Assembly (NCBI GenBank): GCA_963706445.1
Contig: OY970160.1
Span: forward strand, 1,568,001 to 1,632,000
Origin: an uncultured Nitrososphaerales archaeon
GTDB lineage: Archaea > Thermoproteota > Nitrososphaeria > Nitrososphaerales > Gagatemarchaeaceae
Direction: 5' to 3'
Length of the DNA stretch: 64,000 nt
The notes beneath the pieces were generated by a model. That model was not told where the DNA came from. It ran no database searches and worked only from the letters and a program-made list of their open reading frames with translations. Of the stretch, positions 1 through 64,000 are shown one piece after another (within the stretch, counting starts at the first letter, position 1; every line of letters begins with the position of its first letter). The translations under genes were made by a program, and so were the position numbers.

Positions 1-1538
1 GGGTACGGCACCTTGACGAGGATCTGGAACCTGGAAAGCTCGTCCTTCAGGTCGACCCCCTGATGGAGGCTCGGGGATATCAGGACGGACTCGTCCCTGG
101 AACCGTGGGCTTTCAGCAGGGCGGGTCTCGAAGACACCCCCTCTGTGCTAAAAAGCCTCGCCCTGTTCTGGGGAGACACGTGTTCCCTGATGTACCTGTC
201 CTGGGCGTAGGAGGTCGTGTGGACGATCCCCCGCTCTCCCCGATGTCTCGTCATGATTTCGTCTACGGCCATGGCAATCTCCCCCATATGAGCGTCCATC
301 GACTTCATGCTCAATGAAGCTACGGCGAGAGAGTAGATCCTCCTGTTCTCGACGGGAAACGTCGATTCCTTCACCCTGATGAAGGCCGCCTCTCTCTCCG
401 GGACGCCGAGGGTCTTGCAGAAGACCTCCTTGGAGAACACCGTGGCGGACATGAACAGCACGATATCGGCTGCGTCGAAGAGCCAGCCAGTGTAGGACCC
501 GACATCCAAGGGCTGGAAGACGACTTCCTCGATAGAAGCCCCGTCGTTCGACCTCCGAACCTTGTCCACCACCCAGTTGGCGGGATTGCCCTCCAAGTCC
601 TCAATGAAGGAGTCTAAGGATGCCAGAGAGCTCTTGCACGAAGCCACTTGGTCCTGGACTGCGTCATCTTCGATGTTCTCTCCAATGTAGCGCTCTAGCC
701 TCCTTTTCGCATCGGCGAGCTGATCTGCCCAGGCCGGGACTACCTCGCCCCTGTCCGAGATGACTGGGTCTGCGTTCTCCCCGCTCGGCCTGTAGTTCTG
801 GAGGAGCGACCTCCTCAGCGAGAATGAAGTGAAGCCTACCATCTGCTTCTCAAGGTCGTGAGCTTCGTCGCAAACGAGCAGCCTCCGCCGCTTGATGTCC
901 TGAGTGTACCGCAACTCGGTTAGAAAGAAGGGGTAGTTCGCAACCATCACCGGCCCCCTGAACGAATCCCACTTCTGGGCGTAGTAGTAGCAGAGCTTGC
1001 CATCTTCAAGGTGCTCACACTTCGCGTCCCTCCTGCACGCGCCCAGCTTGTGCTCCTCGTACTCCTCGAATGTCAAGTAGTGGGGGCACTCTGTGAGCTT
1101 CCAGTCGACCTGACACCTTCCTTGGCTGCATGGGAGGTTCCTCCCTGTCGAGGTAGGCACGAGGCACGTGAAGTTCGCCTTGCCGATCACCACAGGGAAG
1201 CGGAAGTCCGACGAGTACTGGTCTTGAAGCTGTTTCGTGGATGTTAGCAGGTAGGCTGAACCGAGGTGTTTGCTAAGGGCGGCGGCTATCGCGGACTTGC
1301 CGAACCCGACGGGTGCTTCGAGAATTATGAACTTCTTGGACTGGGCCAGAGCATCTTCGACTTCGGCGAGGATTTCTCTCTGCCCCGTCCTCATGGTCTT
1401 GAATGGGAAGCTCTCCAGAAGGGTGGGCTTTCGTGAGGCCTCACTTGGAACCGGTGCGCCGCACTTGGCACAGAATCTAGTTGGCCCGCCACCTACGGGC
1501 AATTTGAGGCGAGAGCCGCACTTTGTGCAGAACTTCAA
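1..1538 (-). CDS. DinG/Rad3(XPD)-family ATP-dependent helicase with N-terminal zinc ribbon (3' end outside window)
   Basis: Manual translation from TTG at 1538: MKFCTKCGSR...FCAKCG, Q motif RTGQRE, Walker A EAPVGFGKS, Cys-rich Fe-S region, LLVCDEAHD, SPSLHQGVDLKDELSRFQILVKVPY at the edge. Missing from the ORF track because it has no stop in the window. Confidence 0.9.
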   Translation of the reverse strand, partial: MKFCTKCGSRLKLPVGGGPTRFCAKCGAPVPSEASRKPTLLESFPFKTMRTGQREILAEVEDALAQSKKFIILEAPVGFGKSAIAAALSKHLGSAYLLTSTKQLQDQYSSDFRFPVVIGKANFTCLVPTSTGRNLPCSQGRCQVDWKLTECPHYLTFEEYEEHKLGACRRDAKCEHLEDGKLCYYYAQKWDSFRGPVMVANYPFFLTELRYTQDIKRRRLLVCDEAHDLEKQMVGFTSFSLRRSLLQNYRPSGENADPVISDRGEVVPAWADQLADAKRRLERYIGENIEDDAVQDQVASCKSSLASLDSFIEDLEGNPANWVVDKVRRSNDGASIEEVVFQPLDVGSYTGWLFDAADIVLFMSATVFSKEVFCKTLGVPEREAAFIRVKESTFPVENRRIYSLAVASLSMKSMDAHMGEIAMAVDEIMTRHRGERGIVHTTSYAQDRYIREHVSPQNRARLFSTEGVSSRPALLKAHGSRDESVLISPSLHQGVDLKDELSRFQILVKVPY

Positions 1539-1657
1539 TGAAGACGCAGTTCAGATTCGCGACTTGCTATTAATCAAGGCGCCTTATTGAATCTGGATTG
1601 GAAGTGATCTTCCGGAACCCAACCACCCTTAACTACGATCGATGCTGGACAGGTTGT

Positions 1658-1837
1658 ATGCCTCGAATAGAGCTCTATGAAGGTGCGAAGAAGATAGCGG
1701 ACATTGGCCTCCCCGAGAAGAAGTTCAGTACCGGCTCAATAGGCTACTGGGCCACTCAGAAGCTGGAGATCAATGGGAAGAGGTACCAATGCCAGTTCCA
1801 GATGGTTGAGATCGGGTCCAAGCAGAAGAAAGAGTAG
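1658..1837 (+). CDS. Small basic beta-rich hypothetical protein (59 aa)
   Basis: MPRIELYEGAKKIADIGLPEKKFSTGSIGYWATQKLEINGKRYQCQFQMVEIGSKQKKE; TATA-like CTTAA about 28 nt upstream of ATG. Confidence 0.7.
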   Translation: MPRIELYEGAKKIADIGLPEKKFSTGSIGYWATQKLEINGKRYQCQFQMVEIGSKQKKE

Positions 1838-1896
1838 CAGGACTGCACATGGTGGGTCGGCCTGAAAAGGTAGAATGAGAGTTTTGGTGGGGAACT

Positions 1897-3771
1897 TCAA
1901 ATCAGCTCCATCCTCGACCTGAAGAACTTCTCCGTGTCCTTGTCCGTGAAGTATGCGTAACACCCTTTCATCCCCCTGCTGAAGAGCACCCGGTAAGTGT
2001 GCTTGGTCAGGTCGGTGAACCTGTCCTTGTCTCGCTTCACCACCGCGTCGTGGGAGCTCTCCGGGTGCCCCTCCCAGGCCTGCCTGTCGAAGTTGTACCT
2101 GAGGTCAGGCCCCATGATTACCCCCGCGTAGTCGAACTCGAATCCCTGGGCGTTATAGACGCACCCGACCTGGTTTATCCCATTGGGGTCGTCGGCCCAG
2201 AGCGTGGCCTTGGGGATGCCCTTCGCAAGCTTCCTAGCCTCTGGCCTGGCATCCCATGGCCTCCTGTACTCTCCGATGACCACGTCGTCGTTCAGGTTCC
2301 CCTCGGAATCGGGCATCGACCAGTGCCAGCAGTACCCGGCCGTGACCCTCCCGGTGTTTCCCTCGGTCACCTTCTCTCTGATGGCCGTTTCCACTGCCTC
2401 GGGGCTCTCGAAAATCTTGAAGTCGAACTCCTCCTTCCTCTCCCAAATCACGTTGGCCGTCCTCCGTATCCCTATGGTGTTGTCCACCCAGTTGACGAAG
2501 GCGTCCGACCCGTTGCACCTGAACTGCGCCTGCAGCTCGTACTCCAGGACCTTGCAGCTCATCCTCTCGGCGCTTTCTTTGATGTATTGGACGGAACCGA
2601 TTTCCCCGGGACGGACAATTTGGTAGTCGTCGATGAAAAAGACCGTCGACTTCGCCGCCTTGATCAGCTCGTCAATCTGGGGCAGCCCGGTCCTGTCCTC
2701 CTTCCTGGTGAACCTGCTCACGCTCGTCTGCCTGATCCTGTGGGCCTCGTCGGCCAGGAGGACGTCCACCGCGTCTCTCTCGGCGTTGGGGTAGCTGTTG
2801 AAGTACCTGAACTGGATTGAGCCCAGCTGGCCTATCTTCTTCCTGAGGGTCTCGGTGAAGGCCCGGGACCCGGTCGCATACTGGGTGTTGTACCCATTGT
2901 GGAGCAGGTCTGCCATCACGTTGACCGCGATGAGCGACTTCCCGGTGCCTGGTCCTCCCTTTACAATTACGACGGTCTTCTGCTTGTCGTGGAAGCCACT
3001 CTTGGCCATGGTGAGAATCTTGTCGTAGACTACGAGCTGGTCGTCGAGCAGAATGTACTCGTTCCTCCCTTTGATCATTGCGTAGACATTCTCCATCAGC
3101 TTCTTGCTGGGGCGATACTTGCTCTGCTCGATCCTCTTGAGCACGTCGGCCCCCTGACCTCCCTCGAGCCGTTGGACGAGGCGATCCTTCATCTTGGGCA
3201 CGTCCTCCGCGGTGAAGACGGGACATCTAGCCCTGACCTCGTCGAACTTTGGGGAAAACAGCTCGTCCTCGGAATAGTAATTGTAGTTGTGCAGGTACGT
3301 GCAAGCGTCGAGGGCAACAGGACTGTGGTCATCGTGGAACGCGGTGTGCGTGTTCGCCAGGTACAACTTGTACCGCTCGACCTGGGCCGAGGGGTGGAGC
3401 ACGTCCCTTTGACCTCCGCCGACCCAGGTGCTCACTTCGTTCTCGCCGTCTGCCGCCGAGCATTTCTCCCACTGCTTCAGCTCGATGATCACGGCGCCAT
3501 CAGCATCACGTCCATCCCTTCCGCAGATTAGACAGTCGAGCCTGAGCGACGAGAGCGGGAGTTGGTACTCCAGCATGACGCCGTGGTCGAGCAGGTTGGC
3601 GTACTGGAAGACCTGGGAGAGCGCCCTCAGCGAGTTCCGCCAGGAGTTGACCTCCCCGGGCGATGGATTGTAGCGAAAATACTCGAAGAAGGCGAGCCTG
3701 AGCTTCTCCGCAATCTGGTTCTGGACTGTGTCCTCGATGAACTGAGGGGATAGGCCAGAATATAGTCGCAT
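1897..3771 (-). CDS. DUF2075 (Schlafen group-3-like) DNA/RNA helicase with N-terminal nuclease-like domain
   Basis: N-terminal EYQLP..RLDCLI..IIELKQW (PD-(D/E)xK-like), Walker A GGPGTGKS, Walker B LLADEAHR, C-terminal QGFEFDY and YRVLFSRGMKGCY. Confidence 0.88.
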   Translation of the reverse strand: MRLYSGLSPQFIEDTVQNQIAEKLRLAFFEYFRYNPSPGEVNSWRNSLRALSQVFQYANLLDHGVMLEYQLPLSSLRLDCLICGRDGRDADGAVIIELKQWEKCSAADGENEVSTWVGGGQRDVLHPSAQVERYKLYLANTHTAFHDDHSPVALDACTYLHNYNYYSEDELFSPKFDEVRARCPVFTAEDVPKMKDRLVQRLEGGQGADVLKRIEQSKYRPSKKLMENVYAMIKGRNEYILLDDQLVVYDKILTMAKSGFHDKQKTVVIVKGGPGTGKSLIAVNVMADLLHNGYNTQYATGSRAFTETLRKKIGQLGSIQFRYFNSYPNAERDAVDVLLADEAHRIRQTSVSRFTRKEDRTGLPQIDELIKAAKSTVFFIDDYQIVRPGEIGSVQYIKESAERMSCKVLEYELQAQFRCNGSDAFVNWVDNTIGIRRTANVIWERKEEFDFKIFESPEAVETAIREKVTEGNTGRVTAGYCWHWSMPDSEGNLNDDVVIGEYRRPWDARPEARKLAKGIPKATLWADDPNGINQVGCVYNAQGFEFDYAGVIMGPDLRYNFDRQAWEGHPESSHDAVVKRDKDRFTDLTKHTYRVLFSRGMKGCYAYFTDKDTEKFFRSRMELI

Positions 3772-3774
3772 GCC

Positions 3775-4140
3775 CTATAGTTCGTTGTACTTCTTACTTG
3801 ATCCTTTTGCCTTCTCGACAGGATACTTCCTCGCATTTTCCCGTATCTTCTCCTCGAGTGAGCTGGAGACGTCAATGTCGTACTTCTGGGCAAGCCTCAG
3901 CGCAAAATAGAAGATATCAGCAAGCTCATATCGTGCAGCCTTGGCAAATGACCGGTCCCTAAGCATCACGTCTATCTCTGATTCGGACTTGAATCGGAAC
4001 ATCTCCAGGAGTTCAGAGGCCTCTGTCACTATCCCGATCGCGAGGTCCTTGGCGTTGTGGAACTGGTCCCAATCGCGTTCTTCAGTGAACCTCTTGACCA
4101 TCTCTTTGAGGTCGGCTACTCTTGTCTCAGGGTCCTTCAT
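3775..4140 (-). CDS. MazG-like nucleotide pyrophosphohydrolase (dCTP pyrophosphatase type)
   Basis: ERDWDQFHNAKDLAIGIVTEASELLE...ELADIF...KIRENARKYP; 3 bp from the DUF2075 gene. Confidence 0.9.
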   Translation of the reverse strand: MKDPETRVADLKEMVKRFTEERDWDQFHNAKDLAIGIVTEASELLEMFRFKSESEIDVMLRDRSFAKAARYELADIFYFALRLAQKYDIDVSSSLEEKIRENARKYPVEKAKGSSKKYNEL

Positions 4141-4159
4141 GAGCCCTTCGCGCAAGCTA

Positions 4160-4184
4160 GCTACGTGTTACGTAGCGCTTTAAA
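4160..4184 (-). promoter_or_regulatory. Inverted repeat (GCTACGT-N3-ACGTAGC) next to the TATA box of the mazG-DUF2075 operon
   Basis: Perfect 7-3-7 palindrome at 4160-4176, between TTTAAA (4179-4184) and the ATG at 4140. Confidence 0.5.
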
Positions 4185-4290
4185 CACAACGAGATTCGCT
4201 TGCGGAGGCCTGGGGTGGTGATCCCAGCTACGGTCGCCGAGCCTCGTCTTTGCTGAAAGACTCAAATCAAGCAGTGGTAGGTATCTGAAC

Positions 4291-5229
4291 GTGGATAACT
4301 GGCCTTCGATTCTTGGGAAGTTCCTCTTTCAGACTCGGTCCGGGGATCTCAAGTTTGCGACATACCCAAAGGAATGGCAAGGTCTGAAGCTGAGGGTGTC
4401 CTTCGGGCAGGGGGTGGCAGCTAGAGTTCCCTGGATGGCATTCATCGCATCAGAGATGCAGGTCAGCAAAGGCTTCTACCCGGTCTACTTGTTCTATCGG
4501 GAACTCGACACCCTCGTGTTAGCTTATGGCGTAAGCGAGACTGAAGAGTTCGCCAAGAAATGGCCGCCTGAAATTGTGAATGATACTCAGACCATTAGGG
4601 AGTTCTTCGGCAAGGACGTCCCAAGGTATGGAGACTCCTTTGTCTACAAAGCATACAAGGTGAGTTTGGATGAAGGCGTTGTCCAATACACGTCCCCAAA
4701 TGGCAAACCAGTCTCGGATAAGGACTTGGAAGTTGATCTGTCTAGGATCATTGAATATTTCAAGAAGGTTGTTTCGACTGAAGTAGCAAAGCCAGATTCG
4801 GCCATCGGTCAGGGGATTTTCTACATGGAAAAGCAGTTAGAAGACTTTCTGATCAATAACTGGGATAACACGGAGCTCGGCAGGAAGTACAGCTTGATTG
4901 AGGAAGAAGGCGAGGTAATAAGTCGGCAATTCAAAACTGATGTCAGTTCCATAGACATCTTAGCGAAAGACAAGAAAACGAACTCCTACGTGGTCATCGA
5001 ACTAAAGAAGAACCAGACAAGTGATGATACTGTTGGTCAAGCGGCTCGGTATATGGGTTGGATCAAGGCGAAAAAAGGTGACAATAACGTGAAGGGAATC
5101 ATAATAGCGGCAGAGTTTGATGAGAAGGTAGAATATGCTCTCCGAGTTGTTCCGAACGTGGAAGTCTTCCTGTCCAAGGTCGACTTCCAGCTGATGGCAC
5201 CCAGACCAGAACAAACACTTCGAAACTAG
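4291..5229 (+). CDS. McrB N-terminal (DUF3578-like) methylcytosine-reader domain fused to NucS/DUF91-like PD-(D/E)xK endonuclease
   Basis: N-terminus LRVSFGQG..RVPWMAF..GFYPVYLFY..LVLAYGVSET..RYGDS parallels E. coli McrB-N (recalled); C-terminus MEKQLEDFL..IDILAKD..VVIELKK..VGQAARYMGW. Visibly more AT-rich than its neighbours. Confidence 0.85.
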   Translation: MDNWPSILGKFLFQTRSGDLKFATYPKEWQGLKLRVSFGQGVAARVPWMAFIASEMQVSKGFYPVYLFYRELDTLVLAYGVSETEEFAKKWPPEIVNDTQTIREFFGKDVPRYGDSFVYKAYKVSLDEGVVQYTSPNGKPVSDKDLEVDLSRIIEYFKKVVSTEVAKPDSAIGQGIFYMEKQLEDFLINNWDNTELGRKYSLIEEEGEVISRQFKTDVSSIDILAKDKKTNSYVVIELKKNQTSDDTVGQAARYMGWIKAKKGDNNVKGIIIAAEFDEKVEYALRVVPNVEVFLSKVDFQLMAPRPEQTLRN

Positions 5230-5317
5230 AAGCCAATGTTCGTCATGCAAAAGGGTCCATTGCGCCTCCTCCGGAAATATCTCATTCTTGCGATAGCGAG
5301 GACTGCCTGTTCCCGAT

Positions 5318-6265
5318 TTAGATTCCTAGTGCTTCTCTGAGACCCTTGTACCTATTTCTAATCGTGACCTCCGTAACCCTTGCAGCCTCCGCCACGTCCT
5401 TCTGCGTCTTCTCTTCCCCCTCCAGCGTGCAGGCTACGTAGAGAGCTGACGCCGCAAGCCCCATGGGGTCCTTCCCGGCCGAAATCCCGGTCTGCTTCGC
5501 CCTGAACAGGATCTCCCTCGCCCTCCTCTGCGTCTTCTCAGACATCTTTGCCCTCGATGCGATCCCCGACACGCACTTCGTCGCGTCGGCCACAGGCATC
5601 TGGAAGTCCATCTCCCTGTGAAGGAGCCTGTACGACCTCGCGAGGTCCTTCTTCTTGACGTTGCTCACCGCGGCCACGTCCTTCAGTGTCCTCGGCACTT
5701 CGCCGTCCCTGCACGCGGCGTAGAGCGAAGCGGCCATCATAGCGGTTATCGACCTTCCCCGGACAAGGTTGCGCTCCAGCGCCTTCCTGTAGAAGTATGC
5801 GGCCCTCTCCGTCACCGCCTCTGACACAGTCAACTTGTCCGCGAACCTTCTCAGCTCGTTGAACGCCTGGCGGAGGTTCCTGTCGGCCGACTCGTGGACC
5901 TGGCTGCGCCTGTCCCATGTCCTGAGCCTTTCGACAGTCGTCTTCATGGACCCGGACAGCGACCTGCCCGAGGCGTCCTTGTTGAGCGACCCTATGACAG
6001 TGGCCAGCCCCATGTCGTGCATGGCTATGGAAGTCGGAATCCCCGTCCTGCTCCTGTCCCCCTTCTCGTCCCCTGAAAATGATCTCCACTCAGGCCCCAT
6101 GTCCACAATCTTCTCCTTCACCACCAGCCCGCACGCCGCGCAGTAGTACTCGGACCCGGTCCCGTCGGTCACCATGCTTGCCTTGCCGCAGCGGGGGCAC
6201 TTGCCAGTGTTCCGTTCCATCTTTAGCAGCCGCGAGTAGTCAGCTGGGGTATCCAATTTTTTCAC
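5318..6265 (-). CDS. tfb: Transcription initiation factor IIB
   Basis: Zn ribbon CPRCG..CAACG, GPEWRSF, two cyclin repeats, C-terminal TEVTIRNRY. Confidence 0.97.
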   Translation of the reverse strand: MKKLDTPADYSRLLKMERNTGKCPRCGKASMVTDGTGSEYYCAACGLVVKEKIVDMGPEWRSFSGDEKGDRSRTGIPTSIAMHDMGLATVIGSLNKDASGRSLSGSMKTTVERLRTWDRRSQVHESADRNLRQAFNELRRFADKLTVSEAVTERAAYFYRKALERNLVRGRSITAMMAASLYAACRDGEVPRTLKDVAAVSNVKKKDLARSYRLLHREMDFQMPVADATKCVSGIASRAKMSEKTQRRAREILFRAKQTGISAGKDPMGLAASALYVACTLEGEEKTQKDVAEAARVTEVTIRNRYKGLREALGI

Positions 6266-6384
6266 TTAACAGTAGTACCGGTTACTACGAAGCAACCTGC
6301 AGCATCCTTCTATTTAAAGGGCGAACCCGCGTCTCATCAAAATTGGCACTGTGGCGAGGCCCTGAAGCCCTGGCCGGCGTAATT

Positions 6385-6801
6385 CTAGGACCATACGCCT
6401 CCAAATCTGGGCGGGCTGCCGTTGCTCACCACAAACATGCCAGTAAGGTTTGAGCCGGTCTGAGGGGTCGTGCTCAGCGAGCCGCTGACATCGCAGGAGA
6501 CAATTGCCGCAGAGCCTCCAGCTGGAACGACGTTGGCTCCTCCGATCTTGCCATCGTATGACTGTCCGAGATAGGTCAGGCTACAACCTGTTATCGACCC
6601 GTTGGCTGTCCCTGAATTGGTCAGGGTGGTTGAGCACACGCGAGTCGAAGAGTTACACGATACCTGCTGGACTGAAATCAGAGCCTCGTTTGGAGGTTCG
6701 CAGCCGCAAACGACAAATATGCTCCAAGAGAGGAAGATCACAACTAGGGCAACGCCAACGACTGGAATCAACGCGATGATCGCTTTCGTCCTCAGTTTCA
6801 A
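6385..6801 (-). CDS. Membrane-anchored extracellular hypothetical protein
   Basis: N-terminal hydrophobic helix followed by a Ser/Thr/Cys-rich beta domain. Confidence 0.7.
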   Translation of the reverse strand: MKLRTKAIIALIPVVGVALVVIFLSWSIFVVCGCEPPNEALISVQQVSCNSSTRVCSTTLTNSGTANGSITGCSLTYLGQSYDGKIGGANVVPAGGSAAIVSCDVSGSLSTTPQTGSNLTGMFVVSNGSPPRFGGVWS

Positions 6802-6979
6802 CCGGGTGTCACCAGGAACTGCAACTTGCGAATCAGATGCTCGTCCAATACTTACGGAATATGGAACCTGCGTCTATCCCCTTGGTCTTCCCTGACCCCC
6901 AAGGGCCATCATGCATTGACAAACTGAACCTGGAGTCCATAATGATTAAGGTCGAAAGACGTGTCAATCAGGGCTGACA

Positions 6980-7681
6980 TTGTCCTTCTGCACGTCCTGC
7001 GGAAACTTAGTCCCTGCTGCCGCGCGCTACTGTCCTCTATGCGGGTCGAGTACTGCTGAACTCGTCGTCTCCAGTCCCTCAAGATCCGTCCAGTTGACCC
7101 TTCAGAGTCCGGTTCCCGAGAGGCCCCGGGTCGAAGCCGTCAACGCTGTTGCCGTTCAGGCAGAGTTGAGCCCCAAAGATTCAGAGGGAATGCGCCCTCT
7201 GAGCGATTCGGAATACACCAAAATCAAACGGATGGGAGCGGGGAAAAGGAACGCTGCCGTCCTGGTGGGATTCATCGGTGGGATGCTTGGAGTGATAACG
7301 ATGTTCTCTCCCCCCGCCGACCCTACAGTTCTCTCCATTGAAGTCATAATCCTCGAGATCGTCGGCCTGGTGCTCGCTTCGCTCTCCCGGAGAGCGAGGA
7401 TGATCGTTTCGCGGACCATAGAGCTTGGGACGGCATCTGAAGCCTATGGCGTTGCCAGGAGCCTGGCAGACGGGACCGATGCGATCGACATGGGCGCCGC
7501 ACGGTTCCTCCCCCTCGGTAAGTCGAATGAGTTCTCTGAGCTCACAAAGGCGGAGAGGGGACCGGTCAGGGTGGTCTTCGCCGGGCCCACCAAGGAGAAG
7601 AATCCCCACGTCTTGCTCCTTGAAGCGGGCGCCAAGAGTTTCCTGTCACCTGTTCCCTGTTCATGGGTGAGAACAACTTGA
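6980..7681 (+). CDS. Zinc-ribbon membrane protein
   Basis: FCTSCG..YCPLCG N-terminus and two predicted TM helices. Confidence 0.7.
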   Translation: MSFCTSCGNLVPAAARYCPLCGSSTAELVVSSPSRSVQLTLQSPVPERPRVEAVNAVAVQAELSPKDSEGMRPLSDSEYTKIKRMGAGKRNAAVLVGFIGGMLGVITMFSPPADPTVLSIEVIILEIVGLVLASLSRRARMIVSRTIELGTASEAYGVARSLADGTDAIDMGAARFLPLGKSNEFSELTKAERGPVRVVFAGPTKEKNPHVLLLEAGAKSFLSPVPCSWVRTT

Positions 7682-8769
7682 GAGTCCCATACATTCACAG
7701 GCTGCTCATCCTTGCGCTCGTCATTGTGATGGCCTCCATGGTCGTCTCGCGCCCGGTCATGGCGGCGGCCGAGGTCGCCTTCGACCCGAACGGCAATCCG
7801 AACGCAAATCCGGACTTTAGCTTCCCAGCTGGCGCGACGATCTATTTCGTTGTGACCTTGGACAGCGGGTGCAGCTCGGCCCAGATCTACTGGGGTGACG
7901 GCAGTTCAGACACCGGGAGTTCCAGCACGGGAGTCGTTCATTTCACGCATCAGTATTCTGACGCCGGTACCTACCCGGTGAATGCCGTTGACATGTGCGA
8001 CGGCCAGAGTCTGAACACTCTGGACGTTGTGGTGGAAGGCTTGAGTTTTCCCATTAACATTTACAGTGCCTCATTCCCGGTGAGCGTGGCGGCTGCCATA
8101 GGCGGATTCGCGATAATGGCGTTGGCGAACCCAAGGGTGAAGGGGAGCCAGAAGCGCGCCAAGGGTTCGCTCTCAGGCCTCGCGGGCAATCAGAGCCCAT
8201 CGGGTAGGAAGGCCCCGGCTTGGGGTTACAAGCGTCCCGTAGGATACACTGCCGGGCCGGCTCAGCCGACCGGTCAGACAGGCGGAGTCCCATCGCCCAT
8301 CAGCGGGGGAGTGGGCTATTCCGTCGACCTCGGAAGAAACATCGGAATGCCCATCGGACCGCAGCAGGGGATCCCAATCACTGGGGTGGGTGCGAGTGTC
8401 GCGACGCCTGAGGTCTCCCCTCTTCCGTATCTCAACGCCGTGTGGGGGCCAAACGGTGTCACCCTCACCTGGGGACAGCCTCAGTTCGACCAGAATCAGT
8501 ATTCATTACTCGGATACCAGGTGTCCATCCTGACCTACGGTCCCAACAACACCATGCCAGTGCAGACCGTCATATCAGTTCAGCCGCCGGGCCCAGGCCA
8601 GGTCAACCTGCCTTTTGACCAGACATTCAGGTATAACTCCGGAGGCGACATCGCTGGCTTCCGCGTGGACCCGATCTTCGGCAAGATCGTAGACGGTACT
8701 CAGACCGTAGGCAAGGGGAGTGGTCTCGTCGCCAAATTTGGCAGCTCTGTCGGGACCTTCGGACTCTGA
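7663..8769 (+). CDS. PKD-domain surface protein with TM segment and Pro/Gly-rich C-terminal region
   Basis: Signal peptide, IYWGDGS..FTHQYSDAGTYPV PKD motif, TM segment, low-complexity linker, beta-rich tail. Confidence 0.75.
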   Translation: MGENNLRVPYIHRLLILALVIVMASMVVSRPVMAAAEVAFDPNGNPNANPDFSFPAGATIYFVVTLDSGCSSAQIYWGDGSSDTGSSSTGVVHFTHQYSDAGTYPVNAVDMCDGQSLNTLDVVVEGLSFPINIYSASFPVSVAAAIGGFAIMALANPRVKGSQKRAKGSLSGLAGNQSPSGRKAPAWGYKRPVGYTAGPAQPTGQTGGVPSPISGGVGYSVDLGRNIGMPIGPQQGIPITGVGASVATPEVSPLPYLNAVWGPNGVTLTWGQPQFDQNQYSLLGYQVSILTYGPNNTMPVQTVISVQPPGPGQVNLPFDQTFRYNSGGDIAGFRVDPIFGKIVDGTQTVGKGSGLVAKFGSSVGTFGL

Positions 8770-8783
8770 TAGGTCTCTCTGGC

Positions 8784-8859
8784 TCCAGGCTCAGACCCAA
8801 GCCTTTGGCTTCCAAGCCAGTCACGTCTAACGAGACTGGCCTGAGGTCTAGATTACCGA
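8784..8859 (-). pseudogene. Fragment of a LEA_2-family gene, repeat of 11577-11652
   Basis: 66/76 nt identical to 11577-11652; translates as GNLDLRPVSLDVTGLEAKGLGLSLE versus GNLQLRSVSLDVTGLNANGMGLSLD. Confidence 0.8.
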
Positions 8860-8971
8860 GAGCCGCCTGGGGCTCGCAGAAGGTCGGTGTGAGGGGCACC
8901 TGATACCCTTTAGTGGGGGCGCAGGCAGGGGCGTCACGAACCCAGCCAGACTGGCGCTCCTGATAGTCACG

Positions 8972-9433
8972 GTGGCGATAGTGGCTGCTGCGGGCCTCCT
9001 GGTAGCTTTGCCATACTTCACAGGCCAAAGGACAAGCTCTAGCTCTGTCGGGACGACCATCTACTCGACAGTGACGACCAGCGCCAACTCTACCTACACC
9101 TTCGGGTGCCCAGCGAACTCCACCTGCGACTTCTTCATATCTCTCACGATCAACGTCACCTGCACCGGATGCTCCTTCGCCGGAGAGTACACCGCTCCCA
9201 ACGCCGATTCCAGTCCGACCCATGTGTCGGGGAGCGGCAACCAGTCATACACCGCGAGCAGCTTTGATTCTCCCCTCAACCTAACCTGGAACATATCGAA
9301 GGGCTCGTCGGGGGGGACCCTGGAGGTGAAGGTCATCAGCCAGGATGGGCAGGTGTATTACGACAGGAGCACCGGCGCCCCATTTGGGACCCTGGAGGGC
9401 CGATGGGACGTCACCGTTGCGCCAGACTCGTAG
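8972..9433 (+). CDS. Secreted/membrane-anchored Ser/Thr-rich protein (true start probably upstream)
   Basis: Hydrophobic N-terminus and an Ig-like beta-rich domain with paired Cys. Confidence 0.7.
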   Translation: MAIVAAAGLLVALPYFTGQRTSSSSVGTTIYSTVTTSANSTYTFGCPANSTCDFFISLTINVTCTGCSFAGEYTAPNADSSPTHVSGSGNQSYTASSFDSPLNLTWNISKGSSGGTLEVKVISQDGQVYYDRSTGAPFGTLEGRWDVTVAPDS

Positions 9434-9546
9434 GAAAGGACCTATCCTCTGTGAAGTCGACGGCGCAATTCGGGTGGCTGTTCTGCCTTCTTTCATCTTG
9501 TTCTCCTGACTAGCATTATAACCCCTAGCGAAGTCCGTTCTCAAAC

Positions 9547-10785
9547 ATGAGACGTCCAGGCACGACATCGGTTACCCTAGCCTTCATGGTCGTGGTGATA
9601 CTGGTAGCGTCCATGGCTGCGGTTATGGCCACCCAGACCTCCGTAACGCCTGGGACGACGTCCAGTCAGCGGACTTCGGAGTCCTCCAGCGTGTCCACAA
9701 CAGCAGAGAACGGCCTCCGGCTCAGCCTCGGCGCAAGCCTCTCGTCGGTCTATTCCGGCGGCTCGATAACCGTCACCCTCTCAGACTTCAACACCCTGGA
9801 TGTGACGAACTCGCCCACGATGATGCCCCTGCCCACAATTGGGGGAGTGACTCTGAGTATGGGGCCCTGCAGCCAGCTCCCGCTGGGGTTCGGCGTAGCA
9901 GGCGGATACTACGGATTGGGGAACGTCTCTCAGGCTTCGCTTCTTAACCTGTACAATCCAGGAGCACTCTACGGCTGCCCCGCGCTCTTCCCCGTTGGGT
10001 ACTTCGCCTTCTCCCCCCTCAGCGACAATGTCACGCTCTACAGCCCCCAGCCCTCCGGTCCAGGCAACGCCACAGTCCCCACTCGCATGTGGACCGCGCC
10101 TGACTCCTTCGATCAGAACTTCTCCGGCTACTGGACTGGACAGGGATTCCCATTGGGGAGCGACACCTTCCACAGCTTTGAGCCTGGAGTCTACACCCTG
10201 ATTGGAGCGGACGCCTACGGGCAGTTGACCGTCGTCCACTTTTATGTCCCGGCTGGCACCACCACGACCGGAGGGACGAGCGTTTCAGTGCCTTCGCTTA
10301 ACGGGCTCGAGCTACTCGTCAGCCTGAACGCCACGCAGAGCCTTCCCGGACAGCAGGTCCAGGTGAACCTCAGCGAATTCAACACCCTGCCCGCTGCCAA
10401 CAACGTCTCTGCGTCCAGGGCCTGGCCGGTCTCGGTCGCGCTCGGCGCCTGCGAGAACATGTACGCTCAGCCCTTTGGAATAGCCGTCTACTCCGGACAC
10501 GTCGATGGTCAGAACCTCTCCCAGGGCCAGCGAGTGGAGATATTTCCACCCGTGCCCTGTCCGCTGTACCTCCGGCTCGTTACAGGGTATCTTTTCCAGC
10601 CGCAGAGCGACCTCGCCGTGATCCTGCCGAACTTGGGGGCCACGCCGTCCCCTCTCGTCGGGAGCGTCAACGTCGGCATGAACTACAGCTCGCTTCAGGG
10701 GCAGTCTCTCCCTGCCGGGACGTACACTGTAGTTGCTGCGGACGAGTGGGGCGCCCTGGCCTTCGTCTACTTCCAAGTGGCTTAG
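9547..10785 (+). CDS. Surface protein with two tandem homologous domains
   Basis: MRRPG plus TM; repeats NGLxLxxS..VxLSxFNTL..C..P(L/F)G..GxYTxxxADx(Y/W)GxL. Confidence 0.8.
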   Translation: MRRPGTTSVTLAFMVVVILVASMAAVMATQTSVTPGTTSSQRTSESSSVSTTAENGLRLSLGASLSSVYSGGSITVTLSDFNTLDVTNSPTMMPLPTIGGVTLSMGPCSQLPLGFGVAGGYYGLGNVSQASLLNLYNPGALYGCPALFPVGYFAFSPLSDNVTLYSPQPSGPGNATVPTRMWTAPDSFDQNFSGYWTGQGFPLGSDTFHSFEPGVYTLIGADAYGQLTVVHFYVPAGTTTTGGTSVSVPSLNGLELLVSLNATQSLPGQQVQVNLSEFNTLPAANNVSASRAWPVSVALGACENMYAQPFGIAVYSGHVDGQNLSQGQRVEIFPPVPCPLYLRLVTGYLFQPQSDLAVILPNLGATPSPLVGSVNVGMNYSSLQGQSLPAGTYTVVAADEWGALAFVYFQVA

Positions 10786-10815
10786 GTTAGAATTTTCTGG
10801 AGAGCTGGACAAGCA

Positions 10816-11232
10816 TCAGGGGAGACCCTCGACATACTTGGCGAAGGAGTTCAGCTCCCCCATGGCTGAGGATTCGGACTCCGCTTTCCCCTGGGTCTTC
10901 AGAATCCAGGACCAGCGGCCTTTGAGTTGGACGTCCATCGACGCCGACACCCTGGTCCCCTCGGGAACCTCCTCGAATCTGACGACGCTTCTGATCCGGG
11001 TAAACCTTGTCTTGCCCTCGGATTCGACCCTTTCCGGTGGGAAGAGTTTCATCTCCCTGGCCCTCGTGCGGCCACCCGAGGTCCCCTCCAGGTACACCGT
11101 GTTCCCCTCCCTCCTGGAGACCTTCATTCCGTGCTTCTGCCTCGACCACCTTTGCATAGATTCAAAGTCGGTGTAGGTGGAGTAGGCCTTGTCGCGGGAG
11201 ACCCTGACGACGAGGGACACCTCGAAGCGCAT
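10816..11232 (-). CDS. SRPBCC (START-like) family protein
   Basis: Length and pattern VSRDKAYSTYTDFESM..FEEVPEGTRV..C-terminal helix. Confidence 0.7.
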   Translation of the reverse strand: MRFEVSLVVRVSRDKAYSTYTDFESMQRWSRQKHGMKVSRREGNTVYLEGTSGGRTRAREMKLFPPERVESEGKTRFTRIRSVVRFEEVPEGTRVSASMDVQLKGRWSWILKTQGKAESESSAMGELNSFAKYVEGLP

Positions 11233-11281
11233 GCTCGAGGCAAGCCGCCCAAGATGCCATTAAGGGGTTTAGTCCGGGACG

Positions 11282-11776
11282 CTAACCGGTAGCGAATTCG
11301 AACGAGACCGAGAGAGAGAGCCCGCCGACCTCGATCCTGGCGGTCCCGTTGGCCTTCCAGTCCACGTTCCCGAGGTTCCCGATGTAACTCCCCGTCGTCC
11401 ACAGGGCCGACCCCCAGGCGACTGTGACGGGAAAGACGAGGGTCTGGGAAGTCCGTGAAGCGAATACGTAGTCAGCGGCCGACAGCCCTTCCCCAAGGTA
11501 GTGACCGTCGGCATAGATCGAATAGTTGGCCGCCTCCAGTGTCGCTCCGAAGCCGTTGGGGTTGAAGACGACCGCATCCAGGCTCAGACCCATGCCATTG
11601 GCGTTCAAGCCAGTCACGTCTAACGAGACTGACCGGAGCTGAAGATTTCCGATCAGAGCCCCCTGTTGGACGCCGGCCGGATGGGTCTCAGAGCCGGCGA
11701 TGGCGTACAACGGCACGACAGCCAGGATTATCAGCAGGAACACCGTGAAAGTGCGGAGTTCCCTGCCTGAAGACAA
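11282..11776 (-). CDS. LEA type 2 family protein
   Basis: Signal anchor followed by VFNPNGFGATL..YSIYADGHYLGEG. Confidence 0.75.
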   Translation of the reverse strand: MSSGRELRTFTVFLLIILAVVPLYAIAGSETHPAGVQQGALIGNLQLRSVSLDVTGLNANGMGLSLDAVVFNPNGFGATLEAANYSIYADGHYLGEGLSAADYVFASRTSQTLVFPVTVAWGSALWTTGSYIGNLGNVDWKANGTARIEVGGLSLSVSFEFATG

Positions 11777-11920
11777 CTGAGGTTTCTGCGGTTCATTCCG
11801 CGATTAAAGGATTGGGAGTCGGGCGACCCCGTTTTTCGGAGTCCTGTCGAAAGGTAGGTCTGCCTCCTCAGGTTCATTGTCGCTCTCGCGAGGAAAGTAC
11901 TTACACTACTTGAATGTGAA

Positions 11921-12160
11921 ATGATGTTGATGGCAAAGGCGTTCGTTATGATCAACACCGACCTCGGCACAGAGGATGTATTACAGTCAGAACTGAAGAA
12001 GGTCGAAGGCATCGTCGGGGTCTTTCAAGTCTTCGGGGTCTACGACCTGGTGGTAGTGGTCGAAGCCGAGTCGGAGGAGGAGCTCAAGTACATAATCTTC
12101 TCAAGGATTCGTACGCTGAAATACCTGAGATCCACGCTCACGCTCAACGTATTAACCTGA
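11921..12160 (+). CDS. Stand-alone Lrp/AsnC ligand-binding (RAM) domain protein
   Basis: KAFVMIN..VFGVYDLVVVVEA..IRTL..STLTL; no HTH. Confidence 0.9.
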   Translation: MMLMAKAFVMINTDLGTEDVLQSELKKVEGIVGVFQVFGVYDLVVVVEAESEEELKYIIFSRIRTLKYLRSTLTLNVLT

Positions 12161-12255
12161 TTGAGAACGCAACCCCGGCCTGGAGTGACCCTAGGTTCGA
12201 GCCTCTCCGGGCCCGTCGAACTCCATAACTACCTTCGAATCCTCACGCATCTTCA

Positions 12256-12813
12256 ATGCCGCAAACGAAGGCAATAGTGAGCATCGAGAACGTTGTCGCT
12301 TCTGCCTCGATTAATCAGAGGGTCGACCTCAACCTAATAACCAAGAACTTTGTCGACGTAGAATATCATCCCGACCGGTTCCCTGGACTAGTATTCAGGC
12401 TGAAGAACCCGAAGACTGCTACCCTGGTCTTCAGCTCGGGGAAGATGGTCTGCACCGGCGCGAAATCGGAGGAGCAGTCGAGAAAGGCCGTGGCAGAAGT
12501 CGTAAGGAGGTTGAGGAAAGGGGGCATCCCCATCAGGAATGAGGCTGAGGTGGTGATACAGAACATGGTGGCATCTGCGAGTCTGGGGGGGAGGATCCAC
12601 CTGGAGGAAGCGGCCAGGAAGTTACCAAAATCGATGTACGAGCCTGAGCAGTTCCCCGGTTTGATCCACAGGATGGCGGACCCCAAGACGGTGATACTTC
12701 TCTTCTCCTCCGGGAAGCTCGTCTGCACCGGAGCGAAGAGGGAGGGAGATGTCTACAGGGCCGTGAACAACCTGCACGCGACGCTCGAGGAACTGGGGCT
12801 CATGGCCTACTGA
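12256..12813 (+). CDS. tbp: TATA-box-binding protein
   Basis: Two TBP repeats: IENVVAS..YHPDRFPGL..FSSGKMVCTGAKS and QNMVAS..YEPEQFPGL..FSSGKLVCTGAK. Confidence 0.98.
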   Translation: MPQTKAIVSIENVVASASINQRVDLNLITKNFVDVEYHPDRFPGLVFRLKNPKTATLVFSSGKMVCTGAKSEEQSRKAVAEVVRRLRKGGIPIRNEAEVVIQNMVASASLGGRIHLEEAARKLPKSMYEPEQFPGLIHRMADPKTVILLFSSGKLVCTGAKREGDVYRAVNNLHATLEELGLMAY

Positions 12814-12878
12814 CCCTCAGCGCGCCCATGGGTTTCAGAAAGAACCGGCCTCCAGAGCCCGTTGGGCCTGGGGGAAGT

Positions 12879-13040
12879 CTAGCCTTTCGATTTGTTATCT
12901 TCTCGCTTGGCGGACTTGCGGAGTCGGTTCAGTTCGGCAATCTTTTCCTTGTATTCCTTTTTCTTCTTCCTGTTTCCCTGTGCGCGCGCCTGGTCGTAAA
13001 GCTTCCTCAGTTTCTCTTCTTCTAGCTCGTACTCGGACAA
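12879..13040 (-). CDS. Small charged helical protein (53 aa), not in ORF track
   Basis: TTG start, MSEYELEEEKLRKLYDQARAQGNRKKKKEYKEKIAELNRLRKSAKREDNKSKG; ATAAA box about 35 nt upstream. Confidence 0.6.
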   Translation of the reverse strand: MSEYELEEEKLRKLYDQARAQGNRKKKKEYKEKIAELNRLRKSAKREDNKSKG

Positions 13041-13142
13041 CTTCGGAAATGGAGCCGTAGGAGCATGATTATGACTTTATTGGTCACAGGAGAAGTCGTT
13101 GTAGTCCGGAGCATGTTCAGCTAGGAGAATCTGTGGAATCAG

Positions 13143-13421
13143 CTACATCTCTAGATGGACTTGGACCACGCGGTCTATCTCCTCTCCTGCCTTGACCACC
13201 TTGAACTCTATCAAGAATATGGCTTTGCGGGGCTGGACGGAGCCTTCGGTCTCTCCTCTAAATGTCACCTTGACCCCCGACTTTGATTCGGTCTTCGACT
13301 TCATGGATGCTAGACAGAGGTCGTAGATGGTTCCTTTCGAAAGACCTAGTCTTTGATCTATGTATTCGAGGTAACCCCTTGATGTGAGGTGTTCCCCCCT
13401 TGTACCCTGACGGTAACTCAT
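13143..13421 (-). CDS. Hypothetical protein
   Basis: 92-aa ORF directly downstream of cdc48 on the same strand. Confidence 0.55.
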   Translation of the reverse strand: MSYRQGTRGEHLTSRGYLEYIDQRLGLSKGTIYDLCLASMKSKTESKSGVKVTFRGETEGSVQPRKAIFLIEFKVVKAGEEIDRVVQVHLEM

Positions 13422-13436
13422 GTGCCAACATCCGAC

Positions 13437-15605
13437 CTAGCTGTAGTAAGGCACCGCGACCTTCTCCATCGGGTTACTCTCCCTGGAAGACCTCACCTTC
13501 TTCGCTGCCTCCTGGAAATGCTCGTAGGTTACGATTGCTTCATCCCAATGCTTCTTCGCGTCCTCGGGCCGCGGGTACTTGGCGATGTAGGCCTGAAGAA
13601 CTATGGAAACTGCCGTGTTCACAAGTGCGGCCAAGTCTGCTCCGTTGAACCCCTCGGTCGTTTCAACGAGAAGCCCGACCTCTACCTCCTTTGAGATCGG
13701 CTTCCCCTTCATGTGTATCCGGAGGGTCTCTTCCCTCGCCTTCTCATCGGGAAGTGGCGTGCTGATTATTTTGTCGAAACGTCCTGCCCTCAAGAGCGCC
13801 GGGTCGATCATGTCGATCCTATTCGTTGCAGCCAGGACGACGACCCCCTGGAGTGGTTGTATTCCGTCGAGCTCTGTCAAGAGCTGACTGACCACTCCTC
13901 CCGTCACAGCGCCCCCTTCACCCATCCCTCTACCCGGCGCTATCGAATCGATCTCATCGAAGAAGATTACGCATGGGGCGGCTTGCCTTGCCCGTCTAAA
14001 GACCTCTCGCACTCCTCTTTCAGATTCGCCCACCCACTTACTGAACAGCTCTGGGCCCTTGACGCTGATGAAGTTCGCTTCACTCTCAGTAGCTACAGCC
14101 TTGGCCAGGAGGGTCTTGCCCGTGCCCGAGGGACCATGAAGCAGGATGCCCTTCGGCATGACGTAGCTCAGCGTCCTGTAGAGATCAGGGTACTTCAGCG
14201 GCCATTCGACCGCCTCCTGAAGCTCTCTCTTCACGCCATCAAGGCCCCCGATCTCGGACCACTTCACATCTGGCGTTTCAAGATACACTTCTCTCATCGC
14301 CGACGGGGTGATGTCTTTCAGCGACTTCTGGAAGTCGTCCCCCGTTACAATCAGCTTGTCGAGTATCTCTGGGCTCAGCTTCTCTTCCTCGAGCTTCAGT
14401 TCTGGTAGAATCCTTCTGAGGGTCTTCATGGCAGCCTCTTTGCAAAGATATTCGAGGTCAGCCCCGACGAACCCGTGCGATACTGAGGCGAGCTTCTCAA
14501 GGTCGACGTCCTCCTGTAGTGGCATGTGACGCGTGTGGATCTGCAGTATCTCGTATCTTCCCTTCTTGTCCGGGATCTTGATCTCGATCTCCCTGTCGAA
14601 CCTGCCTGGCCTTCGGAGGGCGGGGTCCAGTGCGTTATGTCGGTTGGTAGCAGCTATTACTATGACTTTGCCCCTGGCTTCGAGGCCGTCCATCAAGGAG
14701 AGCAACTGGCTGACAACTCTCCTCTCGACTTCTCCAGTCACCTCTTCGCGCTTTGGAGCTATCGAGTCGATTTCGTCGATGAAAATGATGGTAGGAGCCT
14801 TCTCCTTTGCCTCTTTGAATATCTCTCTGAGTTTTGCCTCTGATTCGCCGTAGAACTTGCTCATGATCTCTGGACCACCTATCGGAATGAAGTGAGCGCT
14901 GGTCTCGTTGACCACGGCCTTCGCCAAAAGCGTCTTTCCGGTTCCCGGAGGACCGTACAGGAGAATCCCTTTTGGTGCTTCGACACCCAACTTCTCGAAG
15001 ATCTCCGGGTGTCTGAGCGGGAGCTCGATCATCTCCCTCACCTTCTGGACCTCGGCCTTTATGCCGCCGATGTCTTCGTAGGTTACCTGCGGTACTCCCC
15101 TCGGGGTCGCGCCCTTCTCGGAAAAGACGAAGGTCGTTCTCTGAGTTATCAGTACCGCCTCCGCGACCGGACTCGCTCCGACGACCTGGAAGGTGAGCCT
15201 TCCGCCGAAGTAGGGGACCACCACGTTGTCCCCCTTCGTCACCGGGATGCCTTCGAGGGCGTCAGCCAAGTATCTCTCGTCGATGGGTGGCACTGGTTCG
15301 AGCGGGGCGACCACGACCTTCTCCGCCGGCGGGGCTGTGATTTTCTTTACGATGACTACGTCGCCGATGGCGACGCCGCCGTTGTTCCTGATGAGGCCGT
15401 CGATCCTCATTATTCCTCTGCCCTCGTCTGAGGGGTAGAGAGGGAGGCACTTCGCGACGGTTTTTCTCTTTCCCTTGAACTCGATGACGTCCCCGGTCGA
15501 AGCGCCCAAAGCATCCATCGCGGCATAGTCTATCCTCGTCACGCCTCGACCCACGTCGCGGGTGTATGCCTCTAGTACCTTGAGCTGGGCTTGCTGCTGG
15601 CTCAC
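13437..15605 (-). CDS. cdc48: CDC48/VCP family AAA+ ATPase
   Basis: N domain [14 protein letters not shown] and two AAA modules ([33 protein letters not shown]); start reassigned to GTG 15605. Confidence 0.97.
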
Positions 15606-15781
15606 TATTCTATCACTGCTAGACAGTCCTGCGCCTACAGCACCGCCTATTAACCAAAATTGGCAAACCCGACCCTTGAGCGCGATCCTCTGCACGCGTA
15701 TCCCGCAGAATTACCAGAGCCCTTGTCTCGTTGTGCTTATAGCCATCTAGTGCCACTTCGAGAGAGGGTGTCTGGCGAGAG

Positions 15782-15961
15782 ATGAGTACGAGGGCTAAGA
15801 AGGAAGGACGGAAGCAAAACAAAGCTACTGACGAGTTGAGGGAGGAGGTCGAAATGCTAGACATCATGCTCTCATCATTGGTCGACGTTCTCGAGGAGAA
15901 GGGGGTCGTTGGCCATGACGAATGGAAGAGGAGAACAAAGGAAAGGCTAAGTTCGAAGTAA
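15782..15961 (+). CDS. Small helical hypothetical protein (59 aa), divergent from cdc48
   Basis: MSTRAKKEG..EMLDIMLSSLVDVLEEKGVVGHDEWKRRTKERLSSK; below the ORF-track cutoff. Confidence 0.7.
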   Translation: MSTRAKKEGRKQNKATDELREEVEMLDIMLSSLVDVLEEKGVVGHDEWKRRTKERLSSK

Positions 15962-16032
15962 GGAGTATTTGGGGGCAGTCCTCATTGGGGTAGCTCGCTT
16001 TCAAAGGATGAGGGCCTCTGCACGCTGACCTG

Positions 16033-16275
16033 TCAGGCAGTCTTGTATGAGATGATCTTGCCGTCCTTGTCGTTCACGATTATCTCCTTCTTGTCTCTCG
16101 CCGGCTGCCCGATGTCGGCTGTCACCTTCCATTCGGCTTCTCCTTCTATCGCCACGGCGGAGGTGACCCTGATGTTGTCGAAGCCTTCGTCTTCGGTCAG
16201 GAACTTCCTGGCCACGGCGATAGCTTCGGAGACGGATAGGTTCAACGCGTCCTCTTCCCGGCCATCTTTCTCCAA
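16033..16275 (-). CDS. Small PepSY-like protein
   Basis: SVSEAIAVARKFL..WKV..EIIVNDKDGKIISY; start reassigned to TTG 16275. Confidence 0.65.
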   Translation of the reverse strand: MEKDGREEDALNLSVSEAIAVARKFLTEDEGFDNIRVTSAVAIEGEAEWKVTADIGQPARDKKEIIVNDKDGKIISYKTA

Positions 16276-16334
16276 TGGTAGCCGGGGTTCGATACTGTTA
16301 ACTCTTCCGAGGGGCACCTGCGGAGCGACTCCAG

Positions 16335-17054
16335 TCAGGGCGATATCCTTGAAATTGCGTCGGCCACGGAGGCCGTGATTTCCTGTCGTTCTTTGACAAG
16401 CTGTACTTTCTCCAACCTCTCGCTCTGCAAGGCTCCTTGACTTTGCTTCAGGGACTCCAGGGCCCTCCACTCCTCAGCAAACGGAGACTCCGGGGAGTGC
16501 TGATCGACTGACTTCAAGATTTTCTGTTGTAATGGTATCTCGTTGGCTAGACCGTCTAGTCTCGACTCGAGCTCCTTGATATGGGATTCCGCGATTTTTG
16601 GAGCCTTCGGCTTCCCGACGAAGACGCGTCTGAGAAATGAACCGGAGCGCTTGTCCTCGGCCGGTGTGGAAATCCTTCTTTGTTCCTCTGCAAGTTCAGC
16701 GGAACTTCTCTCCTGCTCGCCCTTGAGCTCAGCGATTTTTGAAACCAACCCTGTTCTCCCGGTTTCAATCTTGCCCTCGACTTCGGCCAACTTCTGCCCG
16801 AGTTCGGCAATACCCTCGTCGATGGAAGAGGTGGAGATCGGTCGTGAAAGGAAGCTCTCCATTTCGCGCCGCTTCACGTGGTAATCCGAGGTCAGTTTCC
16901 CCTCCCCCATTTTCTCCTCGAACTCGTCCAACAGGATGTTTACGCCCTTCGTCCAGTTCTCTAGAGAATAGCCCCCGGGTTCCGTTGAGAACTTCTGTTG
17001 TCCGAGCTTGTTCAGGGCGGTAATCGTTCTGCTCTTCAGCGCTTCGTAGTCCAT
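16335..17054 (-). CDS. Coiled-coil hypothetical protein
   Basis: Glu/Lys/Leu heptad-rich 239-aa ORF starting MDYEALK. Confidence 0.75.
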   Translation of the reverse strand: MDYEALKSRTITALNKLGQQKFSTEPGGYSLENWTKGVNILLDEFEEKMGEGKLTSDYHVKRREMESFLSRPISTSSIDEGIAELGQKLAEVEGKIETGRTGLVSKIAELKGEQERSSAELAEEQRRISTPAEDKRSGSFLRRVFVGKPKAPKIAESHIKELESRLDGLANEIPLQQKILKSVDQHSPESPFAEEWRALESLKQSQGALQSERLEKVQLVKERQEITASVADAISRISP

Positions 17055-17115
17055 TGTTGGGGTCTCCGGCAGCCTGATCTTCCGCTGGTGGAATGACTGG
17101 CCCTTCATTCCCTTT

Positions 17116-17205
17116 CTAGTTGGGAGGTGCCCCTTTGCGCGCTCGTCTTTCCTCTTTGCTCCGCCTTACTTTCTCTTTCTTTTTCTTCTTCCCTTCTCTT
17201 CCCAA
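17116..17205 (-). CDS. Lys/Arg-rich microprotein (29 aa), copy A
   Basis: MGREGKKKKKEKVRRSKEERRARKGAPPN; TTATTA box 25-30 nt upstream; paralogue at 20890 differs mostly at synonymous sites. Confidence 0.7.
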   Translation of the reverse strand: MGREGKKKKKEKVRRSKEERRARKGAPPN

Positions 17206-17327
17206 GGCCCTCCTCCGATTTGACTGGTCTAATAAGACCAGAGTAAGACCTCCTGCCTGTAAAACAGACGAGCCGGACCATGATGCTCACACTTAATACA
17301 GGCAGAAGTTCCGCTTGGCTGATTGTA

Positions 17328-17426
17328 ATGGCAGTGTGTGCAAAATGCGGCAAAGAAATCCCGGCTGGGCAGGAAGTCAAGAAAGGCTTCCTCATGAAGA
17401 AGACCTACCACAAGGATTGCGCCTAG
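17328..17426 (+). CDS. Zinc-finger microprotein (32 aa; CxxC..HxxC, half-LIM-like)
   Basis: MAVCAKCGKEIPAGQEVKKGFLMKKTYHKDCA; TTAATA box about 30 nt upstream. Confidence 0.75.
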   Translation: MAVCAKCGKEIPAGQEVKKGFLMKKTYHKDCA

Positions 17427-17557
17427 AGACCTTTCACTGAGCTAACGGATAGGCCAACCTAAGCTCTGCCGAGGCCATGCCGGCTGCGGAGAACCAGAGC
17501 TGCCCGTTATATCGCAGAGTATGTAGAAACCCTGAAGCTTCCTCAAAAATCGTCTTT

Positions 17558-17728
17558 TCAGTATTGTGAGTTCGGAACAGCCCTGAAGCCCAGGCCGGCG
17601 GAGTCCATCTCTCTCACGCAGTTACCGCACATGAGGCCCCGGGGGGTCCGGTAGAGGTGCTCCACGGCGCCGCATCTGGGGCAAGCCCTAGGGAGCTTTG
17701 ACTGCGGGACGGCGTCCCCCTGTCTCAT
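17558..17728 (-). CDS. CPxCG-type zinc-finger microprotein (56 aa)
   Basis: MRQGDAVPQSKLPRACPRCGAVEHLYRTPRGLMCGNCVREMDSAGLGFRAVPNSQY. Confidence 0.6.
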   Translation of the reverse strand: MRQGDAVPQSKLPRACPRCGAVEHLYRTPRGLMCGNCVREMDSAGLGFRAVPNSQY

Positions 17729-17957
17729 GGGTCTATCTCCTTCGGCCGCGCCTTCGGAGCGACTCCTGGTTGGCCATCTGAGCGCAAACAGGGCAGATTA
17801 GTTGGTTTGAGGTTCCGTCTGATTGAAGCCTGATTCGATGAGTTTGACATAACTCTGGTTGTAATTGACTCATGCTGGCTTCGGTTTCGTGCGCCTATTA
17901 AAGGCGTGTAAACCCATGAAACAACCCTAATAGTGAGGCTTCACAGGTTCTGGCGTA

Positions 17958-18365
17958 TTGGAGTCGCGTGATAGGGCCCAGGATGCAAAGCTGAGAGAAA
18001 TTCTAGCCGCGTACAACGAGGCGTGGATGAAGTACTGGGATTCGTACATCAAGCTGCAGGACCAGCTCTACGAGAGCCTGCGGGCCGGGAGGGAGGTCTC
18101 CTGGCTGGCCGCGACCGATGAGAGGAAGATGAGCGAGATCAACCAAGTCCAGCGGGAGCTCTTCCAGAACATGCCTCGCCGGCTGGACTACGCCCCTCTG
18201 GGTCAGATATCGCGCGACCTGAACAGCGCGCCGAGCAAGATCAAGGACCTCGAGGCCGCCCTCGCTCAGGCGGAGCAGGGGTGCAAGAGCCTGGAGGGGG
18301 CCATAGCGCTGATGAAGGAGAAGGTCGAGTCGATGAAGAAAGCCATGGGCGCGGCCGGCCCCTGA
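17958..18365 (+). CDS. Coiled-coil hypothetical protein
   Basis: 135-aa helical ORF with host-like codon usage. Confidence 0.7.
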   Translation: MESRDRAQDAKLREILAAYNEAWMKYWDSYIKLQDQLYESLRAGREVSWLAATDERKMSEINQVQRELFQNMPRRLDYAPLGQISRDLNSAPSKIKDLEAALAQAEQGCKSLEGAIALMKEKVESMKKAMGAAGP

Positions 18366-18429
18366 AAGACCCCAATTGGAAGTATTGTCGGAAGACATTT
18401 CTAGGGTGTAACTTCACCAACGCCCGAAC

Positions 18430-18747
18430 ATGCCAAAGTACGTGGTTATCTCAAACCATCCTCCTGCAAGCTGCCCATCTGCAAACAAGGTCCTTAGAGA
18501 AGAGGGGAACAGCCTCGGAATGAACATGCCACCTATGCTCGAAAAGCACAAAATCAAAGCTGAAGTCGTCTTCCACCTTGACCCCGGGCACAAGATTGTC
18601 TGGGTTCTAGATGCTCCAAGCGCAGAAGCCGTGAGGGATTTCATCTACGACTCCGGCTTCAGCCGGTGGAACGACTTCGAATTCTACATGGCGAGCAGCC
18701 TCGAGGAAGTAACGTCCTGGATCCAGCACCTGCCAACTATCTCGTAG
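18430..18747 (+). CDS. Small ferredoxin-like-fold protein (DUF3303/GYD-like)
   Basis: YVVISNHPPASCP..HKIVWVLDAPSAEAVRDF. Confidence 0.65.
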   Translation: MPKYVVISNHPPASCPSANKVLREEGNSLGMNMPPMLEKHKIKAEVVFHLDPGHKIVWVLDAPSAEAVRDFIYDSGFSRWNDFEFYMASSLEEVTSWIQHLPTIS

Positions 18748-18870
18748 ACAAATGGTTTCGGGTGCTGGCCCGATTTTTTTGGCAAGCCAGGGTTAGCCAT
18801 TCCGGGTTTCAAGGATCTTCGACCTGGTCCTATCAGGCGAGACTGGATAGTAGCAAGCGTCAAGGCTCTG

Positions 18871-19125
18871 TCAAGTTGACGGTTGAAAGTTTTCGAGGTC
18901 TAGACGCGGTCGATTCCTCAACCTTACGAGTCCGAAGGCGACAAATAGAAGGCCCAACAACAGAGGCAACCACACCCATAATGGAGGTTGTGGACAAGGG
19001 TTACAATCGCCATTATCGAATACTCCATAGGCGAACCATGCGAAGATAGCTCCTCCGAATGAAATCACTATGCCAATTCGGAGGAACACTTTCGAGGCCG
19101 AATGGCGAATTTCCATTTCAAGCAT
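18871..19125 (-). CDS. Small two-TM membrane protein
   Basis: Two hydrophobic helices flanking a CNPC loop. Confidence 0.5.
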   Translation of the reverse strand: MLEMEIRHSASKVFLRIGIVISFGGAIFAWFAYGVFDNGDCNPCPQPPLWVWLPLLLGLLFVAFGLVRLRNRPRLDLENFQPST

Positions 19126-19270
19126 CTCCTAGATTGGCCGCGTTCTGGATAAGCGTTAGGCATTCGTTCTGCCCTTCCCCCATGACAGCAAGGACCGTCA
19201 ACCGCTGGCTTGACAGAGCCGACGTCAATCTAACTTATAGGGAAGAGCGCCATGCCGGTGCTGAGTTCAA

Positions 19271-19453
19271 ATGAGAGAGTCATCCAAGTTGGATAAGACG
19301 AAGCTGCCGGGCGACACCTATGAGAAGTGGCTCGGGACCAATAAGGAACGCTCAAAGAAGACCCGAGGCTCTGAGACCCCCGCGCCGGACTCCTACGAAA
19401 CTTGGATAAGCAAGCGGGTTGAGAAGAAGCGGACTGAGCAAAGAGCCACATAG
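19271..19453 (+). CDS. Small basic protein with a twice-repeated D(T/S)YExW motif
   Basis: PGDTYEKWL and APDSYETWI; TTATA box upstream; directly precedes ppk2. Confidence 0.65.
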   Translation: MRESSKLDKTKLPGDTYEKWLGTNKERSKKTRGSETPAPDSYETWISKRVEKKRTEQRAT

Positions 19454-19486
19454 AGGCTCCAGTTTGGGCTTGCAGGACGGACGGAA

Positions 19487-20347
19487 TTGAGCAGGGATCT
19501 GCATCTCAACAGGTACATGGTCGGGCCAGGCTCCAAGGTGCGGCTCAGCAGGATAGACCCTGGGGATACGTCGGCTTTCAAGGGGGATAAGGCAGACGGC
19601 GAAAAGGCGATAGATTCAATCATAAAGAAGCTCGACCCTCTGCAGGAGCTGCTGTACGCCGAACACAAGCACAAGCTCCTTGTCGTCCTGCAGGGGATGG
19701 ATTCCTCTGGGAAGGACGGCACCATAAGGCGGGTGTTCGAGGGAGTCAACCCCGAGGGGGTGAGGGTCGCCCACTTCGGACTGCCATCGGCAGAAGAGTT
19801 AGACCACGACTACCTCTGGCGTGTCCACAAGCAGGTCCCTGGCAAGGGAGAGATCGTCATCTTCAATCGCAGCCATTACGAAAGCGTCCTGGTCGAACGG
19901 GTCCACGGGCTGGTCCCGGAAAAAGTCTGGAGTAAGAGGTACAGGCAGATAGTCGACTTCGAACGAATGCTGAACGAAGAGGGGACCACGATATTGAAGT
20001 TCTTCCTTCACATAGACAAGCAGGAGCAGGAAAAGAGGTTCCAGGACAGGCTGAAGAACCCGGCCAAGCACTGGAAGTTCAGCCAGCTCGACTACGACGA
20101 GCGGTCTTACTGGAAGGACTACACAAGCGCCTACGAAGACGCCCTGGAAAGGACCAGCGCAGACGGAGCACCATGGTTCATCGTCCCGTCCAACCATCCA
20201 TGGTTCCGGGACCTCGTTGTCAGCCAGGCGATAGTAAAGTCCCTGGAGGGCCTTGGCATGAGATACCCGAAGCTCGACACCGAAAAGCCAGGGGATGGCG
20301 GCCCGCTGAAAGAGACCAAGACGAAACAGTCGGATGCGCCCCTTTAA
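19487..20347 (+). CDS. ppk2: Polyphosphate kinase 2 family (class III-like)
   Basis: LQGMDSSGKDG Walker A, HDYLWR, IFNRSHYE, KHWKFS, APWFIVP. Confidence 0.95.
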   Translation: MSRDLHLNRYMVGPGSKVRLSRIDPGDTSAFKGDKADGEKAIDSIIKKLDPLQELLYAEHKHKLLVVLQGMDSSGKDGTIRRVFEGVNPEGVRVAHFGLPSAEELDHDYLWRVHKQVPGKGEIVIFNRSHYESVLVERVHGLVPEKVWSKRYRQIVDFERMLNEEGTTILKFFLHIDKQEQEKRFQDRLKNPAKHWKFSQLDYDERSYWKDYTSAYEDALERTSADGAPWFIVPSNHPWFRDLVVSQAIVKSLEGLGMRYPKLDTEKPGDGGPLKETKTKQSDAPL

Positions 20348-20405
20348 GTAGCCCGCAGGAAACATGTCTTCTATCGGATAGACTTACGGTAGGAGGATGA
20401 ATTAA

Positions 20406-20720
20406 TTGAGTTACGGAAATAGAGGAGGAGGGTACGGCGGCAATCGAGGAGGCTTCGGAAGAAGTTCTGGAGGCTCCGGAGGCTTCCGCAAGCCGGTTGA
20501 GGTCGGCAAGGAGTACAACGTCAGTATCTCCGACACCAGCAGGCGAGGAGAAGGGATTGCAAGAGTCGAAGGATTTGTGGTCTTTGTCCCCGGGACAAAG
20601 ATGGGCCAGAACGTGAGGATCAAGGTCACACAAGTCTCAGAAAGGTTCGCGTCTGGACAGGTAGTAGAGAGTACAGCTGCGGCCCCGGCCCCAGAATCCA
20701 AGCCAGAAGGCACTAATTAG
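20406..20720 (+). CDS. Single TRAM-domain RNA-binding protein with RGG-rich N-terminus
   Basis: KPVEVGKEYNVSI..GEGIARVEGFVVFVPGT..VRIKVT. Confidence 0.92.
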   Translation: MSYGNRGGGYGGNRGGFGRSSGGSGGFRKPVEVGKEYNVSISDTSRRGEGIARVEGFVVFVPGTKMGQNVRIKVTQVSERFASGQVVESTAAAPAPESKPEGTN

Positions 20721-20889
20721 AAGTTCAGTGCGTCCCAGTGTTGGTTGGTCGTAAGGATCAACCACGCTTTCCTTTGTTTTGATTATGCAGACATTGAATG
20801 ACCTGTAGCGGTTCCCTCTCAGAAGCGAGATTATTACTCATGCCATGCCCCGAAAAAAGTTAGAAGCCGGGTGCAGGGAGAATGGGGAG

Positions 20890-20967
20890 TTGGCGAGAGA
20901 AGGGAAGAAGAAAAAGAAAGAACATGTGAGACGGAGCAAAGAGGAGTGAAAAGCGCGGAGGGGTTAA
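20890..20967 (+). pseudogene. Lys/Arg-rich microprotein copy B with in-frame TGA
   Basis: MAREGKKKKKEHVRRSKEE*KARRG*; 47/54 nt identical to copy A over the core; AGA in copy A is TGA here (20947). Confidence 0.65.
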
Positions 20968-21076
20968 CAGCCACCTTAGGCGGTAACACGCCCTCGGGAC
21001 TATCCACCCTGGAATCGGATAGACCCAATTAGCGATGCGCCCCTTCTTATAGTGCATCAATACACTAGACTCTGAA

Positions 21077-21340
21077 ATGACGACAGAGCAAGATCAGGTT
21101 ACGCGCGCTGCGTTCTACACGACACCGTCACTGGCCAAGTACATATTGACCAACGGGCGTCCGAGGAGCAGACATGCCTTCAGGGATATGGTGGCTTCAG
21201 GCTCGTCTTTGGATCTGGCAAGCGCGAAGGGACTAGCGTTGATCGACTGCCTGGATCAGGTGGCGTTCTTCGTACACCCTCAGCAGATCAACATAATGGA
21301 CAAGACGAACTGCAAGATCATAGTCTCCCTCGTACGATAA
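21077..21340 (+). CDS. Hypothetical protein
   Basis: 87-aa ORF; TTATA box about 28 nt upstream. Confidence 0.55.
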   Translation: MTTEQDQVTRAAFYTTPSLAKYILTNGRPRSRHAFRDMVASGSSLDLASAKGLALIDCLDQVAFFVHPQQINIMDKTNCKIIVSLVR

Positions 21341-21390
21341 GCGCAATCCAAAGGAATAAGGAATCCTCCATCGCGGACGGCTACAGGGCG

Positions 21391-21678
21391 TTGAGCAAAG
21401 AGCAGTTCACCGAGTGGGTCAACCGGAGGTCGAACCTTCCTCTCGCGGTCAGAGGACACACATTCGTCTTCAAGGGAGACAATGTCATCACTGTGGACGG
21501 CGGGAAGTTCCTTTACGAGGACGCCCTTCAGCTAGTCAGGCTCCTCAATTCGAAGAATCCCTTCGACCAGATAAACGCCACCTTCATGATCGCGGAAAGG
21601 AATGGAGCGCTCAGATTCGTGGTGCTGGCCCTCGTTGCCCTGATATTCCTGGTCGTCGTGTTCCTGGCTCTGCGCTAG
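21391..21678 (+). CDS. Small protein with C-terminal membrane anchor
   Basis: Soluble N-terminus and a C-terminal hydrophobic helix. Confidence 0.7.
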   Translation: MSKEQFTEWVNRRSNLPLAVRGHTFVFKGDNVITVDGGKFLYEDALQLVRLLNSKNPFDQINATFMIAERNGALRFVVLALVALIFLVVVFLALR

Positions 21679-21685
21679 GCGAGCC

Positions 21686-24421
21686 CTACGGCTTGATTGT
21701 CACGTAATAGAGTTCGGTCACTCCGGCGGATGGGACCTTGAGCACCCCGAAGTTCAGGTTCCCTGAGCTGTCTACCCAAGTGAAGACCGTGTTCCCGACG
21801 GCCCCGGGTCCGAAGGACTGGAGCCACCCGGCGACGAGAGCGAGTGTCTTGTTGGCGCCAACAGCGCTCAGGGACACCGACCCCTCGCTCAACCAGATTG
21901 TGGGGTTGACCGAAGTTACGTTGGCCAAACTGTAGCCCCGGGAAACGATGAGCGAATCTATCTGATGGACCACCGCTACCAATGTCGGTGTCGAGGTGGT
22001 TGTGGAATTCGTCTCGCCGAGGTTATCGAACGCGACAGTGGCATCAGACCCCACCCCCACAATCCCTGTCGAAGGATTCACCGCGGTCATGAATGGAAGC
22101 TGGGTGACGACCCCGGAAGTCCCAGGGTTGGTGTAGACGGCCACGAAATACGTCAGTGTCCCGCCCACAGAATACAAGAGGTAGGAGCCGAACCTGTAAT
22201 TGGGGAGGAGTGTCAGCTGGGTCCTCACCTGCTGGTTCGTGTTGAGGGCGTTCTCTGCGGCCGAAGGGCCGATAATCAGTGAAGACGTCGATGGATTCTG
22301 GTATAGGTCGATCTGGCCGAGTTTGGCTCCGCCATAGGCAATGTAGAGCGCTCCGAGGTTCTTGCTCACAACCCCCTGGTATTGCACGAGTTGGAGGCCC
22401 ACGAAGTAGGTACTGCTCCCAACAGCGAACGGGATGTACTGAACAGTACTGTTGCCCGCCCTCTCGTAGAACTGGGTCCCCGACCTGAAGATGAAGGGGT
22501 CGGTGACGTGGTAGACGAAGTCGTAATCGAGCTGGCCGGGGACGGTGGGCGAGCCGAGGAGCTGCTCTGGGTACCTGAGCTGGGGGACGAGCCAGGCAGG
22601 CGGAGCCGTCCAGCTCGAGTAGTAGTTCTGGTAGAACTGCGTGAGGAAGTCCGAGGAGTTGGTCCCGAGCAGGTTGGAGACCGTGTACCCCTGCATGGCG
22701 CCGTTCTGGATGTTCACCAGGACGACCCCGAAGAACCTCAAGTATGGGCTCGCGGAGAATCCCGACTGGAGCGGGTAGTTGATGTAGACCTGCACGGCGT
22801 AGTACAGGTTCTTGCCGTCGGATACGACGTAGGCCGACGGGTCCATGGTCAGCCCTGAGATGAGCACGTCCCCGACTCTGGAGAAGATGTTTCTGTTCCA
22901 GAGCATGTTGATGTTCTGCGCCGAGAAGGCGAACCCGAGCTGGCCTTCGGCGAATGTGAACCACATCGCCTTCTGCCATCCGGTCAGGGTGTAGTCCGGG
23001 GTCCCTCCGTAGGAGACGTTCTGGACCTCATCGTAACCGGGGACGTTGACGTAGACGCTCCCGCCGAAGCCGTCGCCTTCCCCATAGTAGAGGAGAGGCT
23101 CCGAAGGTATCCCGAATGCGCTGGTCGCCGGGACCACCGTCCCGTTGTGCGTGTTGATGACCAGGACCTTGGCGGCGTGGGTGTAAATCAGGTGCTCGCT
23201 GATCCAGTCCGTAGACGGGAAGACAGGGGTCGTCGGGGAGACCCAGTACTCCGTCCCGTTGTAGAAGACTATCTCAGAGCTGGCAAGGCCCATCCAGTTG
23301 TACGCGCCTATCTCCTTGGTGTTGATGACAGTGGCAGCCTGCTGGTCCCACTGCCGGACGAGGTTCAGGGTCGTTGTGGGATTGCTGGTCGGCAGGCTCG
23401 TGATGTTTTGGACATGGATGTTGTCGAGCCCCGCGGCCCACTGTGTCACGGTGATCTGCTTCTGGGTCTGAGGAGCCCACTGATAGGCGAGATAGTTGTT
23501 GTTCCAGTTGAAGTAGTAGAAGGCCCCTATGCCCACCTGGACTATCAGGAGCACCGCGACGATGATCGCGACGCCCTTGAAGAGATTGTGCCGGGGGACC
23601 TCCATCCTGCTCCTGTAAAGGAGAAAGATGCCGACGACAGAGAGGAGGAATGCGCTCCAGACGATTCCGTATACGTAGGGGGTCGCTATGTTCATCAGCC
23701 AATACGGAGCGCCTAGGATTATCTCAAACAGCACGAGTGCAATCAGTGTGAGAAAGTTCCTGAGCGGGACGTCCGCCTTCCTGATTGCCAAATTGGCCAT
23801 TAGGCGGAGGGCGACCCTGATGGCGACCACGAGAAGGATAGCCGAGACGACGTAGGAGAGGACGGCGTACTGGATGCTGAGGGTGGGCATGAGGCTGACG
23901 AAGCCGGCTCCAGAGGCAGAAGTGACTGGAAGGGCGAAGACCGCCGGGAGGGACCCCCAGTTTCCGAGGCCCATGGCCATCATCATAATCGGGTTCATCG
24001 TTGGCCCGAGGAAGAGGAAGCCTCCCAAACTTACGAAAAGATAGAAGCCCATGGCCCACTTGACCACCTGCCAGAGTCCCCAGAGCCAGCGGTTCATCTT
24101 CTCGCTGGGCATGTTCTCTTGAGCTTCGTATGGCCTGATCAACCGGTAGGCGACTGTGCCAAGCCTCCACAGGTCGCTGCCACCAGGGCGCGGATAGATG
24201 AGAAGGAGGGCGAAGAGACCGGCTGCCACGAATGTGTAGTCGTGGTAGAACGTTATCCCGAACCAGTCGAGCCCGGCCTTCAGTGAGTAGACGTGTTCCG
24301 CGATGGACCACTGCAGCACCACCCAGGCTACGGCCAGAATCGCGATGACGGCGATGAGAACTATGATGAGTATCGACAGCCGCTTGTAGATCCTCGGTCG
24401 GCCTTCGTCTGCCGCATCCAA
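21686..24421 (-). CDS. UPF0182 family membrane protein
   Basis: Multi-TM N-terminal half; VRQWD, HLIYTH, LYYGE, QLRYPE motifs in the extracellular half. Confidence 0.85.
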   Translation of the reverse strand: MDAADEGRPRIYKRLSILIIVLIAVIAILAVAWVVLQWSIAEHVYSLKAGLDWFGITFYHDYTFVAAGLFALLLIYPRPGGSDLWRLGTVAYRLIRPYEAQENMPSEKMNRWLWGLWQVVKWAMGFYLFVSLGGFLFLGPTMNPIMMMAMGLGNWGSLPAVFALPVTSASGAGFVSLMPTLSIQYAVLSYVVSAILLVVAIRVALRLMANLAIRKADVPLRNFLTLIALVLFEIILGAPYWLMNIATPYVYGIVWSAFLLSVVGIFLLYRSRMEVPRHNLFKGVAIIVAVLLIVQVGIGAFYYFNWNNNYLAYQWAPQTQKQITVTQWAAGLDNIHVQNITSLPTSNPTTTLNLVRQWDQQAATVINTKEIGAYNWMGLASSEIVFYNGTEYWVSPTTPVFPSTDWISEHLIYTHAAKVLVINTHNGTVVPATSAFGIPSEPLLYYGEGDGFGGSVYVNVPGYDEVQNVSYGGTPDYTLTGWQKAMWFTFAEGQLGFAFSAQNINMLWNRNIFSRVGDVLISGLTMDPSAYVVSDGKNLYYAVQVYINYPLQSGFSASPYLRFFGVVLVNIQNGAMQGYTVSNLLGTNSSDFLTQFYQNYYSSWTAPPAWLVPQLRYPEQLLGSPTVPGQLDYDFVYHVTDPFIFRSGTQFYERAGNSTVQYIPFAVGSSTYFVGLQLVQYQGVVSKNLGALYIAYGGAKLGQIDLYQNPSTSSLIIGPSAAENALNTNQQVRTQLTLLPNYRFGSYLLYSVGGTLTYFVAVYTNPGTSGVVTQLPFMTAVNPSTGIVGVGSDATVAFDNLGETNSTTTSTPTLVAVVHQIDSLIVSRGYSLANVTSVNPTIWLSEGSVSLSAVGANKTLALVAGWLQSFGPGAVGNTVFTWVDSSGNLNFGVLKVPSAGVTELYYVTIKP

Positions 24422-24449
24422 CCTAGGAGATGGCCTGCCGCATCACTAT

Positions 24450-25435
24450 TTACACTGTAGGCAATACCGTGATTACGACCTTTCCCCGTGCATGCCCCTG
24501 TTCTAGATACCGGATGGCTTCGGCAGTCTCGCTCAAGAGCGTCGGTCGATTACAGGCGAGACCTTTCCAGCTTCTATGAGTTCCTTCAGGTAGACCAGAT
24601 CTTCAGTGTTCGGCTTCGCCAGCCCCATCATTCCAACCTTCTTGTTCCCCATGGACGATGATAGGGGCCCAAGGACGATGAGTGCGAACAGATGGGAAAG
24701 GCCTCCGAAACCTGCGACGGCGCATATCCCCTGCGGGTTCAACGCGCGTTTGCAATCTGAAACCGAATGGTTTCCCACGGCGTCGTAGATCAGATCGTAA
24801 GACTGGCCAGTCCTGGTGAAGTCTTGCTTCGTGTAGTCGATGACGTGGTCTGCTCCGATGGAGCTTACCAGCTTCAAGTTCTTCGTGCTGCACACCCCGG
24901 TGACTTCTGTCCCGTATGACTTCGCGATCTGCACTGCGAACGAGCCCACCCCACCGGACGCGCCGTTCACGAGGACCTTCTGTCCGGCCTTGATCTTCCC
25001 GTAGTCGCGAAGGCCCTGCAGGGCGGTTATGCCCGCGACAGGGACGGCGGCGGCCTCCTCGAATGATTTGTTGCTCGGCTTGAGTGCAGTTCTGTCCTGC
25101 TTCGCTGTCGCGTATTCGGCGAAGCTGCTCCCGCACATCCCAAACACCTCGTCTCCCGGATGGAACTTCGTGACGCCAGCACCAAAGGCCTCCACCTGAC
25201 CTGCGAAGTCGGCCCCGAGCCTTGGGTCCTTTGGCTTGGTCCACCCGCCCGAGACGCGCGCGATGAACGGTGCACCCCTCATGCCGTGCCAGTCGAGGGG
25301 ATTCACTGAGGCGGCGTGGACCTTCACGAGTATTTCGCCTTTCTTGGGCGTGGGCTTCTCCACCTCCTTGAGCTGAAGGACTTCCGGCGGGCCGTATCGA
25401 TAGTATTGGATAGCCTTCATCGTATCAAGCACCAT
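24450..25435 (-). pseudogene. NAD(P)-dependent MDR/quinone-oxidoreductase-like protein, frameshifted near the C-terminus
   Basis: ASVNPLDW and NGASGGVG motifs; the ORF stops at DRRS* (24533) but the conserved tail LSETAEAIRYLEQGHARGKVVITV continues in another frame to 24450. Confidence 0.85.
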
Positions 25436-25458
25436 GACGGCTGGTATCTAAGTTGGAG

Positions 25459-25878
25459 CTACTTCGTCCTCTTTGTCAGCGCTACTACCGGGATGACCCT
25501 TTTGGTTTTCTGCTGGTATTCGCCGAATCGAGGGTACAAAGTGGCTTGGCGTTTGTAGAGGGCGTCATGCTCAGGTCCCGTGACCTCTTCTGCCAGGACG
25601 TCAATGGTGTCGTCCCCCAACTCAATCTTGATGTCGGGGTGGACCTTGAGGTTGAGGAACCAGTCCGGATGCGTGTCCGCGCCCCCCTTTGACGCGAAGA
25701 CAAGCCAGCGCTCGCCGTCCTTAAGGTACATCACCGGGTTCACGCGTTCCTTGCCCGTGCGTCTTCCGAAGGTATGGACAAGCAACAGCGGCGCTCCTTT
25801 GAAGTAGCCGCCGACTTGGCCGTGGTTCTTGCGGAACTCTTCGATGTTCAGCGCGTTGTAGTCGCCGCTTCCGCTCAT
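25459..25878 (-). CDS. Deazaflavin (F420)-dependent nitroreductase family protein (Ddn-like)
   Basis: IEEFRKNHGQVGG..GRRTGKER..FASKGGADTHPDWFLNL..YQQKTKRVIPVV. Confidence 0.92.
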   Translation of the reverse strand: MSGSGDYNALNIEEFRKNHGQVGGYFKGAPLLLVHTFGRRTGKERVNPVMYLKDGERWLVFASKGGADTHPDWFLNLKVHPDIKIELGDDTIDVLAEEVTGPEHDALYKRQATLYPRFGEYQQKTKRVIPVVALTKRTK

Positions 25879-25947
25879 AGTGCTTCGGACGTGCTGGAGG
25901 GCTAAAAACTTGCTCTGCGTCCATCGAGGATTCCGCGCTCGTGCCTC

Positions 25948-26781
25948 TTACTCTGGGCGGAGGGCCCTTCGTGCCGCCAGATAGCCGAGTACACCGAGGA
26001 GCGACGCAAATACGACCAGGTAGGCAATGTCCCACCCGTAGGTCGCCAGCTGGCTGGAGGAGAGTGAGCCGTTGACAATGAGCAGCCTAGCAGCTTCGTT
26101 CGCTTTGGTGACGGGGTTCACGCTTGCTATGCTCATGAGCCAGCTTGGAAAGGAGGAGGACGGGAAGAATGTGTTGCTCATGAACATGACTGGGAGTGTG
26201 ATGAAGTTGACGATCGCCACCAGGGAGTCGATGCTCCTGACCGTGAGGGCCAGGGCAGTGAATACAAAGGATAGCCCGAGACCAAGGAGGATGAATGCGG
26301 CGAAGACGCCGATGAATTCCAGAACTCCGAACGAGCCAGGCAGCTGGAGGCCGCTGGGGAGGACCAATGCGACGACGAAGGTGAGTACTGCGAGTATCAG
26401 AACCTTGACGAGGTTCTGGAACACGCCGGAAAGATAGATGGCGGCTCGAGGGACTGGGGCAGTAAGGAGGGAGTTCAGGTACCCCAGCTGCCTGTCGAGG
26501 ACCAGGTCGATCCCCCCGAAGGCCATGTTGAAGACGAGGATGATACAGATGACTCCCGAAGTTAGGTAGGTGATGTAGGTCGGGGCGCCGCCGAAGGAAG
26601 CCTTCAGGATCGCCGAACCCGCGGCGCCGGCGCTTGAAGGGATCAGATTGGCGGGGTTGAAGGAGCTCCCGAAAAGAGCGAGGTAGAACATCGCTGTGAA
26701 CAGGCCAGGCAATACGGACGCGGGGTTTCGCACCCATTTCTTCAGGGCCCTGAAAGTCAGCGCCAGTGTCTCATCGAACAT
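25948..26781 (-). CDS. ABC-2 type exporter permease
   Basis: Six TM helices; DRQLGYLNSLLTAPV, SVNPVT. Confidence 0.9.
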   Translation of the reverse strand: MFDETLALTFRALKKWVRNPASVLPGLFTAMFYLALFGSSFNPANLIPSSAGAAGSAILKASFGGAPTYITYLTSGVICIILVFNMAFGGIDLVLDRQLGYLNSLLTAPVPRAAIYLSGVFQNLVKVLILAVLTFVVALVLPSGLQLPGSFGVLEFIGVFAAFILLGLGLSFVFTALALTVRSIDSLVAIVNFITLPVMFMSNTFFPSSSFPSWLMSIASVNPVTKANEAARLLIVNGSLSSSQLATYGWDIAYLVVFASLLGVLGYLAARRALRPE

Positions 26782-26784
26782 TGA

Positions 26785-27783
26785 CTACCTGGCCCTCTCC
26801 ATCCTGATGTTCTCCCAGACAGAGTCGCTCTGTGGGGACTCCTCGTCTCTCATAGACCTGCCCACCACGTCCAGGAAGACCTGGTCAAGTGTTGGCTTGG
26901 AGAATGTGATTTCCGCGATCTCTGCCTCTTTCTGTACGACCCCCGCTATGATCGCAGGGAGCGCCTTCTCCGTCTTCGGGAGCTTGATCGTGTATACCTT
27001 CCCGTCCCTGGTCACCCCTTTCACTCCTTCAATGCTTGAGAGGAACTCTGTGAGGTCTTCCTTGTCGTCGGCGAGCGTCAGGGTGATGATGTCCCCCCCG
27101 TGGGTCGCCTTCAGCTCTCCCGGGGTTCCGGAGACCTTGATGGTCCCGTGGTCGATTATCGCGATCCTGTCGCAGAGGGAGTCCGCCTCGTCAAGGTAAT
27201 GGGTTGTCATGAAGACGGTGAGCCCCTTGTCCCTGTTCAGTCCCTTGATGTAGTTCCACATCCTGCTCCGCGTCTGTACGTCCAGCCCCAGCGTCGGCTC
27301 GTCGAGGAAGAGGACCTTGGGTTCGTGGAGCAGACCCATGACAAGCTGCAGTCGCCTCCTCATACCGCCGGAGAACGTCTTCACTTTGCGCCCGGCCGCG
27401 TCTTCAAGGTCTACGAGGCCGAGAAGCGTGCCGATGTTGGATTTCGCAGCAGCGCCCCTGACCTGGTGGAGCCTGGCCATCAACATCATGTTCTCGGTCC
27501 CTGTCAGCTCGTCATCGGCTGTGAGCTCCTGGGGGACCACCCCTATGCTCTTGCGGACAGCGCCGGGGTCCTTGGCCACGTCATGGCCGGCGACGGTGGC
27601 GCTTCCTTCTGTGATCGATGCTAGGGTGTTGAGCATCTTGATGGTCGTCGTCTTGCCAGCGCCGTTGGGGCCCAGGAAACCGAAGATCTCCCCTTCCGCC
27701 ACCTTGAAAGAAATGTGATCGACCGCCTTCACCTTCCCGCCGTATACCTTCGTCAGGTTCTCGGCTTCGATGATGGCTGCCAT
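26785..27783 (-). CDS. ABC exporter ATP-binding protein (DrrA-like)
   Basis: GPNGAGKT, FSGGMRRR, LDEPTLGLD. Confidence 0.95.
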   Translation of the reverse strand: MAAIIEAENLTKVYGGKVKAVDHISFKVAEGEIFGFLGPNGAGKTTTIKMLNTLASITEGSATVAGHDVAKDPGAVRKSIGVVPQELTADDELTGTENMMLMARLHQVRGAAAKSNIGTLLGLVDLEDAAGRKVKTFSGGMRRRLQLVMGLLHEPKVLFLDEPTLGLDVQTRSRMWNYIKGLNRDKGLTVFMTTHYLDEADSLCDRIAIIDHGTIKVSGTPGELKATHGGDIITLTLADDKEDLTEFLSSIEGVKGVTRDGKVYTIKLPKTEKALPAIIAGVVQKEAEIAEITFSKPTLDQVFLDVVGRSMRDEESPQSDSVWENIRMERAR

Positions 27784-27940
27784 TGCCCAGACTACACCGT
27801 TTCAATCAGCGGATAAATACTCCGTGCACGTTCAGTGATTGCCTGACGGTAGGGTTAGCCTTCAACTGCCAGCGGGTGGAATCATAGATTCCCAGGGCGC
27901 CACAAAACCAAATTAGCCGGCCTGTAGCGGGTCGGTCGAT

Positions 27941-28429
27941 TTGGCAGGGATAATCCAGCAGGTCAACCTGAAGAACCGTACCCCCGGAGAGCATGGACTC
28001 CCAAAGAATCCGGTTAGCTCGGCGTTCGTCGGCAAAGCTGGCGTCGAGGGAGATTTCAATGTCTTCAGGCACGAGGAACGGAAAGACGATCCTGACCAAG
28101 CCCTGCTCATCATGCCGATTGAGATGATCAAGGAGCTGAACTCCGAGGGCTGGCCAATCAAGCCGGGGGACCTCGGGGAAAACTTCACCACGGTCGGGGT
28201 GTCCTACAAGTCGTTCGCACCAGGGAAGATCTATGACGCTGGAGGCGTCAGACTGCAGATCTCCAAGGCCTGCGACCCCTGCAACAATCTGTACCTCCTC
28301 CCATATGTGGGGAAAACAAGGGGGCACGAATTTCTGAAGCTAATGCTGGGCAGGCGGGGCTGGTACGCCCGGGTCCTCAGTGAAGGGCAGGTTAAGCACG
28401 GGGACCGGATAGAAGAGAGCCATGCCTGA
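27941..28429 (+). CDS. MOSC domain protein
   Basis: GLPK..PGDLGENFT..LQISKACDPC..RGWYARVLSEGQVKHGD. Confidence 0.9.
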   Translation: MAGIIQQVNLKNRTPGEHGLPKNPVSSAFVGKAGVEGDFNVFRHEERKDDPDQALLIMPIEMIKELNSEGWPIKPGDLGENFTTVGVSYKSFAPGKIYDAGGVRLQISKACDPCNNLYLLPYVGKTRGHEFLKLMLGRRGWYARVLSEGQVKHGDRIEESHA

Positions 28430-28454
28430 GCTGGCCCAGTAGGAAAGCGCACCC

Positions 28455-30056
28455 TTGGAACTGCGCTCGGCCTACGACGTGGTCGTCATCGGTTCCGGAG
28501 CGAGTGGGCTGACTGCAGCTCTGGGAGCCGCTACTGCCAATGCAGATGTTGTTGTGCTGGAAAAGGGTAGAAAGTTCGGAGGCTCTTCTGCCCTGTCGGG
28601 GGGACAGCTCTGGGTCCCCAACAACAAGTTCCAGAGGGGGGCGGGAATCAAAGACTCACATGCGATGGCGACGAAATACCTGATGACCCTCTCGAGAGGA
28701 AGAGTCGACCCGTCTCTCATCCATGCCTTCGTCCGAGACTCTCCGAAAGTGCTCGATCTCCTTACGAGGCAAACTCCGCTACGTCCTGCCTTGAGAGAGA
28801 GCGAGCCCGACTACCATCCTGAGTGGAAAGGGGGGCTGAAGGGAGGGAGGACCCTCGACCCCGGGCTGTTTGATGGGGCATCGCTGGATGAGGAATACTC
28901 CGACATCCTGCACAATCCACATTACCATCTCCCTGGCGGTCTACACACCAGTTCGCTCGAGTTCGAAATGCTGATGCGGGGAGAAGAGGTCCCGGGATTG
29001 AAGGGGAGGAAGCCGACCATGCTTGCCCTGGGCGAGGCTCTCGTTGGGGCGCTGCGCAGGGGCCTCATGGACCTCGATGTCCCCCTATTGGTATCTCACA
29101 GGGTAGTCGGGCTTCTGACTGACAATGGTAGGGCCGCCGGGGTCGAGGTCAAAACTCCACGAGGCAAGAAGAAGGTGAAAGCCCGGCGGGGTGTCATCCT
29201 GGCCGCGGGAGGGTTCGAATGGAACCCCGAGATGAAGAGACAGTTTCTATTCGCGCCGTCGGAGAACTCGGCCGGTTGTATGACGAACACCGGAGATGGG
29301 GTGGCGATGGGAATCGGAGCCGGGGCCGCCACGTCTTTGATGGACGAGGCCTGGTGGTTCACTCTGCTCCTCAGACCGGGGGTGAAGAGGGGGTGGCTGG
29401 TGACGAGCGAGCGGACTCTCCCCGGGTCAATCATGGTCAATTCGAAGGGGAGGAGATTCGCCAACGAGGCGATGAACTACCTCGACTTGACGAGGGAGAT
29501 GCTCGTCCACAATCCGGCAACCTATTCCTTCGACAATGTTCCTGCGTACCTCATCTTCGACTCGGTCTACCTCTCCAAGTACCCTGTCGGTGGAGAAAGA
29601 ATGGAGAAAGCCCCGAACTGGATTCAAAGAGGTCAGTCGCTGCCTGAACTAGCAGCGAAACTCGGGGTGGACGGTCAGGGCCTTGCCGCCACAGTGGACG
29701 AATTCAACAAGGGTGCTGAGGCGGGGGTTGACCGAGCGTTCCATAGGGGAGAGAGCTACTACGACAGGCATTGGGGAGACCCGTCAGCGCCCCATCAGAC
29801 ATTGGGGCCGATTGGGAAACCTCCGTTCTACGGCGTGAGAATCCTCGCTGGAGACATCGGGACCAAGGGTGGGATGGTCACAGATGCCGATGGGAGAGTG
29901 AAGGACGCAGTTGGGAAAACAATCCCCGGGTTGTACGCGGTGGGAAACAATGCGGCTAGCGTGATGGGCCCGGGCTACGCTGGCTCGGGGGCGACGCTTG
30001 GTCCGTGCATAACCTTCGGCTTTCTCGCCGGGGTCGACTGCGCGAAGAGAGGATAG
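28455..30056 (+). CDS. FAD-dependent oxidoreductase, 3-ketosteroid delta-1-dehydrogenase-like
   Basis: GSGASG, GGSSALSGGQLWVPNN, PDYHPE, GDIGTKGG, YAVGN..YAGSGATLGP. Confidence 0.85.
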   Translation: MELRSAYDVVVIGSGASGLTAALGAATANADVVVLEKGRKFGGSSALSGGQLWVPNNKFQRGAGIKDSHAMATKYLMTLSRGRVDPSLIHAFVRDSPKVLDLLTRQTPLRPALRESEPDYHPEWKGGLKGGRTLDPGLFDGASLDEEYSDILHNPHYHLPGGLHTSSLEFEMLMRGEEVPGLKGRKPTMLALGEALVGALRRGLMDLDVPLLVSHRVVGLLTDNGRAAGVEVKTPRGKKKVKARRGVILAAGGFEWNPEMKRQFLFAPSENSAGCMTNTGDGVAMGIGAGAATSLMDEAWWFTLLLRPGVKRGWLVTSERTLPGSIMVNSKGRRFANEAMNYLDLTREMLVHNPATYSFDNVPAYLIFDSVYLSKYPVGGERMEKAPNWIQRGQSLPELAAKLGVDGQGLAATVDEFNKGAEAGVDRAFHRGESYYDRHWGDPSAPHQTLGPIGKPPFYGVRILAGDIGTKGGMVTDADGRVKDAVGKTIPGLYAVGNNAASVMGPGYAGSGATLGPCITFGFLAGVDCAKRG

Positions 30057-30065
30057 GACCACGCC

Positions 30066-30986
30066 TTGACAGATCGGATGCTGGAGACCGAGTCGCTGAC
30101 GAAGGTGTACAGCGGCTCCAAGGGGAAGAGGGCCCTCGACCAAGTCAGTCTCAAAGTGCCGTCAGAGGGAATCTTCTCCCTGATAGGGATGAACGGGGCG
30201 GGCAAGACGACCCTCGTCAGGATACTCGCGACCCAGCTCCAACCAACTTCAGGCAGGGCCTCGATAGACGGGTTGGACGTGATGAAAGATGCTGGGACGC
30301 TGAGGGACCGCATCGCGTGCGTCCCCCAAGAAGCCAGGACCGCCCCTTTCATGACCCCGAAGCAGACTGTTCTCTCCTACCTCCTCTGGAGAGGGTTGAG
30401 CTACGGTGAAGCGGGCAAGAAGGCGGAAGAGGCCCTGGCTCAGGTGGGGCTGGCCGAGCAGACTAACGTCCTCAACAGGCGCCTGTCGGGGGGCACCAGA
30501 AGGAAGGTGTTGGTGGCCACGGTCCTTTCTTCGGATGCCGAAGTCATATTCCTGGACGAGCCCACGACGGGGCTAGATCCGATTTCGCGCCGGGACCTCT
30601 GGAACGTGCTCGCCGGGTTGGCCAAAGACAGGTTCCTGATCTTGACGACGCACTACCTGGAGGAGGCCGAGAGGCTCGCCGGGGCCATTGGGGTACTGCA
30701 CAAGGGGAAGCTGATCGGCCTCGGAACACTGGACGAACTCCGAAGCACTGTCAGGTACCAGTACAGCCTGATGCTCCCCACGTCGGAAGGAGTGCCGCCG
30801 GTCCGCGACGGCGAGGTCACCGCGGGGAGTTCCGGCCAGACGCAGATCCTCACCAACGAGACCGAGGCCTACGAGATATCGAAGTCGCTCCTCGACCGCG
30901 GAATGAAATTCTCCATGAGCCGGACGTCCCTCGATGACATCTTCTTCCACATGGTGCACGGGGAAGGGGAGGAGACATCGGCATGA
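30066..30986 (+). CDS. ABC exporter ATP-binding protein
   Basis: GMNGAGKT, LSGG, LDEPTTGLD. Confidence 0.95.
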   Translation: MTDRMLETESLTKVYSGSKGKRALDQVSLKVPSEGIFSLIGMNGAGKTTLVRILATQLQPTSGRASIDGLDVMKDAGTLRDRIACVPQEARTAPFMTPKQTVLSYLLWRGLSYGEAGKKAEEALAQVGLAEQTNVLNRRLSGGTRRKVLVATVLSSDAEVIFLDEPTTGLDPISRRDLWNVLAGLAKDRFLILTTHYLEEAERLAGAIGVLHKGKLIGLGTLDELRSTVRYQYSLMLPTSEGVPPVRDGEVTAGSSGQTQILTNETEAYEISKSLLDRGMKFSMSRTSLDDIFFHMVHGEGEETSA

Positions 30987-31723
30987 GGCCGACGGGATGG
31001 CAGGTCCTCGCCGGGATCATGGTGAACGCCTTCTACGCCATGAAAAACTATCCAATCATGATGATCAACACGGTCCTCTCTCCCCTCTCCTTCCTGATCG
31101 TCATAACGTTCGTTAGTAAGGGCGCGCTGATCGGGGAGGCGATAGAGGGTGGCTTGATCATGAGCATGTTCCAGGCGGGGACGTCCTTGCAGGGAGACCT
31201 CTCTCACTACAAGAACGACTTCAAGCTGCAGGACATGGTCGTGAGCACGCCGTCCACTCCCCTGGCATATGTGACGGGGATGGCCATTGGTGAAATCATC
31301 TACTCCCTCCCTGCCATTGCGGTGCTCGTCGTCTTGGCGGGGATCTACATCCACCCTGACCTGGGTGGCGCGCTCCAGCTGCTGGCAGTTCTACTCCTGA
31401 TGTTCCTGGCTTCGGTAACCATTGGCTTCACCCTTTCGACGTTTTCGAGCGACATCGTCCAGAGCTTCGCGTTTTCGAGGCTGATCTCCACCCTATTCTC
31501 CACCCTGCCTCCAGTATACTATCCCATCACCTACATCCCGCTCCCCTACCGCTACTTCGCCTATCTTTCTCCGACGACCTATGCCGCAGAGATATCACAG
31601 AACCTCACAGGGATCGTCCAGTTCGATACAACGACAATCGCCACGGCCTGGATCGTCCTCGTGGCTGTGAGTTTCGCGCTACTCCTGGTGTCAATCCGGA
31701 AAGCAAGATGGCGCGAAATCTGA
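30983..31723 (+). CDS. ABC-2 type permease
   Basis: Six TM helices, PPVYYP..LSPTTY; ATGA overlap with the ATPase gene. Confidence 0.9.
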   Translation: MRPTGWQVLAGIMVNAFYAMKNYPIMMINTVLSPLSFLIVITFVSKGALIGEAIEGGLIMSMFQAGTSLQGDLSHYKNDFKLQDMVVSTPSTPLAYVTGMAIGEIIYSLPAIAVLVVLAGIYIHPDLGGALQLLAVLLLMFLASVTIGFTLSTFSSDIVQSFAFSRLISTLFSTLPPVYYPITYIPLPYRYFAYLSPTTYAAEISQNLTGIVQFDTTTIATAWIVLVAVSFALLLVSIRKARWREI

Positions 31724-31729
31724 GGGCCC

Positions 31730-32383
31730 TCAGCCTACTTTGTCCATGAATCTGACGTCGAACCCAGATTCCTTCAGGACGGCCACCATGTTCTTTACGA
31801 CTGCGGGGGCATCAATCTCCTTCACCCATTTGCCGAGGTTGGCGACAGGCGGACAGCTGGGAGGAGGTATGCAGAGCCTGTTGAGTTTTTCCAAGTCTGA
31901 ATTCAGTAGAAGCGTACCGTGGACCAGCAAGGTGCCTTTGGTGGTCCTCGCGGCCAAGCCGGATACCTTGCGGTCTGAGACATCAATCCTGTTCGGAGGG
32001 AAGAAGCGGGCCTCGATTCCGAGTCTGTTCAGGGCTTTCACGATGTATTGTGAGCCTTCCTGAAACACCACTTGCGGAGACATGACAGCGTCTGACTTCT
32101 TTAGGAACAAGCTCCAGTTCAGGTTACCTTCGTCGTGGTAGACGACACCTCCGCCGGTCGACCTCGTCAGGACTGGAATACCCATTTCCCTAGCGATGTC
32201 CTCGTGATACCAACCGTATCTGCTGTTCTTGGCTTCGCCTCTGATGAGACAGGGAGAGTTCACCCAGAAGCGGGCAACTTCCGAAGAGCCCTTTTCGACT
32301 TCTTCGAACAGTTCAGCTTCCCGTTTCAAATTGATGAGCGGGTCGCGGTTCTGGTCGAAGTAGACTAGAAGCTCTCTCGACAA
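31730..32383 (-). CDS. Lipoate-protein ligase A family (catalytic domain)
   Basis: RSTGGGVVYHDEGNLNWS, RKVSG, HGTLL; start reassigned to TTG 32383. Confidence 0.88.
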   Translation of the reverse strand: MSRELLVYFDQNRDPLINLKREAELFEEVEKGSSEVARFWVNSPCLIRGEAKNSRYGWYHEDIAREMGIPVLTRSTGGGVVYHDEGNLNWSLFLKKSDAVMSPQVVFQEGSQYIVKALNRLGIEARFFPPNRIDVSDRKVSGLAARTTKGTLLVHGTLLLNSDLEKLNRLCIPPPSCPPVANLGKWVKEIDAPAVVKNMVAVLKESGFDVRFMDKVG

Positions 32384-32468
32384 GAGGATTATCGACACGG
32401 CCGCTTCGATATTACTTATACGCCGAGTCTCTGGTCGTCCGATTGACAGCTTTGGTGGATGTCCTGAC

Positions 32469-33689
32469 CTAGGCAGACGGCCGGGCCAAGCCAATCTTCG
32501 CTAGTCTGTAGATCAGGCCGATGGCGAGTATCGCCAGTCCTGCAAGGATGTTCTGAAGTGCAAGAGAGAAGGCGAGCCCAACGCACCCCACAAGGCCTGC
32601 AAATGCTAGGAAACGGGGGAACGTCCTCTGCTCCTTACTCAGTCGTATGGTGGAGAGATTGGTCACTGTGTAGTAGAGGAGCGTCCCGAAGCTGGATATT
32701 GCCACTGCGGCGCCGAATGGGGCGAACCCGGCGACCAGCATGGAGACGGCTCCCACGAGGAGCACGCTCCTCCAGGGGTTACTGTCCCCGCCGAGGCGGG
32801 CCATGCCTGTCGGGAGGTCGGCTTTGCGGGCCATGGCGAATGCCACTCTGGACACCCCCAACAGGTCGGATACTCCTTCGTTGAATGTGGTAAGGAGCGC
32901 TCCAGCTATCACTATGGTTACCCCCACCCCGCTCCCCACGGCCAGCATTGTGCTCTGTAGAGGAGAGGAAGAAGAGGAAACGCCGCTGGCGCCAAGGACC
33001 GCGAGCGCAGTGAACCCAACTCCGAGATACAAGAGGGTCGCAGTGCCAAGGGCCACGACAGTCGCCTTCGGAATCGTCCGCTTCGGGTCCCTGACCTCCT
33101 CGACAAGAGTGGCGATTCTGCTGTACCCTGTGAACGCGAAGAAGAGCAATGCGGTCGCCTGCAGTATCCCACCGATGCCACCGGGAGCGAATGGGGAGAG
33201 GTTGGAAGCATGCGCCGAGGGGAGGCCGATGATTATCACCGCAAGGAGTGATATGACCGAGAGCACGACGACGACGTCTGTGACCCGGACCGAGCGCCTG
33301 ATGCCGAGGGCGTTCAGAGTCGTCATGAGAAGGACTGCCCCGACGGCTGCGTCCCTAGCAGGGATGAAACCGACCACCGCATTCAGATAGGCCCCGAAGG
33401 CGAGTGCGATCACCCCCGGACCGACAGTGTTTGCCGTGAGGAACATCCACCCGGCGCCGAACCCCCACCAGGGGCCGAGCATCCGACCCCCGAATTCGTA
33501 GGTGCCCCCTGTCCTCGGGAAGATGGCCGCCAGCTGCGTCGAGGAAAGGGCGTTGCAGAAAGCGACGAATGCCGCGAGGACGAGAGAGATCAGGATGGAG
33601 GGTCCAGCGATAGCCGCGGCAGGTGCGATGACCGCGAATATTCCGGCGCCGAGGATGGCGGCGAGCCCGGTGGCAACGGCGTCGAACAT
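32469..33689 (-). CDS. APC-family amino acid permease
   Basis: ILGAGIF, PRTGGTY, FFAFTGY, EEVRDPKRTIP. Confidence 0.92.
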   Translation of the reverse strand: MFDAVATGLAAILGAGIFAVIAPAAAIAGPSILISLVLAAFVAFCNALSSTQLAAIFPRTGGTYEFGGRMLGPWWGFGAGWMFLTANTVGPGVIALAFGAYLNAVVGFIPARDAAVGAVLLMTTLNALGIRRSVRVTDVVVVLSVISLLAVIIIGLPSAHASNLSPFAPGGIGGILQATALLFFAFTGYSRIATLVEEVRDPKRTIPKATVVALGTATLLYLGVGFTALAVLGASGVSSSSSPLQSTMLAVGSGVGVTIVIAGALLTTFNEGVSDLLGVSRVAFAMARKADLPTGMARLGGDSNPWRSVLLVGAVSMLVAGFAPFGAAVAISSFGTLLYYTVTNLSTIRLSKEQRTFPRFLAFAGLVGCVGLAFSLALQNILAGLAILAIGLIYRLAKIGLARPSA

Positions 33690-33771
33690 CCCGAGCTGTG
33701 GCTTCAGGTTCAGTGTGGACTTTGGGAGGCGACGGTTGGTTAATTACCATTGAGGGGTGGGTGGCTGGACA

Positions 33772-35934
33772 ATGAGGCCTGGACGGCCTGACGCGATGAC
33801 GAGCTTCTTCGAGCCCAAAAGCGTGGCTGTGGCCGGCGCCTCGACAGACCCCGAAAAGCTCGGGTCGATCATATTCAGCAACCTGATCGCCAACCGGGAC
33901 AAGGGACTCCTCAGGGCCTCCGTGTTCGCGTTGAACCCGGCCTATGACCGCATCGGCTCGGAGCCATGTTACCGGGACATCGGTTCCCTGCCGTCAACCC
34001 CCGAGTTGCTGGTTGTAGCGGTTCCTGAATCCCACACGATTGGACTGATCAAGGACGCGGCCGAAGCCGGGGTCAAAGCCGCTATCGTCATCGCCGGAGG
34101 ATACTCCGAGGTTGGGAAGGGAGACGACGAGGCGAAGATTGGGAAGCTGGCCGCCAGACACGGCATGAGGATCCTCGGGCCGAACACCATTGGGCTGCTT
34201 GACACTAGGTCAGGGGTCGACTCCCTGTTCCTTCGCTCGACGAAAAAGCTCCCCAGCGGGACAGAGATAGTTTCCCGACTGAGCCCCCTCCCCGGAGGAG
34301 TGGCCGTGATTACCCAGAGCGGGCACCTGGGGGAGACGATTTCAGAGGAGCTGGCTGCGAACGGAGTCGGAGTAAGGGCAATCGTCGGCACAGGGAACCA
34401 GCTCGACGTGTCAGTGGAAGAGGTCATCGAGCACTTCGCCGATGATGAGCACACCAAGGTCGTGGTGGTCTACCTCGAGGGAGTGCGCGAGGGCCGTAGG
34501 TTCATGGAAGCCGCGTCCTATGCCTCGAAGAGGAAGCCGGTCGTCGTGTTCAAGGTCGGCAAGACGAGTGTCGGGGCCAGGGCCGCGCTTACCCACACTG
34601 CGTCATTGGTCGGGAATTATGCGGTGTACCGGGCGGCCTTCCGCCAGTCGGGGGTGGTTGAGGCAAACAATCTGCAGGAGCTTGTGGATTACTCGATTGC
34701 ACTCTCGATGCTTCCCAAGCCTGCGGGGAGAAGGCTGGTGATCGTGACCAACGCCGGTGGGGTCGGAGCTATCGCGGCGGATGAGGCGGGGAGGCTGGGA
34801 ATGGTGGTAGACCCGTTGGAACCCGAAGGGGTGCGGAGGGTTCGCTCAGAGTTCGGAGGGACTGGGTTCATCGTGAATGCTTCTCTCGGCAACCCCATCG
34901 ATCTGACGGCATCGGTGACCACGGATGAACTGGCAAGGGCGACGGAACTTGTCATTTCCTCCCCCCAATATGATCTTGGCTTGGTCCTCCCCACCCACCA
35001 GGCTCCTGGCATCGGTTTCGATGTAGCCGAGAAGCTGAGCCGGGCGGTCGCGAGAGCAGGGAAGCCCGTCTCCATGGCTGTTGTAGGGCAGTCTCCCTTC
35101 GCCGAAAAGATTCACAGTGAATTCATGTCGAGGGGCATTCCAAGCTATCCTACTCCGGAGAGGGCGGCTGGAGCTCTGGCGGCTTGCGTCGATTATGAGG
35201 AGCTTAGAAGGAATGCGAAGGCACCAGTCCGCGTCCCTAAGCAGACCGGCCAATCAGGCCAGGGTGGATCGCTGCCCCCTGACAAGGCGAGCAGATTGCT
35301 GGCGTCCTACGGAATCGGAGGGCCGAAGTCGGTCGTCGTCCGTTCTGCTAAGGATCTTGGGAGATTGAGGATGCTCCGATTCCCGGTGGCGTGCAAGTTG
35401 CAGGCAAGAGGGCTGCTGCACAAGACCGACGTCGGCGGGGTGGAGGTCGGCATCCGTACGACGTCTGAAGCGGCTTCTGCCTTCGCCAGGTTCGAAAAGG
35501 TGGCGAAGTCAAAGCAGATGAAGTTTGACGGTATGCTGGTTCAGGAAATGGTCCGAGGGACGGAGGTCATAATCGGAGGGACCCGCGACCCGACCTTCGG
35601 TCCGGTGGTCCTCGTAGGGCTCGGGGGCATATACACGGAATTGCTCCGGGACTTCGACCTCGCGGTCGCCCCGATTGACGAAAGGGACGCAAAGAGGTTG
35701 CTGAGCAGAGGGAGGCTGGGCCGTGCCCTCGAGGGTTACAGGGGAGGACCGAGGGTCGGACTCGGACGTCTGTCCAAGGCCATCGCGAATTTCTCGCGGA
35801 TACTTGCAGAGAACCCAGCAATCGAACAGATCGAGGTGAACCCGCTGATGGTGACGCAGAAGGCAGTCGTCTCAGTCGACGCGCGGGTCGTGCTGAAGGG
35901 GAGCTCGCGAGCGAGAAGCGTTGTCTCTCCCTAG
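33772..35934 (+). CDS. ADP-forming acyl-CoA synthetase (fused alpha/beta subunits)
   Basis: FFEPKSVAVAGAS, GPNTIG, AALTHTASL, TNAGG, NPIDL, ATP-grasp HKTDVGGV, DPTFGPV, EVNPL. Confidence 0.92.
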   Translation: MRPGRPDAMTSFFEPKSVAVAGASTDPEKLGSIIFSNLIANRDKGLLRASVFALNPAYDRIGSEPCYRDIGSLPSTPELLVVAVPESHTIGLIKDAAEAGVKAAIVIAGGYSEVGKGDDEAKIGKLAARHGMRILGPNTIGLLDTRSGVDSLFLRSTKKLPSGTEIVSRLSPLPGGVAVITQSGHLGETISEELAANGVGVRAIVGTGNQLDVSVEEVIEHFADDEHTKVVVVYLEGVREGRRFMEAASYASKRKPVVVFKVGKTSVGARAALTHTASLVGNYAVYRAAFRQSGVVEANNLQELVDYSIALSMLPKPAGRRLVIVTNAGGVGAIAADEAGRLGMVVDPLEPEGVRRVRSEFGGTGFIVNASLGNPIDLTASVTTDELARATELVISSPQYDLGLVLPTHQAPGIGFDVAEKLSRAVARAGKPVSMAVVGQSPFAEKIHSEFMSRGIPSYPTPERAAGALAACVDYEELRRNAKAPVRVPKQTGQSGQGGSLPPDKASRLLASYGIGGPKSVVVRSAKDLGRLRMLRFPVACKLQARGLLHKTDVGGVEVGIRTTSEAASAFARFEKVAKSKQMKFDGMLVQEMVRGTEVIIGGTRDPTFGPVVLVGLGGIYTELLRDFDLAVAPIDERDAKRLLSRGRLGRALEGYRGGPRVGLGRLSKAIANFSRILAENPAIEQIEVNPLMVTQKAVVSVDARVVLKGSSRARSVVSP

Positions 35935-36726
35935 CAGGTTGCTGTCTTCAAGGACCTCCATGAAATCTGACTTGCATTCGGCAACGAACTTCAGATAGCT
36001 CCTGTGACGGGCTAGCTGTAGGTCCCTGACCACCTTGGGTGTGACTTCGGTGCCCTGTCCCTGAAGATAGGAGACCGTTATGTCGAAGTCGTGGACTGCG
36101 CCTAGCGCCTCCTGCCATTTGGTCAGGATGGGCAACTCAGGTTCGCCGTCGTCCATGAGCTCCATAAAGTACCTCAGTTTCTTGACTTCCTTGCGGAGCG
36201 AGTGGAGCTCCTCGACCTTCGATTCATCTCTGACCACCTGATTCAGCAAATCGACGGCGACCCTGGAACGCTTCCGTAGGACCCGCCCGAGTCTTCTCGA
36301 GAGCTGCTTCTTCCCTAGCACAGATGGATCCAGCTCAGGAGTGGGCGCGTCAGAAAGCAGTTCTGTGGCAGCTTTAGCCCTGGCGGCTGCGTCGCTTCTT
36401 TGGTTCTGAAGGGTGACGAGCAGGTCGGCCGGGAGATTCCCTTGGTGCTCCAGGGTGTCCACCAGAGTGTCGAGGTCTCGGAGTTGGGACGTCGTCTTCA
36501 GCACAGACTTCAAGACCAGGTCGTAGTGCTTCGATGTTTGGGACATCCTGATTGTGCGTGGGAGCAGCCTTCGCATTATCTGGATTCGGCGTATTGTGAC
36601 CCTGAGGTCGTGTATCTCGTCGGGAGAAGGACGGTCGGGGAGTGTGCTGGCTAGGTCGGCGAGAGCCTTGGCTCTGGCCTTGTACCTCTTCTCAAAAGTC
36701 TTGGGCTTGACCCTGACCGCTGCCAT
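35872..36726 (-). CDS. CHAD domain polyphosphate-binding protein
   Basis: IHDLRVTIRR, LRDLD, LHSLRKEVKKLRY, QEALGAVHD. Confidence 0.92.
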   Translation of the reverse strand: MAAVRVKPKTFEKRYKARAKALADLASTLPDRPSPDEIHDLRVTIRRIQIMRRLLPRTIRMSQTSKHYDLVLKSVLKTTSQLRDLDTLVDTLEHQGNLPADLLVTLQNQRSDAAARAKAATELLSDAPTPELDPSVLGKKQLSRRLGRVLRKRSRVAVDLLNQVVRDESKVEELHSLRKEVKKLRYFMELMDDGEPELPILTKWQEALGAVHDFDITVSYLQGQGTEVTPKVVRDLQLARHRSYLKFVAECKSDFMEVLEDSNLLGRDNASRSRAPLQHDPRVD

Positions 36727-36860
36727 GTTGGCTCCCAGAACGAGCAGGGAGAAAAAGGGATTGCTCCTCGGCCGGGCGTCCATATAGAATCATGTGGGCA
36801 CAATATCGTTCATAGACCGACCTGAAATACAGGTTGTCGAAGTAGCGAGCGCAGGGGAGC

Positions 36861-37370
36861 ATGGAAGTATATCTTTTGAGACATGGTGAAGCTGGAAAGA
36901 GGGTCCCAGCCGGCGCGAAGGACACTGAGCGGGCCCTCACTGTCGCCGGGCGAGGAGAGATCGAGGAGGTCGGGCTCGGCATGGCTGCTTTGGGGTTGAA
37001 GTTCGATGTCATAGCGACCAGCCCCCTGAAGAGGGCCGAGGAGACGGCGGCCATAGTAGGCAAGATGCTAAGGCAGAAGGGCCTGATCGAAGCGTGGTCG
37101 GAACTCAGGCCAGAGGCCAACCGGAACCTGTTCTACCGGAGGCTTGGCAAACTGAAGCCAGGCTCGAATGTGCTCTGTGTGGGACATGAGCCCTACCTCT
37201 CGAGCGCAATAGGTGACGTCACAGGCAGGGGGGGTGAGGGGGCGGCCGGGTTCAGGATGGTGATGAGGAAGGGAGGTTTGGCAAGGCTGACGGTAACTGG
37301 CTTCGTTCCAAGGATTACCGGCGAGCTTCGCTGGCTGCTTACGCCGAAACTGCTCAGGAAGCTGGCCTAG
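36861..37370 (+). CDS. sixA: Phosphohistidine phosphatase SixA
   Basis: LLRHGEA, SPLKRAEETA, VGHEP. Confidence 0.93.
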   Translation: MEVYLLRHGEAGKRVPAGAKDTERALTVAGRGEIEEVGLGMAALGLKFDVIATSPLKRAEETAAIVGKMLRQKGLIEAWSELRPEANRNLFYRRLGKLKPGSNVLCVGHEPYLSSAIGDVTGRGGEGAAGFRMVMRKGGLARLTVTGFVPRITGELRWLLTPKLLRKLA

Positions 37371-37422
37371 CTGCGCACGACGCGTGAAAGTCTTAAGCGG
37401 TTGAAGGGACAGTGGTGAGAAG

Positions 37423-38937
37423 ATGAAGGTCGCGGTAATCGATGTGGGCTTCAACTCCCTGAAAATGGTCAGGTACAAGGTAGAGCCTGGAGGGTCGGCG
37501 AAGTCCTACGGCCAGCTGGGGGCCATGGCCAAACTGGGAGAGGGGCTTGAAAGGACAGGTTATCTTGGTAACGAACCAATCTCCAGGACCATTGACGCCC
37601 TGAGGCTCTGCAGAGAGACCGCGTCGCTTGAGAACATCAAACATGTGCTGTTGATTGGGACCAGCCCCGTGAGGGAGGCTGCCAACAGGGAGGAGTTCCT
37701 CAAGCGGGTCCAGGAGGAAACGGGAATGAAAATGCGAGTGCTTTCTGGAAACGAGGAGGCGCTTTACGGGCTGCTGGGGTCCCTGAGGGCCGTCGGCGCT
37801 CCGAGCGTTCTTTTCTTCGACCTGGGAGGAGGGAGCCTCGAGTTGACATACGCTGAGAAGTTCAAGATTAGGAAGATCATGTCTCTCCCTCTCGGGGTGC
37901 TCAAGCTCACCTCAGCGTACGCAGGCAAGGATGGGAAATTTACGAAGAAGGACAGGGCCAAGATGGCCAAGCAGATCCTCCAGGCGCTCCCCTCGAAAAG
38001 AGAGCTAGACCTCGACAGGGATACAGTGCTCGTGGGAACCGGAGGGACCGTCAGAGCCATGGCGAGGTTTGACCAGGATTCGATTGACTACCCGTTTGAC
38101 AAGGTCCACAACTACTCTATTCCAGCCGAGTCTGTCCAGCAGATGAGTCGTGAGTTCTTCAAGCTGAAGGTTGCGGAGCTCAACAGGATTGAGGCCATCG
38201 GCGAAGGGAGATCTGAGACCATCGCGGTTGGGGCGCTGATGGTGAAGTTGTTGATGAAGAAGCTTGGATTCGCTGAGGTCACGGTGAGCACTCATGGCCT
38301 AAGGGATGGGATACTGTCGGAGTTCCTCGAAGGAGGCCTGCGGACGAACAACGGAGTGCTACAGAAAGAGGATGTTGAACGCCTGGTGTCCCGGCCCATC
38401 CAACCGCCTGGATTGGAAGACCATGCCGACTTGCTCGACTGCCTCCTGAGAAACGGCCTTGTGGACGACAGGCAGAGACAGATCCTCTTGACGGCCGCCT
38501 GGAGGGGGATGTCCCCCGACTGCTCTGATGCGGACCCTGACGCCGTCTTCGGGACCCTCATGAGCGAGGACCTTCCCATGGGCCATGAGGACCAGCTGCT
38601 AATGGCGATTTCAGTGGTGAGAGCACGGCGGCCAAGGACGGCGAACTGGCTCGTCAGGGAGTATGAAGGGGCCCTGGCCCATGATGCCAGGACGGTGAAG
38701 AAGCTGGGAGCCTGTCTGAGGCTGATGGAGGTGCTGGACCGCTCGAAGGCGCAGTTCAGGATTGCCTATTCCGGTGGGCTTAGGGTGAGCATCATACAGA
38801 ACGAGGGGCCCTTCCCCCTCGAGCTTGCCAGGATGGCCGCCCTGGGGCTCTCGAGCGCCATCAAGAAGCCCGTGACAATTTTCGTGAGCGCCAAGGAAAG
38901 GGAGCGTCACGCAGGGCTGGTAAAGGTGGGGAACTGA
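37423..38937 (+). CDS. ppx: Exopolyphosphatase Ppx/GppA family
   Basis: VIDVGFNS, SGNEEA, DLGGGSLE, GTGGTVR, GLRDG; degenerate HD-like C-terminus. Confidence 0.93.
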   Translation: MKVAVIDVGFNSLKMVRYKVEPGGSAKSYGQLGAMAKLGEGLERTGYLGNEPISRTIDALRLCRETASLENIKHVLLIGTSPVREAANREEFLKRVQEETGMKMRVLSGNEEALYGLLGSLRAVGAPSVLFFDLGGGSLELTYAEKFKIRKIMSLPLGVLKLTSAYAGKDGKFTKKDRAKMAKQILQALPSKRELDLDRDTVLVGTGGTVRAMARFDQDSIDYPFDKVHNYSIPAESVQQMSREFFKLKVAELNRIEAIGEGRSETIAVGALMVKLLMKKLGFAEVTVSTHGLRDGILSEFLEGGLRTNNGVLQKEDVERLVSRPIQPPGLEDHADLLDCLLRNGLVDDRQRQILLTAAWRGMSPDCSDADPDAVFGTLMSEDLPMGHEDQLLMAISVVRARRPRTANWLVREYEGALAHDARTVKKLGACLRLMEVLDRSKAQFRIAYSGGLRVSIIQNEGPFPLELARMAALGLSSAIKKPVTIFVSAKERERHAGLVKVGN

Positions 38938-38938
38938 G

Positions 38939-39667
38939 ATGGCCAGGGTCGGATCACGATTGACGGGGAAGTCTCTTCGCAAGGGGAAGCTCATCGTGGT
39001 GGAGGGGATAGACGGCTCGGGCAAGTCGACGCAGATGCACCTGCTCGACAAATGGTTGAGGAGCCTGGGCCTGAACGTTTTCTTCACGGAGTGGAACTCG
39101 TCGGATGTGGTGAAGGAGATTACTTCCAAGGGCAAGAAGAAGGCACTCCTTACCCCGACGACCTTCAGTCTGCTCCACGCCACTGACTTCGCGGACAGGT
39201 ACGAGCGGAACATCTCTCCCCTGCTCGAGGCGGGCTACTTCGTGCTGGCTGACCGGTACATCTACACTGCCTTCGCGAGGGACGTGGTCAGAGGGTGCAC
39301 GCCGACCTGGGTGAGGAAGGTCTACTCGTTCGCTGAGGTCCCCGACGTGACGTTCTACTTCCGGGTCTCGCCCGACGTCGCCATGGACAGGATACTTGAG
39401 GGGCGCCCCAAGCTGAAGTACTATGAGGCGGGGATGGACCTCAACCTCAGCAACGACGAATACGAAAGCTACAGGATATTCCAAACGAGGATAGTCGAGC
39501 AATACGAGTCAATGACCCAGAAGGACAAGTTCGCCATTATCGACGGGACCTTGGACATCGAGGATCAGCAGGACAGGATGAGGCGCCAGGTGATGAAGTT
39601 CATCCCACAGTCCAAGCTGAGGCCCCCCGTCGAGCTGACCCGCGGCCAGGAGGCCAAGGTGGTATGA
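38939..39667 (+). CDS. Thymidylate-kinase-like protein, probable catalytic subunit of archaeal polyphosphate kinase 3
   Basis: Intact P-loop EGIDGSGKST, LADRY, YYEAGMD; in an operon with ppx and sixA. Confidence 0.8.
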   Translation: MARVGSRLTGKSLRKGKLIVVEGIDGSGKSTQMHLLDKWLRSLGLNVFFTEWNSSDVVKEITSKGKKKALLTPTTFSLLHATDFADRYERNISPLLEAGYFVLADRYIYTAFARDVVRGCTPTWVRKVYSFAEVPDVTFYFRVSPDVAMDRILEGRPKLKYYEAGMDLNLSNDEYESYRIFQTRIVEQYESMTQKDKFAIIDGTLDIEDQQDRMRRQVMKFIPQSKLRPPVELTRGQEAKVV

Positions 39668-40380
39668 CCCAGCAGCTGGCGGCCCGTCCTCTGACGTACT
39701 ATGGCGAGGGAATATCCTACCTGAAGCGCCTCGAATCAAAAGGGAGCCTCATCGTCGTCGAAGGCCCCGACGGCTCGGGGAGGAGCAGCCAGATCGACCT
39801 CATCACAAGCCATCTGGAGGCCGCGGGGCACGCAGTGATCACCACGGGGCTGAAGCGCTCCGAGCTCATCGGGGCGGGCATCTTGGAGGCGAAACACAAG
39901 CTCCCCCTGGGGAAGAAGACCCTCGCTCTGTTCTATGCGGCCGACTTCGCCGACCAGTTAGAGCACAAGATAATCCCGGCCCTGCACGCGGGGTACGTCG
40001 TCCTTGCTGACCGGTACATCTTCACCCTGATGGCAAGGAACAGCGTCAGGGGGATAAGCAGGGCCTGGTCCCATGACCTCTATGGCTTCGCCATCAAGCC
40101 CGATTTGGTCTTCTACCTTGACGTCCCACCCGAGGAGCTTTTCCACAGAGTGTTCCAAAAGTATGGCTCGCTCGACTATTACGAGTCGGGAGCCGACATG
40201 GGGCTCTCGGACGACCTCTTCGAGTCGTTCGTGATGTACCAGAGGGGGATCGCCAAGGAGTTCAGGCTGATGGAAACGAAGTATGGGATAGTGAGGATGG
40301 ACGGAGGCAGGATGATTCCCGAAGTCTACGTCGACCTTCAGAAGAGAATCGACGCGTACCTCAAGGGCCTCCGCAAGTAG
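39664..40380 (+). CDS. Thymidylate-kinase-like protein, probable regulatory subunit of PPK3
   Basis: Altered P-loop EGPDGSGRSS, LADRY, YYESGAD; ATGA overlap with its paralogue. Confidence 0.8.
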   Translation: MTQQLAARPLTYYGEGISYLKRLESKGSLIVVEGPDGSGRSSQIDLITSHLEAAGHAVITTGLKRSELIGAGILEAKHKLPLGKKTLALFYAADFADQLEHKIIPALHAGYVVLADRYIFTLMARNSVRGISRAWSHDLYGFAIKPDLVFYLDVPPEELFHRVFQKYGSLDYYESGADMGLSDDLFESFVMYQRGIAKEFRLMETKYGIVRMDGGRMIPEVYVDLQKRIDAYLKGLRK

Positions 40381-40384
40381 TCTG

Positions 40385-41632
40385 TTACTGCAGGTCTGAG
40401 AGCCTGGCTGCGGCCAGGGGGATTGTCATCTCGTCCACGGTAAGGCCCCCGTGGTGCCCTCGGAGATTCAGCGGGTCGCCCCGCGGATACCTGTACCAGA
40501 CAGTCTTGGTGCCGTGTGGGAGGATCATCAGGTTTCCTATCCTCCTCCTGAACCTCCGGCTTGGCTTGTTGATGCCGAAGAGCCCCTGCTCAATCCCTTC
40601 CTCGGTGGTCAGCACACTAGCAGTCCCCTTGAGCTTCTGCTCGAGATACTTCCTAGTTGCATCCAATTTCGAGCCCTCGACCTTGAGGTACGCGTCTCTG
40701 GCGCTCCCCCAGGGAGGGATGACCTCGCCGGAGGGAGACCGTTCGAGGGCGTTGACCAGCTTCTTCCACCGATTCATGTAGACAGTCTTCTCAGGGTCCA
40801 CCTGCACTTGGCCGTGGTCTGCGGTCACAAGAATCATCGTCCTTCTTGCCGCGTCTTTGGAGAGCTTGGCGAGGAATCCCTCCTGAAAGGCGTGGGAGAT
40901 GAGCGAAGCCTCGACCTCGGCCTCGTCGGTGTTGGGGCCGTAGACGTGTTCGATTGTGTCCACGTAGCTCCAGTAGGCGTAGAAGAAATTGCGTCTGCTT
41001 GACCGCTCGATCAGGCGCCTTAGGGAAACGGTGAGGTCTGAGGCCGCCCCGTATGGAAGGACGTCGCTCCCGCCCCTGGAGACCGCAGAGTAGGCGCTGA
41101 ATGCCAGCGCCCTATTGGTGAGGGAGGTACACTTGACCCCAGCATTCGAGAGCTTGTGGAAAATCGTCTTCCCTTCGATAAGCGCCTTGGGGCTCATCTC
41201 TCCTTCGAGGGTGTCCCTGCCCCTGTCCCCCACCCTTGTGAAGGGGAGAGTGACGATGATGTCCCCGATCTCTTCCATGTAGACGTACCACTCGGGAAGC
41301 CCGTGCTCCTGGGGTGTCAGCCCGGTGCTGACTGTCGTAAGGGCGGCGGCAGTCGTCGAAGGGAAGACTGTGGTGATGGGCCTGACGCTTCCCTTCCTCG
41401 AGAGTTCGCCGAAGAACCCTTTGTCTTCCTGACGCCTCCATTCGTTGTATCCGAGGCCGTCGCAGAGGAGCAGAATTACGTTGTCAATCTCTGAGGTGTC
41501 AATCCCCCCTAGGGCGTCTTTGGGGAGGGTCGGACGTTCCTCGTTCACGCCGAACACCGACATGATGGTCGAGGGGACGTTAGACAAACAGTATCCGGAG
41601 TAGTCAGGTTTTACGGCGCCAGGAGGGAGCAA
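40385..41632 (-). CDS. Alkaline phosphatase superfamily nucleotide pyrophosphatase/phosphodiesterase
   Basis: LLCDGLG, FPSTTAAA, DTIEH, TADHGQ, GHHGG. Confidence 0.9.
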   Translation of the reverse strand: MLPPGAVKPDYSGYCLSNVPSTIMSVFGVNEERPTLPKDALGGIDTSEIDNVILLLCDGLGYNEWRRQEDKGFFGELSRKGSVRPITTVFPSTTAAALTTVSTGLTPQEHGLPEWYVYMEEIGDIIVTLPFTRVGDRGRDTLEGEMSPKALIEGKTIFHKLSNAGVKCTSLTNRALAFSAYSAVSRGGSDVLPYGAASDLTVSLRRLIERSSRRNFFYAYWSYVDTIEHVYGPNTDEAEVEASLISHAFQEGFLAKLSKDAARRTMILVTADHGQVQVDPEKTVYMNRWKKLVNALERSPSGEVIPPWGSARDAYLKVEGSKLDATRKYLEQKLKGTASVLTTEEGIEQGLFGINKPSRRFRRRIGNLMILPHGTKTVWYRYPRGDPLNLRGHHGGLTVDEMTIPLAAARLSDLQ

Positions 41633-41742
41633 CAGGCTGGTCGGGATTCTTCCTCAGATATGTCTTGTCAGATTCGCCGCCGCCCCTGTGTGGGGAAGCG
41701 ATATAACACGCCAGCGACGCTCCGCTGACAGGTGTAGCGGCT

Positions 41743-43155
41743 CTGAGGAAGCTCGCCCTTGCGATAGCGGCCCTGCTCGCGCTCCAAGTGGTTGTCGGGG
41801 CTTCGGCAGTCGCTGCGTCTCCCACCACCACCCCGATCAAGCACGTCATCATGGTGATGATGGAGAACCACAGCTTCGACAACCTGTTCGGGCTCTATCC
41901 CACGCTGAATAAGACAAACCCGGGACCGCTCCTCGCTTCGCTGCAGCAGCCTGACGACGTGCTCTACGCCCCCAAGGGGGTATCTCTGAGCCAGGTCCCC
42001 AACGGCACCTACTGGACCGCCAACCCGAACGAAGATGTCTACCCTGCCGACTGGGACAACGGGAGGATGGATGGCTTCGCGGCCAACAGCGGCAGCCAGG
42101 CCATGACCTACTTCAGCTCGTCGCAGTTCGCGGTCGAATGGGACTGGGCGGAGGAGTACGCCATCGCCGACAATTACTTCGCCAGCTGCCTGTGCATGAC
42201 AAACCCGAACAGGCTGTTCAGTCTAGCCGGCTATGGCGCTGGCCTGACGACCGACTCGGGCCCACCACCGTATTTGCCCGTGAACCAGTCTATCTTCGGA
42301 GAGCTCGGCGACTACGGCGTAAGCTGGGGGTACTACATACAGAACCCTTCGGCGGACAACTTCCCTCTGAACTACTTCGACGGGATCGGGGCTTATTCCT
42401 CGCAAGTCCAGCCTTGGGCTTCGTTCTACAGCGCTCTCCAGCAGGGGACCCTCCCCTCGGTCTCATGGGTGATGCCGGTGGGAGGAGGGGCGGAAACCGG
42501 GGAGTTCGACCAGCACCCCGAGGGGAACGTCACCTCGGGCGAGGGGTGGCTGCTGGGGGTGGTCGACAGGGTCATGCAAAGCCAGTACTGGAACTCCTCT
42601 GCGATATTCATCACATACGACGAAGGGGGAGGCTATTATGACCACGTCCCGCCGCCGGTCGTGGACGAGGTCCAGCTAGGATTCAGGATTCCGCTGTTCG
42701 TTATCTCTCCCTACGTGAAGGAGAACTATGTCTCGAACACAGTGATGGACCACTCGTCGTGGCTTGCGTTCATAGATTACAACTGGGGCCTCCCTGCACT
42801 GAACGCATATGTGGCCGACTCGGGGCTCCCATTGGACATGTTCGACTTCGCCCAAGCCTACTCCGGCATGGGTCTCGTCAGGCAGCCTGTCGAGCTGCAG
42901 AACTCGAGCCAGTATCCAGTGAACCTTCAGATTCCGCTGGGCAACCTCCCGTATCAAAGGTCCGGGTCGACAAGCCAGACCCTGGCGTCCATGGGGTCGA
43001 GGCTGTACGTCACTGCTAACATCACGATAACGCCCTTCACACAGAGTGTGGGGTTCGCCGCGGCTGTTGCCGTGGCGCTTCTCGCGGTGGGCTATGTTGC
43101 GGTGCGAATGAGCCGGAGGAATAGGAAGCATGCCTCGGTTAAGACCGGCAACTAA
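41743..43155 (+). CDS. Membrane-anchored phosphoesterase (phospholipase C/acid phosphatase family)
   Basis: HVIMVMMENHSFDN, TNPNR, DQHP, YDEGGGYYDHV, GFRIP; complete signal peptide only from CTG 41743; C-terminal TM. Confidence 0.9.
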   Translation: MRKLALAIAALLALQVVVGASAVAASPTTTPIKHVIMVMMENHSFDNLFGLYPTLNKTNPGPLLASLQQPDDVLYAPKGVSLSQVPNGTYWTANPNEDVYPADWDNGRMDGFAANSGSQAMTYFSSSQFAVEWDWAEEYAIADNYFASCLCMTNPNRLFSLAGYGAGLTTDSGPPPYLPVNQSIFGELGDYGVSWGYYIQNPSADNFPLNYFDGIGAYSSQVQPWASFYSALQQGTLPSVSWVMPVGGGAETGEFDQHPEGNVTSGEGWLLGVVDRVMQSQYWNSSAIFITYDEGGGYYDHVPPPVVDEVQLGFRIPLFVISPYVKENYVSNTVMDHSSWLAFIDYNWGLPALNAYVADSGLPLDMFDFAQAYSGMGLVRQPVELQNSSQYPVNLQIPLGNLPYQRSGSTSQTLASMGSRLYVTANITITPFTQSVGFAAAVAVALLAVGYVAVRMSRRNRKHASVKTGN

Positions 43156-43215
43156 CCATTACCGATAGTCAGACAAAAAGGCCGAGGAGGGCCATTGACG
43201 GCCCTACTCATGACA

Positions 43216-43695
43216 TTACATGTGACCCGTTGGCTTCCGTATCAGGAATATTTCGCCGAGGCTGGCGAACACCAATAGGAACCCGCCTGCGCTGACTCCG
43301 GATAGGTTGTAGTCGTTGGCGAGCACCCCGTTGAAGGCGCCGTAGTAGGTGAAGAGTGGGATCAGGATTAGCCCCAGCACGAAGATGACGGCGGGGAAGT
43401 AGATCTTCTTGTCCATGGCCTTTGTGCTCCGATAATCCAAGTACCCGACGATTAGGATGAGGAGGCCTAGGACTGCAATCACAGCGAAATTTGTACCGCT
43501 AAAACTGGTGGTCGGTGTGAAGTCCCCCTTGTAATCGCCAGGGTACTCAATGGTCAGATAACCGAAGACGATTAGTGCTACTCCGAAGAAGATGTAGAGC
43601 CAACCGAAGTATTTCAGTGGTAGTGTTCTCATTGGCGCCGGCGTAACGGTCCCTGCTGCGGAAGTCCCTGCAGCGTTTAGGACTGTTTCGGACAT
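43216..43695 (-). CDS. Four-TM membrane protein
   Basis: Four hydrophobic segments; divergent from the ECF operon. Confidence 0.75.
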   Translation of the reverse strand: MSETVLNAAGTSAAGTVTPAPMRTLPLKYFGWLYIFFGVALIVFGYLTIEYPGDYKGDFTPTTSFSGTNFAVIAVLGLLILIVGYLDYRSTKAMDKKIYFPAVIFVLGLILIPLFTYYGAFNGVLANDYNLSGVSAGGFLLVFASLGEIFLIRKPTGHM

Positions 43696-43832
43696 CCGAG
43701 GCTGGGTGGGTCATCGAATTCTATTAAGCGTTCTGCCTTGAGGAAAATCAGGAATATTGGAAATGACTTGATATTGAGCAAAAACCTACGAAGCTTTATT
43801 AGAACTCCTAGACCCCCGAAGATGTCGCAACC

Positions 43833-44594
43833 ATGGGTTTCAACGGCATTGCTGGCACGCTGGACCAGGTTGGTCAGATTCCTTGGGAGTATGTCGTTGG
43901 CTACTTCGCAATCGCGTTAGTCATCGCATTCGTCCTTGGAAAGAAAACAGGTGGACTTTCCAGATTCACAACACTCGACTTCGTCTACATCGGCATAGGC
44001 GTCGCCTTCGCAGTGGTATGGCAGTGGTTCATCGGTGGCTTCCTCAACGGCTTCCTCCCAGGTGGAGTCAGGACATACGTCGACTTCGGCTTCATAGGCG
44101 GGCAACTTATCACTATGATGGTAGTTGCATGTCTGGTGCGGAAGGTCGGGGTGGGGATCACATCTTTCGTCGTCTACTCCTTCCTCAGCGACATCTTCCA
44201 CTACGGGTTCGGAGGCGAACCGATCTACTTCATCTATGAAGGGCTGACGTACGGGCTCTTCCTCGACCTCATGATAGCATCCACAGGAGGGAACATCTTC
44301 GCCGCCAAGAGTTCTGCGAAAGCTTCGTCAGAGGCTTCCGGAATGAGCGGTGGTGGATCCTCGACCAAGCTGACGGCCATCATGATAATCGAAGGCGCCA
44401 TCATCGGGTTCCTCTTCGCTTTCCCTGACCCACTCATCTACAGCGGATTCTTCGCAAATTTCATCAACGGGCCAGGAGCAGTCAACTGGCAGACAATCCA
44501 AACGAATCTGATCTCCTTCGCAGCATCGGGCATCCCGGCAGGCGCCGTAGGCGGAATCATCGCCAACCGGGTTTCAAGGGCTCTAGGTCAATAG
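43833..44594 (+). CDS. ECF transporter substrate-binding (S) component
   Basis: FTTLDFVYIG, CLVRKVGVG, six or more TM; first gene of the ECF operon; TTTATTA box about 30 nt upstream. Confidence 0.75.
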   Translation: MGFNGIAGTLDQVGQIPWEYVVGYFAIALVIAFVLGKKTGGLSRFTTLDFVYIGIGVAFAVVWQWFIGGFLNGFLPGGVRTYVDFGFIGGQLITMMVVACLVRKVGVGITSFVVYSFLSDIFHYGFGGEPIYFIYEGLTYGLFLDLMIASTGGNIFAAKSSAKASSEASGMSGGGSSTKLTAIMIIEGAIIGFLFAFPDPLIYSGFFANFINGPGAVNWQTIQTNLISFAASGIPAGAVGGIIANRVSRALGQ

Positions 44595-44595
44595 C

Positions 44596-44617
44596 AGGAG
44601 GCCGACCGCGGCCTCCT
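44596..44617 (+). terminator. GC-rich hairpin between the S-component and ATPase genes
   Basis: AGGAGGCCG-ACCG-CGGCCTCCT, perfect 9-bp stem 2 nt after the stop codon. Confidence 0.5.
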
Positions 44618-44686
44618 CCCGCTCTGTTTTGGGGAGGACAAGATTTCTGACAAGACTTAAGCAAGCCAAGGAGGCGTGGTTGTCCC

Positions 44687-46333
44687 GTGACTGAGGCAGT
44701 TCCGACAGCGACTGCCGCTACTACCCCCGTCGAAGTGAAAGGGCTCGTCTTCAGCTATAGTGAAGGAGGGAGACCCATCCTCACCGTCGACTCCTTCCGA
44801 GTCGAAGACGGCGAGGTGGCCCTCGTGATTGGCAAGTCTGGGGGAGGCAAGTCGACTCTCGTCAACTGCTTCAACGGCGTGATTCCCCACATCTTCAAGG
44901 GGAGCGACCCTACAGGGGTCGTCGTCTACGGCAAGGTCGTCAGAGACACTCCGCTGCCAATACTATCTACCGAGGTGGGGACCCTGCTCCAGGACCCCGA
45001 GACCCAGGTGCTCAACTACACCGTTGAGGAGGAGGTGGCGTTCGGACCAGAGAACCTCTGTCTCCCCGTAGAGGAGATCCGACAGAGGGTGGAGGATGCG
45101 ATCGCGACGACCGACATCGCGAGCTTCAGAGAAAGGGAGACCTATGTCCTCTCTGGAGGAGAGCTGCAGAGGGTAGCCCTGGCGGCCGTGTTGGCCATGA
45201 AGCCGAAGATGCTCATCATGGACGAGCCGACGTCGAACATCGACCCGGAGGGGACGGCCAGGGTCTTCCAGACGCTAACCAGTCTGAAGGGGACAAGCAC
45301 GCTGATAATCGTGGAGCACAAGCTCGAGAGGGCGTTACACTTCGTCGATCGGATTATCCTAGTCGACCAGGGGAAGATAATCTTCGACATCGAGAAGGCG
45401 AAACTAGTGGACCACGTCGAACAACTCCATGCTTCCGGAATCGACGTCCCGGAGCACTACCTCTGGGCGAAGAGGTTCGGCATGGACCCGCAGAACATCG
45501 ACGGCATAAGGGCCAGAATCGTGAAGGATGGTTTGAAGCTCGAAGTCCCACCGAGACAGAACGACGGCAAGGTCGTGCTGGAGGCATTCGCCCATGTGGA
45601 GGTCCAAGGGAAGATTCTGGTGGACGCAGAGGTCGCCTTGAGGGAACAGCAGATCCTGGCGATCATGGGAAGGAATGGGGCCGGGAAGTCCACCTTCCTC
45701 AAGACGGTGATGAATTTCCTTGACAAGGAGCTGACCGCGAGGTCGAAGCTGGTGGTGAACGGAGTCGACCTCAGTAAGGCCTCGATTCAGAAGAGAGGAA
45801 ATTATGTGGCCTATGTCCCCCAAAGCTTCGACCTAATGCTCATCAACAAGACGGTGGAGGACGAAATCTCCTATTCGCTGAGGAAGAGGGGGTCGAAGGA
45901 CTTCAAGGAGCGGACGGAAGAGTTCCTCGACCTCTTCGGCCTCAAGGAGTTCAGGAGGCGCGACCCACTGATGCTCAGCGTCGGCCAGAGGAGGAGGGTG
46001 GCCATGGCGTCTGCGCTCTCGTCGGGGGTCAAGATAGTCATGCTCGACGAGCCCACCTCGGGCCAGGATTTCTACCACAAGGAGATAATCTCGAAGGAGC
46101 TCCACATGCTGAAGAAGCTCGGCTACTCGTTCATCATAGTGACTCACGACGCGAAGTTCGTCTACAGATATGCCGACTATCTGGTGGTCCTCGACGCGGG
46201 GAAGAAGGTCCTCGAAGGGGTCCCCGAAGATGTCTTCGCGTCGTCGCAGCTGTTTTCCGTCGTCCCCCCGACCGAGTTCTACCTACGCAACCCAGGCATA
46301 CCGCTCCCTGAGCTGAGCATGGTGGGGGTCTGA
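44687..46333 (+). CDS. ECF transporter fused double ATPase
   Basis: GKSGGGKST/LSGGELQR and GRNGAGKST/LSVGQRRR; QDPETQ, EEVAFGPEN. Confidence 0.93.
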   Translation: MTEAVPTATAATTPVEVKGLVFSYSEGGRPILTVDSFRVEDGEVALVIGKSGGGKSTLVNCFNGVIPHIFKGSDPTGVVVYGKVVRDTPLPILSTEVGTLLQDPETQVLNYTVEEEVAFGPENLCLPVEEIRQRVEDAIATTDIASFRERETYVLSGGELQRVALAAVLAMKPKMLIMDEPTSNIDPEGTARVFQTLTSLKGTSTLIIVEHKLERALHFVDRIILVDQGKIIFDIEKAKLVDHVEQLHASGIDVPEHYLWAKRFGMDPQNIDGIRARIVKDGLKLEVPPRQNDGKVVLEAFAHVEVQGKILVDAEVALREQQILAIMGRNGAGKSTFLKTVMNFLDKELTARSKLVVNGVDLSKASIQKRGNYVAYVPQSFDLMLINKTVEDEISYSLRKRGSKDFKERTEEFLDLFGLKEFRRRDPLMLSVGQRRRVAMASALSSGVKIVMLDEPTSGQDFYHKEIISKELHMLKKLGYSFIIVTHDAKFVYRYADYLVVLDAGKKVLEGVPEDVFASSQLFSVVPPTEFYLRNPGIPLPELSMVGV

Positions 46334-46364
46334 CACGGCCCTCGAGGACGCCCTCATATCCAAT

Positions 46365-47381
46365 GTGGGGAGCCTTTTCCTCTTCCTCTTCGGAATAGTA
46401 GCCCCAATCTACCTGATCTTCGGCGCCATAGGCCTCACGGGTTTCCGCGACATCTCGAGGTACGAAGAATCCCACACATTCTACTACAGGCTGAACCCGC
46501 TGACCAAGATTATCTTCACCATCACCATCACGTTCGTGGCCGCTACCACTGGGTGGTACATCGACATCTCGATGGCGCTCATCGTCCTGGCGACTTACCT
46601 GACTCTCAGGAGGGGTGTTCGCAAGTTGCTCCTCGGGAGCGCACTGGCATTTTCGTCGGTCGTCGGGTTGGCGTGGTACTATTCGCTCAATACTCCGTAC
46701 ACCCTGCTAATCTTCGCATTCTATCACCAGTGCATCACCATTCCCCCGACCCCCATGAGCGCTCCGTTCTTGGCCTTCTTCACCCCGCTCTGGACCTGGC
46801 CCTCCTACTACCAGTACCTCGGCTACCAGCCGGTCCTGACCCTTCAAGGGCTCGAATACGGTCTCCAGGTATCCACCAGGGCCGGCGTGGTCCTCCTTAC
46901 CGCACTCATCCTGATCATGACGAGCACCCCTTCGGCCATCCTGAGGAGCCTGGGGAAGCTCAAGCTCCCTGTCGTCATTCTCTTCGCCCTGGTCGTCGGG
47001 ATGAGGACCGTCCCCAGGATTTTCGACTCCCTCGACACCGCCGTCAAGGTTCAGTTCATGAGAGGTTACGGGGCGAGGGCCAACAAAGTTACGCGGGTCT
47101 TCTATCTCCTCGGCGGGGTCCTCACGAGCATAGTCCCTGCAATGACGTTCCTATTCCGAGGGGCAAAGAACACGGCGATCTCCGCGGACACCCGGGCATT
47201 CAGGGCATACAAGAAGCGCACGTTCCTGAAGCCGTTCACGCTCAGCAGAGCGGACTACGTGTTCTTTGGCATCATTGTTGGGCTCATAGTGTTGGCGGTC
47301 GTGGCCAACGTGACCGGCTTCGGGAGGAGCATCCCATATGCGGCCGTCGGCTCCGGGTGCGGCGCCACATCCACTTCCTAG
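46365..47381 (+). CDS. ECF transporter transmembrane (T) component
   Basis: YRLNPLTK, TSTPS, QFMRGYG, DTRAF. Confidence 0.9.
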   Translation: MGSLFLFLFGIVAPIYLIFGAIGLTGFRDISRYEESHTFYYRLNPLTKIIFTITITFVAATTGWYIDISMALIVLATYLTLRRGVRKLLLGSALAFSSVVGLAWYYSLNTPYTLLIFAFYHQCITIPPTPMSAPFLAFFTPLWTWPSYYQYLGYQPVLTLQGLEYGLQVSTRAGVVLLTALILIMTSTPSAILRSLGKLKLPVVILFALVVGMRTVPRIFDSLDTAVKVQFMRGYGARANKVTRVFYLLGGVLTSIVPAMTFLFRGAKNTAISADTRAFRAYKKRTFLKPFTLSRADYVFFGIIVGLIVLAVVANVTGFGRSIPYAAVGSGCGATSTS

Positions 47382-47405
47382 TTTCGAAGGTGCCCTGCGA
47401 TTCTG

Positions 47406-48311
47406 CTATGACAGGATCGCCGCCACAAGAAAGGCGGCTGCAAGCATCAGCACTACGACATCTGACGGTCCAAAGGGAGGTTGCTTGACGTATGTGCGGT
47501 TCTTGTAGGCGCCGAAGGCCCTCGTCCCCGTGGAGATGGCCATGTTCCTCGCGCCTCTTAGGAGGTAGACTAGGGCCGGGATGAGAGCGAAGAGGGATGC
47601 GGCGAAGACGTAAAGTGGGCCGAGCGACCTGCTCCCCCTAGACCCGAACCCTCTCATCAATTGGACCTTCATTATCGAGTTGATGGCCTCTAGCAGGATC
47701 GGGACGGTCCTCATCCCCACTACGATGGAGAAGGTGACGGGATTCGGCAGGCCGATCTTCCGGAGGACGCGCATCACGTCCGACGGAGTGCTGGTCATGA
47801 CAAGGATCAGTGCCAGGAGGAAAACCCCCGAAACGGCGATGTCAGAGGCGACGGTCCGCGTCAGGTCCCCGAAGAAGAACGAAGTGTTGACCGGGAGGCC
47901 GGCGGATTCCTGCCCTAAGAGGAAAGAGAGCCGGTCGGAGACCGACCCCCAGACGTTCCCCCAGACCACGGCTATGGTGAACAGAGTCCCGAGCGCGAGC
48001 TTCTCCCTTCCGTGGTAGAGGGTCGCGTATGATGCCAGGATGACCCCGGTCGCAAGCAGACCCAGGTAAATGCCTGCGGAGGACGTTGTGAGGGCCACCA
48101 GGAAAAGGGCGGCCACCTTGGTGCCGGAGTTCAGGCGGTAATAGAAGGAGTCGTGCAAGTCGTACCTCGTGAGCGTTCGTAGACCTGAGAGGCCGATCAC
48201 GCCGAACACTATGTAGATGGGCACCACGGCTCCCAGGAAGAAGATCAGGTACTGTACCGGCACCGACGCAAGTATGCCCCATGCCAAGAGCCGACTTGCT
48301 CTGGGCGCCAT
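47406..48311 (-). CDS. Second ECF T component, convergent paralogue
   Basis: YRLNSGTK, TSTPS, QLMRGFG, GTRAF. Confidence 0.88.
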   Translation of the reverse strand: MAPRASRLLAWGILASVPVQYLIFFLGAVVPIYIVFGVIGLSGLRTLTRYDLHDSFYYRLNSGTKVAALFLVALTTSSAGIYLGLLATGVILASYATLYHGREKLALGTLFTIAVVWGNVWGSVSDRLSFLLGQESAGLPVNTSFFFGDLTRTVASDIAVSGVFLLALILVMTSTPSDVMRVLRKIGLPNPVTFSIVVGMRTVPILLEAINSIMKVQLMRGFGSRGSRSLGPLYVFAASLFALIPALVYLLRGARNMAISTGTRAFGAYKNRTYVKQPPFGPSDVVVLMLAAAFLVAAILS

Positions 48312-48380
48312 ATCTTAAGGCCGTCAATGGCGGTCTGGCGCCCGTAGAGTTAATACAGAACCCCGGACCGCCTGTTTCCA

Positions 48381-48845
48381 ATGCCCGACGTTGGAGAGGT
48401 TGCGCCCGAATTCATCCTGTACGATTACGACAAGAAGCTGCGAAAGCTGTCGGAGTTCCTGGTCAAAGGGAAGAAGACAATTTTGGCGTTCTTTCCCGGA
48501 GCGTTCACGGGGACCTGCACCAAGGAGATGTGCGCCTTCAGGGACATGTACGGGGAGCTCGAGCACCTGAACGGCCAGGTCGTTGGGGTCTCCGTCGATG
48601 CTCCTTTCGCCCAGAAGGCCTTCGCCGAGAAGTACAGCCTGACGTTCCCCCTGCTGTGCGACTTCAAGCGGGAGGTGGTGAACAGGTACGGAGTCTTGTG
48701 GAAGAATTTGAGCGGAGTAGAAGGTTACGACGCAGCGAACAGGGCGATATTCTTGCTCGACGACACTGGCAAAATTCACTTCAAATGGGTGGCGAACGAG
48801 CCCGGGCAGCTGCCCGACTTCGAGGCCATCAAGAAGGCCCTCTAG
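48381..48845 (+). CDS. Peroxiredoxin (AhpC/TSA family)
   Basis: FFPGAFTGTCTKEMC, GVSVD, NRAIF. Confidence 0.93.
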   Translation: MPDVGEVAPEFILYDYDKKLRKLSEFLVKGKKTILAFFPGAFTGTCTKEMCAFRDMYGELEHLNGQVVGVSVDAPFAQKAFAEKYSLTFPLLCDFKREVVNRYGVLWKNLSGVEGYDAANRAIFLLDDTGKIHFKWVANEPGQLPDFEAIKKAL

Positions 48846-48860
48846 CAGGGAACAGATGGG

Positions 48861-49391
48861 ATGACGAGGGTCGTCGCCTTCCTGAGGGCGATCAACGTCG
48901 GAGGCCACGTTGTGAAGAAGGAGCAGTTGCTGCAGGTGTTCGAGTCGCTTGGGTTCAAGGGCGCTGTGGCCTACAAGCAGGCGGGGAATGTGATTTTCGA
49001 AGCTGATGTAAAAGACCTTGAGAGGGCCAGGCTCGGCATAGAAAAGAAGCTGCGCAGTGCCCTCGGCTACGAAGTGGAGGTGTTCATTCGGGGAGTCCTA
49101 GACCTCCAGGGGCTGGTTGAGAAAGAGCCGCGTGCGCAGAAGGCAGATGTGATGAGTTGCTTGGTCACGTTTCTGCCCGACTCCATTCCCAATCGGCTCC
49201 CCCGGCTCCCATTGGTCATTCCCAAGTCGACGGTGGAGGTCGTTTCGTCGACGGGCAAGGAGGTAATCAGTCTGACACATGTCATGGGGGAGGGGGTTCT
49301 TCCCAACCAGTTCCTGGAGTCGGAGTTGAAGGCGAAGACTACCACCCGCAACATCAACGTGATACGAGAAATTGTGGAGAAGTTCGGCTAG
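48861..49391 (+). CDS. DUF1697 family protein
   Basis: VAFLRAINVGG..QAGNVIF..TTRNIN. Confidence 0.9.
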   Translation: MTRVVAFLRAINVGGHVVKKEQLLQVFESLGFKGAVAYKQAGNVIFEADVKDLERARLGIEKKLRSALGYEVEVFIRGVLDLQGLVEKEPRAQKADVMSCLVTFLPDSIPNRLPRLPLVIPKSTVEVVSSTGKEVISLTHVMGEGVLPNQFLESELKAKTTTRNINVIREIVEKFG

Positions 49392-49455
49392 TGCTCGGAC
49401 TCATCAGAGAGCGCCCTAAGACATAAAGACGGTCGAGCAAACTGCCGCAATTTGT

Positions 49456-49522
49456 GGCCCTGGTTGTGTAGCTTGGTAAGCATAGGAGGCTGTGGACCTC
49501 CTGACGTGGGTTCAAATCCCAC
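49456..49522 (+). pseudogene. tRNA-His(GTG), truncated: 3' strand of the acceptor stem missing
   Basis: G-1, GCCCTGG, D arm GTGT/GCAT, anticodon arm GGAGG-CTGTGGA-CCTCC, T arm GTGGG-TTCAAAT-CCCAC, then TTATTTA instead of the expected CCAGGGC. Confidence 0.88.
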
Positions 49523-49619
49523 TTATTTACTACCTAGGTAGGCTCAAACAAAGCGTTTAAGAGACGATGGGCTCTAGAAAGTGTCGAGGACCCCAATGCT
49601 CGAGACCGTAATGATAAGA

Positions 49620-49716
49620 GGCCGCGGGAGGGATTTGAACCCTCGACCCCGAGGTAGCTACGCTGAGTCTACAGCTCCACAGCCTCGTATGCTAACCAAG
49701 CTGCACCACCGCGGCC
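49620..49716 (-). tRNA. tRNA-His(GTG) with 21-nt intron at 37/38 (49656-49676)
   Basis: Acceptor GCCGCGG/CCGCGGC, encoded G-1:C73, anticodon stem CGAGG/CCTCG, T arm GAGGG-TTCAAAT-CCCTC; the intron forms a BHB motif (CUGU/GUAG central helix, 3-nt bulges, GCUG/CAGC stem). Confidence 0.95.
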
Positions 49717-49771
49717 AAGCGGATCAAAGGTCTCCGGGGGTTCCTGATTTAAGGAGAAGGGGAACCAATCC

Positions 49772-51040
49772 ATGATATCCCCTGAGCCGAAGCAGGCGTC
49801 GGTGGAGCGACTGATGGCAGTGGCCAAGCTCGCGGAATCGACGAAGAAGAACTACCTGATGAGGGTTAACCAGTATGTCAAGGAGGTGAAGATGGGTCCT
49901 GATGAATTCGTCAGGTCGGTGAAGGCCAGGCCCAAGAAGTTCGAAGAGTCGTTCATCGAGTTCCTCCAGGCGACGGCAAAACGCTCAAGCCCGTCGACGA
50001 CCATGGCTTACAGGGACTCCCTGAAAAGGTTCCTGGAGATCAACAGGGTAAGGGGAATCGACTGGGACTATGTGGGCGATTTCGTGCCCAGCGCCAAGAA
50101 AGCTGGCCAGGACAGGGCGCCGACCCTGGAGGAGATCCAGAGGATCGTCGACGTCTCAGATCTTAGGATGCGGTGTCTCGTGCTGTTCCTTTGCTCGACT
50201 GGGGCGAGGATAGGTTCGATTCCATATCTGAAATGGAGTGACGTCGAGGGGGTGGAGGTCGAAGAAAAGAAGTTCGCCAAGGTGACCATTTACAGGAACG
50301 AGCCGGAGGCGTATATCACATTCATGACGCCGGAGTCCTACGGATTGCTATTGGAGTACAGGAAGTTGAGAGAGGGCATAGGCGAGCATGTCACGGCGGC
50401 CTCTCATGTCTTCGTGACCCAGGGCAACGCCAGGGATTTCGACCCCGCCGGGGTAAGGCAGGTATCTATCAATACGCTGAAGAATCAACTGGGGAAGTTG
50501 CTCGAAAACCTCGGGATGAGAACGGCGATAAGCCAGCGAGGACGATACAAGACCTACGAATTCAAGCAGGCACATGGTTTCAGGAAGTTCTTCAAAACGA
50601 GGATGGAGGTCGCTGGGGTCAAGCCGCTAGCCGTAGAAACCATGATGGGGCACAACACCGGGCTCGCGAGAAGCTACTACAAGCCGACGGCGGGGGAGCT
50701 AGCGAACGAATACTCGAAGGCCATTGATGAGCTGACAATAGTCAGGCCCCAGCAATCGGTGGCTAAGGACGCGATACTCGCTACAATAAGAAAGGAAATG
50801 CTGATCGGGAGGTACAGTGAAGTGGAGATTGGGAAGATTGGGGACCTGTCAAAGCTCACCAACGAGCAGATGGTTGAGCTACTGAATAGGAGGGCTCAGC
50901 CGGCAGCCCCTAAGGTTGCGGGGACCGGAAGTCAGAGGGTGGTCCCAGCCAGCGATGTCAAGGGAATGATCGAACAGGGGTGGGAGTATCTGACGAAGCT
51001 CCCCGATGGGTATGTTGTCATGAAGCTGCCGAAGCCCTAG
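49772..51040 (+). CDS. Tyrosine recombinase/integrase
   Basis: STGARIG (R), HGFRKFF (HxxR), MMGH, RSYY (Y); SAM-like N-terminal domain. Confidence 0.95.
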   Translation: MISPEPKQASVERLMAVAKLAESTKKNYLMRVNQYVKEVKMGPDEFVRSVKARPKKFEESFIEFLQATAKRSSPSTTMAYRDSLKRFLEINRVRGIDWDYVGDFVPSAKKAGQDRAPTLEEIQRIVDVSDLRMRCLVLFLCSTGARIGSIPYLKWSDVEGVEVEEKKFAKVTIYRNEPEAYITFMTPESYGLLLEYRKLREGIGEHVTAASHVFVTQGNARDFDPAGVRQVSINTLKNQLGKLLENLGMRTAISQRGRYKTYEFKQAHGFRKFFKTRMEVAGVKPLAVETMMGHNTGLARSYYKPTAGELANEYSKAIDELTIVRPQQSVAKDAILATIRKEMLIGRYSEVEIGKIGDLSKLTNEQMVELLNRRAQPAAPKVAGTGSQRVVPASDVKGMIEQGWEYLTKLPDGYVVMKLPKP

Positions 51041-51092
51041 AACCGAAGCATAGAATAGGGCAAATCCGCCCCATCGCATTTCTTGAAGTGGG

Positions 51093-51248
51093 TTATTCCT
51101 CTCCGCGCTCTTTCTTGTGTCGTCTTAGGTGCTCTCTGACCATCGAGTCAAGTTGCTTCTGGTAGAGCGAGACGAATGACTTGCCACACTCGGGACACGA
51201 GGCGGTCAGGACTCGGGGCATCTCGGGTTGCTTTACAAGCATATCCAT
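51093..51248 (-). CDS. C2H2 zinc-finger microprotein (51 aa)
   Basis: MDMLVKQ..SCPECGKSF..VREHLRRH. Confidence 0.75.
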   Translation of the reverse strand: MDMLVKQPEMPRVLTASCPECGKSFVSLYQKQLDSMVREHLRRHKKERGEE

Positions 51249-51324
51249 ACCCCTACCGGTATGGATATATAGAACTTGCGCCGAAAACCTCAGATGCTTA
51301 TATAGCCCACTGGTATGGGTATGG
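51241..51324. promoter_or_regulatory. Divergent promoter region with operator-like repeats
   Basis: Perfect 11-6-11 inverted repeat ATATCCATACC/GGTATGGATAT (51241-51268); GGTATGG twice more at 51312-51324; TTATATA near 51298. Confidence 0.65.
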
Positions 51325-51398
51325 GTACCCCTTACGACGGTGGACCGGGTCTTCACCCATCCATAAGTGACGGCGATCACGCCGGTGAGATTTCACTG

Positions 51399-51554
51399 GT
51401 GGGATTGAAGGAGAAAGCTCGCCGCATCCTTCCTCCCAATAGCCCGGCGAGGAACTTGATTCTGGCTGAGAAGGACACCCTCCCGGTAGGGGAAGCGCTA
51501 GCGAAGTTCGAAGTCTTCGACAGGCTCCTCATGAACGAGCTGAAGGTGGCATGA
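51399..51554 (+). CDS. Small helical hypothetical protein (51 aa)
   Basis: MGLKEKARRILPPNSPARNLILAEKDTL..; GGTGA Shine-Dalgarno upstream of GTG. Confidence 0.65.
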   Translation: MGLKEKARRILPPNSPARNLILAEKDTLPVGEALAKFEVFDRLLMNELKVA

Positions 51555-51555
51555 A

Positions 51556-52194
51556 GTGTACTTTGTCTATAGATGCCGAAGCTGCGGCGCCGAGCTCCTG
51601 GACGGGTCGAGGGACAATCTGAGGCAGAGGGTCCGGGAACACCCCTGCCCTAGGAGCGGCCAGGTGGTCATCTGGGAGGCGATAGGCCGCCCGGCGGTTC
51701 ACGAAAGGACCAAGCAAGATCGCAACAGGAGATTACGAGAACAGAAGCTTCGGGCACTGGAACTCGTATGCGGGAAGGTGGAACCGCTTGGGAGAGGTGC
51801 GTCAATGGTGAACTCGCAAGTTGTGGTCAAGTGTGCCCATCCGGGGTGCGAAGTCCAGGACCCTAGTAAGCTCGAGTTGTACCTGAAGGATGGGAGCAAG
51901 AGGCCGCTGACTAAGTCGGGAGGGAAGAAGTGGGGGACGAACCTGTACCCGGGAATTGTGGCGGGTCATATCGATCCGGATCCTTTCATTGTCGTGTGCA
52001 AGATGCATAGGACGATGTACACTTCAAGCAGGAGATGGCAACCAGTCGCCCCAAAGCTTGGACACTCGACTGGAAGGCCGGAAGAGGAGGCACGGACGGT
52101 CACGGTTGGGGAGCTATTGAGGACGCTATTAGCAAAACGGAGGAAGTCTGGAGAATCGGAAGAGGCGGGAGTGGAGTGGAGCCAGAGGACATGA
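51556..52194 (+). CDS. Zinc-binding protein with degenerate HNH-like domain
   Basis: CRSCG..HPC N-terminus; RALELVCG..KCAHPGC..LELYLKDG..GTNLY..FIVVCKMH. Confidence 0.55.
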   Translation: MYFVYRCRSCGAELLDGSRDNLRQRVREHPCPRSGQVVIWEAIGRPAVHERTKQDRNRRLREQKLRALELVCGKVEPLGRGASMVNSQVVVKCAHPGCEVQDPSKLELYLKDGSKRPLTKSGGKKWGTNLYPGIVAGHIDPDPFIVVCKMHRTMYTSSRRWQPVAPKLGHSTGRPEEEARTVTVGELLRTLLAKRRKSGESEEAGVEWSQRT

Positions 52195-52283
52195 GCGGAT
52201 GCACTTGCATGTGGGTTAGGGCTGGATTGGGTTCTGGGTGGCCAGGCGGCGATAAGAAATCAACGAATTTCCAAGGAAAACCC

Positions 52284-52568
52284 GACATTGGTCAAGGTGG
52301 CGGACATTTAGAGGGGCTCTCCTACTACCTCTAGTACCCAAGACATTGGTCAGGAGGGTTGCTGTCTAGGGGTTCGAGGAATGTCCGAATATGGACCGTG
52401 TGGAAACCTAACGTTAAGGCGCTACTTTGAGACAGAACAGGGCTTGGTTTGGTGACTGGTGCCTGCCTAGAGGGCTCCCCTCCCACTTGGGCCCACCTCA
52501 TGGGAGTCTAGGAGCCGAGCGACAAGCGATAACTTAACGCCTGACCATAACAAATATTCGATTGGTCA
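52284..52568. repeat. Cluster of short repeats (GACATTGGTCA and variants)
   Basis: GACATTGGTCA at 52284 and 52342, ATTGGTCA at 52561, CGGACATT at 52301 with its inverse AATGTCCG at 52380. Confidence 0.6.
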
Positions 52569-52604
52569 CTGTAGGTTTCCGAATGGGGAGATGGAGTGTT
52601 GGGG

Positions 52605-52739
52605 TCAGGGTGTACTCCTGAATCGAGCTTTGAAGTGCTGGCACTCTTCATGCTTGACCATCACATCGTACCACTCTCCGCATTGTTCACAGTAGTACCA
52701 GCGGTTGAGACTGAAATCCCATGGAGGCCTCCGTGGCAT
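52605..52739 (-). CDS. Zinc-finger microprotein (44 aa)
   Basis: MPRRPPWDFSLNRWYYCEQCGEWYDVMVKHEECQHF..; CTTAAG box about 27 nt upstream. Confidence 0.55.
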   Translation of the reverse strand: MPRRPPWDFSLNRWYYCEQCGEWYDVMVKHEECQHFKARFRSTP

Positions 52740-52844
52740 AGCCAAAACAAGGAACGCGGGGCCCTTAAGCCTTGACTCTCCAAAGAAAGGGGGCGGTGGC
52801 GAATCGAATCGCCCAAGTGGGAGAATCTGGAGCGCCTGAGCTCC

Positions 52845-53217
52845 AAGGATAAGAACCACTTCCTGACCCGACAACTATGAGGCCATGCTCTCGATGAAGA
52901 CCATCGACCTGCTCTTCCAGAACTTCAAGTCCGACCTGAAGCTGGAGGAGATCATCCTGAACTCGCGGAGGCTCGCCAGCTTCCTTCTGGGCAGGAGCCA
53001 GAGCCTGGAGTTCGTCCTGAGGCCGGTCGTAGTCAAAGAGGCGTTCGTGAAGGACGCCGTGAAAGAGATGATCCTGACGAAATCGCATCGGGAACTGGGG
53101 ATGAACAAGAGCACGCTTTGGTATCAGAGGAAACACATGAGAGAGACCGGGTCGGTAAGGCTTTACAACAAGACGAAGCAGTATTTCGTCTCTAACCCGA
53201 GTTGCAAGAATTTTTAG
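52845..53217 (+). pseudogene. cas1: C-terminal remnant of a Cas1-solo/casposase-like protein with HTH extension
   Basis: (HFLT/DNYEAML)..IILNSRRLASFLLGRSQSLEF..KEMILTKSHRELGMNKSTLWYQRKHMRETGSVRLYNKTK resembles the archaeal Cas1+HTH tail (recalled); frameshift near 52869; catalytic core absent. Confidence 0.7.
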
Positions 53218-53247
53218 GATAACGGGATTCGGCAGTGCCCCGCGGAA

Positions 53248-54153
53248 TTGGTTGCCGACCCTCAAGCCACCTTACTGAGCTATTTGACGCAAGAAGTTTC
53301 GGCTCATGGGACGATACTCGTTGGCTTGATTGCGGCCATGTTCGCTTACTTCACTCTCAAGGGACACGAGTCGTTCTCGAAGACAGTTCTTGGAACCCCG
53401 AAAAGAGGGTGGAATGAAGTACTTTCAGCATCGGCATTGCTGCTACTTGTGGCGGGAGTCGTCTTCGTCATCGGAAGGATGATGAGCTATGGTCAGTTAA
53501 CCTACTTCACGATTTACAATAATCCAATTGCGAATCAAAGTCTGGGGACATACTACACAGCAGTTCATAATGCATCGATCTCGTTCGGTGCTCCACGGAT
53601 AGTCTTAGAATACTTTCCTAGCGACTTCTGGGCAGGAGGGCTATTCTCGATATGGGTAGGCGGCTTCTTGACATTGATGCTCTGGAGACCACGAAGAATA
53701 TCCAGGTGGCGCCTCATTTTCTCTGGAGTAATGTTAGTCTTCGCTCTGTTTTCGTCGGTACTAGTTAGCCATATTTTAGCGAACGGGGCAGACAGGGATT
53801 ACGTGTTCATTTTACTTTACGTTGCATACTTTCTAGCCTCAGTAGGAAATTGGCCGATTCCATGGCGTGACCTGTTCAAGGGAATCCCCGTGGGCAAGAT
53901 GGCCATCATTTACCTTGACAATGACCAAACAATCGGAGGCAAAGTCACACAGAGAAGCGGAGGGGAGATGACAATCGAAGACGCTTCTATGATTGCGGTT
54001 CACCATGTCCTAGGCGGTGCAGAGCCTTCCTTTGAGCCCACAAGCGGAATGGGGGATGTCAACATCCCTGTCTCATCCATCCTCAGGTGGAGCCCGTTTC
54101 CCACCAGTCTTGCCGAAAAATGGAAAAACCTCCCTAAGAACCAATCAAAGTAG
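53248..54153 (+). CDS. Multi-pass membrane protein with C-terminal Sm/LSm-like domain
   Basis: About five TM helices, then GKMAIIYLDNDQTIGGKV..MTIEDA..VNIPVSSILRW; AT-rich relative to the host genes. Confidence 0.65.
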   Translation: MVADPQATLLSYLTQEVSAHGTILVGLIAAMFAYFTLKGHESFSKTVLGTPKRGWNEVLSASALLLLVAGVVFVIGRMMSYGQLTYFTIYNNPIANQSLGTYYTAVHNASISFGAPRIVLEYFPSDFWAGGLFSIWVGGFLTLMLWRPRRISRWRLIFSGVMLVFALFSSVLVSHILANGADRDYVFILLYVAYFLASVGNWPIPWRDLFKGIPVGKMAIIYLDNDQTIGGKVTQRSGGEMTIEDASMIAVHHVLGGAEPSFEPTSGMGDVNIPVSSILRWSPFPTSLAEKWKNLPKNQSK

Positions 54154-54442
54154 CTCTGCTTACGCATCGAAGCCAAGTCCTGCTTCTCTCCATTCACGCA
54201 GGCGCGTTACGGCGACACTGACGTCTACATTTCTCAGTCACTCGAAGCATCTGAAGTGCCTTAATCTATGCCGTGAAGTGCTGAGTATAGTGACTTAACA
54301 AACCCTTCCAAGGACTCGATTGGCTGGGGATCATACATTCGACCCCAACAGGACGAGGTATTCCCGGCGGGGGTGCGCCATTGCTAAGACTTTTCATATT
54401 GGGCAGGGCCCGAACTGGAGAAGAATTGCCGCCCTAGTGTAA

Positions 54443-54901
54443 TCAGGCCGACGTGACTTTGAGCAGACCGCTCTGCATGGCCCAGTGTATCGAACAGAAG
54501 ATGCTACAATAGATTCGGAAATCCCCGCTCTTATCAGCGACGAAGGACACGTGCAGAACCTGGCCTGGCACAATTGTGATGATGTTGCTGTCGTAGTAGT
54601 ACGTTACCTGGAATCCATGCGCTTGGAAGTCGGTGTTGCAGACTGTGATGTTCACAGTCTGGTTTTGCTGGACGGTCATCACCGGCCACGAATTTGTAGG
54701 CACACCATGGGAGATGCTGTCGTTGTAACCGTCACTGCTCGCAACTATAAGGAACCCGTCGGCGGGCTTCACGCACTCCAATGGAAGAGAGGTGGAGGTA
54801 GTGGTCCTGCCCCGGCTTGCTAGGTAGAACGCGGTGGTAAGGATGGCGCCGACAAGGACTACAACCAAGACGACAAGGATAATCAGCTGGTTTGGCTTCA
54901 A
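54443..54901 (-). CDS. Membrane-anchored cupredoxin with CuA-like motif
   Basis: AHGF..GDFRIYCSIFCSIHWAM. Confidence 0.85.
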   Translation of the reverse strand: MKPNQLIILVVLVVVLVGAILTTAFYLASRGRTTTSTSLPLECVKPADGFLIVASSDGYNDSISHGVPTNSWPVMTVQQNQTVNITVCNTDFQAHGFQVTYYYDSNIITIVPGQVLHVSFVADKSGDFRIYCSIFCSIHWAMQSGLLKVTSA

Positions 54902-54918
54902 CCACTGTCAGAGCCAGT

Positions 54919-55809
54919 TTACGAATGGAGGAGAGCCGCCAGATAAAGGCAAGTGAATCCCAGAATCATCATCAAAGCGATCTTTGTTGATTCCAATTTT
55001 GAACCTGCGCCCTGGAAGAGCGGTCGAGCAAGCCTCAAGGCGGCGTAGGTCGAGGTCCCAAGGCCAAAAGCGAACACATAGGTAAAGTCGATATTGGGAA
55101 ACGCCTGAATCAGATAGTACGAGCTCGCTCCCCCGATTATCCCCGGCAAAGTGAAGGCCAGGGTCAGGACGACGAGGTCCTTCAGACGGCCACCCATGTC
55201 CTTCGTGTGGGCCTTTGCGTAAATCCAATATGCTGCGCCAACCATCATGGGCTCCAGTCCCTTATGCAGCACGAAAGCTGTCCCCGCTGATAGGCCGCCG
55301 AATGCGTCTATCAGGTTTGTACTCGAAGATGTTGCTGCAGTAGCGCCAACCGCGGCTCCCTCGCCGAAGCCATGGATTCCTACCGCAACGGCTACGAGCA
55401 GTGGTATCGCAAAGCCGAAGCTGACCCCAACGGACCCCTCGGCGAACATCTTGGTGTCAAGGGAGAATAGGAGAACCACGCCGATCGCGAAGACCACCCA
55501 CAGGGCGATATGCCAGCCGCCCCCAGTGAATCCCTCACTGACCCCGAGCAGCGAAGCATCCCCGATGGTGTCCGAGAAGAACCAAAGGTATAGACCGATG
55601 GCGAATGCCGCGAGGTACTTCCCACTGAGGTATCTTGCCGCTGCAGAGATTATTAAAAGCCCAATGAAGGTCGGAATCAGAAAGGTTGCGAGAACAGCGC
55701 CGAAGGTTTCAGCGAAACCTATCAAATTGCCGAACTCCCAACCCTTACCGGAAGAGTATGAACCGCAACCGAGGAGGGCTTCCCCTTCGCTGGGAACGGC
55801 ACCTCTCAC
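54919..55809 (-). CDS. ZIP-family-like metal transporter (true start probably downstream of 55809)
   Basis: AVGIHGFGEGAAVG and FVLHKGLEP metal-site helices; about eight TM. Confidence 0.75.
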   Translation of the reverse strand: MRGAVPSEGEALLGCGSYSSGKGWEFGNLIGFAETFGAVLATFLIPTFIGLLIISAAARYLSGKYLAAFAIGLYLWFFSDTIGDASLLGVSEGFTGGGWHIALWVVFAIGVVLLFSLDTKMFAEGSVGVSFGFAIPLLVAVAVGIHGFGEGAAVGATAATSSSTNLIDAFGGLSAGTAFVLHKGLEPMMVGAAYWIYAKAHTKDMGGRLKDLVVLTLAFTLPGIIGGASSYYLIQAFPNIDFTYVFAFGLGTSTYAALRLARPLFQGAGSKLESTKIALMMILGFTCLYLAALLHS

Positions 55810-55897
55810 GAGTAGGGATGTTTAGTTATTCAGCATTGTGGCTCAAACGGCGAAACCTAAGAAACCTTAAGTCGATTCGTAGGGTGAAATAATCGCC

Positions 55898-56236
55898 TTG
55901 TCATTACCAACCCTAATTACTTCAAACCAGGACGACATCATGCATTTTGTCCTGCTCGTGCTTTCCGTCGTCCTTATGGCCGTATCCGCAAACGGGTTTA
56001 GGAGGAGACCAAACAGCCGGTACTTTTTCCTCATGCTGGCCTTCATTTTCTTCTGTCTGGATCAAGCAATCACGTTCTATCAAGAAATCTATCTGAACGG
56101 CCTGCTGATTTCAATTCCAATTCTCAGCTTGCATCTCGTCCACCTCCTAGAACTATTGATGAGCGTCAGCTTCCTGACAGCTCTGCTCAGGCCTTTCTCC
56201 CTTGGTCGGAGGGACGTGCAAGAAAGTGGATTCTGA
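55898..56236 (+). CDS. Small three-TM membrane protein
   Basis: Three hydrophobic helices; overlaps the downstream HTH gene. Confidence 0.7.
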   Translation: MSLPTLITSNQDDIMHFVLLVLSVVLMAVSANGFRRRPNSRYFFLMLAFIFFCLDQAITFYQEIYLNGLLISIPILSLHLVHLLELLMSVSFLTALLRPFSLGRRDVQESGF

Positions 56237-56759
56237 CAACATCAACCGTCAGCAAACCAAGCGACTGATATCGTTGTTCCCTGGCGTCCACCTCCGAATG
56301 CTTTCGAGATACCTTGGAGTATCTCTGAGCACGGCCCGATATCATCTGGCAGGCCTCCAGAGAGACGGCGAGGTCTACTGCAGGAAGGAAGGGGGGCATC
56401 TCAGAGCCTATCCCCTCTGGGCAACCGACGAACGTAGCAGAATGATATATGCCGTTCTCCAGCAAAAGGCGGTAAGGAGGATTCTTCGCATAATGCTCAG
56501 AGGAGAGCATGGGGAAGAACCAATGAAGACAAACAGTTGGATTTCGGGTGAGGCCCGCCTTTCCCAATCGACAGTGAGCGAGTATCTAGGCGCGCTCCAG
56601 GATCTACAGGTGGTCAGAAGGATGACCAACAAGGAAGGTCGCGCAGCATTTGAAATCGCAGATGAAGACAAGAGCCTCCTATCGACCGTTCTAGCGTCTT
56701 ATGAGGGTAACTTCGCTTCTAGGGCCACAGACAATTACGTTGACCTCTGGGAGTTCTAG
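56226..56759 (+). CDS. Tandem winged-HTH transcriptional regulator
   Basis: PGVHLRMLSRYLGVSLSTARYHLAGL and LSQSTVSEYLGAL. Confidence 0.85.
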   Translation: MDSDNINRQQTKRLISLFPGVHLRMLSRYLGVSLSTARYHLAGLQRDGEVYCRKEGGHLRAYPLWATDERSRMIYAVLQQKAVRRILRIMLRGEHGEEPMKTNSWISGEARLSQSTVSEYLGALQDLQVVRRMTNKEGRAAFEIADEDKSLLSTVLASYEGNFASRATDNYVDLWEF

Positions 56760-56782
56760 GTCGGGCCGGCCTGCCTTGCTCT

Positions 56783-56825
56783 GTTAACTGCTGTAATTTT
56801 TCTGAAAATTTTTGCAGCAGTTAAC
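56783..56825. terminator. AT-rich hairpin between convergent genes
   Basis: Perfect 11-bp arms GTTAACTGCTG/CAGCAGTTAAC enclosing T/A tracts. Confidence 0.55.
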
Positions 56826-56856
56826 CTGCCTACTCCTGGAGAGAGAGGGCCTAATG

Positions 56857-56882
56857 TGCGGTCGCCGGGATCTGAACCCCGG
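56857..56882 (-). other. tRNA-Gly-like 3' fragment (att-site relic)
   Basis: Reverse complement CCGGGGTTCAGATCCCGGCGACCGCA: T arm plus acceptor strand CGACCGC-A; no anticodon or D arm. Confidence 0.65.
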
Positions 56883-57104
56883 TTCCCTATGCGAATTATT
56901 GGTGACTGCGCGTTGATTTCGATATATCTTGCGGCGAGTGCCAGGCGGAACCACTTCCGTGGCACTTATAGCCGACCCGCGGCACCAAGCCGACTCCGAA
57001 GATCCAAACTAACTGTCAAATCCACCCGCTTTTCAGACCAACACATCTATTCTTTTGTGAAATAAGTGGGCTTTATTACCGCCTTACATGAAGTTGCAAC
57101 GACC

Positions 57105-57755
57105 CTACCTCCGCCTCTCTGTCACTTCTTCATGCTCTATGACAACAACCGAGCCGAGCACGAACCTGTGGTCGATCGGACCAAGTATCGAAATGTTGAA
57201 GGAATCTCTGACCGAGACCCACTTCTTGTGGACCTGGGCCACATCAACGCCGTTGGCCTGAAACCTGTAGTCATGCTCGACGAAATTGCCATAGATTCTG
57301 ACGAACTGGTTCCCGTTCAGCTCGAGCCAGTACTCGCTTCCTATCAGCCTCGCGATCTTCTTCTTTATCGCCGCCAGCATGTTCCCTCCAGAATCATAGA
57401 TGTCGAACTCCCTTCGCAGCGAGACCAGCTTACCGTTTACGCTCAAGATCTGAGCCCCAGTGGAGTCCAGAACAGCGAACTTCGCGGGGAGCTGGAAGAA
57501 GTTACCATCGGCCTGACCCAAGGGCGTGCCAGAAGCGTCCTGGATGTCGTAGTGCTCTCGCACTGAGACGATCTTTTTGTTGAGAGTCAGCTCGTTCGCG
57601 GTAAGCAGGAGCGTCTGTCCGACGGTGGAGGGTGTGGGCGAAGACTGCGCCGGGGAAGCATCTGCGTCAGAGGTCGGTGATACGGGCTTGCCACAGGACG
57701 AGCAGAAACTGGCGTCAGCCAGCAGCGAGGCTCCGCAATAGCGACAGAACACCAT
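57105..57755 (-). CDS. Zinc-ribbon plus LURP-one/scramblase (Tubby-C-like) protein
   Basis: FCRYCG..FCSSCG; YDIQDASG, IYGNFVEHDY, VAQVHKKWVSVRDSFNI. Confidence 0.85.
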   Translation of the reverse strand: MVFCRYCGASLLADASFCSSCGKPVSPTSDADASPAQSSPTPSTVGQTLLLTANELTLNKKIVSVREHYDIQDASGTPLGQADGNFFQLPAKFAVLDSTGAQILSVNGKLVSLRREFDIYDSGGNMLAAIKKKIARLIGSEYWLELNGNQFVRIYGNFVEHDYRFQANGVDVAQVHKKWVSVRDSFNISILGPIDHRFVLGSVVVIEHEEVTERRR

Positions 57756-57931
57756 CTTCGATTGCTAGTCGGAGGCGGCTCGATATAAGCGTCGGATCCG
57801 GGCAACCCCAGATCCAGCATCGGCATTATTGATTTGCGTCTTCGACCCGTTTCAGAACCACTCCCGTGGTCTTCTTATCCGACTCGAGACATACTTAGCG
57901 TGTTACCTCATAGCAAGATGACTCTTCGGGA

Positions 57932-58390
57932 CTACACTCCGATATCTTCGTTCCAAAGGGTGGGCCTGTCCTCGACAAACTTCTTCATCATGTCGACACA
58001 GTTGGGATCACTCAAGTTGATGAGTTTCACACCTCTCTTCAATAGATAATCTTCATGGCCTTTGAAATTCACGTTTTCTCCTATCACCACCAAAGGAATC
58101 TTGTACAGAAGTACTGCACCACTACACATATCGCAGGGCGAGAGTGTTGAGTACAAAGTGCACTCGGAGTACGTGTCCGCCTTCAATCTTCCCGCGTTCT
58201 CCAGGCAATCCATTTCCGCATGCAAAACCACACTTCCCTTCTGAACTCTCCTGTTGTGTCCTCTCCCGATCACTTTCCCTTTGAAAACTAGTACGGAACC
58301 TATTGGTAACCCACCCTCCTTCAAACCCTGCTGAGCCTCTTTCCAAGCTTCGGTCATGAATTTCTGGTAGTCACCTGAATCTTTTGACAC
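57932..58390 (-). CDS. Cytosine/nucleoside deaminase (fungal Fcy1-like)
   Basis: GGLPIGSVL, GRGHNRRVQ, HAEMDCLENAGR, LSPCDMC, WNEDIG. Confidence 0.92.
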   Translation of the reverse strand: MSKDSGDYQKFMTEAWKEAQQGLKEGGLPIGSVLVFKGKVIGRGHNRRVQKGSVVLHAEMDCLENAGRLKADTYSECTLYSTLSPCDMCSGAVLLYKIPLVVIGENVNFKGHEDYLLKRGVKLINLSDPNCVDMMKKFVEDRPTLWNEDIGV

Positions 58391-58544
58391 TGGGTTTGGA
58401 CCAATGACTTGCTCGCAAGGAGTAGTTGAATCTTGTCAAATTCTGCCAGCCGACTGCGCCTTTTCTTCTCTAGCCGACCTTACCGTTGCTTAAGACATCT
58501 TGTTTCAACTCATGTCCCACCCAAAGCCGTTCTCTTTCACGAGT

Positions 58545-58570
58545 TCATCCAAGAAAGGAAACTTGGATGA
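58545..58570. promoter_or_regulatory. Operator-like inverted repeat between the deaminase and the Dpp operon
   Basis: TCATCCAAG-N8-CTTGGATGA, about 50 nt upstream of a TTTATG box. Confidence 0.55.
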
Positions 58571-58636
58571 TCTTCTGCGCTCTCGCATGATTCAGGCGTT
58601 CACGGATGCTTTGCAGAACATTTATGCAAGTCTGAA

Positions 58637-59689
58637 GTGAAGAGACGCTCTCAAGTGAACCTACTAAGGTACATCCTCCAAAGGATTGTCTTCGCCATAG
58701 TGGTCTTAGTCAGTGTAGTGACGATTACTTTCATCATAGCACATAGCCTGGGGTCCAACCCGATAGTGGCCTGGCTGGGACGGGACGCCGCGTCCCACCC
58801 CCAATTGGCCCAGCTTTTCGCGCAGCAATACCACCTGAACGACCCGATATGGGTCCAGTACTACTACTACATTGGAGGTCTCCTGGAAGGCAACCTAGGG
58901 TATTCCCCTTCGAGGGGCTTCGCACCAGTCCTGACGGTTTTGAGCCAGACCCTCCCATACACTTTGCAGCTGGTGTTCTTTGCTTTTCTCATAACCATAG
59001 GGCTCGGAATCTTGTTCGGAGTGCTCGCTGCGAAGTACGCCCACACTCCAGTCGACTGGGGAATCCGGACCCTCTACCTCGCAGGCTCGGCCTCCTCCCC
59101 CTTCTTCGTCGCTCTGGTGCTCCTTGTCGTCTTTAGCTATCTATTGAGGCTCCTCCCTAGTGGCGGCGCCTTCGATCTAAGCTTGACGACGGCTACTCCC
59201 ATCACGGGGTTTCCGCTGATAGACAGCCTCATCGAGGGAAACTGGGCTTTCTTCGCAAGTAGCCTGGAGCATCTGATCCTTCCAAGCTTCGCTTTGGCCC
59301 TCGTCACCTTTGGCGTCGTGACGAGGGTGCTGAGGAGCTCCCTGCTCGATGTTATGCGAATGAACTACGTCAGAACCGCAAGGGCGAAGGGACTTTCGGA
59401 GAACAAGGTCTTCTTCAAGCACGCGGTTAGGAACGCACTGATTCCAGTGGTCACGCTCTCATCTGTAGTCCTCACGTGGCTGATAACCGGCACGATTTTC
59501 GTCGAGAATGTCTTCGGCTATCCAGGGATGGGCCAGTACTTGGTTTCTGCCCTCGAGTACCAGGACTATCCCGGCATACTCGCCGTCGCGATAGTCTTTG
59601 CCATATTCATCGTCGTGGGAAACCTTGTCGCAGACCTTCTGTACGTATACATCGACCCGCAAATCCGGCTTGGAGGTAGAGTTGAGTAG
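58637..59689 (+). CDS. dppB: Dipeptide/oligopeptide ABC permease (DppB-like)
   Basis: YILQRI, GNLGYS, YVRTARAKGL, KHAVRNAL, DPQIR. Confidence 0.93.
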   Translation: MKRRSQVNLLRYILQRIVFAIVVLVSVVTITFIIAHSLGSNPIVAWLGRDAASHPQLAQLFAQQYHLNDPIWVQYYYYIGGLLEGNLGYSPSRGFAPVLTVLSQTLPYTLQLVFFAFLITIGLGILFGVLAAKYAHTPVDWGIRTLYLAGSASSPFFVALVLLVVFSYLLRLLPSGGAFDLSLTTATPITGFPLIDSLIEGNWAFFASSLEHLILPSFALALVTFGVVTRVLRSSLLDVMRMNYVRTARAKGLSENKVFFKHAVRNALIPVVTLSSVVLTWLITGTIFVENVFGYPGMGQYLVSALEYQDYPGILAVAIVFAIFIVVGNLVADLLYVYIDPQIRLGGRVE

Positions 59690-60548
59690 CCATCTTACCT
59701 CGCGCCTAAAGACCTTCCTCTTGCTCATCAGGAAGAGCAGGGAGGCTATGGCTGGAGCCGTCATCATCGGTGGATTCTTCCTGCTCGCTATCCTCGTAGA
59801 AGTCTCGGAGGTTCTAGGTGTCCGAATCACCCCCTACGGCCCTCTTCAGCAGAACACCGGACCTGTGCTGGCGCCTCCGTCGCTGGCCCATCTTTTCGGC
59901 ACCGACCCGCTGGGCCGGGACGTGTTCAGCAGGATGGTGGTTTCGACACCTAACGATGTGGCAGTCGGCCTTGCCGTCGTAGGAGTAGGCCTCTTGGTCG
60001 GTCTCATGATAGGCTCGGTCGCCGCCCTCAGAGGTGGGCTCCTCGATGAGTTCCTGATGCGCGTAACGGACGTCTTCTTCGCCCTCCCCGCGCTTGTCAT
60101 CGCGATGGTGGTAGCCGTCGCGCTTGGGCCGGGGATCACGAACATGATGATTGCACTCGTGATCATTTGGTGGCCTCCCTATGCGAGGCTCGCCAGAGGG
60201 GAAGCACTGAGGGTTGTCAACCAGAACTACATCGAGGCATCCCGTACCTCGGGTTATGGGACTGGGAGGATAATCACGAGGCACATCATTCCCAACATAT
60301 TCACGACCATGCTGGTCTACGCGACGCTTGACATTGGGACGGTCATCCTTGTTTACGCAGGTTTGAGCTACCTTGGCCTGTCGGTCAAACCCCCGACCCC
60401 CGACTGGGGGGAGATGGTAAGTTCCTACCAAGACTATCTCATATCGGCGCCCTGGCTCCCCATCTTTCCTGGGCTAGTGATTGCTATTGGGGTCGCAGGT
60501 TTCAGCTTGCTCGGCGACGGGCTCAGGGACGCCCTCGAGGCCAGGTAA
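59682..60548 (+). CDS. dppC: Dipeptide/oligopeptide ABC permease (DppC-like)
   Basis: HLFGTDPLGRDVFSR, RHIIPN, PDWGEM, GDGLRDAL. Confidence 0.93.
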   Translation: MSSHLTSRLKTFLLLIRKSREAMAGAVIIGGFFLLAILVEVSEVLGVRITPYGPLQQNTGPVLAPPSLAHLFGTDPLGRDVFSRMVVSTPNDVAVGLAVVGVGLLVGLMIGSVAALRGGLLDEFLMRVTDVFFALPALVIAMVVAVALGPGITNMMIALVIIWWPPYARLARGEALRVVNQNYIEASRTSGYGTGRIITRHIIPNIFTTMLVYATLDIGTVILVYAGLSYLGLSVKPPTPDWGEMVSSYQDYLISAPWLPIFPGLVIAIGVAGFSLLGDGLRDALEAR

Positions 60549-60549
60549 G

Positions 60550-61620
60550 ATGCCGACCCTGCTCGACATAAGCGACTTGACTCTACGATACATGGTTGGC
60601 AACCAACAATTCACCGCATTGGACTCGGTCAACCTCACCATGGCGGAGAATGAGTTCCTCGCGGTCGTCGGAGAGTCAGGGTGCGGCAAGAGCTCCTTGG
60701 GGCTCTCTATCATCGGCTTGACGCCTAAGAAATCGAGCCGAATCGTGAAAGGTTCCATCAGATACAAGGACGAAGATCTGGCAAGGCTACATCAGGATGA
60801 GTTGAGAGAATACAGAGGCACCGAGATAGCCATGATCTTCCAGGAGCCACTCACCAGCTTGAATCCTGTATACAAGATAGGTGACCAGATGGCGGAGGCA
60901 ATCGAAGTGAGAACAAAGCGGAAATCTGGAGTAAGGGCGAACAACGAGCTCGCGCAAAAAGTGTACGACGCCGCCTCAGGAGATCAGGGGAGCCTTTCGC
61001 GCGCATTGCTGATTCGCAGAGGCACTCGTCCCGAGGTGAAGAAGGAAATGGTGGATTGGCTCGACCTCGTGAGGATCGGCGACCCTGAACATGTTTTGGA
61101 GCTTTTCCCGTTCGAGCTCTCCGGTGGCATGAGGCAGCGGGTGATGATCGCCATGGCCCTTTCCCAGAAGCCTGCCCTGCTCATCGCAGATGAACCGACC
61201 ACGGCCCTAGATGTTACCACCCAAGCCCAAGTCCTCAAGCTAATGCGCGACCTGATGCACGAGGTCAATACGAGCATACTTCTGATCACGCACGACCTCG
61301 CCGTCGCTAGCCAAGTTGCCGACCGTGTAGTGGTCATGTACGCAGGTGAGATTGCCGAAGATGCGGAGGTCAACGCGTTGTTCAAGAAGCCTTTGCACCC
61401 ATATACACAGGGGCTTCTAAACTGCATACCGGCCGGGACGAAAGACAACTCCTTCTTGGCCCCCATCCCAGGCTCCGTCCCCGATTCCAATAACACCCTC
61501 CAAGGATGCAAATTCGCCCCGAGATGCCAATTCGCCTTCGACAGATGCCAATCAAACAGACCGAAGCTCATCAATCAGGGGGACGGCCATCAAGTCTCGT
61601 GCTTCCTCCATGACAAGTGA
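60550..61620 (+). CDS. dppD: Peptide ABC ATPase (DppD-like)
   Basis: GESGCGKS, LSGGMRQR, HPYT, C-terminal Cys motif. Confidence 0.94.
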   Translation: MPTLLDISDLTLRYMVGNQQFTALDSVNLTMAENEFLAVVGESGCGKSSLGLSIIGLTPKKSSRIVKGSIRYKDEDLARLHQDELREYRGTEIAMIFQEPLTSLNPVYKIGDQMAEAIEVRTKRKSGVRANNELAQKVYDAASGDQGSLSRALLIRRGTRPEVKKEMVDWLDLVRIGDPEHVLELFPFELSGGMRQRVMIAMALSQKPALLIADEPTTALDVTTQAQVLKLMRDLMHEVNTSILLITHDLAVASQVADRVVVMYAGEIAEDAEVNALFKKPLHPYTQGLLNCIPAGTKDNSFLAPIPGSVPDSNNTLQGCKFAPRCQFAFDRCQSNRPKLINQGDGHQVSCFLHDK

Positions 61621-62617
61621 AGAACCGCTCCTAAGGGTCGTCAATCTGAAGAAGTATTTCCCGGTCAGATCGGGTGCGTTACTAAGGGGGGAACGCCGAT
61701 TTGTCAAGGCCGTCGACGGCGTCTCGCTTGAGCTGGGAACAGGAAAGACATTGGGCGTGGTGGGCGAATCGGGCTGTGGAAAGACCACCCTTGCCAGGGT
61801 GGTGTCCTTGCTCACCCCCGTGACCAGCGGCGAGATATATTTCGAGAGCAAAAGAATGGACAGAGGCCGGATGAACCCGAAGGAAGTCTATCGCAATATG
61901 CAAATTGTCTTTCAGGATCCTGATTCGAGTCTCGATCCACAGATGAGAGTGGCCGATTCGGTCGCCGAACCGATCCGAGGCCTCCTCAAAGGCCCTGAAA
62001 ACATGGTGGAGAAAGCGGTCAAAGATAACCTCGCTGCAGTTGGTCTATCCCACGAGCTGGGAAGTAGGCTCCCACGTCAGCTGAGCGGCGGCCAGAAACA
62101 AAGGGTAGCGATCGCCAGGGCGATATCTGTCCGGCCTAAGCTCGTGATCTTAGACGAACCGACCAGCGCCCTGGATGCCTCTATCCAGGCCCAACTCCTC
62201 AGGCTCCTCGTAGAACTTCAGAAGGAATTCAACCTTTCCTATCTGATCATAACTCACAATATCGCGGTGGCGAAGTATCTTTCAGACGCCGTCGCGGTAA
62301 TGTATGCGGGGAGGGTCGTCGAATATGGCCCCACATTAGGAGTCTTGGAGAACCCGAGGCACCCGTACACCGACCTGCTGATCAAGTCTGCCCCATTTCC
62401 TGACCCATCGCAAAGGAACCTCTTGCAAGCGGAAGTCAAGGGCGAGGTCCCAAGCTTGATTCATCCTCCGCCAGGTTGCCGATTCAACCCGAGATGCCCC
62501 CTCGTGGGGCCAATTTGCTTGACGGAGAACCCTCCTCTAAGAGAGATAGCCAGGTCCCAGTGGGTGGCGTGCCACTTCGCTGAAAAGACGGGACAAAAAG
62601 GGGTGCCTCCGGCCTGA
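61610..62617 (+). CDS. dppF: Peptide ABC ATPase (DppF-like)
   Basis: GESGCGKT, LSGGQKQR, HPYT, PPPGCRFNPRC, VACH. Confidence 0.94.
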   Translation: MTSEEPLLRVVNLKKYFPVRSGALLRGERRFVKAVDGVSLELGTGKTLGVVGESGCGKTTLARVVSLLTPVTSGEIYFESKRMDRGRMNPKEVYRNMQIVFQDPDSSLDPQMRVADSVAEPIRGLLKGPENMVEKAVKDNLAAVGLSHELGSRLPRQLSGGQKQRVAIARAISVRPKLVILDEPTSALDASIQAQLLRLLVELQKEFNLSYLIITHNIAVAKYLSDAVAVMYAGRVVEYGPTLGVLENPRHPYTDLLIKSAPFPDPSQRNLLQAEVKGEVPSLIHPPPGCRFNPRCPLVGPICLTENPPLREIARSQWVACHFAEKTGQKGVPPA

Positions 62618-62630
62618 CCGGGCAGGCCGC

Positions 62631-63404
62631 TTACTTGGCGAGCCAGCCGGCATCCACCGGAATGTCGATGGCGTTCACAAATGATGCAGCGTCGCTTGCC
62701 AAGAAGTAGGCGACCTCGGCGACCTCCCTAGGATCCGCAAAGCGCTTGAAGGCCTGGTCTGCCTTCTTGCGCGCTTCCAGCTCACCTGGTGTCGTGCCTC
62801 GGACTTTGGATTCAAGTTCGATGTTTCTGTGGAGCAAGGCCGTATCGATCAATCCCGGACTGATGCAGTTCACCCTGATGTTGCTGGGAGCGAGCTCCCA
62901 TGCGAGCGACCTAGTGAGGGATACAACGGCCCCCTTGGTCGCCGAGTAGATTCCTCGGAAAGGCTGACCAGAGTAGGCCGAGGCGGAGCCGACATTGACA
63001 ATCGCGCCCCGGTTCTTCGCCTTCATCTTAGGAGCGACGTGCTTGCACATGAGGAACGTTCCACCCAAATTGATGTCTACTATGCGCCTGTAGTCTTCCC
63101 AGGTAGTCTCCTCTAGAGGCTTGATCAGCGCAACCCCGGCGACGTTGATGAGAGAATCAATCCGTTGATATTTCTGGCTCAGAGCTTCAACGCTCCTTTT
63201 CACCTCGGCTTCGTTAGTCACGTCGCATTTCACGTAAGCGGAGGATCCACCACTGCCGTTCACCTCTTCTGATACCTGGCGTCCCCGTTCGTCTGTATCC
63301 AGAATCGCCACTTGGTATTTGCGCTCTGAAAACAGTCTTGCGGTAGCCTCCCCGATGCCGTTCGCTCCCCCAGTGATGATCGCTGTCGGAAGACTACTCT
63401 CCAA
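62631..63404 (-). CDS. Short-chain dehydrogenase/reductase
   Basis: TGGANGIG, YSATK, IRVNCISPG. Confidence 0.93.
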   Translation of the reverse strand: MESSLPTAIITGGANGIGEATARLFSERKYQVAILDTDERGRQVSEEVNGSGGSSAYVKCDVTNEAEVKRSVEALSQKYQRIDSLINVAGVALIKPLEETTWEDYRRIVDINLGGTFLMCKHVAPKMKAKNRGAIVNVGSASAYSGQPFRGIYSATKGAVVSLTRSLAWELAPSNIRVNCISPGLIDTALLHRNIELESKVRGTTPGELEARKKADQAFKRFADPREVAEVAYFLASDAASFVNAIDIPVDAGWLAK

Positions 63405-63457
63405 ATCGTCACTGGGTTCACGAGTTATGATAATTTAATGTTCGTTCGCTTGCTGGA

Positions 63458-64000
63458 CTATAGTTTCGGTTTCCTGATGGTATGGTCCTCGGGGGGAGTA
63501 CGGCCGAGAGGCCTTGGCCCGTTGCCTCCTGCTATCGCAATGACCATCTCGTCTTTGCGGGGAGCGTCTGGGATGCACACCCGAACTGTGTCGACGTACT
63601 TCGGATCCCACATTTTCTTGTGTCTCATAGGGATGTACAATGTCGTCCCCATGGGGCCCTGAACTTCCGTTGCCTCGATGTACTCCTTGGCCACAGTATA
63701 ATCTCCGACGTACTCCCGGTATCCAGGAGCCAACCCGCCGTGCAGGATGGACGTGATATTTTCTAACTCGCCATCTTCCCCGACGATGCCCGCCTTCCCG
63801 AAGGTCTCAACTTTCTCCTCGCCACCTAACTCGTCCACCACCATCTTCCCAAGCTTGCTTCCAAGATCCCTTGCAAAAGGGAACAGGAAGGAAAGATCTT
63901 CGATGTACTCTCCCGCGTAGGGATTGGTCAACACGGCGGCTACGGTGAATCTGACAATCGGCTTGTCGAACTTCTTTCCCCTGTCCTCGTAGATTTCGTC
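63458..64000 (-). CDS. 'Amino acid synthesis' (DUF1185) family protein, 5' end outside window
   Basis: VAAVLTNPYAG, FGKAGIVGEDGELE, IPMRHK, PDAPRKDE, GPRP. Confidence 0.85.
   Translation of the reverse strand, partial: DEIYEDRGKKFDKPIVRFTVAAVLTNPYAGEYIEDLSFLFPFARDLGSKLGKMVVDELGGEEKVETFGKAGIVGEDGELENITSILHGGLAPGYREYVGDYTVAKEYIEATEVQGPMGTTLYIPMRHKKMWDPKYVDTVRVCIPDAPRKDEMVIAIAGGNGPRPLGRTPPEDHTIRKPKL

Follow-up and report, generated by a model that had tools for sequence, protein, structure and literature searches.

A predicted McrB-N/NucS-type fusion protein of a Nitrososphaerales archaeon as a candidate single-chain modification-dependent endonuclease

MspJI, AbaSI and TagI are examples of modification-dependent nucleases that consist of a single chain; they serve in phage defence and are also used as tools for the mapping of 5mC and 5hmC. 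Enzymes of this class combine a base-flipping reader of modified cytosine with a small nuclease and have no methylase partner (PMC6765204). They include SRA-HNH proteins of the TagI type, EVE/PUA-HNH proteins (VcaM4I, TspA15I) and MspJI, in which an SRA-like domain is joined to a PD-ExK nuclease. EcoKMcrBC of E. coli K-12 is a type IV system for GTP-dependent restriction of DNA containing 5mC, 5hmC or 4mC, and its reader is the N-terminal domain of McrB (McrB-N; PDB 3SSC/3SSD/3SSE, 6GCD-F). END-Mag consists of an iEndoIII sensor and a NucS-like PD-DExK nuclease and acts as a one-gene defence against phages with modified bases (Yee et al. 2025 preprint, PMC12191111).

The DNA analysed here, referred to as the window, is the whole stretch of 64,000 nucleotides from contig OY970160.1 of an uncultured Nitrososphaerales archaeon. 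The window contains an open reading frame in which a McrB-N-type reader is followed by a NucS-type nuclease domain. In the literature, no description or test of such a fusion, of its family or of the three-gene block described below was found. The design of the predicted protein is that of the single-chain enzymes named above, but the parts differ, since those enzymes use SRA or PUA readers with HNH or MspJI-type nucleases, whereas this one has a McrB-N fold and a NucS/YhcG-type PD-(D/E)xK domain. The combination of domains is new, and the design is a known one. END-Mag is similar in that a sensor of modified bases is joined to a nuclease called NucS-like, a comparison made by description and not by sequence; its sensor is an inactive EndoIII/Ogg1-like domain for modified G, in contrast to McrB-N here.

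Reader and nuclease domains of the predicted protein

The features of the fusion gene are as follows.

4291..5229, plus strand: McrB-N/NucS fusion open reading frame, 312 aa, GTG start, reader plus NucS-like nuclease
4291..4776, plus strand: McrB-N (PF12102, DUF3578/ADAM) modified-cytosine reader domain, residues 1-162
4432-4434, plus strand: pocket residue W48
4777..4812, plus strand: linker, residues 163-174, pLDDT below 50, variable across the family
4813..5196, plus strand: NucS_C/YhcG_C-type PD-(D/E)xK nuclease, residues 175-302
4954-4956, 4999-5001 and 5005-5007, plus strand: triad residues D222, E237 and K239, respectively

The GTG start aligned with the initiator Met of the homologues, the protein beginning with VDNW here and with MDNW there. 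In the Pfam search the N-terminal part matched MrcB_N (PF12102; residues 30-161, 39.4 bits against a cut-off of 25), and residues 22-128 matched the NCBIfam McrB model (E 1.8e-18). When the PDB was searched with phmmer, EcoK McrB-N (3ssc) was found with an E value of 1.7e-18, residues 14-132 of the query aligning with 17-136 of the chain. The AlphaFold2 model of the fusion protein (pLDDT 77.8) matched 20 McrB-N chains in Foldseek (E 9e-9 to 2e-7), with target-normalised TM-scores of 0.75-0.81 and an rmsd of 3.3-4.1 A, and the structural alignment to EcoK McrB-N gave about 28% identity. Confidence in the model is lowest in the loops of the pocket (residues 57-60 and 83-89). The first-pass annotation, which had been made from the letters alone, had proposed that the N-terminal part tracks E. 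coli McrB-N, and these searches bore this out for residues 1-162.

The pocket residues of EcoK McrB that the annotation had named, W49, Y64, L68 and Y117, were recovered by tool alignment as W48, Y63, L67 and Y113, and S38, S60 and T85 aligned with S37, S59 and T84. In an alignment of 35 diverse family members S37, W48, Y63, L67 and Y113 were invariant or nearly so. In EcoK McrB, with the numbering used here, the extrahelical cytosine is walled by W48, L67 and Y113 on one side and by Y63 and S59 on the other, Y63 and L67 contact the 5-methyl group, and S37 and W48 form the phosphate clamp (PMC3424535). The reader is thus homologous to that of EcoKMcrBC, with the same pocket and phosphate-clamp residues. 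In contrast, the intercalating finger residue Y41 of EcoK is replaced by Q40, which is the state of the clade of this gene, while most family members have Met. The change Y41Q in EcoK McrB weakened DNA binding (PMC3424535). With Q40 in place of Y41, R-mC specificity is not expected, and the flanking-sequence preference is probably a different one that is not predictable. The closest McrB-N modules elsewhere sit on McrB AAA_5 GTPases and on Mrr_cat and GmrSD nucleases; such modularity of reader and nuclease is typical of type IV enzymes. As the mutant structures 8IJO/8IK4 show, the McrB-N pocket can be re-engineered.

The C-terminal part matched NucS_C (residues 198-279, 52.4 bits, cut-off 24) and YhcG_C (residues 178-308, 44.2 bits, cut-off 32.5) in Pfam. 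D222, E237 and K239 aligned with D160, E174 and K176 of Pyrococcus abyssi NucS (2vld), which we take to be the catalytic residues of that enzyme. The triad is intact and family-invariant, and Q250 and Y254 are invariant as well. The C-terminal PD-(D/E)xK core, also shared by the AlphaFold2 model, the aligned D/E/K and the QxxxY motif are therefore common to the fusion and NucS/EndoMS (PDB 2VLD, 5GKE). No AAA_5 or AAA domain was found in the 312-aa protein by the Pfam profile search, in agreement with the earlier proposal that a NucS-like domain stands in place of the GTPase. Membership in McrBC was rejected, the protein being without AAA+ GTPase and McrC and scoring 66.5 bits on the McrB equivalog against a cut-off of 637.

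The nuclease module was also found, at 60% identity, on proteins with unrelated N-terminal domains; for one such sibling, P0138, all ESM Atlas matches of the N-terminal domain were sub-threshold. Two models of the PADLOC candidate system PDC-S02 matched residues 163-303 (E 2.4e-45 and 1.4e-37). At E 2.4e-45 the match was confined to model positions 164-306 of 308, the C-terminal half with the nuclease module, and the sensor at the N-terminus is a different one. When a PDC-S02 representative, not further specified, was challenged in E. coli B with T7, T5 and T4, the cells were not protected (preprint 10.1101/2024.09.26.614923), a negative result that says nothing on a 5mC/5hmC-dependent enzyme and does not support one either.

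Since a McrB methylcytosine reader and a NucS-type cutting domain whose catalytic residues are intact occur in a single polypeptide, this protein is a candidate one-protein enzyme against foreign DNA with modified cytosines. Judged from sequence and predicted structure, we consider it probable (about 0.68) that the fusion is a type IV-like restriction endonuclease which acts as a single chain, needs no NTP and depends on DNA modification; for the whole family, it is from sequence and structure that we infer binding, cleavage and the requirement for a modified base. Because the nuclease is on the reader's own chain, the translocation and collision-dependent cleavage of McrBC cannot apply. The tethered nuclease would instead cut nearby with Mg2+ and without GTP-driven translocation of the McrBC kind, and a double-strand cut would probably require two copies or two sites. 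If this reading is true, the well-understood McrB-N pocket would be available in a compact enzyme of 307 aa that has no need for GTP, and thus in a new candidate tool.

The NucS-like domain might also point to a DNA-repair or genome-maintenance nuclease, in which McrB-N would find damaged or mismatched host cytosines, for example deaminated 5mC. The fusion gene is the only NucS_C-bearing gene of the genome, and McrB-N flips unmodified cytosine too (PMC3424535). However, the NucS N-terminal domain is lacking and the NucS equivalogs were matched by the C-terminal domain only, with scores far under their cut-offs (NF003270, 54.4 against 216 bits; NF002876, 33 against 252), and NucS orthology was rejected. 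The gene is also absent from 36 congeners, has an atypical composition, and its family has the distribution and context of a mobile defence gene, with variable or mobile surroundings beside defence-type genes; in relatives a restriction-type SRA-HNH fusion takes its place. A repair function is thus very unlikely.

The first-pass statement that no mcrC is nearby could be extended to the genome (1.82 Mb, 95% complete): no match to McrC (PF10117) was detected in it or among the neighbours. No DNA methyltransferase was found within 10 kb of the fusion gene. The genome encodes one C5 cytosine DNA methyltransferase (PF00145, 198.8 bits), located at genome positions 1524291-1525313, 47 kb from the fusion, and adjoined by an integrase gene and by an unannotated ORF of at least 447 aa that is open-ended in the locus. 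Since this host methyltransferase is present, the enzyme must spare the host 5mC context or be held in check. The same gene would be needed if the fusion were a conventional restriction enzyme cutting unmodified DNA and blocked by a distant methyltransferase, and weak binding of McrB-N to unmethylated sites is possible (PMC3424535). Such an arrangement has very little probability, as the methylase is far off and beside its own candidate partner and the methyl-contacting residues Y63 and L67 are invariant. Moreover, DNA methyltransferases were absent among the 25 most frequent of the 133 Pfam families encoded by the 149 nearest neighbour ORFs at 42 loci. At one family locus, in prophage-like surroundings, a Dam-like methyltransferase was located at a distance of 2 kb.

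The MazG-like and DUF2075 neighbours

Two genes and a short repeat lie upstream of the fusion gene.

1897..3771, minus strand: DUF2075/Schlafen-group-3 helicase, 624 aa, 3 nt downstream of the MazG-like gene
3775..4155, minus strand: MazG-like NTP pyrophosphatase, 126 aa, divergent neighbour of the fusion
4160..4176, no strand: perfect 7-nt inverted repeat with a 3-nt spacer, 5 nt upstream of the MazG-like start
4179-4184: TTTAAA box next to the inverted repeat

The inverted repeat and the TTTAAA box are within the divergent intergenic region of 135 nt. The best solved relatives of the MazG-like protein were dCTP pyrophosphatase 1 structures (DCTPP1/RS21-C6, E 3.8e-18), and abnormal cytosine nucleotides are hydrolysed by this enzyme (PMC13510388, PMC4491611). 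The DUF2075 helicase gave weak Nhi/AbiO-like matches in PADLOC, and its residues 1-260 had no Pfam match.

Synteny with the closest relative was restricted to positions 1897-5210 of the window, which correspond to the MazG-like gene, the DUF2075 gene and the fusion. The same divergent arrangement was seen on two further contigs, and in Saccharibacteria, Falkowbacteria and Bacteroidota the order MazG, DUF2075, fusion was found on one strand with gaps of 16-38 nt. The fusion was linked to the pair in the present genome, in its closest relatives and at 7 of 46 species loci, and the linkage to a MazG-like gene appeared in no fewer than three separate parts of the gene tree, as well as on 3 of 7 sampled metagenome contigs. 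These arrangements would suit an obligate three-gene system, in which the reader-nuclease needs both partners, for example the helicase as a translocase replacing the McrB GTPase. We regard such a dependence as unlikely, because the pair was absent at the other 39 species loci and from the other four contigs, and one contig carried MazG with an HNH gene in the place of the helicase. The partners also occurred without the fusion in the same genus: a MazG homologue was present in 9 of 36 genomes and the MazG-DUF2075 pair was confirmed at five loci, among which is a second copy of the pair carried by the present genome. As most family members have no pair beside them, the fusion is evidently able to function without it. 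The first-pass description of a one-gene system therefore stood for most of the family and has to be qualified for the present locus and the others with linkage.

In two species of the genus the slot beside MazG-DUF2075 was filled by an SRA-HNH fusion, and in one of the two the divergent gene order was the same as here. The occurrence of an SRA-HNH protein in the equivalent slot gives independent support for a role of the McrB-N/NucS fusion against modified cytosine. The pair is probably directed at the same sort of invader, namely viruses with modified cytosine, and might do so, for example, by hydrolysing their modified dCTP. Tentatively, and with more doubt than confidence, the fusion could be seen as the swappable reader-nuclease arm of a three-part defence against such viruses, in which the MazG pyrophosphatase would destroy modified dCTP, the DUF2075 helicase would act on the invading DNA and the reader-nuclease would cut modified DNA. 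McrB-N-NucS would be the third part here, with SRA-HNH taking this role in the sister species and proteins of the Mrr_cat or HNH kind in other places, and the cassette would move between archaea, CPR bacteria and Bacteroidota. The dCTP-pyrophosphatase linkage and the SRA-HNH exchange lead to the hypothesis that nucleotide-pool sanitation is combined with the cleavage of modified DNA against cytosine-modified viruses, archaeal ones included. To our knowledge, little has been described of the DNA modifications of archaeal viruses.

Distribution and acquisition of the fusion family

The homologue search gave 1703 matches (90%-identity clusters, E<=1e-3), and the fusion architecture was common to nearly all of the best 120 of these, which were inspected. 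In GTDB species genomes 45 full-length family loci were identified, in both archaea and bacteria, and the proteins form a conserved family of about 307 aa with a patchy distribution over both domains, which are intermixed on the family tree. By these comparisons the fusion belongs to a large and widespread family of high conservation and is no one-off archaeal invention. The family would explain how type IV defence can be affordable in very small genomes, such as those of DPANN archaea, CPR bacteria, SAR11 and Prochlorococcus. The nearest relatives of the gene were in Bathyarchaeota MAGs and a TFIIB/TFB gene adjoins the locus, both in accordance with the archaeal host assumed in the first-pass annotation.

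The GC content of the fusion gene was 47.6% compared to 58.1% for the genome, which ranks it at the 0.3rd percentile among 1427 ORFs, and the gene is AT-rich as first described. A mere effect of amino-acid composition was rejected: GC2 was extreme (0.4th percentile), yet GC3 was also low (0.583 against a mean of 0.734, 5.7th percentile). An 80%-identical relative, on a contig of another host with about 57% GC, had a GC3 of 0.585; with GC3 nearly equal despite saturated synonymous sites, composition alone cannot date the transfer. Searches of 36 genomes of the genus and 24 of the order gave no full-length homologue, and the absence from the 36 congeners is a stronger argument for transfer than composition. 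Taken with the atypical composition, it supports the horizontal acquisition of the gene in the present genome that the annotation had suggested. When an empty site was sought in congeners, the TFB gene alone was syntenic, and an insertion boundary or att site was therefore not definable.

Integrases were found near family members in other contexts, and some members were located inside a ribosomal-protein operon or a prophage-like region. Together with the patchy distribution, these mobile contexts would also be expected of a mobile-element nuclease that is selfish or toxic or has some other role outside defence, such as a homing-type or addiction function; the domain might likewise read a non-cytosine or RNA modification. 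Either case is hardly probable. No partner antitoxin and no repeat structure were present, and the kept cytosine pocket, the dCTP-pyrophosphatase relative and the SRA-HNH replacements point to modified cytosine in DNA, as in the preferred reading of a modification-dependent restriction endonuclease. The family was not found in INPHARED phages by tblastn, and in PLSDB plasmids the same search detected only the nuclease module, on other proteins. Between the fusion gene and its 80%-identical relative dN was 0.12 with synonymous sites saturated, which indicates purifying selection.

Domain architecture and predicted mechanism of the fusion protein

4291-5229, plus strand: McrB-N reader fused to a NucS-like nuclease, 312 uninterrupted codons, GTG start

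Judged from the sequence, the GTG start is credible, since VDNW... lines up without a shift with MDNW... at the beginning of homologues, and a stop closes the frame 23 codons before it. Residues 30-161 matched MrcB_N (PF12102), while residues 178-308 matched NucS_C (PF01939) and YhcG_C (PF06250), all above the Pfam gathering scores. Matches to NCBIfam models were limited to the N-terminal 110 positions of the McrB model and to the C-terminal part of the NucS models, and no NTPase domain was found on the protein by domain searches. A search of the whole genome (1.82 Mb, one contig, 95% complete) gave no match to McrC (PF10117); the fusion is its sole MrcB_N gene and its sole NucS_C gene. The first-pass annotation had proposed an McrB-N reader joined to a NucS-like nuclease with no McrC nearby; domain searches and the predicted fold confirmed the former, and the whole-genome search the latter.

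When all PDB chains were searched with phmmer, E. coli McrB-N (3SSC and mutants) matched residues 14-132 (E 1.7e-18). An AlphaFold2 model built on an alignment of 35 family members (mean pLDDT 77.8) was matched by 20 McrB-N chains, with target-normalised TM scores of 0.75-0.81 over about 155-175 columns. In EcoK McrB, the 5mC-reading GTPase of E. coli K-12, the pocket for the flipped 5mC is formed by W49, L68 and Y117 on one wall and by Y64, A59, S60 and backbone 82-85 on the other; recognition of the 5-methyl group falls to Y64 and L68, and S38 and W49 hold the phosphates (Sukackaite et al., PMC3424535). In the phmmer alignment the corresponding positions of the fusion were W48, L67, Y113, Y63, V58, S59, V81-T84 and S37. 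The equivalents of W49, Y64, L68 and Y117 proposed at first reading were therefore correct (W48, Y63, L67 and Y113). In the 35-sequence family alignment S37, Y63, L67, Y113, S82, E83 and T84 were invariant, with W48 and S59 almost as well conserved. The intercalating finger Y41 of EcoK is Q40 in the fusion and Met in most family members. Y41 is not conserved among McrB-N homologues, Y41Q weakens EcoK binding, and replacing Y41 may alter flanking-sequence specificity (PMC3424535). Because of this replacement, the sequence context recognised by the fusion cannot be read off.

NucS/EndoMS was among the Foldseek matches of the model (E 4e-6), and the nuclease domains of Card1, Can2, Shedu and HamA matched more weakly (1e-3 to 6e-2). 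D222, E237 and K239 align with D160, E174 and K176 of P. abyssi NucS (2VLD), its catalytic residues, and all three, together with Q250 and Y254, were invariant across the 35 sequences. The nuclease module was also recognised by the PADLOC model of the candidate defence family PDC-S02 (E 2.4e-45, C-terminal half of the model only). One PDC-S02 representative (N-terminal type not stated) gave no protection against T7, T5 and T4, as expected for targets that are unmodified or glucosylated; this result is not support either. All functional statements on the fusion are inferred, and its most likely mechanism would be that of an NTP-independent nuclease reading a flipped modified cytosine. The protein follows the familiar reader-plus-nuclease design, with a domain combination that is new.

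Family, modularity and probable horizontal origin

Searched against 5.8 billion clustered proteins, the sequence gave 1703 matching clusters at E<=1e-3, the top match being the window's own protein; the best 120 of them (58-100% identity, about 307 aa) were nearly all two-domain. Source annotations included 'DUF1016 family protein', 'PDDEXK nuclease domain-containing protein' and 'Endonuclease NucS/MrcB-like N-terminal domain'. Scanning one genome per GTDB species with two peptide patterns yielded at least 45 loci with a full-length copy, a lower bound. Archaeal hosts included Bathyarchaeota, Woese-, Aenigm- and Micrarchaeota and Thermoplasmata; the others included many CPR phyla, SAR11, SAR86, Prochlorococcus, Marinimicrobia, Bacteroidota, Syntrophorhabdus and Dehalococcoidales. 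Archaea and bacteria were interleaved in the maximum-likelihood tree, where the window copy grouped with 'archaeon FK4.bin31' (80% identity, 100/100 support), adjoining a Bathyarchaeota group. No description or test of the McrB-N-NucS family was found in a literature search. The family is large, already catalogued and experimentally untouched. The earlier reading as a modification-dependent restriction enzyme was supported, with two corrections: the gene belongs to this family, and it is not always alone.

With clustering at 50%, the two halves are also found apart. McrB AAA_5 GTPases, one Mrr_cat nuclease and GmrSD, all type IV effectors, carry the nearest McrB-N modules, and a nuclease module with 60% identity belongs to protein P0138, the N-terminal half of which is completely unrelated. 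Such sensor swapping is a pattern characteristic of modification-dependent enzymes. A fusion of an iEndoIII sensor to a 'NucS-like' nuclease defends against modified-G phages (preprint PMC12191111).

The fusion gene had a GC content of 47.6% (genome 58.1%; 0.3 percentile among 1427 ORFs) and a GC3 of 0.583 (genome mean 0.734; 5.7 percentile among the same ORFs). Full-length homologues were found in none of 36 same-genus and none of 24 other same-order genomes, which held weak matches or nuclease-domain fragments only. These values confirm the AT-richness noted at first reading, and atypical composition and absence from the same-genus genomes support the horizontal acquisition suggested there. 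Similarity to the contig of the closest relative covered exactly window positions 1897-5210, with none outside. A dN of 0.12 with saturated synonymous sites indicated purifying selection on the fusion. In other genomes, homologues had integrases as neighbours, or were situated within a prophage-like region or a ribosomal-protein operon. The copy in the operon, 62% identical (L097 5001-5924, on a 72-kb metagenome contig), lies between the genes for L2 and L23/L4, an unusual landing place for a defence gene. One same-genus genome carries a 57-residue fragment (L085, G033:C1:60419-60589), 56% identical to the nuclease domain and with a TAA stop inside, which may be a decayed relative.

The MazG-DUF2075 pair and its variable neighbour

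3775-4155, divergent from the fusion: MazG-like gene, 126 aa
1897-3771, divergent from the fusion: DUF2075/Schlafen-group-3 helicase gene, 624 aa, weak Nhi/AbiO/PDC-S41 matches

These two genes are separated by 3 nt, and neither Pfam nor the PDB gave a match for the N-terminal 260 residues of the helicase. The MazG start is closely preceded by a perfect inverted repeat of 7 nt (4160-4176) and a TTTAAA box (4179-4184), an arrangement resembling a leaderless archaeal promoter and its operator. The best solved relatives of the MazG-like protein were dCTP pyrophosphatase 1 (DCTPP1/RS21-C6; E 3.8e-18), which hydrolyses abnormal cytosine triphosphates including 5-methyl-dCTP (PMC13510388, PMC4491611).

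All-against-all ORF clustering of 45 loci identified the MazG-like and DUF2075 families as the only recurrent non-housekeeping neighbours, present in 7 of 46 loci with the window included. At four loci (Saccharibacteria twice, Falkowbacteria and Bacteroidota) the order was MazG, DUF2075, fusion on one strand with gaps of 16-38 nt. The linked loci were scattered on the gene tree, where well-supported branches force at least three changes. A MazG-like gene also adjoined the fusion on three of seven further metagenome contigs:

Contig 1: MazG, helicase, Mrr_cat, fusion
Contig 2: fusion, MazG, HNH, inside an integrase-bearing element
Contig 3: arranged as in the window

The pair is a circulating module in the host genus. 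A MazG homologue was detected in 9 of 36 congeners, and the helicase followed it at each of the five loci inspected. Four of these are from congeners; the fifth is a second copy in the window's own genome, beside which the fusion gene was absent. A literature search found no mention of DUF2075 together with MazG.

G000:C1:1535335-1537598 (L103 4335-6598), own genome, outside the window: second MazG-DUF2075 pair, 71% and 49% identical to the window copy
L101 6393-7094, minus strand, same-genus genome: SRA-HNH fusion, 233 aa
L104 5174-5875, minus strand, same-genus genome: SRA-HNH fusion, 233 aa

Restriction enzymes of the SRA-HNH class, which depend on 5mC/5hmC, are well established. In two congeners (G024 and G025) an SRA-HNH fusion adjoins the pair, in the slot held in the window by the McrB-N-NucS fusion. 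Its domains matched Pfam SAD_SRA (E 2.6e-6) and HNH (E 4e-9), and in the PDB the SRA domains of SUVH9/SUVH5 matched (E 8e-5). The two copies share 71% identity. In one genome the gene lies upstream of the pair in the same orientation; in the other it is transcribed divergently, just as the fusion is in the window. PMC6765204 discusses reader-HNH fusions of the SRA/PUA type. This positional replacement offers independent contextual support for the predicted role of the McrB-N-NucS fusion, and suggests a cassette of three parts directed against invaders with modified cytosine. The MazG/DUF2075/reader-nuclease cassette, in which the reader-nuclease can be exchanged, is the most worthwhile subject for follow-up. 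At L100, L102 and L103 the slot is occupied by small unannotated ORFs, which could encode further reader-nucleases.

DNA methylases and other features of the region

No DNA methyltransferase was present among the genes within 10 kb of the fusion. In a survey of the two nearest ORFs on each side (149 ORFs, 42 loci), DNA-methylase families were absent from the 25 most frequent of 133 Pfam families, the set examined, and the methyltransferase families there were small-molecule types only, in two ORFs. Lutz et al. argued likewise for PUA-type enzymes (PMC6765204). A single C5 cytosine DNA methylase is encoded in the host genome, at a distance of 47 kb upstream of the fusion; a weak N4/N6 methylase match was also obtained, and the N6_Mtase family had no match.

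G000:C1:1522800-1526800 (L080), own genome, outside the window: sole C5 cytosine DNA methyltransferase (399 aa), with a tyrosine recombinase and an unannotated, divergent ORF of >447 aa as its flanking neighbours

This region may be a mobile R-M unit. Since the host has this methylase, the fusion must not recognise the host's own methylated context; the two would coexist as EcoK McrBC does with Dcm. The methylation motif of the host enzyme bears on this self-compatibility.

Several other features were recorded. At 3-1538 (minus strand) lies a DinG/XPD-like helicase gene with an N-terminal zinc ribbon (PADLOC 'type IV CRISPR-associated DinG', E 1.5e-50), the homologue of which does not adjoin the TFB gene in congeners. 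In congener G016 a homologue of window 17957-18368 comes immediately after the TFB orthologue, so about 11.7 kb (window ~6270-17950) is extra relative to G016. Among the ORFs of this second variable segment are some with zinc-ribbon and PKD domains and others that are unannotated. At 49465-49716, ARAGORN predicted a 66-nt tRNA-His (partial Rfam match, 36 bits, model positions 10-63) and, on the opposite strand, a 99-nt tRNA with an unresolved anticodon (Rfam 51 bits), which is probably an intron-containing archaeal tRNA.

Follow-up and report, generated by a model that had tools for sequence, protein, structure and literature searches.

Prophages that practise "active lysogeny", such as the comK prophage of Listeria, interrupt a host gene that is restored by their precise excision, and the genes they target are dispensable and regulated. 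Split, trans-spliced tRNA genes exist in Nanoarchaeum and Caldivirga. A review of the tyrosine recombinases of archaea maintains that a tRNA gene is always rebuilt when an element integrates into it site-specifically (PMC8371274), and att sites of 8-17 bp were found to be typical of the phylum in a survey of Thaumarchaeota (PMC6563490). A tRNA-Thr fragment was described together with a recombinase element in Caldiarchaeum subterraneum, and the authors proposed that mobile elements are the driving force by which introns are gained and tRNAs fragmented (Sugahara et al. 2012, PMC3293823).

Our analysis of one window (the whole 64,000-nucleotide stretch of DNA under study) and of the genome around it indicated that a 74-kb island with one integrase is likely to have entered the T loop/T stem of the native single-copy tRNA-His gene, leaving its target unrebuilt and carrying a complete tRNA-His of a different type. 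Like the elements of active lysogeny, the island interrupts its target rather than rebuilding it and would restore it by precise excision; unlike theirs, its target is an essential, single-copy tRNA gene, so that the element has to bring a substitute. Our locus shares with the split tRNA genes of Nanoarchaeum and Caldivirga a wide chromosomal separation between the two pieces of a single tRNA gene, but it has no complementary leader and trailer, is broken at 65/66 next to an attachment-site repeat, and possesses a whole replacement gene. The 3'-side target, short att site, and unsplit integrase all fit the general rule for tRNA-targeting integrases (PMC8371274, PMC6563490), to which the locus is nevertheless an exception in that the tRNA is not rebuilt. 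The C. subterraneum locus comes from a related archaeal lineage and likewise combines a 5' tRNA fragment, a complete tRNA of different form (extra intron), and integrase-bearing DNA between them; its fragment, however, is an ordinary direct-repeat leftover and its working gene a rebuilt hybrid on the same strand (PMC3293823), whereas our target gene is genuinely disrupted and the working copy is a separate whole gene inside the island, in the opposite orientation. A literature search, which was not exhaustive and hence is not proof of absence, found no precedent for an element that both breaks and complements a tRNA gene.

The native tRNA-His gene and its displaced 3' end

The features on the host side of the junction, and the junction itself, are as follows (window coordinates).

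48381..48845, plus strand: peroxiredoxin (AhpC-TSA) gene of the host flank, with homologues near tRNA-His in relatives of the genus
48861..49391, plus strand: DUF1697 gene of the host flank (Pfam PF08002, E 6.8e-25), directly upstream of the native tRNA-His
49417..49430, plus strand: native tRNA-His promoter box TAAGACATAAAGAC, conserved upstream of plus-oriented tRNA-His in six aligned relatives and in metagenome loci
49456..49522, plus strand: native tRNA-His(GTG), truncated, G-1 to nucleotide 65 (ARAGORN and partial Rfam match)
49513..49522, plus strand: left junction (attL) core CAAATCCCAC, comprising the T loop and the 3' strand of the T stem, with an identical 10-mer at genome 1691660-1691669
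49523..49530, plus strand: TTATTTAC, the 8-nt block where alignment with relatives leads one to expect the acceptor 3' strand and discriminator (CCAGGGCC)

The plus copy begins with G-1 at 49456 and the acceptor 5' strand GCCCTGG, and its D, anticodon (GTG), and T arms are intact to 49522; only positions 10-63 of the Rfam tRNA model were matched (36 bits). The acceptor 3' strand and the discriminator are absent, the break lying after the T stem at 65/66; the loss of the acceptor 3' strand after the T arm had been described in the initial annotation. In the alignment, TTATTTAC is equal in length to the corresponding 8 nt of relatives and differs from them at six bases, and the stretches on both sides are conserved. 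Since this block occupies the place of the acceptor 3' strand at the left junction, the plus tRNA-His is not rebuilt, and the locus lacks the target tRNA rebuilt beside the integrase that characterizes its class.

That the plus copy is the native gene follows from relatives in which the same AhpC-DUF1697 flank adjoins a complete, plus-oriented tRNA-His of the GCCCTGG type. The gene order from DUF1697 to tRNA-His is common to the relative G018 and the metagenome locus L083, the AhpC-TSA gene (annotated as PF00578 in L083) has a host-like GC3, and the promoter of the plus copy is genus-typical.

The stranded 3' end, CCAGGGCC behind the 10-bp repeat CAAATCCCAC, was found 74,147 bp downstream, beyond the window. 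This is a 20-nt exact match to the expected tRNA-His 3' end (genome 1691660-1691679, same strand), for which the chance expectation in the genome was estimated at ~3e-6. Rejoining 49456-49522 to genome 1691670-1691677 gave a perfect cloverleaf that was called as tRNA-His and is 92% identical to the type found in G005 and G018.

Boundaries and content of the island

Genome 1617523-1691669: island of 74,147 bp, defined by composition and repeats; its left 14.5 kb are window 49523..64000, and it runs past the window end
49531..49598, plus strand: integrase-proximal arm, homologous to relatives; contains the ancestral integrase promoter (GCGTTTAAGAG, 49553-49563) and, at 49596, an ATG

The 10-bp direct repeat CAAATCCCAC occurs at genome 1617513-22 and 1691660-69, its second copy being followed by CCAGGGCC. 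The initial annotation had placed the right end of a ~3-kb element at 52494, which proved to be the boundary of nothing; the true right junction is genome 1691660-1691677, equivalent to window position 123660-123677. A direct-repeat search within the window yielded nothing useful because this junction lies outside it. Two candidate right boundaries, TCCCAC at 52481-52494 and a site at 58515-58528, were rejected as weak look-alikes of the exact 20-nt 3' end at genome 1691660-1691679. At 10 bp the repeat is short, yet within the 8-17 bp reported as usual for att sites in the phylum (PMC6563490).

The composition of the island is foreign: its GC content is 54.8% against 58.2% in the rest of the genome, its GC3 is 0.66 against 0.74 in the flanks (p 2.7e-6), and both measures drop exactly at the two junctions. 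Island genes that were examined are metabolic or transport genes, and no virus or conjugation genes were found among ~40 island ORFs scanned with Pfam or PHROGs.

The integrase-proximal arm is homologous to the stretch that separates tRNA-His from the integrase ATG in relatives, and the ATG at 49596 lies 73 nt after the core by hand count, against 73-76 nt in relatives. The stretch TACCTAGGTAGGCTC was first suggested by its likeness to G018 to be native host flank; this was rejected, as the same type of stretch leads into integrase genes in G064, L079, and L083. The right-hand arm CCAAAGCCCCATTTCTGTTG also occurs at the right junction of an element remnant in G009, which is 2.1 kb long and without integrase, has a repeat of 20-22 nt, and has rebuilt its target, a CCCTC-type tRNA-His. 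The earlier proposal that the TCCCTC T arm of the replacement gene would lack the target core is weakened by this remnant, which has the same right-hand arm and sits in a tRNA-His of that very type. Decayed sites that resemble a tRNA-His 3' end are present within the island, the history of which may accordingly be composite. DNA downstream of tRNA-His is variable across the genus, and an empty site with the right flank of the island was not found in relatives.

The integrase and the island-borne tRNA-His

49617..49771, minus strand: 155-bp cassette of a 3-nt trailer, tRNA-His, and a 55-bp upstream region, absent from nine related integrase loci
49620..49716, minus strand: island-borne tRNA-His(GTG), complete (full-length Rfam match), with acceptor GCCGCGG, T stem GAGGG/CCCTC, and an intron at 49656-49676
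49748..49752, no strand assigned: TTTAA box between the divergent tRNA-His and integrase, read directly; candidate shared TATA element
49772..51040, plus strand: tyrosine integrase of 422 aa, unsplit by integration (Pfam Phage_integrase, PF00589; PHROG integrase)

The integrase is the sole tyrosine recombinase in the island, and its catalytic residues R146, H268, R271, H294, and Y302 are invariant among 13 homologues. With these residues, the repeats in tRNA sequence, and the foreign composition and cargo, the element is a tRNA-targeting tyrosine-integrase genomic island with an unsplit integrase in a pNOB8-like arrangement.

The two tRNA-His copies lie tail to tail, separated by the 97 bp of 49523-49619. 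The minus copy matched the full Rfam model (positions 1-71, 51.3 bits) and folds into a cloverleaf with an 8-bp acceptor; G-1:C73, which is part of this acceptor, and the GTG anticodon are the identity elements for His. Its 21-nt intron is situated at 37/38 in a canonical helix-bulge-helix-bulge-helix, comprising an outer helix CGAGG/CCUCG, a central 4-bp helix CUGU/GUAG with two G-U pairs, and an inner helix GCUG/CAGC; the bulges are GG|A and CU|A, with the splice sites two bases into each 3-nt bulge. This structure was worked out by hand, and the RNAfold minimum-energy structure differs in that region. A 55-bp gap (49717-49771) separates the minus tRNA from the integrase ATG at 49772. The geometry of the pair, the completeness and bulge-helix-bulge intron of the minus copy, the intact integrase, and the TTTAA box at 49748 all agree with what the initial annotation had read from the sequence. 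Read on the minus strand, TTAAAT stops 30 nt short of G-1; on the plus strand the box stands ~20 nt before the integrase ATG.

The cassette separates the old integrase promoter from the integrase ATG, has its tRNA pointing away from the integrase, and is flanked by ATGATA at 49611-49616 and 49772-49777, a motif found nowhere else in 49500-49800. The minus copy lies inside inserted DNA, because the displaced native 3' end is 74 kb away. Integration at the 5' side of the minus copy was considered and rejected, there being no 5' fragment of that copy elsewhere in the genome. In its mature form, the minus tRNA shares 92% identity with the GCCGCGG type of G017 and G006, and 82% with the rejoined native gene. 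Its best match among 401 genomes of the order reaches 81% and is confined to the tRNA, with no similarity continuing into the flanks; no donor emerged, the exact intron 24-mer occurring in neither the genome collection nor the metagenome collection.

A third tRNA-His gene was found nowhere in the 1.82-Mb genome by ARAGORN with introns, the Rfam tRNA model, a custom anticodon-arm/T-arm scan, or BLAST with the genes of relatives, although these scans would miss a tRNA-His whose anticodon loop or T loop is interrupted by introns. No complete tRNA-His other than the minus copy was thus found in the genome. The earlier proposal that the element complements its target without restoring it is supported: the native gene is broken, its 3' end is 74 kb away, and the sole complete copy is inside the island.

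Comparison with related islands

The islands in tRNA-His of Nitrososphaerota relatives (G005:C91, G044:C20, G064:C1, G061:C4, and the metagenome loci L078-L083) have the same integrase family and target gene as ours and often occupy the same AhpC-DUF1697 locus. They also resemble our island in having the integrase next to the left junction on the strand of the tRNA, and in a homologous arm and promoter between tRNA and integrase with 73-76 nt spacing. In contrast, their tRNA-His is rebuilt and they have no tRNA gene of their own, whereas ours has TTATTTAC and a reversed tRNA-His cassette before the integrase. The closest integrases are 56-65% identical, and at all nine loci checked a complete, rebuilt tRNA-His is followed by the integrase on the same strand. 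The expectation that homologues of the integrase would repeatedly be preceded by a divergent tRNA was therefore not borne out, all nine being classical. Every locus inspected in ~40 genomes of the genus, in which the acceptor types GCCCTGG and GCCGCGG coexist, has a complete tRNA-His. A broken tRNA-His with an island substitute is a one-off and not a habit of the integrase family.

Origin of the broken gene

In the mechanism that we propose, the integrase would have inserted the island at the T loop/T stem of the native tRNA-His, with the 10-bp direct repeat at its ends. The island-side arm, bearing TTATTTAC, would have left the native gene as a promoter-bearing 5' fragment (-1 to 65), and the intron-containing island tRNA-His would have taken over from it. 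All His codons would now be decoded by the island copy, on which the cell would rely; precise excision between the two cores would be expected to regenerate the native tRNA-His, and any other loss of the cassette would presumably be lethal. We moderately favour the view that the island already had its non-rebuilding arm at integration, because slow decay in place would not be expected to spare the 66-nt body of the tRNA, its stranded 3' end, and the stretches on either side of the 8-nt block, all of which are undamaged.

A different order of events, which we regard as rather unlikely but worth weighing, is that classical integration with a rebuilt tRNA-His came first and that a later local event swapped the 8-nt acceptor strand; it differs from the proposed explanation in timing alone. 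All nine related elements rebuild their tRNA, no other element with TTATTTAC was found in the metagenome 18-mer search, and the tRNA-His of the island would have made a rebuilt gene redundant, which would have allowed its loss. In that search, the junction 18-mer CAAATCCCACTTATTTAC had at least 120 metagenome matches, a pattern too short for that collection, and in the stretches that could be screened the similarity ended with the 18-mer. Against later damage, six of eight adjacent bases differ with no change of length, and no damage is seen in the 66-nt body, in the 19-nt arm adjoining the block, or in the stranded 3' end, although one templated patch event may have occurred. The composition of the island has not drifted towards that of the host, which suggests that little time has passed since integration.

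A false joining of two strains or replicons at tRNA-His seems highly improbable. The genome may be metagenome-derived (95% completeness, 3.5% contamination), and the assemblies of several relatives break at the tRNA-His locus; however, an artefact presupposes two errors whose joint outcome happened to be a 10-bp direct repeat and, 74 kb away on the same 1.82-Mb contig, a stranded 3' end of perfect complementarity, and 10 bases are presumably fewer than any usual assembly word length. That the minus copy is instead the native tRNA-His, with the plus copy as the leftover attachment-site fragment of an old element, is barely credible. Several members of the genus do have a tRNA-His with a GCCGCGG acceptor in minus orientation relative to AhpC, but the minus copy here lies within a repeat-bounded, compositionally foreign segment, none of the native tRNA-His promoters of 401 genomes in the order matches the region upstream of it, and the conserved native promoter and synteny belong to the plus copy. 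Moreover, if the plus copy were a leftover, it should repeat part of the working gene in direct orientation, whereas it is a 5' fragment of another sequence type that converges on that gene. Equally hard to credit is a working split tRNA, whose 5' and distant 3' fragments would arise as separate transcripts for the splicing endonuclease to join, as happens in Nanoarchaeum and Caldivirga: the 5' fragment retains its promoter and undamaged body, and the many tRNA introns of the organism imply that splicing machinery is present, but trailer and leader pair no better than shuffled sequences (178/300 reach the duplex energy), the 3' piece would contribute 8 nt only, and a complete tRNA-His gene exists.

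Returning to insertion with a non-rebuilding arm, a broader reading, which we put forward tentatively, is that the island belongs to a lineage independent of target sequence, whose portable promoter and tRNA-His cassette could insert destructively into any tRNA-His T loop, replace an essential gene, and create addiction-like dependence. Once the cassette had been gained before the integrase gene, an arm matching the host acceptor stem would no longer be needed; a mismatched rebuilt hybrid between the GCCCTGG and GCCGCGG acceptor types might itself be nonfunctional. Such a long-lived lineage bringing its own tRNA is undocumented, because a second member was not found and the closest integrase is only 65% identical. 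Through it, if it existed, archaeal tRNA genes could be replaced, gain introns, and be scattered as fragments by a direct route.

The locus is a clean natural exception to the always-rebuilt rule in a complete genome, with an essential tRNA left broken and an intron-containing element gene as its apparent substitute. It allows three ideas of long standing to be tested on a real case: that mobile elements drive tRNA fragmentation, intron gain, and gene replacement in archaea; that an island can impose host dependence by capturing an essential gene; and that a whole tRNA gene of its own frees an element from the acceptor-stem match, which would widen its host range. Annotation pipelines would list two tRNA-His genes here, of which one alone is complete.

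Small ORFs after the integrase

51093-51380, minus strand: small ORF after the integrase, with a weak zinc-finger match
51315-51554, plus strand: small ORF overlapping the preceding one, with a homologue adjoining the G005:C91 integrase

At a guess, these two ORFs might serve recombination directionality or regulation. In L078-L082, the integrase is followed by a convergent ORF of 71 aa.

The tRNA-His gene broken by the island and its complete replacement

Our analysis identified a 74,147-bp integrase island that targets a tRNA gene, the native tRNA-His(GTG), and replaces it instead of rebuilding it. The window (positions 1568001-1632000) lies on a single contig of 1,817,757 bp (58% GC); coordinates refer to the window unless marked as genome. 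The features at the left end are as follows.

49456-49522, + strand: native tRNA-His (plus copy), from G-1 through the final T-stem base, by direct reading
49523-49530: TTATTTAC, the block directly after the core (the 10-bp repeat at both island junctions)
49553-49563: TATA-like GCGTTTAAGAG, within the arm (island sequence adjoining the core) homologous to what lies between tRNA and integrase in relatives
49596: ATG, 73 nt past the core, the integrase start-codon spacing of relatives
49611-49616 and 49772-49777: ATGATA hexamers flanking the cassette, the second being the integrase start
49617-49771: 155-bp cassette absent from relatives, comprising a 3-nt trailer, the reversed tRNA-His and a 55-bp upstream region with a TTTAA box
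49620-49716, - strand: tRNA-His (minus copy), matching the entire Rfam tRNA model (51.3 bits)

After its T stem, the plus copy continues with TTATTTAC in the position expected for CCAGGGCC, which would pair with the acceptor 5' strand GCCCTGG and add the discriminator; ARAGORN called it as a short tRNA-His, and Rfam covered only model positions 10-63 (36 bits). The minus copy, 97 bp away, folded into a cloverleaf with a G-1:C73 pair and carries a 21-nt intron at position 37/38 (49656-49676), the motif of which was canonical when assigned by hand, with an outer helix CGAGG/CCUCG, a 4-bp central helix, an inner helix GCUG/CAGC and two 3-nt bulges cleaved past the second base. It lies 55 bp from the integrase ATG (49772), with TTTAA at 49748 in between. 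The whole arrangement described in the initial annotation was borne out, from the truncated plus copy to the minus copy with its bulge-helix-bulge intron and the intact integrase. Its proposal that the target is complemented rather than restored is also supported, with TTATTTAC replacing CCAGGGCC and the minus copy being the only complete tRNA-His found.

No third tRNA-His was found genome-wide by ARAGORN with intron search, the Rfam tRNA model, BLAST with tRNA-His genes of the genus, or a custom scan that looked for a T arm behind a GTG anticodon arm, allowing a canonical intron in the latter. These scans are blind to introns within the anticodon loop or T loop, and the absence is strong but not absolute because unusual tRNA introns are many in this genome. 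Many of its tRNA genes must have non-canonical or multiple introns, as exemplified by tRNA-Phe and by fragment-like matches at 1498731 and 1281762. ARAGORN and Rfam each called only 35-39 tRNA genes, leaving several amino acids without a called gene. The tRNA-Phe(GAA) gene (genome 1522330-1522437), overlooked by ARAGORN, has a D-loop intron and appears complete; another tyrosine integrase follows it in the classical arrangement (genome 1522842-1523327).

Boundaries of the island

A BLAST search with the full tRNA-His of a relative recovered CAAATCCCAC-CCAGGGCC-CC as a 20-nt exact match in the orientation of the plus copy (genome 1691660-1691679), against a chance expectation that we estimate at ~3e-6 given the genome size. 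Because of this match, CAAATCCCAC is read as a 10-bp direct repeat (genome 1617513-22 and 1691660-69) bounding 74,147 bp, far larger than the element at 49456-52494 initially delimited. The sequence made by joining 1617522 to 1691670 was called tRNA-His by ARAGORN and folded into a perfect cloverleaf, its 8-bp acceptor taking in G-1:C73. Base composition is in line with the boundaries: GC is 54.8% in the island versus 58.2% in the remaining genome, GC at third codon positions is 0.66 (62 island ORFs) versus 0.74 (24 flanking ORFs; p 2.7e-6), and each shifts at both junctions.

The integrase family and the timing of the break

The genome has only three tyrosine recombinases. The one in the island, the integrase, retains R146, H268, R271, H294 and Y302, which are invariant in 13 homologues. 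Homologues are many, the closest sharing 62-65% identity, and their source labels are Nitrososphaerales or Nitrososphaerota. We inspected nine related loci, from genus genomes (contigs G005:C91, G044:C20, G064:C1 and G061:C4) and metagenome contigs (L078; L079-L082, four contigs of one element; L083; L084). The initial annotation had proposed checking whether homologues are repeatedly preceded by a divergent tRNA matching a broken neighbor; instead, the integrase gene was preceded, on its own strand, by a complete tRNA-His in 9/9, usually 73-76 nt from the ATG, with a homologous intervening arm (e.g., CTATATCTGGGCTCAAATC...GCGTTAAAT). Relative G009 has an element remnant of 2.1 kb that lacks an integrase; its right-hand arm CCAAAGCCCCATTTCTGTTG is identical to that of the island, its 20-22-nt repeat spans the entire tRNA 3' end, and the tRNA is rebuilt. 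The initial annotation had suggested that the T arm of the minus copy would lack the target core. Since the rebuilt tRNA-His of G009 has the T stem CCCTC, the differing T-stem base of the minus copy is not obviously protective against this element family. All tRNA-His loci inspected, in the ~40 genus genomes yielding a match, were complete; the break is one event in the present genome and not a family habit.

The core extends over the T loop and T stem 3' strand, one of the sublocations at which tRNA-targeting integrases are known to act (Williams 2002, as cited in PMC6563490 and PMC8371274). With strand exchange within the core, all sequence right of it at the left junction would be island-derived, which would make TTATTTAC the island's own arm. 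The island arm may already have been without the tRNA end before integrating, a loss that the island could afford because it carried a whole tRNA-His. In length, the TTATTTAC block matches the acceptor strand and discriminator exactly, and 6/8 bases differ; the core and the arm on either side of it are conserved, and the tRNA body (66 nt) and the stranded 3' end show no damage. Slow decay after integration fits this pattern less well than loss before it. Classical integration followed by one patch-like event is possible, and we consider pre-existing loss the likelier of the two. Under either timing, the native gene is broken and the island gene is the only complete tRNA-His; recombination between the two cores would exactly restore the native gene.

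A trans-spliced split tRNA is not supported, its trailer-leader pairing being equaled by 178/300 shuffles. Misassembly is highly improbable, as it would require two coordinated errors that happened to leave a 10-bp repeat as well as a 3' end with a perfect match.

The native copy and the tRNA-His locus in the genus

The reading of the minus copy as the native gene is contradicted by its position within a foreign segment and its unfamiliar promoter. The box TAAGACATAAAGAC (49417-49430) and the surrounding sequence upstream of the plus copy are kept 5' of tRNA-His in six aligned relatives and in metagenome loci, and the order peroxiredoxin, DUF1697, tRNA-His(+) recurs in relative G018 and metagenome locus L083, which identifies the plus copy as native at the DUF1697-tRNA-His locus singled out by the initial annotation. 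The plus copy has the acceptor type GCCCTGG, as in these relatives, and the minus copy GCCGCGG; the mature copies share 82% identity, versus 92% for either with its own acceptor type.

Both acceptor types occur in the genus, GCCCTGG versus GCCGCGG or GCCGCGA (L012, L013, L014, L028, L050 and L227, from relatives G016, G006, G003, G014, G064 and G045). Across the genus, tRNA-His may point either way with respect to the peroxiredoxin gene, and it has between zero and two introns (D loop and 37/38). Rearrangement and intron turnover clearly have a hot spot at this locus.

The tRNA cassette and known elements

Deleting 155 bp and one ATGATA brings the integrase into the reading frame of the ATG at 49596, and because the frame is restored, the minus copy looks like a small promoter and tRNA cassette inserted at the extreme 5' end of the integrase gene. 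ATGATA has no further occurrence in 49500-49800, and the pair is possibly a 6-bp target-site duplication, for which a 6-mer is only suggestive; if so, a bare promoter and tRNA unit would be insertable as a cassette. No terminal inverted repeats were found around the cassette, and no match elsewhere to either its intron or its flanks.

A review of archaeal tyrosine recombinases gives it as a rule that site-specific integration at a tRNA gene restores that gene (PMC8371274). A survey of Thaumarchaeota elements described att sites down to 8 bp, 3'-side targets and intron-containing targets, and did not report destructive insertion (PMC6563490). The closest known case is the tRNA-Thr locus of Caldiarchaeum, where a recombinase is flanked by a 5' fragment and a two-intron gene; that fragment, however, is an ordinary repeat and that gene a rebuilt hybrid (PMC3293823). 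In the literature searched, of which coverage was incomplete, we found no report of an element breaking an essential tRNA gene while supplying a whole replacement. As a single instance read from sequence, the island breaks the stated rule for tRNA-targeting integrases and bears on archaeal tRNA gene fragmentation and replacement.

Cargo and internal motifs of the island

The island genes examined were metabolic, transport and regulatory (peptide ABC transporter parts, two aldehyde dehydrogenases, a molybdopterin oxidoreductase, adenine deaminase, peptidases, permeases and a deaminase), with no viral or conjugation genes seen among them. Four ORFs scanned across 52605-53265 had no Pfam match at E up to 0.01, which gives no support to a Cas1/casposase-like remnant at 52765-53265. 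A 1.27-kb stretch (54453-55726), spanning ORF 54919-55809 (- strand, without a Pfam match), has a second copy at genome 450964-452239 (80% identity) and occurs in G009 at 75%; a repeated gene, or a mobile one, is a possible reading.

The conserved motif GATTTGAACCCAC-ATAT-GTGGACTCACATCCCAC, with a decayed tail resembling CCAGGGCC behind it, occurs twice within the island (genome 1654363-1654410 and 1691523-1691566; loci L032 and L034), with a weaker copy at 58509-58528. With its tail, it resembles a reversed half T arm fused to a tRNA-His 3' end that has degenerated. A second element family may use it as its attachment site, and the island may, from these internal motifs, be composite. The motif is present in other genus genomes at 86-95% identity and adjoins another integrase, with 34% identity to that of the island, in contigs G007:C10 and G039:C246.
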